Assembly (NCBI RefSeq): GCF_036588685.1
Contig: NC_086377.1
Location: 39,742,001-39,806,000, forward strand
From: Mytilus trossulus
Taxonomy: Eukaryota
Direction: 5' to 3'
DNA: 64,000 nt
Part shown: positions 1 through 64,000 of the stretch, one piece after another
Layout: each line of letters begins with the position of its first letter
How positions within the stretch are numbered: position 1 is the stretch's first letter
Made by a program: the position numbers and the translations under genes
The notes under the pieces: generated by a model
What the model saw: only the letters and a program-made list of their open reading frames with translations
Databases searched by the model: none
Told to the model about the DNA's origin: nothing

Positions 1-175
1 GAGGAAAATAACAAGCATTTTCGTAAAAAACATGTTGTGTTTTAAACTTGGTCTAAGATCTAGCTATACCTCCCATTTGTATATATACATAAAATAGGGT
101 TTTAAATACCTCATTAGATATTTACAGGATTCCTTAAATTGAATGAGTATGTGATACGTGTATTTCTTTTAACAG

Positions 176-352
176 AGTGTGTTTCAAATGCCATCCTGTT
201 TGACAGGGAAACAACCGCGTGTGTTAAGTTAGTATCAACAAGTGGAATTACATGGAATAACGCAAGAACATATTGCCAAGAACAAGAAGGTGGTGACTTA
301 GTTAGTATAATATCAAAGTCAAAATGGGATTTCATCATAACAAGCTTTAGTA
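176..352 (+). CDS. C-type lectin-like domain protein, penultimate exon (gene starts upstream of window)
   Basis: ttttaacag acceptor and A|gtaagt donor; encodes CVSNAILFDRETTACVKLVSTSGITWNNARTYCQEQEGGDLVSIISKSKWDFI, the CTLD N-half (C..C, W..A..YC, LVSI). Confidence 0.85.
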
Positions 353-1019
353 GTAAGTATAAGGGAGAATATAAGAAAATATTTAAGGAGATTCAAAGCA
401 GTCATGAAAAGATAATTCTATAAGAACAGACATAAGACGTGACACAATGCAAAAAAAACATTACATGAAAAGAAAAGAATGCGGAACAGCCTACTCAGCT
501 ACATAAACATAATCTCAATCACTTTGCAGTTAAAGGTTCATTATCCTTTCTGTTCATTACCGCTGAATGTTTTGTAAATAACATTCATTTTTTGTATTCT
601 AATCAATGTACTTCAAGTCTTACAAAAAGGTTTCAATATCTATTTATCCTTTGTGTGTTTGTTTTGGAAGGTCTGTTGTCTTTTTCCTGCTTTTGAAACA
701 ATGATTAATAAATGTATGACTAAAGAGGTTCACCTGATTATGGAGTTACAATATAAGTTACATGATAAATAGTACACGAAGAGCATAAAATGTTACCACC
801 GAGGGGGGGGGGGAGCAATGACGCTGCTTACTTGAATTGTTAATTGTTAATCTATCAAACTGTGACATATCGAGTAAAGATGCATGTTTTCGACCGATTT
901 TTATCATTTAGACTTATTCAACTTGAAAAAAGATTTCATAGAACCCTCATTCTTTACAACGATGTAGATGTTTTGAAACAAAAACGTTAGATGCAAATGT
1001 AGGTTTATGTATGTATATA

Positions 1020-1630
1020 AAAAAGTAAAAAATATTAAACTCTGAGGAAAATTCAAAACTAGTTCAATTGCAAAATCAAAAGCTTTAACACATCAAACGA
1101 ATGAATAACAACTGTCATATCACTAACTTGAAACAGACATTGTGTATTGTGAAAAATGTGATTAAACCTGATTTATAGCTAGCTAGACCTCTCTCCTATA
1201 TGACAGTTGCATCAAACTCAATTATATTGACAAAATGTGTAAACAAAACAAACAGAAATTATAGGTAAAACTGTCAAAAACTAGGGGTACCGCAGTCTAC
1301 ATTGTGTTATAATTGTAATGTATAAGCAAAAATTAAATACAAAAATACACAAATTTATGATAGTGCAATAATACAATGACGAGATTTATAAGTACAGAAT
1401 CACGTCATATATGGATAAAAAAAATGAAAAAAGACATAAAGACAAAGCACATTAGCAAAACTGAAAGACACGTTAAAGTACTGAGCGACGTCAAATGGAT
1501 ATCAATAAAAACAGACTAAACAGTAAAAGTACTATTCATAAACAGAAATAAAAGAATAGTATAACACTTTGTTAAGATGATAAACAACATCCGTACCGTA
1601 CCCAGAATCTATATTTCAAGAACGTCAGGT
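1020..1630 (+). repeat. Interspersed repeat fragment(s) in lectin intron
   Basis: aactctgaggaaaattcaaa...catcaaacgaatgaataacaactgtcatat recurs in reverse orientation at ~3130-3340 and ~30880-31050. Confidence 0.55.
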
Positions 1631-1639
1631 ATTATTTGT

Positions 1640-1850
1640 TATTGACAAGGTCTTGGTAGCTTCCAATGAACCTTTTTAGAAAAATGACGATACCTTTTTT
1701 GACATACCACTGCATGGTTCATCAACTTTCTGCTCAGACACTGGTGATGTTTTACATAGTATTGGTAGGAGCTGCAAGCTTTTGAATTCCGAATAAATGG
1801 AAAGTGTATATTCCATATGCAATTGTAGTTGGTAATTTGCTAATTAAGGT
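1640..1850 (-). mobile_element. Degenerate Penelope-like retroelement RT C-terminal fragment
   Basis: Minus strand with frameshifts reads AYGIYT..FIRNSKACSSYQYYVKHHQCLSRKLMNH, resembling the AYGVYISQLIRYxRACS motif of PLE-type RTs. Confidence 0.55.
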
Positions 1851-2270
1851 GGCAAGGGTAGAAATGTTAAGCCAAAAAGGAACAATGACATTTTGAGTAA
1901 ATGTCTAAAATTTTGACCCTATTTATCTCCTTAAGTTGCACATGCAGGTATAGCTTAATAAATAATTATTTTAGTGTAAAAAAAGTCTGTATGCAAATTG
2001 TTTTAAAAGTTGCCGTGTGTTCAAAGATGTATCGTATGCCGTGAAACCTAGTTTTAATCGAAACCTATAGTTTCTTGGTAACAGCGAATATCACAGTGTT
2101 CAACTTTCGTTTTGAATTCAACTGGATAAACAAACAAGTCTTTGTTATCGTGGATAAACAACATTGATCGATAAGCTTTTACTTCAAAATACAAATAATG
2201 ATTATGATTTTATTAGAATAGAGCGACAATATTTCAGATTAATTTGTCGTTTTCTGTTTTCTTTATTCAG

Positions 2271-2503
2271 GCGTTAGATCTGTATGGATAGGGCTAAAAG
2301 ATCAAACATGGGTGACCGGCGAAAAATTCAGCAACATTTACGGGGTGACGATACAACTGAATAATTATGATAGTGGTTATCCTTTTCAAAGAAACAAAAA
2401 CTCATGCGGCGTACTAGTGCCATTGTCAACAATTCCACTCCAAGATGAAAACTGTAATATCCGTCTAAGGTCAAATTTCCTTTGTGAAATCGTTATTTCC
2501 TAA
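2271..2503 (+). CDS. C-type lectin-like domain protein, last exon
   Basis: tttattcag acceptor, phase 1 matching the previous exon; SVWIGLKDQTWVTGE...SCGVL...LQDENCNIRLRSNFLCE* (WIGL motif, CTLD C-terminal Cys pattern); AATAAA ~30 nt after the stop. Confidence 0.85.
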
Positions 2504-3883
2504 AATTAGCTGCATTATTTATGATTTTTAAATGAATAAAAATAAACTCATTATCGATATCAGAATGAATATGTTGTACGACAGACTGCAAAAGATTCAA
2601 TAGTGACGCTCAAAATAAAACAAATAGGCAAAAAAAAGTACGAAGTTGATGAAAAGATTCAAAGATTAGGCTTTATACAGCTTAGATAATATAGTCCTTG
2701 GGTAGAATATTTAATGTTTTGCGCACCAACAATACATAAACTCATCTTAGATACTAGGATAGAAATTTAATATGTGCGCGAACAGATCAGTAGCACGTAC
2801 ATCTAATGTGCAGTCATGAACATTGAGCAATTCAGGCTTAGTGAAACTCTAGTTTCAAGTTGGTTAGGATTAACATGTGCAAGATAAAAGACCAGTTATA
2901 AGAATTATTGCCGAAAACATACGTTAAATGATGGCAAAATTTCATTAGGATAAATAGGAGTAAACCTTTCAAAGTCTTATTGTTTTTGGACTTTAAGGTA
3001 ACATTAACCAGTAGGTTCAATAAGGCCATGATATAAACCCTACTTTTAGCTGATATTTGTAAGTAGAATTCGAAGACCAATTTCACAATGAATAAGCGCT
3101 AAAACAATTAGACTTTGTATAGATATGTCTGATGCGACTGTTATACAAAAGAGAGATTTTAATTAGCTTTAAAACCAGGTGTAATCCACAATTTTCTTAA
3201 CAAGAAAATGTCTGTACATGAATATGACAGTGGTTATCCATTCGTTTGATATGTTTCGGTTTTTGATTTCGGATTGGATTAGGTGTTTCCTTTTTGAATT
3301 TTCCTCTGAGTTCAGTTTTCTTTTTCTTTTATTTTTACTTTTTTCTGAAATATTTTATTTAGAATTCAATAGTCTTGCTATGCAATCTATTGTTATACTG
3401 AACACCGATGTCCTTGTATGTTGAAGTGGCAAATTTTCAAAAATGTTTGTCCTGATGTTAACAAAAAAAAATAAAAAAGTACAATTCAAATTATAAAATC
3501 TATCTTATCACCTTAATTTTGCACCCCAATTCTTTCTGAAAATCACTTTAACTTATAATAATGAAGGGCTATTTTAATGTGGTTTTTTTTCTAGCAATTG
3601 GATAGGAGATTTAAATGTGAACAATTATTTTTGGACTCCATAATAATTTTATAACACAATGCATAAACAAATACCAATCATGCAAATGACCCTCTTTGCG
3701 CTTAAACTGTTTTTAAAGAAAATCTATCAAACTTTCATACAGACTAAACATTACGTATTTTTTTAATTTTCTGCTAATCTTTCAACAGGGATAAACATAT
3801 TTCAATTATACACAAACGGTCACAGTAGGTATCAATAGATGAAGAATTCTTTGAAAAAGTAAAATCCACGTAAACGTTGCTAT

Positions 3884-5855
3884 TTGATTTTAAACATATT
3901 TTATTCATTTAGATATGAAAAGAATTGAGCAACAGGCACAACCTATAAAAGCTCTCTCCATAATACATGTACAAGGTATGATTTAATTACCACAACTGTA
4001 TTTAAAATAATGCAATTTAGTGGAACATGCATGCTACTTGTGAGCACACACAAGCAAAATATGTTAACAGTGTTACTTAATAAATGCAAAGTATAAATAA
4101 ATAAATAGGCAATTAATCATCAGTTTAATTTAATTTAATTTAATTTAAATTACCTTGAAACATGCAAATATCCTTTATAAGTCATTAGAAATATATATAT
4201 ATGGCTTGAAGGAGACACTAAGCTTGCTTAGTGGAATAAATGAATGAACGTTGGAGTGTGGAAAAAAAATCAAAAAATAAAACTAGATGAAACAAAAATT
4301 AAGTAAGTTTCAAACAAAACGTTGAGTGTCACTGATATATTTCTGAACAGATTTAAAAATAGCAATATTCATATCATATGAAAATAATCTGTTTCCAAAA
4401 AGTAGTAATTCAATATTTATGTCAACATTATCAACAATGGAGTAAATGGAATCAAGAAGGATCTGTCTTACATCATTATACTTAGGGCAAATAAAAAAGA
4501 AATGTTTGTTATCCTCAACAGGATGGTTACAGTTTGTGCAAAAAGTGTTCGCAGATAAGAACTGATTAAATAAATGAGATTTAAGGTTGCTAGCATTATT
4601 TCTGAGTTGACAATGACTTATATTAAGTTTCCTTATCCCATAGTTGAAAGGTTTAAATATATCATCAGTCCTATAAAACTTATCCAGTCCACTTCTAAAT
4701 ATACCAAAACTTGGTGACTTTTGTAACTCAAAGGAAGACTATTCCAAAGTCTTATAGTGGAAGGAATGAAACTATTAAAATAAGAGCTAGTTCTAGCAAG
4801 AGGCGGGTGAAAAGTGTTATTTTCATTCCTCAAAGTATAAGGGGTTTGTCTGGGAAGATATGGCTGGATTAACTCATATAAGTATGCAGGTGTCATCCCA
4901 TTTAATATTTTATAGAATAGTATAAGCTTATGTTTATTAAGTTTCTTAACCTAATTCAATATAAAGTTTTTGTCTGGAGGAATTACGTCGTAATCCTGTA
5001 ATAATTCTAGCAGCTTCTATCTGAATATTTTCAAGGAGCTCAGTCTCATGCTGGGAACAATTGCCCCAAATAACATCACCATATTCTATTATAGGTCTAA
5101 TAAAAGCATAATAAATACGGATAAGTGAACTCCTATCTAATAGGTGCTTAACTTGGCAAAGCACAGAAAGACGAGAGCATGCTTTTTTTATAAATAATAT
5201 CAATATGTGTATGCCATGAAGCTGATGACTGAAATGTTATCCCAAGATGACAGTGAATTTTTATTTTCTCAACCTCTTCACCATTTATCCCAAAAAATAC
5301 AGGTGGATGCTCCCTTTCCCTTCTAGTAAATACAATATTTTTAGTTTTCTTAGAGTTAAATTGAACAGCCCATGATTTTGCCCAATTTGAGATAACATCT
5401 AAATCATTAGTTAAAGAAGCGGCTGCTACATCATGATCATCATCTACTATGACAAATAAAGAGGTGTCATCTGCAAAAAGTCTAATATCATTAGCAATGT
5501 CATTTACTATATTATTTATATAAATAAGAAACAAAAAGGGTCCCAAAACTGATCCCTGGGGGACACCTGCATGTACACTTCTTAGAGTTGACGAAAAGCC
5601 TTCTGAAACTACCTTTTGTTGACGATCCGAAAGATAACTTTCTATCCAAGATAAGAGCTGGTCATTTAAGCCAGATTGTTTCAGTTTATATAAAAGTCCT
5701 TTATGCCAAACTTTTTCCAAGTTTAACCGGTTAAGTAACTTTTTAAAAGAGTTACTTGAGTTTGACATCATAACACAATTGAAATCACCACAAATGAAAA
5801 TTGGCAAATTACAATCAAGTGCTTTATCAACTGAGTCACTAAATAAGTCCCATAT
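3884..5855 (-). mobile_element. Degenerate, 5'-truncated and internally deleted LINE (CR1/L2-like) with RT remnant and 3' tail
   Basis: ORF pieces: IFICGDFNC (endonuclease end), KVWHKGLLYKL, GVPQGSVLGPFLFLIYIN, LFADD, HLGITF, IYYAFIRPIIEYG, SFIPSTIRLWNSLP; frameshifts between pieces; 3' end aataaaatatgtttaaaatca near 3884-3905. Confidence 0.9.
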
Positions 5856-8800
5856 ATTAGAATTTGAGTTATGCTATGCGACGTCTACAAAACCTAAACT
5901 ATTCAGAATGAGTAATTAAGATGCGTCACAGGTATCAATTTCTTGAACAAATGAAAGAAGGCATGGAATGTTGTCAAAATGTTCAATTTTTTGGAGGAAT
6001 TAATTGAAACAAACAATTAATCTGTTTATGTTTACGGATGTGAATTTAAGAACGAATGCAGTTTGGGAGGCCCCTCATGGGATTGTCCAGTAATCAAATA
6101 TTAATCACAAATGTTTCGTCAATATCATCACATAATCATTAACTATTTTTAAAAACAATATTACCAAATAATAAAAAAAACAGTCATTGACTATCAAATA
6201 TCAAATTGTCAAATTATCAAGACATATTTGGATGGTTTTCAAATAATCACTACAAAAACAGTCCAAAAATCATATGAGGAAGCTCATTTGGATACTCTTC
6301 ATAACATAATCATAGGTCATCTGAAGGTCAGTTCAAATTCATTTTCTATGATTCAATATGAATTAAAAAATAAAAGTTGATGGAACTATATGATTAGTGA
6401 TAAAAATCTACAAAATAAATACAAAATGACAACTTTTGGTTGAGCATTAGTTAAAATTTCCTTTACACATGTTACACTAGATGTTGTTTTTTAAAAATAT
6501 CTGCTGACGGTAAATGACGTACCATTTGAAAGATCGCTCTACACTCCGTTCTTATAGTGTTGTTTAAAAGTTTCAGTCAACAGCGATGTTATTGTAAAGG
6601 AACGTGAATAATACACTATAAAATTAAATAGACACATACCACTTACAGTATCAACATATGGAAAGTATAGATCGAGGCATACATTTGAGATATGACGCTA
6701 TATTCATATCTAAAGGTTATTTTCAACCACATAAAACCTTTCTGCATCAAAGACAAAATCGTCAATATAACAGTATTAACGTATTTATGTATCAATATCA
6801 TTCAGAAGAATGTATAGTTTTTCTTTTTGAAGAATGATTTTACAATGTTATACAAAACAAATTGTTTTAACATGGTTGTATTTCAAACGGCTGTACAGTT
6901 TATCTGTTTTAATGGTGAAAATTAAATTGAGGAAATGCGTTTTAACGAATAAACAAAGAGAAGCATGTTGCTTTAAATTTAACATTAATAATTTTTCAAA
7001 CAAAAAATGTTGATAACAGAATTTTTTTTAGAAGAATAAGTAATTAAACAATAGGAAGCATTCTACATTAGATGCCACCACACTCAACGATGTCAATATA
7101 AACTCGTCTATGGTAGTGCCGTAAAGTGTTTGTCGATCTTCAACATAAATCTTGATCCACAAAAAAGATAGTAGGAACATGCTAATTAACCTTTATTATA
7201 TCTAACGTTCATGTCATATCATTAAATCTTTATGTTAAGTGTTGTATACTTTCTCAGTCATTCCAAGTATTCTCAGTCTTTCTTACCTATTTCAGTCTTT
7301 CCCGGTCGTTACATTTGTACTGTTAAGTAGTATTTGAATATTCGTCATTTTTGATTTTTGGAATAATTTTGACGATTTCTCTTTAACCTTTATGTAGTTT
7401 AATGAATATCGACTCTAAATAAAACTTTGAATCTTGAATACAAAAAAAACTATGAGTTTTGATTCTCTTTTATTTTTCGCTTTTCATATATGAACATATG
7501 TGTATATGGTTGTGTGGAATGTATGAATAAGCAGCCACGCTAGGTCAGAAAGGGAAAGGTTGATCAGATAGGCGCCATGCTATCCTTGCGTTACGAATTA
7601 TTTTGACAACTCATTGAGGGCACCGTTGCTGGTCTTTATTTATAATTTGTTTTATTAAAATACCTCATCAATTAATTGTCACTGGACGTATTCCAAATAG
7701 AAATCAATCCATCAACTAATCATTTATTGTACAGGTAAAACAAAATACAAGTAGAAATATCAATACAAGTATGCATTATTGGTTAGAAGAAACCTGAAGC
7801 CCGCATCTGGTAGCAATATTTTCTCACTGCGTTTAAGATCCATTTGTGGACTTGGTCTGTTTTCACTCCTTTGTTCCAGTTGTCGTCATTTTGGCACATT
7901 ACCCAATCCCATTCTGAATTAAAGTACAATCCTTCATGTTTACTTCTTTTAAGGGATTCGAACGAGTATAAAAATGAAAATCAGACAATAATGTATAAAA
8001 GGTAACTGATTCCGATTAATCAACTAATATCAAAAGTATATTATATTATCGTTTCTAATCACATATGAACCTTATGAAATCGTTTGAGAGTTAAAACACC
8101 TTTATTGTACAATCCATACAAACCAAACTACACATCATCTATTACACAAATTTTGACAGCTTACCCCTAATTTTCACAGTCAAACAGATGGCACTGCAAA
8201 TGAACGCAAGACTACGAATCATTCACTGACAAAGACGAACTTCACAAAAGAATCCTCGGAGAGTTCATAACTATAATAAATAATTCATCTAAATTAACCA
8301 GCTAAAATAGTAATGATAGACAGCAACATATGGATTTACAGTTTACAATACGACTTTTATGAGTCAGTCCACCAATTACTCCCTCAAATTTAGAACGTAT
8401 GTAAAGTAGCCTTGCTTTGACACATAATGTCCTTGTTTACTTAAACTAGCTTACAAATTTGCAGAAATGAAACTTTTGGCAAAAAGAAAAACATATTAAG
8501 ACCATTTTGAGTCACACTTTACTTGTCTTTGAGTTTGCATTTAAATTTTAAGATTAATGCGCTCAACAGTATACCAAATTTTAGATTTCCAGAAAACCGG
8601 GGGTTATTTTTTGAGTACCTTTTTTTAAAGTCAGTTAAAAAAAAAAGAATTTAAAAGTATGTTGAAAATTAGCATGCAAAATTCTTAAACATGTACAATT
8701 CAGAATATACCTGGTCTCTATGCAGTTAATCTCAAGGTAAAATATTTAGAAAGCTGTGACAATTGAAAAAATTGGTTAAAAAGATATTGATATCTAATTG

Positions 8801-10521
8801 GTGGTATGACACCTTTAGTAATAGGCACCTGACTAACAGTTCACAAGTTAAAGTTAACTTGATTCCAAAGATATCATAACTCACTTTTAATTTTGAAAAA
8901 TGCAATGATATCGTCTTCTTTTTTGTTCTTTTCAGGATGACACAATATTTAATGAAAAGAAAAGTAAGAACGTTGTATGTCGTTATTGGCAGTCCAACAA
9001 AAAATTGAATACAACAATTAAAAAGCTGATTTTAAATTTGACTGTTTGTTTGATGTGTTAAGCGGTTCATTATTATACGTGAATAAGCATTTAATTTTTG
9101 AAAACAGCATTATCGCAGTTGCAATTAATTAATATCATTTACATGTAAAAATGTATTTTAAATGAGAGTCAACGCAGAGTTAAGTACTCAATGTACATGC
9201 TAGTGCATGATGAATACATGGTTGTGCTGAATGGGGGGAGGTGCGACGTCAGTTAAATTGTATATTTAGATACTTATTGATTATCGTTGATCCTCTCAAC
9301 GAGATTGATTTTCTCGCTTGAGTGGAAACGACGAAAGCGAGAAAGCATTAGAGGTGAGATGACCAATGATAATCTGTTTTTACCTATGACGACGTGGTCA
9401 ATTTTATTAGCAATGCCACGTGCCTCCTTAGTTCCTAGCGATAATTTCCCATCTCAAGCGAATATCGTGATAAAAAAGATCAAATGAAAAATGCACAAAA
9501 TAACGAAAAATAGTAATATTTAGCATTTACTCAAGTGGTAGCACTTATGTAATTTAACATATCTCTGTAAAGTTGATAAGTTGATTTGAAATACAAAGCA
9601 ACATACTATAAAATTGATGCGCTCTTGTAGTAAACCAGAGCATATGAAACATTTATACATAATCGTTATAATTAAAAAAAAATAAACGCTGTTAAACAGA
9701 TTATTAAATTAGCGGGATTAAGTTTTTTTGGCCGGATTTAGTTCGAGGTTTTATAAAGCTAGAAGTAAATTTGGGCTTGTGTTTTGATTAAACTACCATA
9801 TGGAAATATCTGGAATTATATATTCACTGACCACTCTCTAGCTTACATTTTGCAATACAAAACATATTTATAAAGGAAGTCGGTTTACACTAGAAAAATA
9901 TGTATCCAATAATTTAAAATTCTTCCTTTTTGATGCTCATCTATGACATTAACAAATCACGTTACAAATCTTATCTTTGTTATTTCCTGTTTTCTCATTA
10001 TTTGACTAGGAAGTTTTCTTTAAGTTTAAAGCTTATATAACATTTAAGATCGATGGCGCTATTGAAACGTAAGTACATTTTATATATAATAGTGTTGTAT
10101 AAAAATTAAGAACGATACAATCATCTCTTTTACCATTTTCAATAATCTTATCATTTAGGTCATTATGATTTTCTGTATAGCATTTCATTTTTTATTCATT
10201 CGAGTGATATACACTTGTTTACAATTTATAAGTGCAACATTACCAAAAGAACTGTTAACATTATTTGTTTGTTTTTGTCATTGTATATTGTGCATTACCT
10301 TCGTAAAACAATACAGGCTACGCACCAAAAAAGTCAACTTAAAAGAAACACTTTTGTAAGTTCATACTTACGTAGTTATATCAGCATTTTACAATAAAAT
10401 TAAATAATACTAATATGTTTTTTGGGGCGCTGGACATAAACGATTAACATTTTATTTTTTTAAGGTTGGAGAAATTGCTTTGATTGAGACTAATTGCTGA
10501 TACTGGAATATTGAAACTGAT

Positions 10522-10591
10522 ATGTGGGTGTTTTCCCTTATATCCACAACGTTTTTTATATGTTTCCCCGTCGTTGAAGGACAAGATGAAG
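10522..10591 (+). CDS. SRCR-TSP1 membrane protein, signal-peptide exon (exon starts 10465)
   Basis: MWVFSLISTTFFICFPVVEG-QDEG then G|gtaagt donor, phase 1; acceptor tttttaag at 10464; possible non-coding upstream exon ending 10068 (C|gtaagt). Confidence 0.75.
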
Positions 10592-12006
10592 GTAAGTCAA
10601 TATGTTTGAAAGTGCATTAGATGTCTATTTTTCTTTTAGAATTATTCATATACGAATAGTGTTTTATTTATAATGTAGGTTCGAATAAAGAAGTAATACT
10701 TTCATATCAAAAAGAAGATGTGGTATGATTGCCAATGAGACTACTCTCAACAAGACACCATCATTACACAGAAATTAACAAATATAGGTCACCGTACGTG
10801 GCAGTTTTATATTCTCTAAAGTTGCTTAATTTGAACGCCATTATATCATTACTTGATACTGATGAAAAATATTGTCCACTAAAAGATCACTAAACAGGAG
10901 ACTGATCAAAGTAACGTTAATAGTTAATAAAGGTATCAGTAGCCCTTTTCACAAAAAATATTAAGTGTAAAATTTATCGTTAGTCTAATATATTCCTTAA
11001 CAATTCAACTAAATATGTTTGTCGTAAGATTAATTTTACACTTAAGATTGTTTGTTAAAAAAGCTACTGCCTTATAATTCGATACGGCAGACGCGTGTTT
11101 CGTCCACATAAGACTCATCTAGGACGCTAAGATTGAAAAAGTCAGAATAAAAAACAAAGTTGTAGAGCAATGGGTCCCAACCCTTCAAAAAGTTTTGCCA
11201 AATATGAAAATAAGAAAACCTTTTAGTATTTCGAATGATTCAGTCGATTACAGACAGTAAATTTGTCAATCTTATTTAATTATTCTAATATTGATAAATG
11301 GCTTAATAACGTGTAGTTGTATATTGTTCTGCATATTTACAACAGCAGAGTCTATCATATTAATTTATTTCACGTCTAGACGAATAACTGATAAGATGTA
11401 TCAAAAACTGCATAACTTGTTTTATTTTATCACATGATAATTCGGTGATCTTTCTAACTAATGCAAAATAGATATACCACTCTCATACAGAATCATTTAT
11501 GTATTTGACTTCACAGTCTTGCATTGTGTCCAAAAGTCATCAATAACTGCTGATGACTTATAAATTGGCATACGGTTTATGCAATTATCTGGTTATTAGT
11601 TATCTACTAAGAATACTTTATTCTTATGATGCCAAAAATAACATCAAACACAGACTTGTTACGCGTTACATAGGACTTTGACAACAAACCTATTTTGGAG
11701 TCATTTACTTGTAATGAATTCATTTACTATGATCATCGCCTGATGTGCAGTTAAATAACTGAGATGTAACTATACATAATAACAATTGTTAATCGAACAT
11801 TTGGGGCAATTTTAGCACTGAACATATAAATATAGACGTGATATCGTACTTACAGTATTTAGAATCTTTAGTATAAATGTTATGCAAAATTGTTTATTCT
11901 AAGTATATAGTGTATTTCATCATCAAAGATACTAAAAAATACTATATATACTATAAATATATCAGACTTTAATACATACTGTATAATTCTTCCGGTTATT
12001 TTACAG

Positions 12007-12145
12007 GAGATCTACGATTAGTTGGAGGAAATAATCATAAAGAAGGACGCCTCGAGATTTATCATAGATCTACCTGGGGAACAATATGTGATGATGATTT
12101 CGAGACTCAAGATGCAAATGTCGCTTGTCGACAACTTGGATACAG
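12007..12145 (+). CDS. SRCR domain exon a
   Basis: GDLRLVGGNNHKEGRLEIYHRSTWGTICDDDFETQDANVACRQLGY, the canonical SRCR N-half; ttacag/gtacat boundaries. Confidence 0.93.
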
Positions 12146-12839
12146 GTACATGCACTATTTACTCCGAACTGATGGAATGATCTGTACCGATTATCAGGTT
12201 GTCTGCGCTCCGATGGAACCGAAAGCACCAATTATCAGGTTGTTTAGATATTGATATTGTATTATCAGCTGCTAGTCAAACTATGAAGCTTTTTGTCGAT
12301 TGAGCGCAGTGCAATAGTTTATAAAAGGCTTCGTATAGTGTCGAGGATCTGATGCTTACCAATATGAAGATGCAGACAACCAGATAATCGATTTATATGT
12401 CTATATTTGTGTTTTTTCCATGAAAGAAAGAAGCTTTCCTGATGTGAGTGCAATAGTAACATCGCTTTATAAACTTATATGACACCATAAGAATGCAATG
12501 TATCTAATAATATAAATATATCACTACCTATTATAACTACTATATGCACATGAAAAAAGCATTATCATTAGTTATTAAATTTTCAACTTGTCAAAAATAA
12601 GTTTTGTTGTGAAGAATTCAACATTTTGATACATAACTTTATATTTCTAAGTTATCTAATGTACCCTCTGCACATTATATTTGCGTTAACATATCTCAGG
12701 TAAACGTTATTCTAGTTCGTGATTATTTTACATGGCTCACTAAAATATATGTGCCCCAGTCACTCAAACACAGCTTATTCATTTGGCTTGTACTCAATTT
12801 GATTTTTTACTAATATATTAATTATATATTTCCAAATAG

Positions 12840-13012
12840 GAAATCCACCTACACATTTTACACAGCAGGTGGTGGAACAGACCCAATATGGTTAGACAAT
12901 ATGAGTTGCTATGGTACAGAATGGAGAATTGATAAGTGTAATCGTTCAGGATGGAAAACGCATAACTGTGGCCATGGTGAAGATGTTGGCGTAAGATGTA
13001 CAGGAGTTAATA
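12840..13012 (+). CDS. SRCR domain exon b
   Basis: GGGTDPIWLDNMSCYGTEWRIDKCNRSGWKTHNCGHGEDVGVRC, the canonical SRCR C-half (6 Cys in total, group A); phase 2 in, phase 1 out. Confidence 0.93.
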
Positions 13013-14275
13013 GTAAGGAATGTCACCTTACATTGTTCAATTTAATGTCTCTCTCTTCGACATCTTTTTCGTTGTTATCAGATCGACGTCTAATTTCTGG
13101 CTTCTCTAATCGACGTCCGTTGTATGGACTTGTCGAAGTGCAATCACATCTTTGTCAAAGAGTGGAATGTACTTAAAACTCAAATAGTTGTCAAAAAATA
13201 TAAGATCAAATCATCATTTTTCTTAACACTTGGCGGAACGTTTTCATTCAATTTATTGTTTGAGTCTGCTAAGCCCTCAAGATGCCTTTCTATTATCTAT
13301 GCCTTTGGTTTGTTGTAAAATTGTCGTATAGTGTATACTGTCATTCATTTGTTTATACGACCAAGAATAAGAAAAACGACAAGGTCTATATTATGAATGT
13401 TTGTCAGCAAAAATTAATATGCATGTACTTTTTATAGTAGTATGATGATGTCGATTGTCCTATTTTTTTTGTGCTTTTCCTGCAATTTTGATCCCAATTC
13501 TAGATTTAGAAAATACAAACCGATACAGATGATAGAAACAAATATCAATTGAAAGATTATCGATTCAAAGAAATCGCGTTTATAATTATTAGTCATAATG
13601 TAACATGTGTAATGCGCGTAATGTAATTATAAGTCCTTTGCAGTACTAAAAGGTGTTTATGTAATTGTGTTTCTTATGTGTATAACATTATTTTATTATC
13701 ATTGATTTATTCATTAAGTTGGTGGTACAATCTCAATATATTCATAAGAATGTAAAAAAAAGTGCTTGATGCTTTTTTTTTTTTTTTTTTTTTTTACCTT
13801 TAATTAACTTATCATTGACACAAAAATTAATCTTTGATAATTATAAGTAGTAAACCTTTGAAACAACTTGTAAATCACAATTTATTATAAGCGGTTATGT
13901 AAGTATAATATTCTACATATATGTTTACCTTGGTATAATGTTTTTTCACCGAGAATTTTTGAAATCGTGGTAATACATCTTGTGTAACTAGAAAATAGTT
14001 CATAACAACTCCAAGTGTAGACCTCAACACCCTATCAGATCAAAGGGACAGCAAATAACTTAAATTTAATGTATTTCGTTGCTATGACAAACATATTCCA
14101 CATAAGGGTTAGCACACGTTTATATTAGAATAATACAACGATATTACATCAGTCAAGATCAAGGTAATTTTGTTATGATTCAATTAGTGCCAGCTTTTTT
14201 CATAATTTTTCTTGTCATATTCTCAAAATGATGTTTAATTACTCTTTATATGATTTCAAATATTTTGGCTGACAG

Positions 14276-14446
14276 TTAACGGTAACTGGGGATTATGGTC
14301 AAGCTGGACAACATGTAGTTCTAGTTGTAACTCTGGTTTTAAAACGAGACACCGCCTCTGTAATTATCCAGTACCATCGTTTAATGGTTCATACTGTCAC
14401 GGGACGTCCTTTGAAGTACTTAACTGTAGTATTGCAAGGTGTAGAG
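14276..14446 (+). CDS. TSP1 repeat exon 1 (type A)
   Basis: 171 nt, phase 1-1; NGNWGLWSSWTTCSSSCNSGFKTRHRLCNYPVP...C...C..RC. Confidence 0.9.
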
Positions 14447-15353
14447 GTATGTTTGTCTGTATGCTTGTGTTATAAAGCGGACTGATTGATCACTCACTGA
14501 TAAATGTTCAAAGAAAAAGTAACGGTTCCGGTCGGTTATGAATGTTTTAGCTATAAACAAACTGTAACGTACAATGGCATACATAACACGACCAATCAAT
14601 GATTTTAATTGAAGAAATGACGTTAACAAAAAAATCATTCAATGTAGTTCAAAAAGGAACGAGGGGAAATAATACAGATACATCTTGCTAATAAAACTAA
14701 CTTACCAAAATATTGAAGTTGTTTTCTTCGGGTTTAACATGTTTACATTAAGAAAAGGTTGATTCTAAATGGTTGTCACGTCTTTTCATTTTTTTCAAAC
14801 AAGAATCCCTTTTAGCAAAGTTATACTGCCGGCCTAGATAAGATATTATTTTGTTCCCATATCTCACTTTGCATATCACTAAAGAAAACAAAAGCAATAT
14901 ACCAGGCTGATGATTAAAAACATTAAAAACAAGTATGTTTACGAAACTCTAAATTAATAAAAGATATTACTATCATCCTCAATCGTTTGAAATCAACTTT
15001 TTTTTCTCATTCTGAAGACAACAGATATGTCAACTCAAAGTTATCAACATATGGCAAGATCACATTACAGTCCGCTTAGTGTTCTTAGTGTGGTCTTGTT
15101 GAATTTATCATGGAAGTCTCTTGACTCGTAACCAATGTATGACATAAAATACCTAACATGTTCTTACACATGAGTCTCATATTCGTTTTAAGTTGTTTTG
15201 ATTCAGGTTTTTTTCCCATTTTTGTCTTATCTCGTTTTTGATAAACTATTTTGAATCATGATATCTATATATGTATTCTATATTTTCAACTCAGTCTTGC
15301 ATACATAATATATGTAAAAAAATCTATAAAAAACGCTTATTACATTATTTAAG

Positions 15354-15524
15354 TTGATGGTAATTGGGATACGTGGAGTCTATGGTCAGTTTGCAATGCA
15401 ACTTGTGATGGTGGTGTAATAGAGCGTACACGGAATTGCAATAATCCATATCCATCTGCTGGTGGATCTACATGTTCAGGGATGGCCGAGGAAACATTAC
15501 TTTGTGCTGAGAGTAATTGTCCTG
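15354..15524 (+). CDS. TSP1 repeat exon 2 (type B)
   Basis: 171 nt, phase 1-1; DGNWDTWSLWSVCNATCDGGVIERTRNCNNPYPSAGGSTCSGMAEETLLCAESNCP. Confidence 0.9.
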
Positions 15525-15820
15525 GTGAGTTATAACCTTCACAAAGGAGTCACTTACCTGTTTCTTTTTTATCAGTAACTAGTGTAAATTAATTAGGCCA
15601 GTTATACATTTATTTAGCAAACTAGTTGATTGTAGTTTTCTCGTCTGAATTGTTTTACATGGTCATTTCGTTGCCTTTTATATCTGACTATGCGGTATGG
15701 GCTTTGCTCATTGTTGAAAGCCGTGCAGTGACCTTTAATTGCTAATGTGGGCTGTCATTTTGGTCTCTTGAGGGAAGTTGTCTCATTAGCAATCATACCA
15801 CTGCTTCTTTTGTTTTTATA

Positions 15821-16132
15821 TTTGTGTTTAAATTTGCTTCCTTCTTTAATACTTTTACATGCATTAGTTTCTTCTAAAAGTTTTTTCCCTGTTTACCCAT
15901 AGAAATAAACCCAATCTTCACTTTCAAAAATATAATCACATTAACTAGTGTCCAACTCAGTAGTTATTGCTTCTTTTTTTATATATTTGTGTTTGAATTT
16001 GCTTCCTTCTTTAATACTTTTACATGAATTAGTTTCTTCTAAAAGTTTTTTTTCCTGTTTACCCACATAAATAAACCCAATTTTCGATTTCAAAAATATA
16101 ATCACGTTAACTAGTGTCCATCTCAGTAGTTG
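15821..16132 (+). repeat. ~165-bp intronic tandem duplication
   Basis: tttgtgttt(a/g)aatttgcttccttctttaatacttttacatg...ctagtgtcca..tcagtagtt occurs at 15821 and 15986. Confidence 0.85.
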
Positions 16133-16202
16133 CAACTGTTAGGATTCTTATCTGTAACATATATTTGAAGAACTGCATTTTGAAAAAAAATATATATTTC
16201 AG

Positions 16203-16373
16203 TCAATGGCGACTGGTCAGAATGGAATGGATGGAGCTTGTGTTCGACCTCATGTGGATCGGGGAACAGGACAAGGACCAGACTTTGTGATAATCCACCC
16301 CCATCTTATGGCGGAAGCTTTTGTAACGGAAATACTTCCGATCTGGATTTTTGCAATCCACATGAATGTCCGG
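16203..16373 (+). CDS. TSP1 repeat exon 3 (type C)
   Basis: 171 nt, phase 1-1; [56 protein letters not shown]. Confidence 0.9.
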
Positions 16374-16639
16374 GTATGTATTGAAAATGACACAATGATT
16401 CGGATGTTCATGGTGTTTATTGTTTTTATAACATATATTGATATTTGTATTACTTAATGTCACTTTTAGGACATATTTTATGTTAAATGATATAACTATC
16501 TAATAACCACATTATTGATATTCATGTCAACACCGAAGTGTTGACTACTGGTCTGATGATACCCTCGGGGACGAAACGTCCACCAGCTGTGGCATCGACC
16601 TAGTGGTGTATATAGTTATTAAAGGTACCAGGATTATTT

Positions 16640-16980
16640 TAAATTGGTACACAAGTTTTGTTGCAAACTTTACTCAAGCAATTTTACGGTCGGCATCATT
16701 AGCTGATTGGCCATTATGACAAAAGTGTGTCATATATCATATCTGATATTCTTCTTCAGTCATAAAAACTTACCATCATTACCGGACTGCACAAAGAAAT
16801 AACACGACGGGTGCCGTATACGGTGCAGGAAATGCTTACCCTTCTGGAGCACCTGCTTTCACTCCCGGTTTTTAGTGGAGTTCGTGTTGTTTCTTATTTA
16901 TTATTTATAACTGTTGATGTATATGTCTTTTGGTTTTACGAGTCTTTGTTTACTCCTTAGTTTTGATTGTTATTGTCTTT
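16640..16980 (+). mobile_element. Penelope-like retroelement 3' fragment
   Basis: caattttacggtcggcatcat... reads FYGRHH*LIGHYDKSVSYIISDIL, followed by gcttacccttctggagcacctg...gttcgtgttg, a motif shared with 46270-46340, 53235-53310 and 60086-60160. Confidence 0.55.
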
Positions 16981-18362
16981 AGGCAGTATAATTGATTGCA
17001 ATATCAACCTTGATTTTATCAGCATGGTTAAAAGCATTATTAAACAACAGGTTAATCAAACACGTGTATCCCTAAGTACGTTATAATAATAAATTCATAT
17101 AAAGATATTACGTGAACATAAAATAAGAATATGATGTCATACTTAAAAACATGATAATAATAAGACCTACCTTTTACTATTAGAAGGTACAAAATGTCAC
17201 CTTGTTTGCTTCTATAATAAGATTATTCATACGGATGCAAACGCAACTCTTTTATCAAGGGACTATAAACCATTTTTATGCAATTCTTTTGTATCAATGG
17301 TTCTGATTGGATGACAGTAAGTGTAAAAGTCTCTATCTCCTTGTTTGTAACTAGGAAAGTCGACATTTTGAATTACAGAATAATATGCTAAAAAACTTAC
17401 ATGTTGCACATAGAAAGCTTCGGCTTATCAATTTGTATGACATTTTAAAGCGGCAAAGAAGCCAGAAAACGCCCGGTGTTTACATTTGACTGAAGCATAC
17501 TTATGGCGGCACTTAGTTTAGGAGCCAAAGAAGATAACATCTTTCTGCGGAATTTTATCTAATAAGAATTTTACACTGAAATAATGATTGAAATTGAATT
17601 ATGTACCTGTTTTGAATTATAATAGATATAACTGTACTTTATTTGAAGCTTTGCGGACGTCCATCTGTAGTTTTACTGTCGCAAACACCAGTTTACCATT
17701 CTCCGCTACGCGTCGCTAGGTTAACTAAATTTGCGACGGTTAAACTACCGATGGACGTCCGCAAAACTTAAAATACAATACAGTTATGTCTTACTCGTTA
17801 CTGTAGATATATAGAAATATCCAAGTACGATTTAAGATATACACATGTATCTATACGATATACAACCTAACTTTTTTCCAATGGAATAGTCAAACTCATC
17901 AATTTGGCAATTCCATGGCAAAACGACAAATAGACAAAAGTAAAATCAACAAAACCAAGGTATGCAGAACACTACAAAAGTAAATTGCGGATTTGACAAA
18001 ACAAACCCTATCAAAAACTGTTCGTAACTTATGTTTCTCGGAAGAGTAGAGTCAGATTTTTCCGCTTCACGTGGCACACATTGTGTTGTTACCCGATGAT
18101 AATTATATTTCGGTATGTGATATTCAAGGAAAAAAAGGATAAGATTTTTGGTATGATTATTGAAACATATTCGTCGTCATCTATGAAACAGATCTGCAAT
18201 TAATATCAATAACGTTTGCATGGTGTGATGGCGCGTGTTTTTTTATGTCAACAATATAAAAAAGTAAATTTACTATCTTTCTTTAAATATATTTTTTCAA
18301 AGCATGATTGGTCTATAAATACTGTAAGAAATATTCAAATATCACATTTTTTGTTATTTTAG

Positions 18363-18533
18363 TCGATGGCAGCTGGAGTGGATGGTCTGCCTGGAATACC
18401 TGTAGTGAAACATGTAATGGTGGAATTCAGGATAGAACTCGGAAATTTGATGCCCCTCAACCAATCAATGGAGGACTTTACTGCAATGGACCAATGATAG
18501 AAAGTCGTCCATGTAACAACATGAATTGTGAAA
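18363..18533 (+). CDS. TSP1 repeat exon 4 (type D; third Cys replaced by Phe)
   Basis: 171 nt, phase 1-1; DGSWSGWSAWNTCSETCNGGIQDRTRKFDAPQPINGGLYCNG...CNNMNCE. Confidence 0.9.
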
Positions 18534-18729
18534 GTATGTTATTGATTCCAATTCAATATTAGTACAGATTTTTCTGAGTTTGGATTTCAAAGTCCAGGTG
18601 ATGTATGCACTGTATTTACTACATGTGATGCTTACTCTGAAGTCAAAACCGGTCTTGCTCCTTCTTAGTACATGATATTCAATCACTTTTTCATATATAC
18701 ATTGTTTCAATTTAGTTATATACTATGTA

Positions 18730-19165
18730 AAATTGAGAATGGAAATGGGGAATGTATCAAAGCGACAACAACCCGAACTTACAGCAGCCAACAGCCGAAG
18801 GCCACCAGTTGGTCTTCAATGTAGCGAGAAACTCCCTCATCCGGAGGCGTCCATCAGCTGGCCTCTTAACAATATGTAAACAATATGTATACAACATGTA
18901 TACAATACAATATGTATACAATATGTATACAATATGTATACTAGTTCAGGGATAATGGACATCATACTCAACTCCGAGTTATACACAAGAAACTAAAATC
19001 AAAATATTTATACAAGACTAACATGGGCCAGAGGCTCCTGACTTGGGACAGGCGCAAAATTGAGGCGAGGTTAAACATATGTTTTTGATGATCTCAACCC
19101 TCACTCTATACCTTTAGCCAATGTAGAAAAACAAACGCACAAAAATACGCACAGTAAAACTCATT
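18730..19165 (+). mobile_element. Interspersed repeat family X (aaattgagaatggaaatggggaatg...gctcctgacttgggacaggcgcaaaa)
   Basis: Homologous copies at 20780-21045 plus 21650-21910 (+) and 32545-32820 (-). Confidence 0.8.
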
Positions 19166-19209
19166 GTATACACAAAACGTATAACATTATTCTTATTACA
19201 TCATTTCAG

Positions 19210-19380
19210 TTGATGGGAACTGGGGAACGTGGAGTATATGGTCAGTATGCAATGCAACGTGTGGTGGTGGTGTGAAGAAACGTACACGTAATTGCAATAA
19301 TCCATATCCATCTGCTGCTGGATCTCCATGTTCAGGAATGGTAGAAGAATCATTACTATGCGCCGAGAATAATTGTCCTA
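19210..19380 (+). CDS. TSP1 repeat exon 5 (type B')
   Basis: 171 nt, phase 1-1; DGNWGTWSIWSVCNATCGGGVKKRTRNCNNPYPSAAGSPCSGMVEESLLCAENNCP. Confidence 0.9.
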
Positions 19381-19725
19381 GTGAGTAACTACTTTTCCAA
19401 ATGAGCCATTTATCTATTTCCTTTTTTTAGTCAGTAGTCAGTTTAAATCATTTAGGTCAGTTATGTATTTTTTCAGCAAGCTTTGTGTATGAATTTGACT
19501 CCTTGTCTTTATACTTTTATATGAATGAGTTTCTTCTAAAAGTAATTTTTCATTTTTTTCAACTGTTTACCACTCCCCCTCCAACAAAACTTCGATCTTC
19601 AATTTCAAAAATATATTCATCTTTACTAGTGTCCATCTTAGTAGTTGCAACTGTTAGCATTCCTATACAGAACATCTATTCGAGATACTGCATTTGGAAA
19701 AAAAACCATATATTATATATTTTAG

Positions 19726-19896
19726 TCAATGGCGGCTGGATAGAATGGAATGGATGGAGCTTATGTTTGACCTCGTGTGGATCGGGGAACAGGACAAGGA
19801 CTAGACTTTGTGATAATCCACCCCCATCTTATGGCGGCATCTTTTGTAACGGAAATACTTCCGATTTGGATTTTTGCAATACACATGAATGTCCGG
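19726..19896 (+). CDS. TSP1 repeat exon 6 (type C')
   Basis: 171 nt, phase 1-1; [56 protein letters not shown]. Confidence 0.9.
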
Positions 19897-20126
19897 GTAT
19901 GCATATTGATTGACACTTTCGTGTGTTTTTTTTTATATATTTATTAATTATATTCATGTTTGTATCCATTGCATAAAAATTACTACATTTAATTATTGTT
20001 TGCTACATGTAATATTGTAATAAAAAAAATCATTCGTTACGATCAAACAACTTGTGATGACGCGTATTCTACAATTTCAATTATTAAAAAATACTATCTG
20101 TCTTTATTTTGTTTTTGTTATTCTAG

Positions 20127-20297
20127 TTAATGGTAACTGGGGTAGTTGGTCTTCCTGGAACATCTGTAGTGCAACATGTGACGGTGGAATTCAGGATAGA
20201 ACTCGAAAATGTGATTCCCCTCACCCAATCAATGGAGGGCTTTACTGCAATGGAACGATGATAGGAAGTCGTCCATGTAACAATATTAATTGTGAAA
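20127..20297 (+). CDS. TSP1 repeat exon 7 (type D')
   Basis: 171 nt, phase 1-1; NGNWGSWSSWNICSATCDGGIQDRTRKCDSPHPINGGLYCNGTMIGSRPCNNINCE. Confidence 0.9.
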
Positions 20298-20779
20298 GTA
20301 AGTTAATGTTCCATCTTAGATATAGGCAGTGGATTCCAATTTGATATTAAAAACGAGTTCGTCGACTGTGTCTTTTATACAGAGTGTGGATAACAAAGTG
20401 CGGGTTAAGTATACATTGGTGTTATACATGAGATGCTTACGAGGATGCCAAACGCGGTCTTGCATATCTTTTACAACATGAGATCTAATCACGTGTTGTT
20501 TGTTTCACTGATTTTTTTTTTATAAATTGATTTTTTTTTATAAGAACATCGGTAAACTACAGTCGACCAGATATCATCATAAATATTTTGATGTCTAAAG
20601 TCATGCTGTGGAATGTTTTTTTTTTTTTTTTGGCGGCATCATAAACTTATTTTCATTGACTCATCATTACTGAACGTAATAAACATCTGGTACACAGCAC
20701 TGGTCCAGTTTATAGTATTTTATAAAAACAAAATGACAATTAAAGAACAACTTAGTTGCAAAATACCAAGTTAAATGGA

Positions 20780-21910
20780 GAAAGAAAATTGGGAATGTGT
20801 CAAAGGGACAACAACCCGACCACAGAGCAGACAACAGCCGAAGGCCACCAATGGGTCTTCAATGTAGCGAGAAACTCCCGCACCGGAAGGCTTCCTTCAG
20901 CTGGCCCCTTAAAAAATATGTATACTAGTGCAATGATAATACTAAACTCCAAATTATACACAAGAAACTAAAATTAAAAACCATACAAGGCTAACAAAGG
21001 CCAATGGCTCCTGACTTGGGACAGGCGCAAAATTGCGGCGGGTTTAATATGAAAAAGATGTGGTATGATTGCCAATGAGACAACTGTCCACAAGAGACCA
21101 AAATGACACAGACATTAACAACTATAGGTCACCGTACGGCCTTCAACAATGAGTAAAGCCCATACCGAATAGTCAGCTATACAAGGCCCCGATAAGACAA
21201 TGTAAAACAATTCAAACGAGAAAACTAACGGTCTTATTTATATAAAAAAAAATGAACGAAAAACAAATATGTAACACATAAACAAACGACGACCACTGAA
21301 TTATAGGCTCCTGACTTGGGACAGGCACATACATAAATAATGTGGCGGGGTTAAACATGTTAGCGGGATCCCAACCCTCCTCCTAACCTGGGACAGTGGT
21401 AAAACATTACAACATACGAACGAACTATATAAATCAGTTGAAAAAGGCTTTACTCATCAGATAGACAAAAATACAAATGGACCTGGCCGGGTACTTATAC
21501 ATCCCGACACTAAAAGACACAATGAACAGATCTGAGAGTACTCGCAGTTATCTGACAGCTAGTTCAAAGCCACTAACAACTAATAAAAAAATCATGCATC
21601 TAAGACTAAACTATCAATCCGTACACATCAAACTTCCAATGGATTTAGGTGAGATCTCAACCGTCCCTCTATACCTCTAGCCAATGTAGAAAATTAAACG
21701 CATAAAAATACGCACATTAAAATTCAGTTCAAGAGAAGTTCGAGTCCGATGTCAGAAGATTTGACAAAGGAAAATAAATAAAATGACAATAATACATAAA
21801 TAACAACAGACTACTAGCAGTTAATTGACATGCCAGCTCCAGACCTCAATGGAACTGTATGAAAGATTATGTCTTCATCATATGAATATCAGGCACAATC
21901 CCTCCCGTCA
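20780..21910 (+). mobile_element. Family X copy with nested family Y element (~21046-21649)
   Basis: Absent from the paralogous intron at ~23230; family Y head aagatgtggtatgattgccaatgagac also at 10714 (+), ~15640-15810 (-), 63594 and 63901 (+). Confidence 0.75.
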
Positions 21911-22101
21911 AGTAAACCGTTTTAAATCTGGTAAAAGAAAATAAAGCTATTAGATGGGGAGTTGTATCATTGGGACTCATGTCACATCTTTCTATATAAA
22001 TTGAAAAGCTGTGACTAATTCTTTATTATTATCGTACATATTATTTCATCAATTATGATTTTATCATATTATTTTCCTACAAAACAAATATAACTTTGTA
22101 G

Positions 22102-22272
22102 TTGATGGACAGTGGGGGACATGGCAGGAATGGGAAGCATGAAATACCACCTGTGGAAACGGATTTCAACAACGAATACGGAAATGTGACAGTCCTTCTC
22201 CGTACTTTGGTGGATCGGAATGTATTGGACTTGATTTCGATACCAAGACATGCTATCAAGACGTATGTCCCG
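22102..22272 (+). pseudogene. TSP1 repeat exon 8 (type E) with in-frame TGA at the first Cys
   Basis: 171 nt with intact splice sites; DGQWGTWQEWEA*NTTCGNGFQQRIRKCDSPSPYFGGSECIG...; TGA at 22140-22142 where the paralogous exon 10 has TGC. Confidence 0.85.
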
Positions 22273-22604
22273 GTAAGATCAGTTGTTGATATATCATCAT
22301 GTTCAATGTTGATATACAGTTTTCATTATATTATTTGTCCTTTTGTTCAATGATTATCGATTCAGTTATATCATATATTCCTTTACTCGTTTGACGGGTT
22401 GAATTATCTTATAGTTTACATTGGCTGTATTAAATAAGGCCATTCCTTATCTTTTATGTTTCAAATATTTTTGATTGACTATCTATGATAAATTTCAGTC
22501 AATATGACATAAAACACTATTTTTCTTTAAAAATATCTTTTAAATGAACGATTGTTTTATAATTAACGTAAGAAATTGACAACTATCACGTTTTCTCATT
22601 TAAG

Positions 22605-22775
22605 TCGATGGCAATTGGGGTGGATGGTCTCCCTGGAATATCTGTAGTGCAACATGTGACGGTGGAATTCAGGATAGAACTCGGAAATGTGAATCCCCTC
22701 AGCCAATCAATGGAGGGCTTTACTGCAATGGAACAATGATAGACAGTCGTGCATGTAACAACATTAATTGTGAAA
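22605..22775 (+). CDS. TSP1 repeat exon 9 (type D'')
   Basis: 171 nt, phase 1-1; DGNWGGWSPWNICSATCDGGIQDRTRKCESPQPINGGLYCNGTMIDSRACNNINCE. Confidence 0.9.
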
Positions 22776-23427
22776 GTAAGTTAATGGTCCATCTTATAAA
22801 TATGCTATTGATTCCAATTCGGTTTTAGTACCGATTATGTCCTATTCCCGACTGTGTCTTTCTTATAGAGATTCAAAAGTGCGAGTGATGTATTCTTTGG
22901 GGTATTACATGATATGCTGATGCTGAAGTCAAAACCCGGTCTTGCTCATTTTTATTATTACTTTTTGTTTGTTACATTTAATTTCTATTATAAAATTGTT
23001 TTTTTTTTATTAGAACATCGGGAAACTACAGTCAACAAAATATAATAATACATATTTTGATGTCTAAAAAAGTCATGCTGTGGAATATTTTATAGTTGGC
23101 GGCATCATAAACTGAATATCATTGATTCATTATTACTGAAAGTTGTGCACATCACTGGTCCTGTTTACAATATTTTCTTAAATTAAAAACAAATAATGAC
23201 AATAAAAGAACAACTAAGTTGCAAAATACCAGGTAAACTGTTTTAAATTTGGTAAAAGAAAATATAGCAATTGTGACTTGGATGGAGAGTGTCTCATTGC
23301 CAATGATACCCCATCTTTCTATATCAATTTTAAATCTGTGACTAATGCATTATTATTATCGTGAATATTATTTCATCATATATGATTGTATCATACTTTT
23401 TCCTACAAAACAAATATAACGTTGTAG

Positions 23428-23598
23428 TTGATGGACAGTGGGGGACATGGCAAGCATGGGAAGCATGCAATACCACCTGTGGGAACGGAACTCAACAAAG
23501 AATACGGAAATGTGACAGTCCTTCTCCGTATTTTAATGGATCTGAATGTATGGGACTTGATTTCGATAGTCAGATTTGCTATCAAGACAAATGTCCAG
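23428..23598 (+). CDS. TSP1 repeat exon 10 (type E')
   Basis: 171 nt, phase 1-1; DGQWGTWQAWEACNTTCGNGTQQRIRKCDSPSPYFNGSECMGLDFDSQICYQDKCP. Confidence 0.9.
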
Positions 23599-24128
23599 GT
23601 AAAATCAGTTGTTTATCTAGTACCCTCTTTAATGTGTCTATACAGTTATCATAATACTAATTGTACTTCTTTCACTGACAATAGATTCATGTATATCATA
23701 TTATGCCTTTACTCGCTAAGCAGCCTGAATCATCTTTCAATGTACATTGGATTGTATGAAATACGGCCATTCATATTTTTTTAACATTTTTACTATTTTT
23801 CATTGACAATATATGGCTGAGTAGTGTAAGTAAAACATAAGTTCATGTTATAGATGCATATATTAAGATTTGTCATGTCGCATAACACGCCTGGGATATC
23901 CAGAATGATCAAATAAAAGACCAAATGAGTTCTTTATTTAGGCAACTTGAAACCCCGTGGTACGTGGTATGTTATTCAAAAAGAAAAAACTTAAGATATG
24001 CATTATCTGATTAAAAGACTATAACAAAAATCTCCAAACGTTTTGCATCTTATATTAACTTATTTATATTTCTTTCTGATGCGGTCAAGTTATGTTATTT
24101 ACTACTTTTAAATTTGTATATTTTACAG

Positions 24129-24265
24129 ATGCCCAACTACAGGCAAATGAGGATACACCAAACTTCATCTCACCTGTGATTCTTGGAAGTGCTGCTGTGG
24201 TTTTTATTGTCATTACAACCGCCATAACGTGTATATCTTTTTTGTATTTCGGAGATTCAGACCGG
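24129..24265 (+). CDS. Transmembrane exon of the SRCR-TSP1 protein
   Basis: ttttacag acceptor; DAQLQANEDTPNFISPVILGSAAVVFIVITTAITCISF hydrophobic stretch; donor G|gtaaag; probable 1-nt loss in the T-run 24238-24243. Confidence 0.8.
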
Positions 24266-24394
24266 GTAAAGTTGGTAAATTGACGTTTATATTTGCTCCA
24301 GAAGTAATATATTTTCATTTCATCGAGATGCCAAACAAGAAAAGTCAAAATTTGTAGTAATACAAAGCTTAAGGCGTTTTAAAATACATAATCA

Positions 24395-24830
24395 AATGTG
24401 TACTAATACACAGTCAATGGTGTACTCATACATAGTCACAGGTGAACTCATACACAGTCAAAGGTGTACTAACATATAGTCAAAAGTGTTTTAGTACAGT
24501 CACAGGTGTACTTATTCAAAGTCAAAAGTGTACATACTGTAAACCAACTAAATTTCGCGAGCGATTCATTTTCGCGACTTTCGCGAGTAGAAAAATAAAG
24601 TTAAATTAAATCGTCGCGAAAAGGTTTAACTTTGATTTTTCCCTACCAAACCATTAAGCAAATAAGAATATCGCGAAATTAAATCGCTGCGAAGTTGACT
24701 AACTGGGTATAAACGCGAAATAAAGTATTCGCGAAAATAAGTTGGTTTACAGTAGTCAAAGGTGTCTTGATACATAGTCAAAAGTGTATTTATACATAGT
24801 CAAACGTGTACTAATACATAGTCAAAAGTT
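24395..24830 (+). repeat. ~23-bp minisatellite (acatagtcaaaggtgtact..) interrupted by a MITE
   Basis: Repeated cagtca/tagtca aaggtgtact units on both sides of the MITE. Confidence 0.75.
24537..24752. mobile_element. Tc1/mariner-type MITE, TA target-site duplication
   Basis: TA-ctgtaaaccaact...agttggtttacag-TA; internal ttcgcga repeats; the flanking minisatellite unit tacaTAgtcaaa shows the TA was duplicated. Confidence 0.88.
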
Positions 24831-25472
24831 TTATAATGCATACAATGGATATTCGGAGAGTTATAAGGCATGCCCATCTCCCTTTGATATGTTAACGTTG
24901 TTATTGTATTTTGATTAATAACTTTTTTTATTTAAAATATTGAGCAATAAAACAAGAAGAATTATACTGTTTTTTTAATTACAGTTACTAATACAAAAAG
25001 ATAATGTGTTGATGTGTTATCAAGTGTTTTAATTGGAATAAATTGTAAACAGAACGTTTGTAATGTTAAATATGTATGACTACAAGATGACTAGGTCTAG
25101 TATATTAATGTATGTAATTTTATTTTTTAGAGACAAGAATATGCCAAAAACATTATACTCATTTTACATTCAATTTCCATTTCGTTCTTGACTGTTTTTA
25201 CAGGCTTTATTTTTTATTTATTTGATGATTTATATTGTGTTGGTATTGCTGATACTTTTAACTTTTTACAATCTCTATCCATACACGTAACTAATTCACA
25301 TGTTTGAAATAAATCTAAAAACTTAATCAACTAAATTGTTTTTGTTTTAATGATATCTAAAACTTTGCACAAAGGTAATTAATTCAAACAAAAACTGCAT
25401 GCGTTTTGGTTTTATAAAAGCATCAACATGAGACCACATCAACAAATATATTTTTTTTCATTGATATTATAG

Positions 25473-25929
25473 TAACACTGAAAGCCTTGCTGAATTGAGA
25501 GTAACAACCCAGGAAAATGATTATGATTGCGTCAGACGGGTTAGTCGTGTACAGAGTAACGTTTATGACACCTTCAATAATGAGAGTAATGTTTATGCGA
25601 ATACACAGATCACTGTTGCCACTATTGAAACCGGTGCTCATGTTAACCTTCCATGCAACGCTGACAACGCCGCAACCGGTGCTCATGTTAACCTTCCATG
25701 CAACGCTGATAACGCCGCAACCGGTGCACATGCGAACATTCCATGTAATGCTGACAATATCGCAACCGGTGAACATGCTAACATTACATGTAATGCTGAC
25801 AATATCACAACCGGTGCACATAAGGACATTCCATGTACTGCTGACAATATCGAAACTGGTGCACATGCCAACATTCCATGCACTGGTGACAATGGTGACG
25901 AAGTATACGAAAATCTGGAAATGTTCTGA
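25473..25929 (+). CDS. Cytoplasmic-tail last exon with Tyr motifs and 15-aa repeats
   Basis: attatag acceptor (phase 2); ENDYDCV, NVYDTF, NVYANT, six TGAHxNxPCNADNxA repeats, EVYENLEMF*; linking exon(s) from the TM exon not resolved. Confidence 0.7.
25630..25893 (+). repeat. Coding 45-bp minisatellite, ~6 copies
   Basis: accggtgc(t/a)catg... units start at 25630, 25675, 25720, 25765, 25810, 25855. Confidence 0.9.
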
Positions 25930-26310
25930 AAATGTTTTATTTCACGTTCTCGTTTAAAATGTTAGCTTTATCATATAAACCCTCAGATAGTCATACTTTA
26001 AAATTATCAAAATACTGTTGTTATGAACTTCCAGTATATATGAAATTTTTACTTTAAATCTTGAATCAGAACCGGCGTATTTAACTTCTCTCTCTACGGT
26101 ATGGGTTTTGTTTATTGTTGACTTTGAATTAATTTTTTTGTGCTCATTTTTTCCAATTTGGTTTCGGAACGACTTTTGCAAATTTTCCAAAATTTATTAT
26201 TTCTATAAGGTTGCAAACAAATATCATTTATATATTTAATCCCTTCAACATAAAAAGCTTTTCAGATTATTCTTTTTATTATTACTCAGATAATCAGAAG
26301 AAGTGATTAA

Positions 26311-26688
26311 GGATGTTCGCTACTCTGTTAAAAAATAACAAGCTTTTTAAAAGTCTATTATGAATTGACAGAATATAAATAAAGAAACTAAAAAAATAGA
26401 AACAAATGGAGGGTCTGTGTGCTCGTTTTCTAACTATAAGCCATTGAAAATTTGACGGAAAATAATTCTCTCTAGACTTTTCATATATTTAACATTTTCA
26501 CCTTATTTAAACTATGAAAATATAACAATTTTATTAAATTTTGAAATATGGCTTTTTAAACTTTATGTAATAAAATTATGAAAAGAAAAGTAGGGGTAAG
26601 TGTGATTTTTTTTAATAACAATGCATGGATAAAACCAGAGGGTTCCGAAAATCTGACAAAAAGTCAAAATATGGAGGAGCAAACATCC
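26311..26688. mobile_element. Non-autonomous DNA transposon with TTAA TSD (Kolobok-like)
   Basis: TTAA-ggatgttcgct ... agcaaacatcc-TTAA (10/11 TIR match). Confidence 0.65.
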
Positions 26689-28694
26689 TTAAGATAATAA
26701 ATCTGATTAAATCATTTCCATTTCCTAAAATCCACGAATTAAATAACCTAAAAATCAAAATGTAAGCAAATTATTCATAAGGGACAAACAAGAAAAGGGA
26801 CAAATGAAGCAAACCAACTTCTAAATCTCCAATTCCAGGAGAGTGTTGAATACTTGTAAAAACGGTTTCAGATTATCTTCGAGAATCTTGCCCTGAAACA
26901 TTTTTATTGTGCAATTGGTATCATTGGCTACAATTAATACGCTTAATAAAAACGCACAATATTGCAGTTTATGGTGTGATGTTTTTACCTCTTTCATCAT
27001 GTTCGTGAAAATTGTGCCAGTTTCATGTTGTGTTAATTTGCTTTTTTTATTGTTATTTTTATTTTTATCATTTAGCCTTAAGCTACATTTAAGCATTTGA
27101 TGGGTGGTATACAACACCAAATCAGATTATAACTTTATAGGAAAAATGTACTTCACATTTCCATACGCATAAAATTGTTAAGTATTATATGCATGTATAT
27201 CCATAAAGTTCCATTTACATTTTTCAATTCCATATAAAATTTAGGTTGACTGTTTATCAATATTATCTTAAGCTCTTAAAATATTGTAAAAGATTGGTTT
27301 TGACATGCGGCGACTTTTGATTCACTGTTTTGTACAAGTATTATTGTGTTCTAATTTCTTTTTTATTTTATTGAAAGTTGGATTTGTTATTTATTAGTTT
27401 TTGAACGAACATTAAAAGTTAAAAAGGTTACAGTTCATTATATGATTTACTCTGAATAAGGAAGATTTGTTATGTATACTGATAGATATTGTAAAATGAT
27501 GACATACTGGTTTAAAATATTATGTACAGATACATGTAATGTGAAAATAATAACATGTTATGATAACATTTTTGATCTGTTGTAAAAAGCCTTATGATAT
27601 AGAATTCAGTTGGCTTTAAAAATAAAATATGTAGTATATACACATGGTTTTGATCATACATGCATACATGTATGTTCAGCAATATATTATATAAGTAGAT
27701 TTTCCGTTGAGTTTAAAAAACGACTAACTGATCACTTTATAAATGAAACAATATCGTTTTTGAAGAATCATCTAAATGTGTGTGAACAAGTATAAATACG
27801 ATACACACGGTTTATATATTTACTAAATAAAAGTCGTCTATTATGTATTTTTAAAACCATTAAATTGTATATATATAGAAAACATGATAGAGGCAAGTCG
27901 CTTTTATTTTTTTATTTATTTTATTTTTTGTCTATTAACGCCACTTGTAAGCACTGCTTTTGGGGTATATCGTGGCGGCCAGTTTTTATTATGAGGATAT
28001 CTGTAAAAGATATACAAAACAATACTGTGAAAAAAAAATCAGTATATTATCAGAAGAAAATATTTAACTTAAAAAGTTAAAAAGTTAGGTACATATTAAT
28101 CTGTTTTGTTTGCTACCAAAAATCTTGGTTATTCATTGTGCTGTGTGCCAAGCTTCGCCATTGTTTTTAATAAATGCATATCAATTTTTTTTGTATCATT
28201 ATCTGTTTATATATGTGTGTGTGTATATTATTTAAATTTAAATGTAATTTTGTGCAGATATTATCAATAGAAAATATAAAACTAAATAATTTAGGTACAT
28301 ATTTGTCTGGTTTTGTTTGCTGCCAAAAATCTTTGTTATTCGTATATGGTGTCTGACATGTTTCGCTATTGTTTTTAAAAAGTGCATATCAATTTTATTT
28401 GCTATCTTTAATCGTTTATGTATGTATGTGTGTAATATATTTAAATGTAAATTTGTTCCATTGCTATCATCCTTGTTGCTTTTGAGAATTAAGTATAAAT
28501 ATACTTTCTTATACCATGACCCTTTTAGTATCTTTATATTCTGGATGTTTCACTTACCAGATGTAACGTAGTAATTGTCATAATATGTTAACGACTTGAT
28601 GACATTGGAATATTAGTATCTTTGCGTTTTGGTTTCGAGCACAACAGTGACTGTCATTCATAACTTTGCAATGATTGCAAGGTTCTAAAATAAT

Positions 28695-28960
28695 TTGATT
28701 TGATTTGATTATCGGTATTCTTAACGATGTTTAAAAGCACCGTTTTTGTGCTATTTTAAGGAAAACAGTTTTTATTGATGAAGGAAGCTTGAGTGTCCTG
28801 TAAAAAAAACCCACAGACTTTAGATAGGGAAGTTGACAATCCTAGTCAATAAGGTTTGAAGCCGAGTGCACCCACACGAGCGCGGTTCGAACACACAACC
28901 TCAATGTTGACTAGCTAGTGATTACATTATTATCTAATTAGACCACTCGGCCAACAAGGT
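28695..28960 (-). mobile_element. tRNA-derived SINE
   Basis: Minus strand has A-box TGGCCGAGTGG, B-box GTTCGAACC and a (tcaaa)n tail; related copies at 29965-30230, 45187-45360, 52320-52515, 59175-59370. Confidence 0.75.
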
Positions 28961-29964
28961 CCTTAAGATCGCTTTTATAAAGTCAACCGAAATAAAAGAT
29001 AGTGTACAAAGTGTTACGATACATTAATTGAAGATGAGTGTCATTTTATTTTAATATGTAAGAACTATGAAGGTATCCTTAAAAGATATATAAAACATAT
29101 ATCATTTATATTGAAGAACTTCTTCAGTTTTTACCTTGAGCTGTTATTGCCAATAGAAACTATACAACTGAATAATTTTTTAAATATCTGGGTTTTTTTT
29201 GCTGCCAAAAATCTCTTTGTTCATATATAGTGTGTGCCATGTTTTTAACAAATGCGTCTCAATTTTGTTTGTTATTTTTAACTGTTTATGTTTGTATGTG
29301 TGTATTATATTTTAATGTCAATTTATTAAATGCTTATTAGCCTTGTTGCTTTTGAGAAATAAAATATTAATAAACTTTCTAATACCACGATCCTTTTAGT
29401 ATTTTTCCATTCTGGATTTTCCACTTACCATATATAGATAAAGGCAACAGAAGTATACCGCTGTTCAAAACTCGTAAATCGAGGGACAAAAAACAATATC
29501 GGGGTAACAAACTAAAACAGAGGGAAACGCATTAAAATTTAAGAGGAGAACAACGACACAACATTAAAATGTAACACACACAGAAACGGACTTAGCATTA
29601 GACACAATCCGATGAGTATAACAAATATAACTTCAAAACCAAATACATGGATTTGGGATAGAAAAGTACCGTGACACGTCTTATAGTAATGTGAATTCAC
29701 ACTCAAATATAAGAGAAAACAAACGACACAACGTTAAAATGTAACACACACAGAAACGAACTATAATATAACAATGGCCATACTCCTGACTTGGCACAGG
29801 ACCTTTTTTAAAAAGAAAAACATGGTGGGTTGAACCTGAACTTAGTTATTGTCATAATCTGTTCACGACTTGATGGAATTGGAATATAAGTAACTTTGCG
29901 TTTTGGTTTAGAACACAACAGTAACTGCCATGCACAACTTTGTAATGATTGCAAGGTTCTGAAA

Positions 29965-30230
29965 TGATTTGAATTGATTTAATTTTCTGTGTGTTAACGC
30001 AACTTCCAAGAACCGCTTTTGTTCTGTTTCGTGAAAGCCAGTTTTATTTGAGGAGGAAGCAGGGGTGTCCTTGAAAACAATCGACCTTCAATAGAAAAAC
30101 TGATTATCCTAGTCAATAAAGATCGTAGTCGTGTGCACCAGAATAAGCGAGGTTCTAACTCTAAACCTCAGTGTTGACTGGCTAGTGTCTACATAATTAA
30201 CAATTAATAACACTCGGCCACTGAGGCGCT
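29965..30230 (-). mobile_element. tRNA-derived SINE (copy within local duplication 28290-28960 / 29180-30230)
   Basis: Homologous to 28695-28960, including upstream flank. Confidence 0.7.
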
Positions 30231-31704
30231 GTTCTAAAATGAGAATGAATAAATACTGAAAAATATTCAGTCAATTCCCTAAGTCGTTATCCCCATTATT
30301 TTAAATCGTAAGGTATTAGGTCACTAGCACACGGTATTACATATTGTATCGCACCTCAAGGACATAAATGACATTGTGATTGGTCTAACGACGCCACGTG
30401 GGTACCCTTATATGTATTTATAGGGGGTCAGTAGATTTCAAAGTCTTCAAGTATGGCATGTCTAATTATTTTGTCATTGAATTGATTGTGTATTTAAATG
30501 AAACGAGACAATACATTCGTGTGTCCGATAAACTCGTTATACGGTTTGCTCTGACTTATGATTCATCCATATACATTCTGTTAACAGTCTACGAATATGA
30601 AGTTATTCAAAAGAAACCCATATGACTATGATATTTGATTTGAAAACCGAGACTATACGACGAATTATAAACGCAACCAAAATGTAACCGAACAATGCCA
30701 AAGTTACGTAATTAAAGGCAATAGTAGTATACCATGTATACCTCAGATCAAAATTCGTAAATCTATTGAGAGAAAACAAATCCAGCTAACAAACCAAAAC
30801 TGAGGGAAACACAGTAAATATAAGAGGAAAACAACGGAACAACAAAAACACAACGCCAACAGCTTCAAACCATCATTTTGTAAATACGAAAATCCACCAT
30901 TTCTACATAAAAAAAATATCTGTACACAGTCAGGAATATGACAGTTGTTATACATTCATTTGATGTCTTTCAGCTTTTGATTTTGCCATTTCATTAGGAA
31001 CTTTCCGTTTTGAATTTTCCTCGGAGTTCAGCATTTTTGTGATTTTACTTTTATTTTTTTTTATCTTCTAAAAAAACTATGTTGTGTATAAAAGTCTTTA
31101 AATGTTTGACAATATATAACATGTATAATTACATGTATAAGCAGGATATCTGTGTGCGGTCCATGATGATATACGATCACGTAAGGTCCTTGGTGTAGCA
31201 GTTTTGTCACGTTCTACACCTAAGTCATGTGTACAAGATTCTGCAAAGAATTCATGGAAATTAATTTGATTTATTTAGTCGTTGAAGTTGGTATATATTG
31301 GAAATACGTCGGATTAGACAATAAAAGATGAAAAAAAGTATTTAAAGACAGATTTACCGATACCGAGCTAAATAATATAAATATATATATATTTATCTTA
31401 CCTCCTATAGCATGGATATTGATAAAGGGTGTCCTAACAAATATATGATTAGTTACTATTGAGGGTAAGTAAGGAGTAACTCCCCTTTTCAAACAAAAAT
31501 GAAATCTGAACGTTTGAACAGAAGACGAATCTGATAATACACGATTACAATGCATTCTTTAAACAAATTTAAAGCTAACATGTTGTAATTGTAAGCATTT
31601 GTTTTTTGTATAGAAATTTGGAAGCATGTTGGTTCTAAAACATGTTAAAACTAAGACTTCATCACTTTCGTAGGCTGCTAGTCTAAATACCACATGTGAA
31701 CATA

Positions 31705-31922
31705 CTGTAAACCAACTTAATTTCGCAGGTACTTTATTTCGCGTTTTACCCTTTCTTGACCACTTCGCGGCTATTTAATTTCGCGATTATCTGATTTACT
31801 TGATGCAGTTTATTTAGGAAAGATCAAAGATTGACATATTCGCGTCGATTTATATTCGCGCTATTTGTCTGCTCGCGAAAGTCGCGAAAATAAATCGCTC
31901 ACGAAAATAAGTTGGTTTACAG
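31705..31922. mobile_element. Tc1/mariner-type MITE, same family as 24537-24752, opposite orientation
   Basis: TA-ctgtaaaccaactt...aagttggtttacag-TA. Confidence 0.88.
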
Positions 31923-33824
31923 TAGTCGGTAAGATAAACTCGTTACACGGTGTGTCAGTGACGTAATACGATATAAATGTGGTCAGTAAATTATATATTG
32001 GGATTTTACTGACCACATACATGTATATATCGTATTTGGCCATAAGGACATGTCGCAACTAACAATTCTGTAAACATATTTATAGATTTCTGATTGGTGA
32101 TAACAAGTTTTAGAAATAACAAGAAAAACAGTGTTTGGGGAGATAACTCTTACATATTAACGTATTCTGATCCGCAATGCCAGTTTCAAAAGCGTGATAA
32201 CTGTTCGACATCATATTCCAATTATCTAATCAACATCTTGCGAAACATCAAACAAACAAACAAACAAACAAAGGAAAAAAAATCGGTGGAAGAAAAAAAA
32301 ATAATATTCAAAACAAAATCAATAGGTCTTTCGACGAAAAATTGGAAAGACATAATAATCAGAACAAAATCAATAGGTCTTTCATCCTAATTGATTAATT
32401 CAAACATATACTATTCATACGATTTAGAACAAATCTTGGAGCCAGATATTAAACAATGTTAAATAATACATTTTGTATTATTTTAACACAAAAAGGATCA
32501 CCGCTAATAGTAGCGTTCCATTTCTATACTATTGTAAAACAAGCATTTTTTGCGCCTGTCCAAAGTCAGGAGCCTCTGGCCTTTGTTAGTCTTGTATTTT
32601 TTTAAATTTTAGTTTTTTGTGTACAATTTGGAGTTCAGTATGGCGTTCATTATCACTGAACTATTGAATATTTGTTTAGGGGCCAGCTGAAGTGAAGGAC
32701 GTCTCCGGGTGCGGGAATTTCTCGATGCATTGAAGACCTGTTAGTGACTTTCTGCTGTTGTCTTCTCTATGGTCGGGTTGTTGTCTCTTTGACAGATACC
32801 CCATTTCCATTCTCATTCTTATATTAAGAAATAATGTGTCATGAAACAAATCTCCAGACTTCATTCTCTACAATTTGTTAACTACAGAGCCTTAACTCCC
32901 ATTTGAATGGTTTCATACTATTTATTTTGGGAGTCTCATGAAGAACAGCAAGCTATAAAAAAAATGACAAGTGTTTAACCATTCAAAAGGGAGTTAACTT
33001 GTTTGAGATAAAATATGAATTATTAAAATGTTTAACTCAGATATTCACAAACTTTCAATAGATATGTTCGAATAAGACACGCATGCTTTTCTTCTAATGT
33101 ATATGTTTCCACAAAGTTAAGGTCTTAACGGTCTTAAGTTCATGTTTGCAATACATGTTTTCAACCATGTATCATAAACTGTACTGATCGATCTACAACC
33201 ATATATGTATCATTCAGTAATAACTAACACACAGTGATTGTAGGCAAAATGTATTATATTCTTGAAAAAGTTGCGTCTCATTTTAGAAATCAATTTAAAT
33301 ATAATGAATGCTGCCGTTCGATGCTTTTCTGATATTTTGTTCGGCTGTTATATTGATTTGTTTCTCATTTTTATCTTCATGAATATATATATATTAAAAA
33401 AATTTAAATTCGCAAACTACATGTCACATCAAATAATAAACAAGTTAACTCCCGTTTGAATGGTTCTTCACTTGTATATATATGTACGTATAATTCAAAA
33501 CTATAATACATTCAACAATCTGCAGGAATTATTTTGCTATGGAAATACATGGTCAGTTGTAATTTTATTTGGACATTGTTAGGTAATTTCCCTCAAGTAT
33601 CATGTCTCACGTGAACAGTACAAAAAACAAATTATGTAAAACATAATTTTGTGTTAGTGCTACCTTAACACGTATAAGGTCATGTTTTAATCACAATCTG
33701 CGTAATAGTGTTTTTTGTATATCATTTCGTAATGGTATTTACCGTCATTTGGTGGTATATAAAACGAAAGCTTTCCCATTCTTTTATTAAACGTATTTAT
33801 TCAAAACAGTTATACAGATTATAC

Positions 33825-34944
33825 ATGGCATCTGATGTTGCCTTCAAAGATGCCGTTGGTGACCTATCCTTTTCCTTGTACAATGCAGTGGAAAAAAGTG
33901 GGAATGAAGTGATTTCTCCATACAGTATAACAAGTGCACTGATGCTTTTGATGCTCGGGACTTGTGGTACTACAAACAAACAAATGAGATCTTCGCTGTT
34001 CAAATAAAACATAGCTGGGGATGTCAACATCGGGTACAAACTTCTCAACGATAAACTGTCATCACTAACAAGGAATGGAGTACAGATTTCGATTGGTAAC
34101 ATACTTTTTGGAGATAACGAATTAAATGTATTGAACACATTAACTACGAATGCTTTAAAATACTACGGTAGCGATTTTAAAGGCATGAATTTTAAATCGG
34201 CACCAGATCAACCAAGAATCAGCGTCAATAATTGAATTGCAAACGCAACGAGAGAAAAAATTAAAAACTTGTTTGCACCTAGTACCATAAATTCGGCAAC
34301 TTTAATGGTTTTAGCCAATGCAATTTACTTTAGAGGTACTTGGATTAAAGAGTTTAACCCGAATAACACAACAAAGAGGAATTTTCTGGACGAATCTAAC
34401 CAGCAAAAAAAAAGTTGATATGATGTATGACCAACGATATGTGAAAACACTGAGTTGAATTGCAAGATTTTGCAACTGCAATACACGGGGAATAAATTTT
34501 CTATAATATTCCTATAACTCAATGATCAAAATGGCCTTCTCAACTTGAAAGTAAAATAAATATGGCAACATTTATAAGTCTGCTTTCTGGGATTAGACGA
34601 CGAGATACAATAATCAGAATTCCAAAATTTACATTTTAACTTAGTATGATTTAAAACCAGTAATTTCAGCATTAGGAATTACTGAAATATTTGATTTTCA
34701 GACATCAAATTTCTCAAATATGACCACCCTAAAACGAGTTTTTGTAAATGACGCTCGCCATAAGTCATTTAAAGAAGTCACAGAACATGGTACGGAAGCT
34801 GCTGCTGCTACAACGGTTCAGATGGTGATGACAAGTTCAATTCGCGGACCATTTCAGTTTGTAGCTGACCATTCATTTATGTTTGTCATACGTGATAATA
34901 ATTCAGTAACTATTATGTTTGTTGGACGGTTTGTTAACCCATGA
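33825..34944 (+). pseudogene. Serpin pseudogene (copy P)
   Basis: Colinear with the intact serpins; CAA-to-TAA at 34005, TGG-to-TGA at 34233, +1 in A-run ~34405-34413, ~10-nt deletion ~34440, further indels; RCL EHGTEAAAATTVQMVMTSSIRG. Confidence 0.95.
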
Positions 34945-37375
34945 ACGAATATAAAGTAAAATTTGTCAGCTTTAATTCATGTTAAATTGTTGTATTTCTA
35001 TTATAAACATAACCTCAATCAATATTGCATTATCTTATTTGAGGTGACTAGATTATAGCGCGTCACGAACATGAACAGTTATGCTGAACAGTGGTGTAGT
35101 CTGTTGGTTTTTTTCCATTCTATTTTGCGATGGATGTTTTTCGCTTATAGTTAAATATTTTCGCAACTATTCAATTCCTGAGTGTGATCTAACATGTTTA
35201 CATGCTTTGATTTTTTATTGCATACACAGTTCATCTCATAATTCGATTTCTTTTATCTATAGTAATGATTAAGATACAGCAATATCATTTATACAGAAAT
35301 ATATAATCAACATAATAAAAACACTACCTTTAGAAAACACATAAACCTGCATAAAGTCGAAGAGCTTTAAAAGATCCACTAGACCTGTACAGTTTTTTTC
35401 TGTTTCAAGTAAACGAAAACGTTTCAACATACACGAGTTTGCATACCGAAACACGACGGGTGTCACGTGTGTGCCTCTTGAAAGCCTGACTGCGATCACC
35501 TCCGATATAAGGTGTGTATATGTGATCCATGATTTTATGCTATTTGCTATGTAATTTTTCATTGAAAATAAATATATAAGAGAAAGGAACACTTGTATGA
35601 TTTTATTAAATATATACATCCAAAAAATGTAATTTAATAACTGATAATTTATATCAATGTTCAATCATTATCACATGTATCCCCTTTTTAGGTGGTTTAC
35701 ATTAGTTAAAACATAAACTCACCATAGTTTGTTGCGGACACTTGAATTAAAGTCAGCCATGAGTTCATAAATGCCATAGTTTTAATATATTAATGATGCA
35801 AATGAAAATGTTTCTTATTGTTTTGTTACCATGGGTACGAAATGCTTAGTTTTTTTCTGTGAAATTAACTTTTTCAATCTTTTTTAATACAATTGTTTCA
35901 AAACCTTATTCGGCAGTCAGACAAAAATGAGTAAATATACATTTTGTAGAAATATTTGTTATCATTAAATTTAAAACCTAGTCATGCATGACTGTATTAA
36001 TTTTTTAACTGTGTTGCTATGAAAACAATTTCATGATGATATCCAAACGTTTGTTTCTCAAAAAAGCACGAAAGAAATAAAAATAAAACAACCTCCGATA
36101 AATTAAGTTTTACATACTTGGTATATATATGTGTAAAGCTCAGAATCGCTTTCATTCCCCAAACGTATCCATTTGACGTCGCTGAACTGCAAATATTTGT
36201 AGTTGCTGAAAAGCGCAAAAAACATGTCTTTTTATGAACACTCAATTGTATCCATTTTTTTAAACGCCATTCCGTGTCATTTCCCCTTAAACGTAGCATA
36301 TAGGTCAAAATCATCTCCTATTTAAAAGACAAGAAAACTAGAAGTCATTATTGCAATACCCTTAAAGGTAGTATAAGGCCTATCCGGAGTATATTAACAC
36401 AAATTAATTTGCTAAGAAAGCAGTGGACTTAACTGTACAAATTCGTTAATTGCAATTTTTACATTTGCTCTAAAGATGCATGAAATATTTCCTTCTAGAC
36501 AGGGATAAATCAACAGGCAATAGTTATGCAATGCTAATAAATTACCACAACAGTGAAGAATTGGGTAAACTTCCAACATTAAAAGTACATCCATATTCAA
36601 TTTAAAACGATGAGAATCTTATTTATAAAATGATTAATAAAACCGCTCTAAGTAGAAATAACTTTTTATTGTGTCATTCTTTACGTTATCTGGTATCTGT
36701 TTATTTATAAACAGAAGTCACTGTGCAGTGCTTAGCATAAATTGGACATTTGTCTATACGGATTACTACATCTTTTCTCCAGGAAGCCATAGGTGTGGCT
36801 TCCATAAAAAAAAAATTTGAATCCAACCGAATCCCGACTTTTTTTTTTATCGTAACCGCATCGTTGAATGTTCACTTTATTGACGTTATTGAGGATATAT
36901 TAGGGCTAAACATTTTGAGATGTCTTGCGTTCTAACGCTTTGGTGAATTACAATTATCGGACATGTTTGGGCGATTGATAATTTTAAAGACAAATGAACT
37001 TAGATACATATAGCAATAGACAATTTTTCATACATTTTGCAGGTTTTTGTTGTGTTTGTGAAATATAAATAATATTCCAGGTAGAATTAGTGAAGTATTG
37101 CCTAAGTAACAACAAATAATATGCATAAAATATGCATAAAATTGAATAACGCTAAAAAAATTACGGTAACCTTAATTTCTTTTACAAGAACTCAGATCTG
37201 TAAGTTTTCAATTCAATGCATTTTCATGATTTCTACCAGTCAGTCCATCAACTATTATTAAAATTATGTAGAGAAGATTAAAGATCAAACTGCAACTTAG
37301 TGTTAAAAGTTTGAAATTATAGCCGCTAGCTCTAAACAATTCATACACAATAACATTTGATTTTAGTGTTTTGAC

Positions 37376-38028
37376 ACCAGACTCAAGCTGGCAGCCACTT
37401 TTATCGGCCAATCAAGTTAGCAGCCACTTTTTTCCAGCAGCCAATTTTGACGATATGTCTAAAAACCAAAAAACTGCATGAGACTCAAACGATCCAAAAA
37501 TCGCTAAATCTTAGTTTAATATAGTTAAACAGCGGAATTCGACAATTTCGCGGCTTGTTCTGATTTTAAAAGCATTTCCTTACGTTTTAAATATGTATGT
37601 GAAGTAAGCTACCGGTTTGTTATTTGATATTCGATATTCAATATACAACCGGTTGCAAGCAGTCGATTCAATATCAAATTTTAGTTGAAAATCATTAAAC
37701 AGTATGATTTCATAGTTAACAGGAGTGACAAATTACGCCTAAATAGTTTCATGACCCCTTCAAGCTATCGTAAATTCTCGTTGTCCTCGAATATAAACCC
37801 TTATATAAGTTGCATATTTGTCTTTATGTAATCAAGATTTTTATCAATAAAACGATATAAAGATTCACCAAAGATTTAATTTAATTTATAATATATAAAA
37901 CTACAACTAAAGTCAGCCATTCTAAAAACATTCCAAAATATGAAAAGAAATATCTATGGAAAGCCAAAAAAAGAATAAATATATTGTGAAAACCTACGGG
38001 AGACCGCTCAGATGACAGTTAGACCCCT
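37376..38028 (+). repeat. Left terminal inverted repeat
   Basis: Reverse complement of 44526-45177, about 90% identical by eye, first 41 bp perfect. Confidence 0.92.
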
Positions 38029-38130
38029 GGTGTTTCAATACTCCAAATGTAACGATATTATAGACTCTGTAGTATATCAAATTGGGTGTAGAGATTAACG
38101 TGACTATAAGGATCTTGGATAATGGGTATT

Positions 38131-41100
38131 GAAAATACATAAATGGGCAACTTTGAACCTCTGTGGAGGCCAGACGGGCCCGGATCCCAGAAAAAAATAT
38201 TTAAGTGGGGAATAGCTTGGGTTAATACCTTTCAAATGAGCTAGGTCCGTTTCGGAACTTTGCCGTAGGGATATGCCGAAGAGTACCGAATGTAAAGTTG
38301 ATATGAAAAATACGTAAATGGGCAACTTTGAACCTCTGTGGTGGTCAGACGGGCCCGGATCCCAGAAAAATATTTAAGTGGGGAATAGCTTGGGTTAATA
38401 CCTTTAAAATGAGCTAGGTCCGGTTCGGAACTTTGCCGTAGGGATATGCCGAAGAGTACCGAATGTGTAGTTGATATGAAAAATACGTAAATGGGCAACT
38501 TTGAACCTCTGTGGTGGTCAGACGGGCCCGGATCCCAGAAAAATATTTAAGTGGGGAATAGCTTGGGTTAATACCTTTAAAATGAGCTAGGTCCGGTTCG
38601 GAACTTTGCCGTAGGGATATGTCGAAGAGTACCGAATGTGAAGTTGATATGAAAAATACGTAATTGCAACTTTGAACCTCTCTGGTGGCCAGACGGGCCC
38701 GGATCCCAGAAAAAATATTTAAATGGGGAATAGCTTGGGTTAATACCTTTAAAATGAGCTAGGTCCGGTTCGGAACTTTGCCGTAGGGATATGTCGAAGA
38801 GTACCGAATGTGAAGTTGATATGAAAAATACGAAAATGGGCAACTTTGAACCTCTCTGGTGGCCAGACGGGCCCGGATCCCAGAAAAAATATTTAAGTGG
38901 GGAATAGCTTGGGTTAATACCTTAAAAATGAGCTAGGTCCAGTTCGGAACTTTGCCGTAGGGATATGCCGAAGAGTACCGAATGTGTAGTTGATATGAAA
39001 AATACGTAAATGGGCAACTTTGAACCTCTGTGGTGGTCAGACGGGCCCGGATCCCAGAAAAATATTTAAGTGGGGAATAGCTTGGGTTAATACCTTTAAA
39101 ATGAGCTAGGTCCGGTTCGGAACTTTGCCGTAGGGATATGCCGAAGAGTACCGAATGTGTAGTTGATATGAAAAATACGTAAATGGGCAACTTTGAACCT
39201 CTGTGGTGGTCAGACGGGCCCGGATCCCAGAAAAATATTTAAGTGGGGAATAGCTTGGGTTAATACCTTTAAAATGAGCTAGGTCCGGTTCGGAACTTTG
39301 CCGTAGGGATATGCCGAAGAGTACCGAATGTGTAGTTGATATGAAAAATACGTAAATGGGCAACTTTGAACCTCTGTGGAGGCCAGACGGGCCCGGATCC
39401 CAGAAAAAAATATTTAAGTGGGGAATAGCTTGGGTTAATACCTTTCAAATGAGCTAGGTCCGTTTCGGAACTTTGCCGTAGGGATATGCCGAAGAGTACC
39501 GAATGTAAAGTTGATATGAAAAATACGTAAATGGGCAACTTTGAACCTCTGTGGTGGTCAGACGGGCCCGGATTCCAGAAAAATATTTAAGTGGGGAATA
39601 GCTTGGGTTAATACCTTTAAAATGAGCTAGGTCCGGTTCGGAACTTTGCCGTAGGGATATGCCGAAGAGTACCGAATGTGTAGTTGATATGAAAAATACG
39701 TAAATGGGCAACTTTGAACCTCTGTGGTGGTCAGACGGGCCCGGATCCCAGAAAAATATTTAAGTGGGGAATAGCTTGGGTTAATACCTTTAAAATGAGC
39801 TAGGTCCGGTTCGGAACTTTGCCGTAGGGATATGTCGAAGAGTACCGAATGTGAAGTTGATATGAAAAATACGTAATTGCAACTTTGAACCTCTCTGGTG
39901 GCCAGACGGGCCCGGATCCCAGAAAAAATATTTAAATGGGGAATAGCTTGGGTTAATACCTTTAAAATGAGCTAGGTCCGGTTCGGAACTTTGCCGTAGG
40001 GATATGTCGAAGAGTACCGAATGTGAAGTTGATATGAAAAATACGAAAATGGGCAATTTTGAACCTCTCTGGTGGCCAGACGGGCCCGGATCCCAGAAAA
40101 AATATTTAAGTGGGGAATAGCTTGGGTTAATACCTTAAAAATGAGCTAGGTCCAGTTCGGAACTTTGCCGTAGGGATATGCCGAAGAGTACCGAATGTGT
40201 AGTTGATATGAAAAATACGTAAATGGGCAACTTTGAACCTCTGTGGTGGTCAGACGGGCCCGGATCCCAGAAAAATATTTAAGTGGGGAATAGCTTGGGT
40301 TAATACCTTTAAAATGAGCTAGGTCCGGTTTGGAACTTTGCCGTAGGGATATGTCGAAGAGTACCGAATGTGAAGTTGATATGAAAAATACGTAAATGGG
40401 CAACTTTGAACCTCTGTGGTGGCCAGACGGGCCCGGATCCCAGAAAAATATTTAAGTGGGGAATAGCTTGGGTTTAAACCTTTGAAATGAGCTAGGTCCG
40501 GTTCGAAACTTTGCCGTAGGGATATGCCGAAGAGTACCGAATAGGTAGTTGATATGAAAAATACGTAAATGGGCAACTTTGAACCTCTGTGGTGGCAAAA
40601 CGGGCCCGGATCCCAGAAAAAAATATTTAAGTGGGAAATAGCTTGGGTTAATACCTTTAAAATGAGCTAGGTCCGGTTCGGAACTTTGCCGTAGGGATAT
40701 GCGGAAGAGTACCGAATGTGAAGTTGATATGAAAAATACGTAAATGGGCAACTTTGAACCTCTGTGGTGGTCAGACGGGCCCGGATCTCAGAAAAATATT
40801 TAAGTGGGGAATAACTTGAGTTAATACCTTTAAAATGAGCTAGGTCCGGTTTCGGAACTTTGCCGTAGGAATATGTCGAAGAGTACCGAATGTGAAGTTG
40901 ATATGAAAAATACGTAAATGGGCAACTTTGAACCTCTGTGGTGGCCAGACGGGCCCGGCTCCCATAAAAATATTTAAGTGGGGAATAGCTTGGGTTTAAA
41001 CCTTTGAAAGTAGCTAGGTCCGGTTCGGAACTTTGCCGTAGGGATATGCCGAGGAGTACCGAATGTGTAGTTGATATGAAAAATACGTAAATGGGCAACT

Positions 41101-43980
41101 TTGAAACTCTGTGGTAGCCAGACGGGCCCGGATCCCAGAAAAAAATATTTAAGTGGGGAATAGCTTGGGTTAATACCTTTAAAATGAGCTAGGTCCGGTT
41201 CGGAACTTTGCCGTAGGGATATGCGGAAGAGTACCAAATGTGTAGTTGATATGAAAAATACGTAAATGGGGAACTTTGAACCTCTGTGGTGGTCAGACGG
41301 GCCCGGATCCCAGAAAAATATTTAAGTGGGATTTAGCTTGGGTTAATACCTTTAAAATGAGCTAGGTCCAGTTCGGAACTTTGCCGTAGGGATATGTCGA
41401 AGAGTACCGAATGTGAAGTTGATATGAAAAATACGAAAATGGGCAACTTTGAACCTCTGTGGTGGCCAGACGGGCCCGGATCCCAGAAAAAATATTTAAG
41501 TGGGGAATAGCTTGGGTTAATACCTTTAAAATGAGCTAGGTCCAGTTCGGAACTTTGCCGTAGGGATATGCCGAAGAGTACCGAATGTGTAGTTGATATG
41601 AAAAATACGTAAATGGGCAACTTTGAACCTCTGTGGTGGCCAGACGGGCCCGGATCCCAGAAAAATATTTAAGTGGGGAATAGCTTGGGTTTAAACCTTT
41701 GAAATGAGCTAGGTCCGGTTCGGAACTTTGCCGTAGGGATATGCAGAAGAGTACCGAATAGGTAGTTGATATGAAAAATACGTAAATGGGCAACTTTGAA
41801 CCTCTGTGGTGGCCAAACGGGCCCGGATCCCAGAAAAAAATATTTAAGTGGGGAATAGCTTGGGTTAATACCTTTAAAATGAGCTAGGTCCGGTTCGGAA
41901 CTTTGCCGTAGGGATATGCGGAAGAGTACCGAATGTGTAGTTGATATGAAAAATACGTAAATGGGCATCTTTGAACCTCTGTGGTGGTCAGACGGGCCCG
42001 GATCCCAGAAAAACATTTAAGTGGGAAATAGCTTGGGTTAATACCTTTAAAATTAGCTAGGTCCGGTTCGGAACTTTGCCGTAGGGATATGTCGAAGAGT
42101 ACCGAATGTGAAGTTGATATGAAAAATACGTAAATGGGCAACTTTAAACCTCTGTGGTGGTCAGACGGGCCCGGATCCCAGAAAAATATTTAAGTGGGGA
42201 ATAGCTTGAGTTAATACCTTTAAAATGAGCTAGGTCCGGTTCGGAACTTTGCCGTAGGAATATGTCGAAGAGTACCGAATGTGAAGTTGATATGAAAAAT
42301 ACGTAAATGGGCAACTTTGAACCTCTGTGGTGGCCAGACGGGCCCGGATCCCATAAAAATATTTAAGTGGGGAATAGCTTGGGTTTAAACCTTTGAAATG
42401 AGCTCGGTCCGGTTCGGAACTTTGCCGTAGGGATATGCCGAAGAGTACCGAATGTGTAGTTGATATGAAAAATACGTAAATGGGCAACTTTGAACCTCTG
42501 TGGTGGCCAGACGGGCCCGGATCCCAGAAAAAAATATTTAAGTGGGGAATAGCTTGGGTTAATACCTTTAAAATGAGCTAGGTCCGGTTCGGAACTTTGC
42601 CGTAGGGATATGCGGAAGAGTACCGAATGTGTAGTTGATATGAAAAATACGTAAATGGGCAACTTTGAACCTCTGTGGTGGTCAGACGGGCCCGGATCCC
42701 AGAAAAATATTTAAGTGGGAAATAGCTTGGGTTAATACCTTTAAAATGAGCTAGGTCCAGTTCGGAACTTTGCCGTAGGGATATGTCGAAGAGTACCGAA
42801 TGTGAAGTTGATATGAAAAATACGTAAATGGGCAACTTTGAACCTCTGTGGTGGCCAGACGGGCCCGGATCCCATAAAAATATTTAAGTGGGGAATAGCT
42901 TGGGTTAATACCTTTAAAATGAGCTAGGTTCGGTTCGGAACATTGCCGTAGGGATATGCAGAAGAGTACCGAATGTGTAGTTGATATGAAAAATACGTAA
43001 ATGGGCAACTTTGAACCTCTGTGGTGGTCAGACGGGCCCGGATCCCAGAAAAATATTTAAGTGGGGAATAGCTTGGGTTAATACCTTTAAAATGAGCTAG
43101 GTCCGGTTCGGAACTTTGCCGTAGGGATATGTCGAAGAGTACCGAATGTGTAGTTGATATGAAAAATACGTAAATGGGCAACTTTGAACCTCTGTGGTGG
43201 CCAGACGGGCCCGGATCCCAGAAAAATATTTAAGTGGGGAATAGCTTGGGTTAATACCTTTAAAATGAGCTAGGTCCGGTTCGGAACTTTGCCGTAGGGA
43301 TATGTCGAAGAGTACCGAATGTGTAGTTGATATGAAAAATACGTAAATGGGCAACTTTGAACCTCTGTGGTGGCCAGACGGGCCCGGATCCCAGAAAAAT
43401 ATTTAATTGGGGAATAGCTTGGGTTACAATGTAATAACTTTGAAATGAGCTAGGTCCGGTTCGGAACTTTGCCGTAGGGATATGGCGAAGAGTACCGAAT
43501 GTGTAGTTGATATGAAAAATACGTAAATGGGCAACTTTGAACCTCTGTGGTGGTCAGACGGGCCCGGATCCCAGAAAAATATTTAAGTGGTGAATGGCTT
43601 GGGCTAATACCTTTGAAATGAGCTAGGTCCGGTTCGGAACTTTGCCGTAGGGATATGCCGAAGAGTACCGAATGTGTAGTTGATATGAAAAATACGTAAA
43701 TGGGCAACTTTGAACCTCTGTGGTGGTCAGACGGGCCCGGATCCCAGAAAAATATTTAATTGGGGAATAGCTTGGGTTAATACCTTTGAAATGAGCTAGG
43801 TCCGGTTCGGAACTTTGCCGTAGGGATATGCCGAAGAGTACCGAATGTGTAGTTGTAATGAAAAATACGTAAATGGGCAACTTTGAAACTCTGTGGTGGT
43901 CAGACGGGCCCGGATCCCAGAAAAATATTTAAGTGGGTATTAGCTTGGGTTAATACTTTTAAAATGAGCTAGGTCCAGTT
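38131..43980 (+). repeat. 173-bp satellite array, ~34 monomers, ApaI (GGGCCC) and BamHI site in most monomers
   Basis: Monomer aaatgggcaactttgaacctctgtggtggtcagacgggcccggatcccagaaaaatatttaagtggggaatagcttggg... with period 171-175. Confidence 0.97.
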
Positions 43981-44527
43981 CCGTCTGACCACCACAGAGG
44001 TTCAAAGTTGCCCATTTACGTATTTTTCATATCAACTACACATTCGGTACTCTTCGGCATATCCCTACGGCAAAGTTCCGAACCGGACCTAGCTCATTTT
44101 AAAGGTATTAACCCAAGCTATTCCCCACTTAAATATTTTTTCTGGGATCCGGGCCCGTCTGGCCACCACGCAGGTTCAAAGTTGCCCATTTACGTATTTT
44201 TCATATCAATCACACATTCGGTACTCTTCGGTATATCCCTACGGCAAAGTTCCGAACCGGACCTAGCTCATTTTAAAGGTATTGACCCTAGCTATTACCC
44301 ACTTAAATATTTTTCTGGGATCCGGGCCCGTCTGGCCACCACAGAGGTTCAAAGTTGCCCATTTACGTATTTTTCATATCAATCACACATTCGGTACTCT
44401 TCGGTATATCCATACGGCAAAGTTTCGAACCAGACCTAGCTCATTTTAAAGGTATTGACCCAAGCTATTCCCCAATTAAATATTTTTCTGGGATCCGGGC
44501 CCGTCTGGCCACAACAGAGGTTCAAAG
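43981..44527 (-). repeat. Same satellite, inverted, ~3.2 monomers
   Basis: ccgtctgaccaccacagaggttcaaagttgcccattt is the reverse complement of the monomer; abuts the right TIR. Confidence 0.95.
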
Positions 44528-45177
44528 GGTTTTCACTGTCACCTGAGTGGTCTCCCGTAGGTTTCACTATATATTTATTCTTTTTTGGCTTTCCATAGAT
44601 ATTTCTATTTATATTTCTGAATGTTTTTATAGTGGCCGGCTTTAGTTTTATTTTTATATATTATATATTAAATTAAATCTTTGATGAATCTTTAATGTCG
44701 TTTTATTGATAAAAATCGATATTACATAAAGAGAAATATGCAGTTTATATAAGGGTTTATAATCGAGGACAACGATAATTTACGACAGCTTGAAGGGGTC
44801 ATAAAACTATTTGCGGCGTAATTTTTCACTCCTGTTAACTATGAAAATTATACTTTTTAATGATTTTCAACTAAATTTTAATATTGAACCGACTGCTAGC
44901 AACCGTCGGATATTGAATATCGAATATCGAATAACAAACCGGCAGCTAACTTCACATACATATTTTAAACGTAATGAAATGCTTTTAAATTAAGTTCAAG
45001 CCGCGAAACTGTCGAATTCCGCTGTTAAATTATATTTAACTAAGATTTAGCGATTTTTGGAACGTTAGGTCTTATGCAGTTTTTTGGTTTTTAGACATAT
45101 TGTCAAAATTGGCGGCTGGAAAAAAGTGGCTGCTATCTTGATTGGCCGATAAAAGTGGCTGCCAGCTTGAGTCTGGT
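44526..45177 (-). repeat. Right terminal inverted repeat
   Basis: Reverse complement of 37376-38028. Confidence 0.92.
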
Positions 45178-46791
45178 TGTTTTGACGCCATTTTTAACGC
45201 CGTGGCCGCCGTTTTTTTTTTATTTAGGGATGAAGCTGGGTTGCTTTACGAAAACAACCGACCTTCGTTAGGAAAACTATCAATCCTAGTCAATTAAGAT
45301 TGGAGTCGAGTGTACCCGCACGAGCGGGGTACGAACTCTCAACCTTAGTGTTGACTAGCTAGGAATAAAAAATTATATATAAATGAAATTTGACCAGAAA
45401 ACTATTCCTTTATTATCAGCTGTAAAATGTATTATGCATTCATAAATTGAAAGTTGAATTGACATAGCATTTTGAACAATATTGTATTATTGAATGGTAG
45501 AGGTTGATCAACACATCAATTCTATCATGTATTAGAAAGGGAAAAAAAAGAGAAGATCAATTAATTTCACCTTCAAACAAATCACTGAATGTCCACTTTA
45601 TTCGTGTTATAAGTAAAAAAAATAAAGTCAAACAATGCAAAATTTGCAATTTAATACCTTATAAAGTTATAAACAAGACTTCCACTTCACGCTTCAATTG
45701 TATCTCTCTTTTCCCTCTGACCTTGAAGGAAAACTGGCAAGCCGGTGCAAAGATTTGCCGATGAGTACATTTACAAAAAGGAGTACGAAACAGAATAAAC
45801 ATTCACAAACAGGTAAATTGTGCTTTTTTTTTTTATTAGCATATGTTTCTTTTTTCATACACAATGTATTTTTTTACTTTCACTTCGTGTCTGTCATAGT
45901 ATTATTTGTTGGCAGAAAAACTTATGATATAGATAAAAGAGGGGCGAAAGATACCAGAGGGACAGTCAAACTCATAGATTTAAAACGAATTGACAACGCC
46001 AATAAAATATAAAGACAAACAGACACATAATAGTACACAAGACACAACAAAGAAAACTAAAGACTAAGCATCACGAACCCCACCATACAAGGAGATATTG
46101 GCCTGAAAGAAATATATTGACCGAGGACGAACTGTGTGCTTTGAATGATATCGGATATGTTCCTTACGTCGTAACTACAATCCCCTTACCTTTCATGAAT
46201 GTGACCTACCGAATGAGACTATTTACTGGATTTGATATCACATATTAAGCAACACGACGGTTGCCACATGTGGAGCAGGATCTGCTTACCCTTCCGGAGC
46301 ACCTGAGATCATCCCTAGTTTTTGGTGGGGTTCGTGTTGTTTATTCTGTAGTTTTCTATGTTGTGTCATGTGTACTACTGTTTGTCTGTTTGTCTTTTTC
46401 ATTTTAGCCATGGCGTTGTCAGTTTATTTTAGATTTATGAGTTTGACTGTCCATTTGGTATCTTTCGTCCCTCGTTGAAGCACCATAAAACATAATAACA
46501 ACAGCATTTATCATACATGTCTGGAATCCTAATGCTTTACCCATAGCCGATTTCAATATGTTCTTTGTATTGAAAAAAAACACTTCTTTCAAAAACCCAC
46601 ACCAAATGATAAATATGAAGCTATGTTTCAAATTTTTTCGAGATAATGCTTTGAAAAAGAAAATTTCTACATTATGGTTGACTTCTCCATATACATATAC
46701 ACGCACACTTTCAAAGATATCCCTCTCATTATTGCATGAAAATTATACGATTGATATTCAGCAAACCCTATTATGTAATTTTAATATTCGA

Positions 46792-47215
46792 AACAAGAAT
46801 GTGTTCATCGTATACATTTGCCCCACTCGAGCTATCATTTTCTATGTTCAGTGGACGTGAAATTGGAGTCAAAACTTTGTCATTAAATTAGAAAGATCAT
46901 ATCTTTGGCAACATGTTTCAATTTCGACTTCAACTTCGTCAAAAAAAACCTTGATCAAACACTACATTGATGAAACTCTAACCGGAAGTTGGACAAATGG
47001 AAAACGGACGAACGGGCGAACGAAATGGCGGACGGACATACAGACAAACAACCGAACGATCGAAAGGACGGATGGACGAATGAACATACGAACGAATGGA
47101 CTGAAGGACAAACAAACAAACAACCGAACGATGGAACGGACGGATAGACGAATGAATGTACGAACGAACAGACGTAGAGACCGAAAACAGGATTTCCTTA
47201 AGTGGGGATTAAAAA
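46792..47215 (+). mobile_element. Non-autonomous element with internal (GGAC/GAAC)n microsatellite, Helentron/HINE-like
   Basis: aacaagaatgtg...ggacggac-type repeats...aagtggggattaaaaa; paralogous copies at 53705-54113 and 60555-60963. Confidence 0.55.
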
Positions 47216-47880
47216 ATTATGTACTAACGTTTTTTAAATGTATGACAATATATTACATTGATAATTTCATGTCAGCAGGATACCTGTATGCTGTCCTTGA
47301 TATCATACGATCACATTACGACCTTGATGTAGCAGTTATGTCACGTTCCACATATAAATCATGAGTGTAAGTTTCTGCAATGAATGTATAGAAATTTATT
47401 CAGTTTATTTAATCATTTAAGTTGGTCATATATGTGAAATGTGTCGGATGAATAAAAAAAATATAAACATTGTATCATGAAACACACTCGCCAGACTTCA
47501 ACCTATAATTAAATGAATTATCAGTATGTGTAATTGAGATATTCAAAAACTATCAAAATTTGTTTTCGAATAAGACACACAAACCATTCCTTAAATGTAT
47601 ACAACTATTTATGGAACTTCAATTACAAACAACAGTTGCTTGTAAGCTAAATGGTTCAGAATATCAAAACATTGTAAGTAGCTTTTCATTTTGGATATCA
47701 GATATATAACGAATGATGCCCTTCGATGTTTTTTGAAGTTTTTGTTTGTCATGTTATAGAACGAATGCATATTTTATCTTCATCATAAGTATATGAGTAG
47801 AATGAAAAACTATATTACATTGAACTAAATGATATAACAATATATGCATATACAGTTATATTATCATTTGGACACTTTTA

Positions 47881-47940
47881 GGGAATTTCCCGCAAGTCTC
47901 ATGTCTCACGTGCACAGTATAAAAAAAGATAATTGCGTAA
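47881..47940 (+). promoter_or_regulatory. Putative serpin regulatory module: kB site GGGAATTTCC, E-box CACGTG, TATAAAA, C/EBP-like TTGCGTAA
   Basis: Motifs at 47881, 47907, 47918, 47933; kB and TATA conserved at 54877/54914 and 61727/61764; both mutated in the pseudogene (33582, 33619). Confidence 0.5.
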
Positions 47941-48120
47941 AACTGTATTAACATTTTGTATTTAGTGCAACAAAAACAAGTGTATAAGGTCATATGATTT
48001 AAATCAACATCGAAGAATATGCGTAATAATAAATGTTAATCATTTCGTAATGAAATTTACCGTCATGTTGGTGGTATATAAGAATGAAAGCTTTCTCATT
48101 CTTTTATTAAAAGCTTAAAC

Positions 48121-49251
48121 ATGGCATCTAATGTTGCTTTCGAAGATGCCGTTGGTGACCTATCCTTTGCTTTATACAATGCAGTGGAAAAAAGTGGGAA
48201 TGAATTGATTTCTCCATACAGTATAACAAGTGCATTGATGCTTCTTATGCTCGGGACTGGTGGTACTACACACAAACAAATGAGATCTTCATTGTTCAAA
48301 CAAAACATAGCTGGTGATGTCAACATGGGGTACAAACTTCTCAACGATAAACTGTCCTCACTAACAGAAAAAGGAGTACAGCTTTCGATTGGTAACAGAC
48401 TTTTTGGGGATAACAAATTAAACGTTTTGAACACATTTACGGAGAATGCTTTACAGTACTACGGTAGCGATTTGAAACGCCTGAACTTTAAATCAGCACC
48501 TGATCAATCAAGAATCAACATCAATAGTTGGATTGCTAACTCAACGAACGATAAAATAAAGAATATGTTGCCACCTAATACTATAACTTCAGGAACTGTT
48601 TTGGTTTTAGTAAATGCAATTTACTTTAAAGGTACTTGGAATAAAGAGTTTAACCCGAATAAAACAAGAAAGAGGAATTTTCTGGACGAATCTAACCAGC
48701 AAAAACAAGTAGATATGATGTATGACCAACGCTTTGTCGTAGCCGGTGAGAATACCGAATTGAATTGCAAGATTTTGCAACTTCAATACACAGGAAGTAA
48801 ATTATCTATGATAATTATTTTACCCAATGATCAAAATGGACTTTCTCAACTTGAAAGTAAAATAAATATGGCAACATTTAAAAGTCTGTTTTCTGGAATG
48901 AGGCGACGAGATACAATAATCAGAATTCCAAAATTTAAATTTCAAGCTATGTATGATTTAAAACCAGTAATTTCAGCATTAGGAATTACTGAAATATTTG
49001 ACTTTCAGACAGCAAATTTCTCAAATATGACCTCCCCAAAAGGAGTTTTTGTAAATGACGCTCGCCATAAGTCATTTATAGAAGTCACAGAACATGGTAC
49101 GGAAGCTGCTGCTGCTACAACAGTTCAGATGGTGATGACAAGTTCATTTGGCGGACCATTTCAGTTTGTAGCTGACCATCCATTTATGTTTGTCATACGT
49201 GATAATAATTCAGGAACTATTCTGTTTGTTGGACGGTTTGTTAACCCATGA
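48121..49251 (+). CDS. Serpin (inhibitory-type hinge), 376 aa, intronless CDS, copy 1
   Basis: ISPYSITSAL, LVNAIYFKGTW, IPKFK, EVTEHGTEAAAAT hinge, FVADHPFMFVIRD..SGTILFVGRFVNP signature; predicted P1-P1' Thr-Ser. Confidence 0.97.
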   Translation: MASNVAFEDAVGDLSFALYNAVEKSGNELISPYSITSALMLLMLGTGGTTHKQMRSSLFKQNIAGDVNMGYKLLNDKLSSLTEKGVQLSIGNRLFGDNKLNVLNTFTENALQYYGSDLKRLNFKSAPDQSRININSWIANSTNDKIKNMLPPNTITSGTVLVLVNAIYFKGTWNKEFNPNKTRKRNFLDESNQQKQVDMMYDQRFVVAGENTELNCKILQLQYTGSKLSMIIILPNDQNGLSQLESKINMATFKSLFSGMRRRDTIIRIPKFKFQAMYDLKPVISALGITEIFDFQTANFSNMTSPKGVFVNDARHKSFIEVTEHGTEAAAATTVQMVMTSSFGGPFQFVADHPFMFVIRDNNSGTILFVGRFVNP

Positions 49252-51366
49252 ACGAATATAAAGTAAAATTTGTCAGCTTCAATTCATATTAAATTGTTGT
49301 ATTTCTATTATAAACATAACCTCAATCAATATTGCATTATCTTATTTGAGGTGACTAGATTATAGCGCGTCACGAACATGAACAGTTATGCTAAACAGTG
49401 GTGTAGTCTGTTGGTTTTTTTCCATTCTATTTTGCGATGGATGTTTTTCGCTTATAGTTAAATATTTTCTCAACTTTTCAATTCTTGAGTGTGATCTAAC
49501 ATGTTTACATGTTTTTATTTTTTATTTTAATTGCATACACAGTTCATCTCATAATTCGATTTCTTTTATCTATAGTAATGATTAAGATACAGCAATATCA
49601 TTTATACAGAAATAAATAATCATCATAATAAAAACACTACCTTTAGAAAACACATAAACCTGCATAAAGTTGAAGAGCTTTAAAAGATCCACTAGACCTG
49701 TACAGTTTTTTTCTGTTTCAAGTAAACGAAAACGTTCCAACATACACGAGTTTGCATACCGAAACACGACGGGTGTCACGTGTGTGTCTCTTGAAAGCCT
49801 GATTGCGATCACCTCCGATATAAGGTGTGTATATGTGATCCATGATTTTATGTTATTTGCTATGTAATTTTTCATTGAAAATAAATATATAAGAGAAAGG
49901 AACACTTGTATGATTTTATTAAATATATACATCCAAAAAATGTGATTTAATAACTGATAATTTATATCAATGATCAATCATTATCACATGTATCCCCTTT
50001 TTAGGTGGTTTACATTAGTTAAAACATAAACTCACCATAGTTTGTTGCGGACACTTGAATTAAAGTCAGCCATGAATTCATAAATGCCATAGTTTTAATA
50101 TATTAATGATGCAAATGAAAATGTATCTTATTGTTTTGTTACCATGGGTACGAAATGCTTAGTTTTTTTCTATGAAATTAACTTTTTCAATCTTTTTTAA
50201 TACAATCGTTTCAAAACCTTATTCGGCAGTCAGACAAAAATGAGTAAATATACATTTTGTAGAAATATTTGTTATCATGAAATTTAAAACCTAGTCATGC
50301 ATGACTGTATTAATGTTTTAACTGTGTTGCTATGGAAACAATTTCATGATGATATCCAAACGTGTTTTAAAAGATCCCGAAAGAAATAAAGATAACACAA
50401 CCTCCGATAAATTAAGTTTTACATACTTGGTATATATATGTAAAGCTCGGAATCGCTTTCATTCCACAAACATATCCATTTGACGTCGCTGAACTGCAAA
50501 ACATGTCTAGTTGCTGAAAAGCGCAAAAACATGTCTTTTTTATGAACACTCAATTTTATCTATTTTTTAAACGCCATTTCGTGTACTTTCCCCTTAAACG
50601 TAGCATAAGAGGTCAAAAGCATCTCCTATTTAAAACGACAAGAAAACTACCCTTAAATGTAGTATAAGGCTTATCCGGAGTAAATTAACACAAATTAATT
50701 TGCTAAGAAAGCAGTGAACAAAACTGTACAAATTCGTTAATTGCAATTTTTACATTTGCTCTATATGCATGAAATATTTCCTTCTAGACAGTGATCAATC
50801 AACAAGCAATAGTTAATTATGCAATGCTAATAAATCACCACAATAGTGAAGCATTGGGTAAACTTCCAACATTAAAAGTACATCCATATTCAATTTAAAA
50901 CGATGAGAATCATATTTATAAAATGATTAATAAAAAAGCTCTAAGTAGAAATAACTTTTTATTGTGTCATTCTTTTCGTTATCTGGTATCTGTTTATCTA
51001 AAACAGAAATCACTGTACAGTGTTTAACATAAATTGGACATTTGTCTATACGGATTACTACACCTTTCCTCCAGGAAGCCGTGGGTAGTGGCTTCGATAT
51101 TTTGTTTTGAATCTAACCGAATCCCGACTTCTTTTATCGTTACCGTATCGTTGAATGATCACTTTATTGACGTCATTGAGGATATATAAGGACTACACAT
51201 TTTGAGAAGTCTTGCGTTCTAACGCTTTTGCGAATTACAATCATCGGACATTTTTGTGCGAATGATAATTTTAAAGACACATGTGGGCGAAATAAAAACG
51301 TTTTGGGAATTGGACACTTTTAAGGGGATGGACACGTTTGGGAGAGTTACATAAGTAGACAATTTT

Positions 51367-51662
51367 AGTTTAGTTTAAACATATTTATCTATAGTGGATT
51401 GGGAAACAAGTTTTGATACTCAAATTAATCCCTTTCCATTTTAGCGGCATTAGCCTGCTCTTTTCGAAATCTACAAGGGTGTCGTTTATGTGCAAGAGAT
51501 AAGGCTCTCTCTTAACATGGGCCAGCCATTTATCGTCCCCTTACGACGGACTATCATAGTTTCCTCAAGACCATACTCGCAAATGGTGTCAAAGGAGAGC
51601 CGAAAATTCAGTCCCTGAAATTTTCATCCTGGAACGGGAATCGAACCAGGAACCTCTGTGAT
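51367..51662 (-). mobile_element. 5'-truncated tRNA-derived SINE with LINE-like tail and 13-bp TSD
   Basis: B-box GGTTCGATTCC on minus strand; tail aaatatgtttaaactaaactaaa; agtagacaatttt at 51354-51366 and 51663-51675. Confidence 0.8.
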
Positions 51663-54600
51663 AGTAGACAATTTTGCTTGTATATTATATCATAACGGTA
51701 TTAGCAAATGAAAGAAAAAAGTACACACTTTCTCAAATCTAAATAAAAGTGCGGATTATGAGAAAATCTGTCTGTTTTCATGAACATGAAAAACATACAA
51801 GAAAAACAAATACTTAGTATAGAAAAACATATCAAATTAATAATTTTATGTTACAATTGTGAAATTTTTGCCATTAAATGTGTTGCAACGGGAACAAGCA
51901 GTCTATTTGTATATTCTATGTGTAGTTACTGAAAAATTTTGAAAAAAAATATTTTGATGACCTTAGATACATATAGCAGTATACAATTTTTCATACATTA
52001 TGCAGGTTTTGTTGTGTTTGTGAAATAAAAATAATAATCCAGGTAGAATTAGTGAAGTGTTGCCAAAGTAACAAAAAATAATATGCATAAAATTGAATAA
52101 TGTTCAAAACATTACGGTAACCTTAATTTCTCATACAAGAACTCAGATCTGTAAGTTTTCCATTCAATGCATTTTCAAAGAATAATGATTTCTTCCAGTC
52201 AGTCCATCATTTATTATTAAAATTATGTAGTGAAGATAAAGATCAAATTGCAACTTGGTGTTGAAAGTTGAAATTATAGCCGCTAGCTCTAAACAATTTA
52301 TACACACAATAACATTTGATCTTAGTGTTTTGACGCCATTTTTAACGCCATGGCCGCCAGTTTTTTTAAAACTTTATTTAGGGAAGAAGCTGGGTTGCTT
52401 CACGAAAACAACCGACCTTCGATAGGAAAACAAACAATCCTAGTCATTTAAGATTGGAGTCGAGTGTACCCGCACGAGCGGGGTTCGAACTCTCGACTTT
52501 AGTGTTGACTAGCTAGGGTTGAAAAATTATATATAAATGAAATTTGACCGGAAAACTTTTCCTTTATTATCAGCTGTAAAATGTACTATGCATTCATAAA
52601 TTGAATGTTGAATTGACATAACATGTAAAGCCATACATTTTGAACAATATTGTATTATTTAATGGTAGGTGTTTATCAACACATCAATTTTATCATGTAT
52701 TAGAAAGGAAAAAAAAAGAGAAGATCAATTAATTTCACCTTCAAACAAATCACTGAATGTCCACTTCATACATGTGATAAGTAAAACAAAATTAAAGTCG
52801 AACAATGCAAAAATTTGCAATTTAATACCTTATAAAGTTATAACACAGACTGCCACTTCACGCTTCAATTTTATCTCTCTTTTCCCTCTGACCTTGAAGG
52901 AATACTATTATGCCGATGCAAAGATTTTCCGATGAGTACATTTACAAAAAAGGAGTACGAAACAGAATAAACATTCAGGTAAATTGTGTTTTTTTTTATG
53001 AGCACATGTTTCTTTATTCATACACAAGGTATTTTTTTACTTTCAATTCGTGTCTGTCATAGTATTATGTACTGGCAGAATTTTTTTTTATATAGATAAA
53101 AAAGAGGGGCGAAATATACCAGAGGGACAGTCAAACTCATAGATTTAAAATGAATTGGCAACACCAATAAAATATAAAGACAAACAGACAAATAATAGTA
53201 CACAAGACACAACAAAGAAAACTAAAGACTAAGCATCACGAACCCCACAAAAAACCGGGTGTGATCTCAGGTGCTCCGGAAGGGTTGGCAGATCCTGCTC
53301 CACATGTTGCACAACTATATACAAGCTCCATACAAGGAGATATTGGCCTGAAAGAAGTGTATTGACCGAGGACGAACTTTTTGCGTATGAACCACTTTAT
53401 GCACCATTTAAATAAAAACAACAGCACTTACCATACATGTCTGGAATCTGTATACTTTATCCATAGCCGTTGAAAACATGAATTCAATAAGTACTATATA
53501 TTGTAAAAGAAAACTTCTTTGAAAAACCCACAACAGATGATAAATTTGAAGCTCTATATATCTTTGAAAAACACAATTTCTACATTATGGTGTACTTCTC
53601 CATATGCATTTACGCGCATACTTTCCAAGATAGCCCTCTCATTATTGCATAGAAATTGTAAGATTGATATTCAACAAACCGTATTATGTAATTTTAATAT
53701 TTTAAACAAGACTGTGTTCATCGTATACAGATGTCCCTCTCGAACTATCATTTTTCATGTTCAGTTCACCGTGAAATTGGTGGTCAAATCTCTAATTTGT
53801 CATTAAAATTATAAAGATCATATCTTTGATAACATGTGTACTTTGTTTTCAACTTCAACTTTGTCAAATACGACCTTGATCAAACTTTAACTTGAAGTGG
53901 GACAAATGGACAAACGAACAAACGGACGAACGGGTCAACGGGCGAACGAATAGACGGACGGACAGACAACTAAATAACCAAACGATCGAACGGGCGGACA
54001 GACAACTAAATAACCGGACGATCGAACGGACGGATTGACGAACGAACGTACGAATGTCCGAACGAACAGACATACAGACCGAAAACAGGATCTCCTTAAG
54101 TGAGGATTAAAAATTGTGTACTAAAGTTTGTTTTAATGTATGACAATATGTTACATTGATAATATCATGTATACAGGATAACTGTGTGCTGTCCATGATA
54201 TTATACGATCACATTACGACCTTGATGTAACAGTTATGTCACGTTCCACATCTAGTTCATGTTTGTAAGTTTCTGCAAAGAATGTATAGTAATTTATTGA
54301 GTTTATTTAATTATTTAGGTTGGTTTATATGCGAAATGTGTCGGATGAAACAATAATAGAAACATACGCGTATCTAAAGAATGATATACCGAGCTAGATT
54401 GAAAATTTGTAGCATTTTAACACAAAGGGATAAACGCTTTTTTGGTAAAATTTTAATAATCAAAAAAATATATACATTGTATCGTGAAACAAAATCGCCA
54501 GACTTCAACCTATACTTAAATGAGTAATCAACATGTTGAACTCAGATATTCAAAAACTATTAAAGGCTGTTTTCGAATATGACACACAAACTTTTCCTTA

Positions 54601-55117
54601 AATGTATACAACTATTTATGGAATTTTAATTACAAACAACAGTGCTTGTAAGCTAAATGGTTTAGATTATCAAAACATTGTAAGTAGCTTTTCATTTTGG
54701 AAATCAATAGATATACAACGATTGATGCCCTTCGATGTTTTTGGAAGTTTTTGTTTGTCATGTTATATTTTATCTTCATCATAATTATATGAGTAGAATG
54801 AAAAACTATATTACATTGAACTAAATGATATAACAATATATGCATATACAGTTATATTATCATTTGGACACTTTTAGGGAATTTCCCGCAAGTCTCATGT
54901 CTTACGTGCACAGTATAAAAAAAGATAATTGCGTAAAACTGTATTAACATTTTGTATTTAGTGCAACAAAAAAAAGTGTATAAGGTCATATGATTTAAAT
55001 CAACATCGAAGAATATTCGTAATAATAAATGTTAATCATTTCGTAATGAAATTTACCGTCATGTTGGTGGTATATAAGAATGAAAGCTTTCTCATTCTTT
55101 TATTAAACAGCTTAAAC

Positions 55118-56248
55118 ATGGCATCTAATGTTGTTTTCGAAGATGCCGTTGGTGACCTATCCTTTGCTTTATACAATGCAGTGGAAAAAAGTGGGAATGA
55201 ATTGATTTCTCCATACAGTATAACAAGTGCATTGATGCTTCTTATGCTCGGGACTGGTGGTACTACACACAAACAAATGAGATCTTCATTGTTCAAACAA
55301 AACATAGCTGGTGATGTCAACATGGGGTACAAACTTCTCAACGATAAACTGTCCTTACTAACAGAGAAAGGAGTACAGCTTTCGATTGGTAACAGACTTT
55401 TTGGGGATAACAAATTAAACGTTTTGAACACATTTACGGTGAATGCTTTACAGTACTACGGTAGCGATTTGAAACGCCTGAACTTTAAATCAGCACCTGA
55501 TCAATCAAGAATCAACATCAATAGTTGGATTGCTAACTCAACGAACGATAAAATAAAGAATATGTTGCCACCTAATACTATAACTTCAGGAACTGTTTTG
55601 GTTTTAGTAAATGCAATTTACTTTAAAGGTACTTGGAATAAAGTGTTTAACCCGAATAAAACAAGAAAGAGGAATTTTCTGGACGAATCTAACCAGCAAA
55701 AACAAGTAGATATGATGTATGACCAACGCTTTGTCGTAGCCGGTGAGAATACCGAATTGAATTGCAAGATTTTGCAACTTCAATACACAGGAAGTAAATT
55801 ATCTATGATAATTATTTTACCCAATGATCAAAATGGACTTTCTCAACTTGAAAGTAAAATAAATATGGCAACATTTAAAAGTCTGTTTTCTGGAATGAGG
55901 CGACGAGATACAATAATCAGAATTCCAAAATTTAAATTTCAAGCTATGTATGATTTAAAACCAGTAATTTCAGCATTAGGAATTACTGAAATATTTGACT
56001 TTCAGACAGCAAATTTCTCAAATATGACCACCCCAAAAGGAGTTTTTGTAAATGACGCTCGCCATAAGTCATTTATAGAAGTCACAGAACATGGTACGGA
56101 AGCTGCTGCTGCTACAACAGTTCAGATGGTGATGACAAGTTCATTTGGCGGACCATTTCAGTTTGTAGCTGACCATCCATTTATGTTTGTCATACGTGAT
56201 AATAATTCAGGGACTATTCTGTTTGTTGGACGGTTTGTTAACCCATGA
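55118..56248 (+). CDS. Serpin, 376 aa, copy 2 (possible in-frame extension from 55046)
   Basis: 5 aa differences from copy 1; same RCL. Confidence 0.97.
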   Translation: MASNVVFEDAVGDLSFALYNAVEKSGNELISPYSITSALMLLMLGTGGTTHKQMRSSLFKQNIAGDVNMGYKLLNDKLSLLTEKGVQLSIGNRLFGDNKLNVLNTFTVNALQYYGSDLKRLNFKSAPDQSRININSWIANSTNDKIKNMLPPNTITSGTVLVLVNAIYFKGTWNKVFNPNKTRKRNFLDESNQQKQVDMMYDQRFVVAGENTELNCKILQLQYTGSKLSMIIILPNDQNGLSQLESKINMATFKSLFSGMRRRDTIIRIPKFKFQAMYDLKPVISALGITEIFDFQTANFSNMTTPKGVFVNDARHKSFIEVTEHGTEAAAATTVQMVMTSSFGGPFQFVADHPFMFVIRDNNSGTILFVGRFVNP

Positions 56249-58221
56249 ACGAATATAAAGTAAAATTTGTCAGCTTTAATTCATATTAAATTGTTGTATT
56301 TCTATTATAAACATAACCTCAATCAATATTGCATTATCTTATTTGAGGTGACTAGATTATAGCGCGTCACGAACATGAACAGTAATGCTGAACAGTGGTG
56401 TAGTCTGTTGGTTTTTTTCCATTCTATTTTGCGATGGATGTTTTTCGCTTATAGTTAAATATTTTCGCAACTTTTCAATTCCTGAGTGTGATCTAACATG
56501 TTTACATGTTTTTATTTTTTATTTTTATTGCATACACAGTTCATCTCATAATTCGATTTCTTTTATCTATAGTAATGATTAAGATACAGCAATATCATTT
56601 ATACAGAAATATATAATCAACATAATAAAAACACTACCTTTAGAAAACACATAAACTTGCATAAATTCGAAGAGCTTTAAAAGATCCACTAGACCTGTAC
56701 AGTTTTTTTCTGTTTCAATTAAACGAAAACCTTCCAACATACACGAGTTTGCATACCAAAACACGACGGGTGTCACGTGTGTGTCTCTTGAAAGCCTGAC
56801 TGCGATCACCTCCGATATAAGGTGTGTATATGTGATCCATGATTTGATGTTTTTTGCCATGTAATTTTTCATTGAAAATAAATATATAAGAGAAAGGAAC
56901 ACTTTTATGATTTTACTAAATATATACATCCAAAAAATGTAATTTAATAACTGATAATTTATATCAATGATCAATCATTATCACATGTATCCCCTTTTTG
57001 GGTGGTTTACATTAGTTAAAACATAAACTCACCATAGTTTGTTGCGGACACTTGAATTAAAGTCAGCCATGAATTCATAAATGCCATAGTTTTAATATTT
57101 TAATGATGCAAAATGTATCTTATTGTTTTGTTACCATGGGTACGAAATGCTTAGTTTTTTTCTGTGAAATTAACTTTTTCAATCTTTTTTAATACAATTG
57201 TTTCAAATCCTTATTCGGCAGTCAGACAAAAATGAGTAAATATACAATTTGTAGAAATATTTGTTATCATGACATTTAAAACCTAGTCATGCATGACTGT
57301 ATTAATGTTTTGACTGTGTTGCTATGGAAACAATTTCATGATGATATCCAAACGTGTATTTAAAGATCACGAAAGAAATAAAGATAACACAACCTCCGAT
57401 AAATTAAGTTTTACATACTTGGTATATATATGTAAAGCTCGGAATCGCTTTCATTCCACAAACATATCCATTTGACGTCGCTGAACTGCAAAACATGTCT
57501 AGTTGCTGAAAAGCGCAAAAACATGTCTTTTTTATGAACACTCAATTGTATCTATTTTTTAAACGCCATTTCGTGTACTTTCCCCTTAAACGTAGCATAT
57601 GAGGTCAAAAGCATCTCCTATTTAAAACGACAAGAAAACTACCCTTAAATGTAGTATAAGGCTTATCCGGAGTAAATTAACACAAATTAATTTGCTAAGA
57701 AAGCAGTGAACAAAACTGTACAAATTCGTTAATTGCAATTTTTACATTTGCTCTATATGCATGAAATATTTCCTTCTAGACAGTGATCAATCAACAAGCA
57801 ATAGTTAATTATGCAATGCTAATAAATCACCACAATAATGAAGCATTGGGTAAACTTCCAACATTAAAAGTACATCCATATTCAATTTAAAACGATGAGA
57901 ATCATATTTATAAAATGATTAATAAAAAAGCTCTAAGTAGAAATAACTTTTTATTGTGTCATTCTTTTCGTTATCTGGTATCTGTTTATTTATAAGCAGA
58001 AATCACTGTACAGTGTTTAACATAAATTGGACATTTGTCTATACGGATTACACATTTTGAGAAGTCTTGCGTTCTAACGCTTTTGCGAATTACAATCATC
58101 GGACATTTTTGTGCGAATGATAATTTTAAAGACACATGTGGGCGAAATAAAAACGTTTTGGGAATTGGACACTTTTAAGGGGATGGACACGTTTGGGAGA
58201 GTTACATAAGTAGACAATTTT

Positions 58222-58517
58222 AGTTTAGTTTAAACATATTTATCTATAGTGGATTGGGAAACAAGTTTTGATACTCAAATTAATCCCTTTCCATTTTAGC
58301 GGCTTTAGCCTGCTCTTTTCGAAATCTACAAGGGTGTCGTTTATGTGCAAGAGATAAGGCTCTCTCTTAACATGGGCCAGCCATTTATCGTCCCCTTACG
58401 ACGGACTACCATAGTTTCCTCAAGACCATACTCGCAAATGGTGTCAAAGGAGAGCCGAAAATTCAGTCCCTGAAATTTTCATCCTGGAACGGGAATCGAA
58501 CCAGGAACCTCTGTGAT
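58222..58517 (-). mobile_element. Paralogous copy of the SINE at 51367-51662
   Basis: Same sequence; TSD at 58209-58221 and 58518-58530. Confidence 0.8.
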
Positions 58518-61500
58518 AGTAGACAATTTTTCTAGTATATTATATCATAACGGTATTAGCAAATGAAAGAAAAAAGTACACACTTTCTCAAATCTAAATA
58601 AAAGTGCGGATTATGAGAAAATCTGTCTGTTTTCATGAACATGAAAAACATACAAGAAAAACAAATACTTAGTATAGAAAAACATATCAAATTAATAATT
58701 TTATGTTACAATTGTGAAATTTTTGCCATTAAATGTGTTGCAACGGGAACAAGCAGTCTATTTGTATATTCTATGTGTAGTTACTGAAAAATTTTGAAAA
58801 AAAATATTTTGATGACCTTAAATACATATACCAGTATACAATTTTTCATACATTATGCAGGTTTTGTTGTGTTTGTGAAATAAAAATAATAATCCAGGTA
58901 GAATTAGTGAAGTGTTGCCTAAGTAACAAAAAATAATATGCATAAAATTGAATAATGCTCAAAACATTACGGTAACCTTAATTTCTCATACAAGAACTCA
59001 GATCTGTAAGTTTTCCATTCAATTCATTTTCAAAGAATAATGATTTCTTCCAGTCAGTCCATCAATTATTATTAAAATTATGTAGTGAAGATAAAGATCA
59101 AATTGCAACTTGGTGTTGAAAGTTTGAAATTATAGCCGCTAGCTCTAAACAATTTATACACAATAACATTTGATCTTAGTGTTTTGACGCCATTTTTAAC
59201 GCCATGGCCGCCAGTTTTTTTTTAAACTTTATTTAGGGATTAAGCTGGGTTGCTTCACGAAAACAACCGACCTTCGATAGGAAAACAAACAATCCTAGTC
59301 ATTTAAGATTGGAGTCGAGTGTACCCGCACGAGCGGGGTTCGAACTCTCGACTTTAGTGTTGACTAGCTAGGGTTGAAAAATTATATATAAATGAAATTT
59401 GACCGGAAAACTTTTCCTTTATTATCAGCTGTAAAATGTACAATGCATTCATAAATTGAATGTTGAATTGACATAACATGTAAAGCCATACATTTTGAAC
59501 AATATTGTATTATTTAATGGTAGGTGTTGATCAACACATCAATTTTATCATGTATTAGAAAGGAAAAAAAAAGAGAAGATCAATTAATTTCACCTTCAAA
59601 CAAATCACCGAATGTCCACTTCATACATGTGATAAGTAAAACAAAATTAAAGTCGAACAATGCAAAAATTTGCAATTTAATACCTTATAAAGTTATAAAC
59701 AAGACTGCCACTTCACGCTTCAATTTTATCTCTCTTTTCCTTCTGACCTTGAAGGAATACTGTTATGCCGGTGCAAAGATTTTCCGATGAATACATTCAC
59801 AAAAAAGGAGTACGAAACAGAATACATTCAGGTAAATTGTGTTTTTTTTATGAGCACATGTTTCTTTATTCATACACAAGGTATTTTTTTACTTTCAATT
59901 CGTGTCTGTCATAGTATTATGTGCTGGCAGAAAAATTTGTTATATAGATAAAAGAGGGACGAAAGATACCAGAGGGACAGTCAAACTCATAGATTTAAAA
60001 TGAATTGGCAACGCCAATAAAATATAAAGACAAACAGACAAATAATAGTACACAAGACACAACAATGAAAACTAAAGACTAAGCATCACGAACCCCACCA
60101 AAAACCGGGGGTGATCTCAGGTGCTCCGGAAGGGTTGGCAGATCCTGCTCCACATGTTGCACAACTATATACAAGCTCCATACAAGGAGATATTGGCCTG
60201 AAAGAAGTGTATTGACCGAGGACGAACTTTTTGCGTATGAACCACTTTATGCACCATTTAAATAATAACAACAGCACTTACCATACATGTCTGGAATCTG
60301 TATACTTTATCCATAGCCGTTGAAAACATGAATTCAATTAGCACTATATATTGTAAAAGAAAACTTCTTTGAAAAACCCACAACAGATGATAAATTTGAA
60401 GCTCTATATATCTTTGAAAAACACAATTTCTACATTATGGTGTACTTCTCCATATGCATTTACACGCATACTTTCCAAGATAGCCCTCTCATTATTGCAT
60501 AGAAATTGTAAGATTGATATTCAACAAACCGTATTATGTAATTTTAATATTTTAAACAAGACTGTGTTCATCGTATACAGATGCCCCTCTCGAACTATCA
60601 TTTTTCATGTTCATTTCACCGTGAAATTGGTGGTCAAATCTCTAATTTGTCATTAAAATTATAAAGATCATATCTAGGCTAACATGTGTACTTTGTTTTC
60701 AACTTCAACTTTGTCAAATACGACCTTGATCAAACTTTAACTTGAAGTGGGACAAATGGACAAACGAACAAACGGACGAACGGGCCAACGGGCGAACGAA
60801 TGGACGGACGGACAGACACCTAAATAACCAAACGATCGAACGGACGGACAGACAACTAAATAACCGGACGATCGAACGGACGGATTGACGAACGAACGAT
60901 CGAATGTCCGAACGAACAGACGTACAGACCGAAAACAGGATTTCCTTAAGTGGGGATTAAAAATTGTGTACTAAAGTTTGTTTTAATGTATGACAATATA
61001 TTACATTGATAATATTACGTATACATGATAACTGTGTGCTGTCCATGATATTATACGATCACATTACGACCTTGATGTAACAGTTATGTCACGTTCCACA
61101 TCTAGTTCATGTTTGTAAGTTTCTGCAAAGAATGTATAGTAATTTATTGAGTTTATTTAATTATTTAGGTTGGTTTATATGCGAAATGTGTCGGATGAAA
61201 CAATAATAGAAACATACGCGTATCTAAAGAATGATATACCGAGCTAGATTGAAAATTTGTAGCATTTTAACACAAAGGGATAAACGCTTTTTTGGTAAAA
61301 TTTTAATAATCAAAAAAATATATACATTGTATCGTGAAACACAATCGCCAGACTTCAAGCTATACTTAAATGAGTAATCAACATGTTGAACTCAGATATT
61401 AAAAAACTATTAAAGGCTGTTTTCGAATATGACACACAAACTTTTCCTTAAATGTATGCAACTATCTATGGAACTTTAATTACAAACAATAGTGCTTGTA

Positions 61501-61967
61501 AGCTAAATGGTTTAAATTATCAAAACATTGTAAGTCGCTTCTCATTTTGGAAATCAATAGATATACAACGATTGATGCCCTTCGATGTTTTTGGAAGTTT
61601 TTGTTTGTCATGTTATATTTTATCTTCATCATAAGTATATGAGTAGAATGAAAAACTATATTACATTGAACTAAATGATATAACAATATATGCATATACA
61701 GTTATATTATCATTTGGACACTTTTAGGGAATTTCCCGCAAGTCTCATGTCTCACGTGCACAGTATAAAAAAAGATAATTGCGTAAAACTGTATTAACAT
61801 TTTGTATTTAGTGCAACAAAAACAAGTGTATAAGGTCATATGATTTAAATCATCATCGAAGAATTTGCGTAATAATAAATGTTAATCATTTCGTAATGAA
61901 ATTTACCGTCATTTTGGTGGTATATAAGAAAAAAAGCTTTCTCATTCTTTTATTAAACAGCTTAAAC

Positions 61968-63095
61968 ATGGCATCTAATGTTGCCTTCGAAAATGCCGTT
62001 GGTGACTTGTCCTTTGCTTTGTACAATGCAGTGGAAAAAGGTGGGAATGAATTGATTTCTCCATACAGTATAACAAGTGCATTGATGCTTCTTATGCTCG
62101 GAACAGGTGGTACTACACACAAACAAATGAGATCTTCACTATTTAATCAAAACATAGTTGGTGATGTCAACATGGAGTACAAACTTCTCAACGAAAGGCT
62201 GTCCTCACTTACAGGGAATGGAGTACAGCTTTCGATTGGTAACAGACTTTTTGGAGATAACAAATTAAATGTTTTGAACACATTTACGGAGAATGCTTTA
62301 CAGTACTACGGTAGCGATTTGAAACGCCTGAACTTTAAATCAGCACCTGATCAATCAAGAATCAACATCAATAATTGGATTGCTAACTCAACGAACGATA
62401 AAATCCAGAATATGTTGCCACCTAATACTATAACTTCAGGAACTGTTATGGTTTTAGTAAATGCAATTTACTTTAAAGGTCCTTGGAATAAAGAGTTTAA
62501 CCCGAATAACACAACAAAGAGGAATTTTCTGGACGAATCTAACCAGCAAAAACAAGTAGATATGATGTATGACCAACGTAATGTGGTGGCCGGTGAAAAC
62601 ACTGAGTTGAATTGCAAGATTCTGCAACTTCAATATACAGGGAATAATTTATCAATGATATTTGTATTACCGAATGATGCAAATGGACTTCCTCAACTTG
62701 AAAGTAAAATTACTATGACAAAATTTAAAAGTCTGTTTTCCGGGATGTGGCGACGGGATACAATAATCAGAATTCCAAAATTCAAATTTGAAGCTAAGTA
62801 TGATTTAAAACCGGTACTCTCAGCATTAGGAATTACTGAAATATTTGACTTGCAGACGGCAAATTTCTCAAAGATGACAGCCTTAAAACCAGTTTATGTA
62901 AATGACGCCCGTCATAAGTCATTTATAGAAGTTACAGAACAGGGAACAGAAGCTGCTGCTGCTACAACGTTAGGAGTGATGGGAGGGTCAGCTGGCGGAC
63001 CATTTCAGTTTGTAGCTGACCATCCATTTATGTTTGTCATATGGGATAACAATTCGGGAACTATTCTGTTTGTTGGACGGTACGCAAACCCCTAA
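61968..63095 (+). CDS. Serpin, 375 aa, copy 3 with divergent reactive-centre loop (possible extension from 61896)
   Basis: Serpin signatures intact; RCL EQGTEAAAATTLGVMGGSAGG, predicted P1-P1' Gly-Ser. Confidence 0.97.
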   Translation: MASNVAFENAVGDLSFALYNAVEKGGNELISPYSITSALMLLMLGTGGTTHKQMRSSLFNQNIVGDVNMEYKLLNERLSSLTGNGVQLSIGNRLFGDNKLNVLNTFTENALQYYGSDLKRLNFKSAPDQSRININNWIANSTNDKIQNMLPPNTITSGTVMVLVNAIYFKGPWNKEFNPNNTTKRNFLDESNQQKQVDMMYDQRNVVAGENTELNCKILQLQYTGNNLSMIFVLPNDANGLPQLESKITMTKFKSLFSGMWRRDTIIRIPKFKFEAKYDLKPVLSALGITEIFDLQTANFSKMTALKPVYVNDARHKSFIEVTEQGTEAAAATTLGVMGGSAGGPFQFVADHPFMFVIWDNNSGTILFVGRYANP

Positions 63096-64000
63096 ATGAA
63101 TACATATTAAAGAACATCAGATCTGAAAATAAACAGTCAGACTGATATTTTAACAAGAAGATTGTCAATAAAATGTACTATCAAGTATAAATTATAGAAA
63201 TTAATTTCACATAAAATTGGATTACTTTTATTATGTACATTTACTACAATTAATAGTGCATTATTTTAACAAAGTTATAGCACGTTTTAAGTTTGGGACT
63301 CATTAGCCAACTCCTGCATATGATTAACGGTCTTCATCTCTTTGTCACTGATTTAATTTTTATTTCACATAATCTGGACCAATCCCTTAATTTAGTTTAC
63401 ACTGCCGAAAAAAGCTGGGTTCATCCCTAAAGTTCTTTAAAGAAGTGAGTCTGGCTTTTTAAGTAAGCTTTGAGTTTCGATCTCATGGTATTTTTTTTCA
63501 ATGCTAGTACAAATATTGATTATATAGGTATTGCGAGAAATTTTAATTCCTCGTACTGTAAATAACGTTTTGAACAGTACCAACTAAATTTCAGGTATGA
63601 TTGCCAATGAGTCAACTCTCCACAAGAGACCAAATGACACAGAAGTTAACAACTATAGGTCACTGTACGGCCTTTAATGATGAGATTTTCCGTGTTGTGG
63701 TCTCTATCATAATATTTATCTTGTGTTTGTTTGTTTTTTCTTTTATTTTGACACATCGATGTAAGTATAATTTCGACTTGTGAGTTTGCGTGTTCCTTTG
63801 GTACAATGAATCTTATTCTAATAAAATTCAAAAAAAAATCATCAATAAAATAGATTTAGTAATAAATTACATTAACATGATTACACACATAAAAAAATCC
63901 GAAGATGTGGTATGATTTCCAATAAGAGAAAACTCACCACTAGAGACCAAATGACGTAGAAGTTAGCAACTGTTGTTCACTGTACAGTTTTTACCAATAT

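What the first reader, a model, noticed from the sequence alone, without database searches (positions are those of the whole stretch)
37367..45186. A satellite-DNA array that moved as a transposon: 7.8-kb Foldback/MULE-like element with 9-bp TSD filled with a 173-bp ApaI satellite
Seen: ~650-bp inverted arms (37376-38028 / 44526-45177), a perfect 9-bp duplication tgttttgac on both sides, and the same site present once in both paralogous spacers (52326, 59180). The window therefore contains its own empty-site controls. Between the arms there is no transposase, only ~37 satellite monomers pointing inward from each arm. Established: long TIRs with 9-bp TSDs typify Mutator-like elements, and tandem repeats inside the inverted arms typify Foldback elements. 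From recall and unverified, a ~173-bp ApaI satellite is a classical major satellite of Mytilus. Inference: this satellite may be the internal TIR module of a Foldback-type transposon family, which would seed arrays into gene-rich euchromatin, here an immune gene cluster.
Basis: partly seen in the sequence, partly recalled or inferred. Interest (0 to 1): 0.88.

Follow-up and report, generated by a model that had tools for sequence, protein, structure and literature searches.

The report
Mussel satellite carried inside foldback transposon
A 7.8-kb block of the 173-bp mussel satellite in a serpin gene cluster is one copy of a family of about 70 foldback transposons, and in this Mytilus trossulus assembly nearly all sampled copies of that satellite lie inside this family, whose full-length members also carry a dead virus-like polymerase-integrase core.

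Summary
Window 37376-45177 is bounded by 644-bp inverted arms (90% identical) and a perfect 9-bp duplication. Two paralogous spacers keep the uninterrupted site. One detail is wrong: the satellite is 34 monomers inward from the left arm and only 3.2 from the right.

It belongs to a real family in this genome (Mytilus trossulus by protein naming). The terminal 23-mer occurs 143 times against 0 for the control, and + and - termini pair up 1.8-77 kb apart. Eleven of 14 elements checked have different, perfect 9-bp duplications. Every arm is followed by the satellite in the same orientation. About 6,000 monomers exist, and 20 of 22 sampled arrays lie inside arm-bounded elements. Monomers are homogenised within each array, so arrays grow in place.

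New here: many members carry a shared 5.6-kb centre, a decayed protein-primed DNA polymerase B plus a truncated rve/chromodomain integrase (Maverick/Polinton type). Stop codons are shared between copies, so the family spread when already non-autonomous. The window copy has lost this centre. No MULE transposase was found in the family, and the mobilising enzyme is unknown.

Another first-stage note of this scan (s1-818523) describes the same kind of element elsewhere in this genome. This is a new variant of a known kind (Tetris-like foldback elements).

The parts
37367..37375 (.). Left copy of the 9-bp target site duplication (TGTTTTGAC)
37376..38028 (+). Left terminal inverted arm (outer domain, variant A). 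Terminus ACCAGACTCAAGC..., with three subterminal copies of the RGCAGCCAMTTTT motif within the first 73 bp
38029..38131 (+). 103-bp inner arm segment. It lies between arm and satellite in most genomic copies and is absent from this element's right arm
38132..43980 (+). Satellite array, 34 monomers of 173 bp (ApaI site), pointing inward from the left arm; 94.7% mean identity among them
43981..44527 (-). Satellite array, 3.2 monomers in the opposite orientation, pointing inward from the right arm. The inversion point 43980/43981 joins monomer position 120 to position 46
44528..45177 (-). Right terminal inverted arm (variant B, without the 103-bp segment)
45178..45186 (.). Right copy of the 9-bp target site duplication
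52326..52334 (.). Empty (uninterrupted) paralogous target site in the next tandem unit
59180..59188 (.). Empty (uninterrupted) paralogous target site in the following tandem unit

Best explanation
Window 37376-45177 is a non-autonomous foldback-type DNA transposon. It inserted as one unit into the spacer between two serpin paralogues after the spacer had been duplicated, and the insertion made a 9-bp staggered-cut duplication.

It belongs to a family of roughly 70 elements in this Mytilus trossulus assembly. Each half of a family member is a ~650-bp outer arm, usually followed by a 103-bp inner segment, followed by an array of the 173-bp ApaI-site satellite that always points inward.

Full-length members have a 5.6-kb middle domain at the centre of the palindrome. 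It is a dead relic of a Maverick/Polinton-like unit: a protein-primed DNA polymerase B, and convergent to it an rve/chromodomain integrase that lacks its N-terminal third. That relic was already full of stop codons when the family spread, so it is a passenger and not the engine. The window copy, like other small copies, lost the middle domain by its own internal deletion.

Shown: the insertion, the TSDs, the family, the confinement of the satellite to the family, in-place homogenisation and growth of the arrays, and the dead core.

Inferred: mobilisation in trans by a DDE enzyme that recognises the conserved termini and subterminal motifs. From the 9-bp TSD I rate a Mutator/Foldback-type transposase about 50%, an integrase of the live pPolB-integrase elements of the same genome about 30%, and something else about 20%.
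For: - Arms, TSD and two internal empty-site controls.
- The terminal 23-mer occurs 73 times forward and 70 times reverse against 0 for the control. Plus and minus termini pair at 1.8-77 kb.
- All 30 arms fetched end sharply at the same terminus with unrelated flanks, and each is followed by the satellite in the same orientation.
- 10 of 13 fully fetched elements, plus the C3 pair, have perfect and mutually different 9-bp TSDs.
- The satellite 23-mer occurs 5,975 times. All 100 listed hits and 92 of 94 hits of a rare variant lie in arm-bounded elements.
- Monomer identity is 94-99.9% within an element against 91.7% between elements, and is higher on the same side than on the opposite side. A 346-bp dimer periodicity runs across 22.6 kb in the C3 element.
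- The shared 5.6-kb centre is present in at least 30 places at 91-97% identity.
- pPolB homology: E = 1e-78 to 1e-99, colinear over residues ~150-1365 of an intact genomic pPolB.
- The integrase piece has intact relatives that lie next to intact pPolB genes. Its full-length database relatives are rve + Chromo. Only the C-terminal two thirds are present in the core.
- 26 stop positions are shared by at least 3 of 5 copies. dN/dS is 1.16 between close copies and 0.67-0.82 to a 76%-identical second core lineage.
- The inversion points of core-less copies all differ.
- The window arms are closest (97-98.3%) to arms of other elements, and the C17 element shows the same A/B arm combination.
Against: - No enzyme has been tied to these termini. 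None of 96 MULE-domain hits lies inside a listed element, and none of the 83 exact-terminus sites lies beside an intact integrase or pPolB.
- 3 of 13 elements lack a matching TSD.
- The two arms of the window copy differ by 9%. This is explained by two arm variants but also allows later exchange with other copies.
- The inversion point at 43980/43981 was not bridged by any listed public contig, so this one assembled junction is unverified.
Confidence: 0.8

Rival explanations
1. The family is a degenerate Maverick/Polinton lineage. Arm plus satellite are its overgrown terminal inverted repeats, the pPolB-integrase core is the ancestral coding part, and copies are moved in trans by the integrase of living pPolB-integrase elements of the same genome. 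That integrase clade would then make 9-bp rather than 5-6-bp duplications.
For: The core sits exactly at the palindrome centre, between oppositely oriented arrays, in every core-bearing copy. Two core lineages only 76% identical both sit between these arms. The convergent order pPolB then integrase equals that of intact gene pairs on C7, C2 and C3. Many intact, near-identical pPolB (1253-aa frame) plus integrase (290-aa frame) pairs exist and could supply enzymes. dN/dS of 0.67-0.82 between the lineages hints at some past constraint.
Against: From established knowledge, described Maverick/Polinton insertions have 5-6-bp TSDs and AG...CT termini; here the TSD is 9 bp and the termini are AC...GT. 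The integrase lacks its N-terminal third in all copies, and the pPolB carried many shared stops before the spread. There is no room for capsid, ATPase or protease genes in 5.6 kb. No exact-terminus site lies next to an intact pPolB or integrase.
Confidence: 0.3
2. The structure is not a transposition product but an assembly artefact or a local rearrangement of a satellite array (for example a mis-joined palindrome).
For: Inverted satellite arrays are hard to assemble. The inversion point at 43980/43981 is not bridged by any listed public contig.
Against: The outer junctions are exact, with a 9-bp duplication and two empty paralogous sites. At least 10 other elements at unrelated loci repeat the same architecture with their own TSDs. 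Contigs of two runs start matching exactly at 45178, as an uninterrupted allele would. An artefact could affect at most the internal monomer count or the position of the switch.
Confidence: 0.03
3. It is a member of the bivalve tandem-repeat-carrying Helitron/Helentron derivatives (pearl, MgE, Cg_HINE type), which are already known to disperse satellite-like repeats.
For: It is a bivalve and the monomer length is similar (~160-170 bp). Such elements are described for Mytilus (MgE) and oysters (PMC7492417, read).
Against: Those elements carry a single array in one fixed orientation between non-inverted flanks and make no TSD (PMC7492417 for the fixed orientation; the absence of a TSD is established knowledge for Helitrons). 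Here there are 650-bp inverted arms, inverted arrays and 9-bp TSDs.
Confidence: 0.02

Closest known systems
Tetris foldback transposon of Drosophila virilis (Dias et al. 2014, PMC4079207)
   Same: An outer TIR domain is followed by internal tandem repeats (220 bp there, 173 bp here). It has a variable non-coding middle domain, 8-10-bp TSDs, no autonomous copy found, and the TIR repeats also form kb-size satellite-like arrays.
   Different: Here at least 11 complete copies with TSDs were verified and there are ~70 termini pairs, against 3 complete copies there. Element spans reach 77 kb. In the samples taken the satellite is almost wholly inside the elements rather than also forming free arrays. 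The monomer shows no similarity to the arm. The middle domain is a recognisable dead pPolB-integrase module.
Drosophila melanogaster FB elements (FB-NOF, FB4) and other foldback elements assigned to Mutator
   Same: Long inverted arms built largely of tandem repeats, a 9-bp TSD, an optional foreign middle domain, and frequent internal deletions (established knowledge; the Mutator link is cited in PMC4079207).
   Different: No Mutator-type transposase is associated here. The outer arm is a unique 650-750-bp sequence rather than a graded set of short repeats. The middle domain is of Maverick/Polinton origin.
Maverick/Polinton self-synthesising transposons (polintoviruses)
   Same: Full-length family members hold a protein-primed family B polymerase and an rve integrase with a C-terminal chromodomain, between long inverted ends.
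   Different: Both genes are dead and the integrase is truncated. There are no capsid, ATPase or protease genes. The TSD is 9 bp instead of 5-6 bp and the termini differ. The window copy has no coding remnant at all.
Bivalve satellite-carrying Helentron/pearl/MgE elements (PMC7492417)
   Same: They are mobile elements that spread ~160-170-bp satellite-like repeats through bivalve euchromatin.
   Different: Their mechanism and structure differ: rolling-circle ends, one orientation, no TIR and no TSD.
ApaI (type 1, 173-bp) satellite of Mytilus (Ruiz-Lara et al. 1992; Martinez-Lage et al. 2002, 2005; cited in PMC5874043, details from recall)
   Same: A 173-bp monomer with an ApaI site in a Mytilus genome.
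   Different: Sequence identity to the published clones could not be checked. As far as I know, and as far as the paper searches here show, the published work treats it as a classical satellite and not as part of a transposon.

Membership tests
Foldback-type transposons (FB / Tetris-like) | Long terminal inverted repeats that contain tandem repeats in mirror orientation | tested here: met
   Arms of 644 bp at 90% identity, then 173-bp monomers pointing inward from both sides. The same order is seen in 30 of 30 other arms.
Foldback-type transposons (FB / Tetris-like) | Target site duplication of about 9 bp (8-10) | tested here: met
   Perfect 9-bp TSD here, with two empty paralogous sites. 10 of 13 fully fetched elements (this one included), plus the C3 pair, have perfect and different 9-bp TSDs.
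Foldback-type transposons (FB / Tetris-like) | Multiple dispersed copies with a variable or absent middle domain | tested here: met
   143 termini. The middle is absent, partial, or a 5.6-kb core.
Mutator-like elements (MULE) | MURA-type DDE transposase (Pfam MULE, PF10551) in autonomous members that share the TIRs | tested here: inconclusive
   96 MULE-domain hits in the genome, none inside a listed element. The terminus list is incomplete for sites with one mismatch, and no DNA could be fetched around the MULE genes.
Mutator-like elements (MULE) | 8-11-bp TSD and long TIRs | tested here: met
Maverick/Polinton | Protein-primed family B DNA polymerase gene | tested here: met
   Met for full-length family members only, and as a pseudogene: tblastn E = 1e-78 to 1e-99 against intact genomic pPolB that matches PF03175. 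Absent from the window copy.
Maverick/Polinton | rve-family integrase, typically with a chromodomain | tested here: met
   Remnant only. The 61-aa piece finds rve + Chromo proteins. tblastn covers the C-terminal rve half plus the chromodomain, and the N-terminal third is missing.
Maverick/Polinton | Capsid (major and minor), packaging ATPase and protease genes; size 15-20 kb | tested here: not met
   The core is 5.6 kb and is filled by the two remnants plus about 0.9 kb of spacer. No ORF of 150 aa or more.
Maverick/Polinton | 5-6-bp TSD | tested here: not met
   9 bp in 11 elements.
Helitron/Helentron-derived tandem-repeat carriers (pearl, MgE, Cg_HINE) | No TIR, no TSD, a single array in fixed orientation | tested here: not met
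   TIRs, a 9-bp TSD and inverted arrays are present.
Mytilus ApaI type 1 satellite | 173-bp monomer with an ApaI site | tested here: met
   Period 173, GGGCCC at monomer position 45-50. The genome is named Mytilus trossulus through P0001.
Mytilus ApaI type 1 satellite | Sequence identity to the published clones | not testable with these tools
   No GenBank nucleotide search was available, and the paper library holds no text on it.

The most novel reading that the evidence does not exclude
The mussel 173-bp ApaI satellite is, genome-wide, nothing but the inner repeat of the inverted ends of a transposon lineage descended from a Maverick/Polinton-like self-replicating element. This pPolB-plus-integrase lineage integrates with 9-bp instead of 5-6-bp duplications. 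A virus-like element would then have turned into a foldback satellite-seeding machine that still moves with enzymes from its living relatives.
Probability: 0.3. Interest if true: 0.8.

Novelty: new variant of a known kind. Interest (0 to 1): 0.6.

Why it matters
It gives a concrete, testable mechanism for how a textbook mussel satellite is scattered through gene-rich DNA. Each array sits in a mobile foldback element with defined ends and a target duplication, and then grows in place to tens of kilobases.

Practical and biological consequences:
- The insertions are ready-made presence/absence markers for the Mytilus species complex.
- Palindromes of up to about 77 kb in euchromatin are likely hot spots for inversions and deletions.
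- The family shows that a foldback architecture can surround a Maverick/Polinton relic. This raises the question whether such virus-like elements can decay into foldback elements, or whether foldback elements capture them.

The general idea that satellites arise from transposon end repeats is already known from Tetris in Drosophila and from Helentron-type carriers in oysters.

Tried and rejected
- Pfam on short stop-to-stop pieces of the core gave nothing. The genes were identified only through intact genomic relatives and a full-database phmmer search.
- A first dN/dS estimate built on protein-guided codon maps was invalid. It gave pS of 0.3-0.45 for copies that are 97% identical. It was replaced by a DNA-alignment-based estimate.
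- Paper searches for the ApaI satellite found no text, only reference entries.
- The monomer has no detectable similarity to the arm or the 103-bp segment, so a Tetris-like origin of the repeat from the arm is not supported.
- Only a weak 7-monomer periodicity exists in the window array.
- MULE-domain search: no hit inside a listed element. One intact MULE gene (C2:88675248) lies in a region with three family members, but an equal-scoring copy on C1 has none nearby, so I take it as coincidence.
- Reads: only short contigs of public runs were available.
The ends and TSDs of the intact pPolB-integrase elements therefore could not be examined.
- Helitron-type and assembly-artefact readings were rejected on the tested features.
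Full report
**1. The observation**

The block 37376-45177 is bounded by inverted arms. Positions 37376-38019 match the reverse complement of 44535-45177 over 644 bp at 90.4% identity. Directly outside the termini (the element begins ACCAG and ends CTGGT) the 9-mer TGTTTTGAC is present on both sides, at 37367 and 45178.

The flanks belong to a tandem array of ~6.85-kb units. In the next two units the same 9-mer occurs once, at 52326 and 59180, with the left and right flanks directly joined at about 90% identity. These are true empty-site controls. The fifth copy of the 9-mer, at 57306, is unrelated.

Between the arms there is only a 173-bp tandem repeat with a GGGCCC site. There are 34 monomers on the + strand (38132-43980) and then an abrupt switch to 3.2 monomers on the - strand (43981-44527). 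The left arm also has a 103-bp inner segment (38029-38131) that the right arm lacks.

**2. It is a family**

The window lies at C5:39742001-39806000 of a 1.30-Gb assembly. A protein of the assembly is named Mytilus trossulus, and its contig length equals that of C2.

- The left arm finds many copies at 90-96% identity.
- The terminal 23-mer occurs 73 times forward and 70 times reverse with at most one mismatch, against 0 for the control.
- All 30 arms fetched end at the same terminal base next to unrelated flanks.
- In all 30 the arm is followed by the 103-bp segment (sometimes deleted) and then the satellite in the same orientation.
- Plus and minus termini pair at distances from 1.8 to 77 kb.

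I fetched 12 further complete elements. With the window copy, 10 of 13 have perfect and mutually different 9-bp duplications. The pair on C3, 32.8 kb apart, has one too.

**3. The satellite belongs to the family**

A conserved 23-mer of the monomer occurs 5,975 times, about 1.0 Mb or 0.08% of the assembly. All 100 listed hits, in seven arrays on C1 and C2, lie next to listed termini.

A rare variant (ApaI site mutated) gave a sample spread over the genome. Of its 94 hits, 92 lie in 13 arrays inside or beside arm-bounded elements. Two hits (C11:3.66 Mb and a small contig) could not be assigned.

Word depths of public contigs are only an order-of-magnitude guide. They give satellite: arm: unique-flank ratios in line with the assembly counts, so no large hidden arrays are indicated.

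**4. Arrays grow in place**

- Monomers are more alike within an element (94-99.9%) than between elements (91.7% on average).
- They are more alike on the same side than on the opposite side: in the window 94.7% against 88.6%.
- The C3 element shows a 346-bp dimer periodicity over 22.6 kb.
- Three elements have arms that are 99.5-100% identical. Two of them (the C43 and C10 elements) were among those tested for monomer identity and have nearly identical monomers (98.2-99.9%).

**5. Arms come in two variants**

Variant A has the 103-bp segment and variant B lacks it. The window copy is A on the left and B on the right, as is the element on C17 in the opposite orientation. The window's arms are 97-98.3% identical to their nearest relatives in other elements.

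The 9% difference between the two arms of the window copy is therefore not an age. The insertion looks younger than the ~10% divergence of the duplicated spacers, which fits the empty paralogous sites.

**6. A shared middle domain**

Seven of the 13 elements hold a non-satellite centre, and five of them share a ~5.6-kb sequence at 91-98% identity. A genome search finds it in at least 30 places, many inside listed arm pairs. A sixth element has a 76%-identical version. The centre always lies between oppositely oriented arrays, that is, at the centre of the palindrome. It has no ORF of 150 aa or more.

Intact genomic genes matching Pfam DNA_pol_B_2, with open frames of 1382-1423 aa, align to the centres colinearly over residues ~150-1365 at E = 1e-78 to 1e-99. 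Downstream on the other strand, a 61-aa piece has relatives in intact 264-347-aa frames that lie right beside those intact polymerase genes in the same convergent order. It also has relatives beside a multi-copy set of 1253-aa polymerase frames. A search of 1.84 billion representative proteins with that piece found full-length proteins with an rve core and a C-terminal chromodomain. In the centres only the C-terminal rve half and the chromodomain are present. The N-terminal third is missing at the satellite border. This pair of genes is the replication-integration module of Maverick/Polinton elements. There is no room for their capsid, ATPase or protease genes.

**7. The core was dead when the family spread**

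Twenty-six stop positions are shared by at least three of five copies. dN/dS is 1.16 between two close copies and 0.67-0.82 between the two core lineages. An earlier estimate was invalid.

The core-less copies switch orientation at different monomer phases: 120|46 in the window, and 36|117, 56|141 and 82|160 elsewhere. They therefore lost the core independently.

**8. Which enzyme moves it is not shown**

The 9-bp TSD and the architecture fit Foldback/Mutator-type elements. Tetris of Drosophila virilis is the closest described analogue. However, none of 96 MULE-domain hits lies inside a listed element.

The Maverick-type relic suggests the alternative that related living elements supply an integrase. 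Against this, described Mavericks make 5-6-bp duplications (established knowledge), and no exact-terminus site lies beside an intact integrase.

Three subterminal copies of an RGCAGCCAMTTTT motif within 73 bp of the end are candidate binding sites. My odds are Mutator/FB-type about 50%, Maverick-type integrase about 30%, and other about 20%.

**9. Public reads**

Only short contigs were available, from four coded organisms. All four hold arms and satellite at 95% identity or more. No listed contig bridges the arm-flank junction or the inversion point.

Two contigs, one of 818 nt in run X2 and one of 155 nt in run X1, begin to match exactly at 45178, the first base of the duplication, and their remainder does not fit the arm. 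That is what an uninterrupted allele would give, but the unmatched letters were not shown, so this is only suggestive.

**10. Context and limits**

The tandem units each encode an intronless serpin (376-400 aa; Pfam Serpin, E = 4e-114). The element lies in the spacer upstream of the first intact copy.

Limits:
- The sequence match to the published ApaI satellite could not be made.

An unchecked first-stage note of this scan (s1-818523) describes the same kind of element on another piece of this genome. My analysis reached the same reading independently and tested it.

**Verdict**

This is a new variant of a known kind, of moderate to high interest.

Noticed in passing
window 48121-49251, 55046-56248, 61896-63095 (+); degenerate paralogue around 33554-35193: Tandem array of intronless serpin genes in ~6.85-kb units that are ~90-97% identical. 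Three have intact 376-400-aa ORFs, and the unit upstream of the element has no ORF of 200 aa or more.
   Followed up: partly
G000 C5:74816214/74817981, C5:80712621/80714388, C11:36271657/36273424 and more than 20 similar places: A multi-copy set of apparently intact, near-identical gene pairs: a 1253-aa protein-primed polymerase frame next to a 290-aa integrase-like frame on the opposite strand. It looks like a young Maverick/Polinton-like family. Its ends and TSDs were not examined.
   Followed up: no
L033 (C7:6.72 Mb), L044-L045 (C43:1.58 Mb), L046-L048 (C10:20.9 Mb): Three family members have arms that are 99.5-100% identical. In the two tested for it (C43, C10) the monomers are up to 99.9% identical. 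This means either very recent events or gene conversion between the halves.
   Followed up: partly
L032 (C6:13.86 Mb), L038-L039 (C17:4.89 Mb), L040-L041 (C9:42.64 Mb): Three elements have intact termini but no matching 9-bp duplication. They are candidates for exchange between copies, such as inversions or deletions mediated by the family.
   Followed up: no
L042-L043 (C6:26.45 Mb element, positions ~8500-10700) and L040 (C9:42.64 Mb element): The same extra insert sits in the centre of two elements. It contains a 147-aa frame that by eye resembles the protease region of BEL/Pao-type retrotransposons, which suggests a nested insertion inherited by both.
   Followed up: no
G000 C3:90792976-90815564: A monomer variant with a mutated ApaI site recurs every 346 bp over 22.6 kb. 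This is a two-monomer higher-order repeat inside one element.
   Followed up: partly
window 45178 (runs X1, X2): Public contigs start to match exactly at the first base of the right duplication, and the rest of each contig does not fit the arm. This may be an uninterrupted allele in other individuals.
   Followed up: partly
window 45382-45600 (run X14, organism D): The unique flank has no contig at 95% identity or more in this organism, while arms and satellite do. The family may be better conserved than the surrounding DNA, or the locus may be absent there.
   Followed up: no
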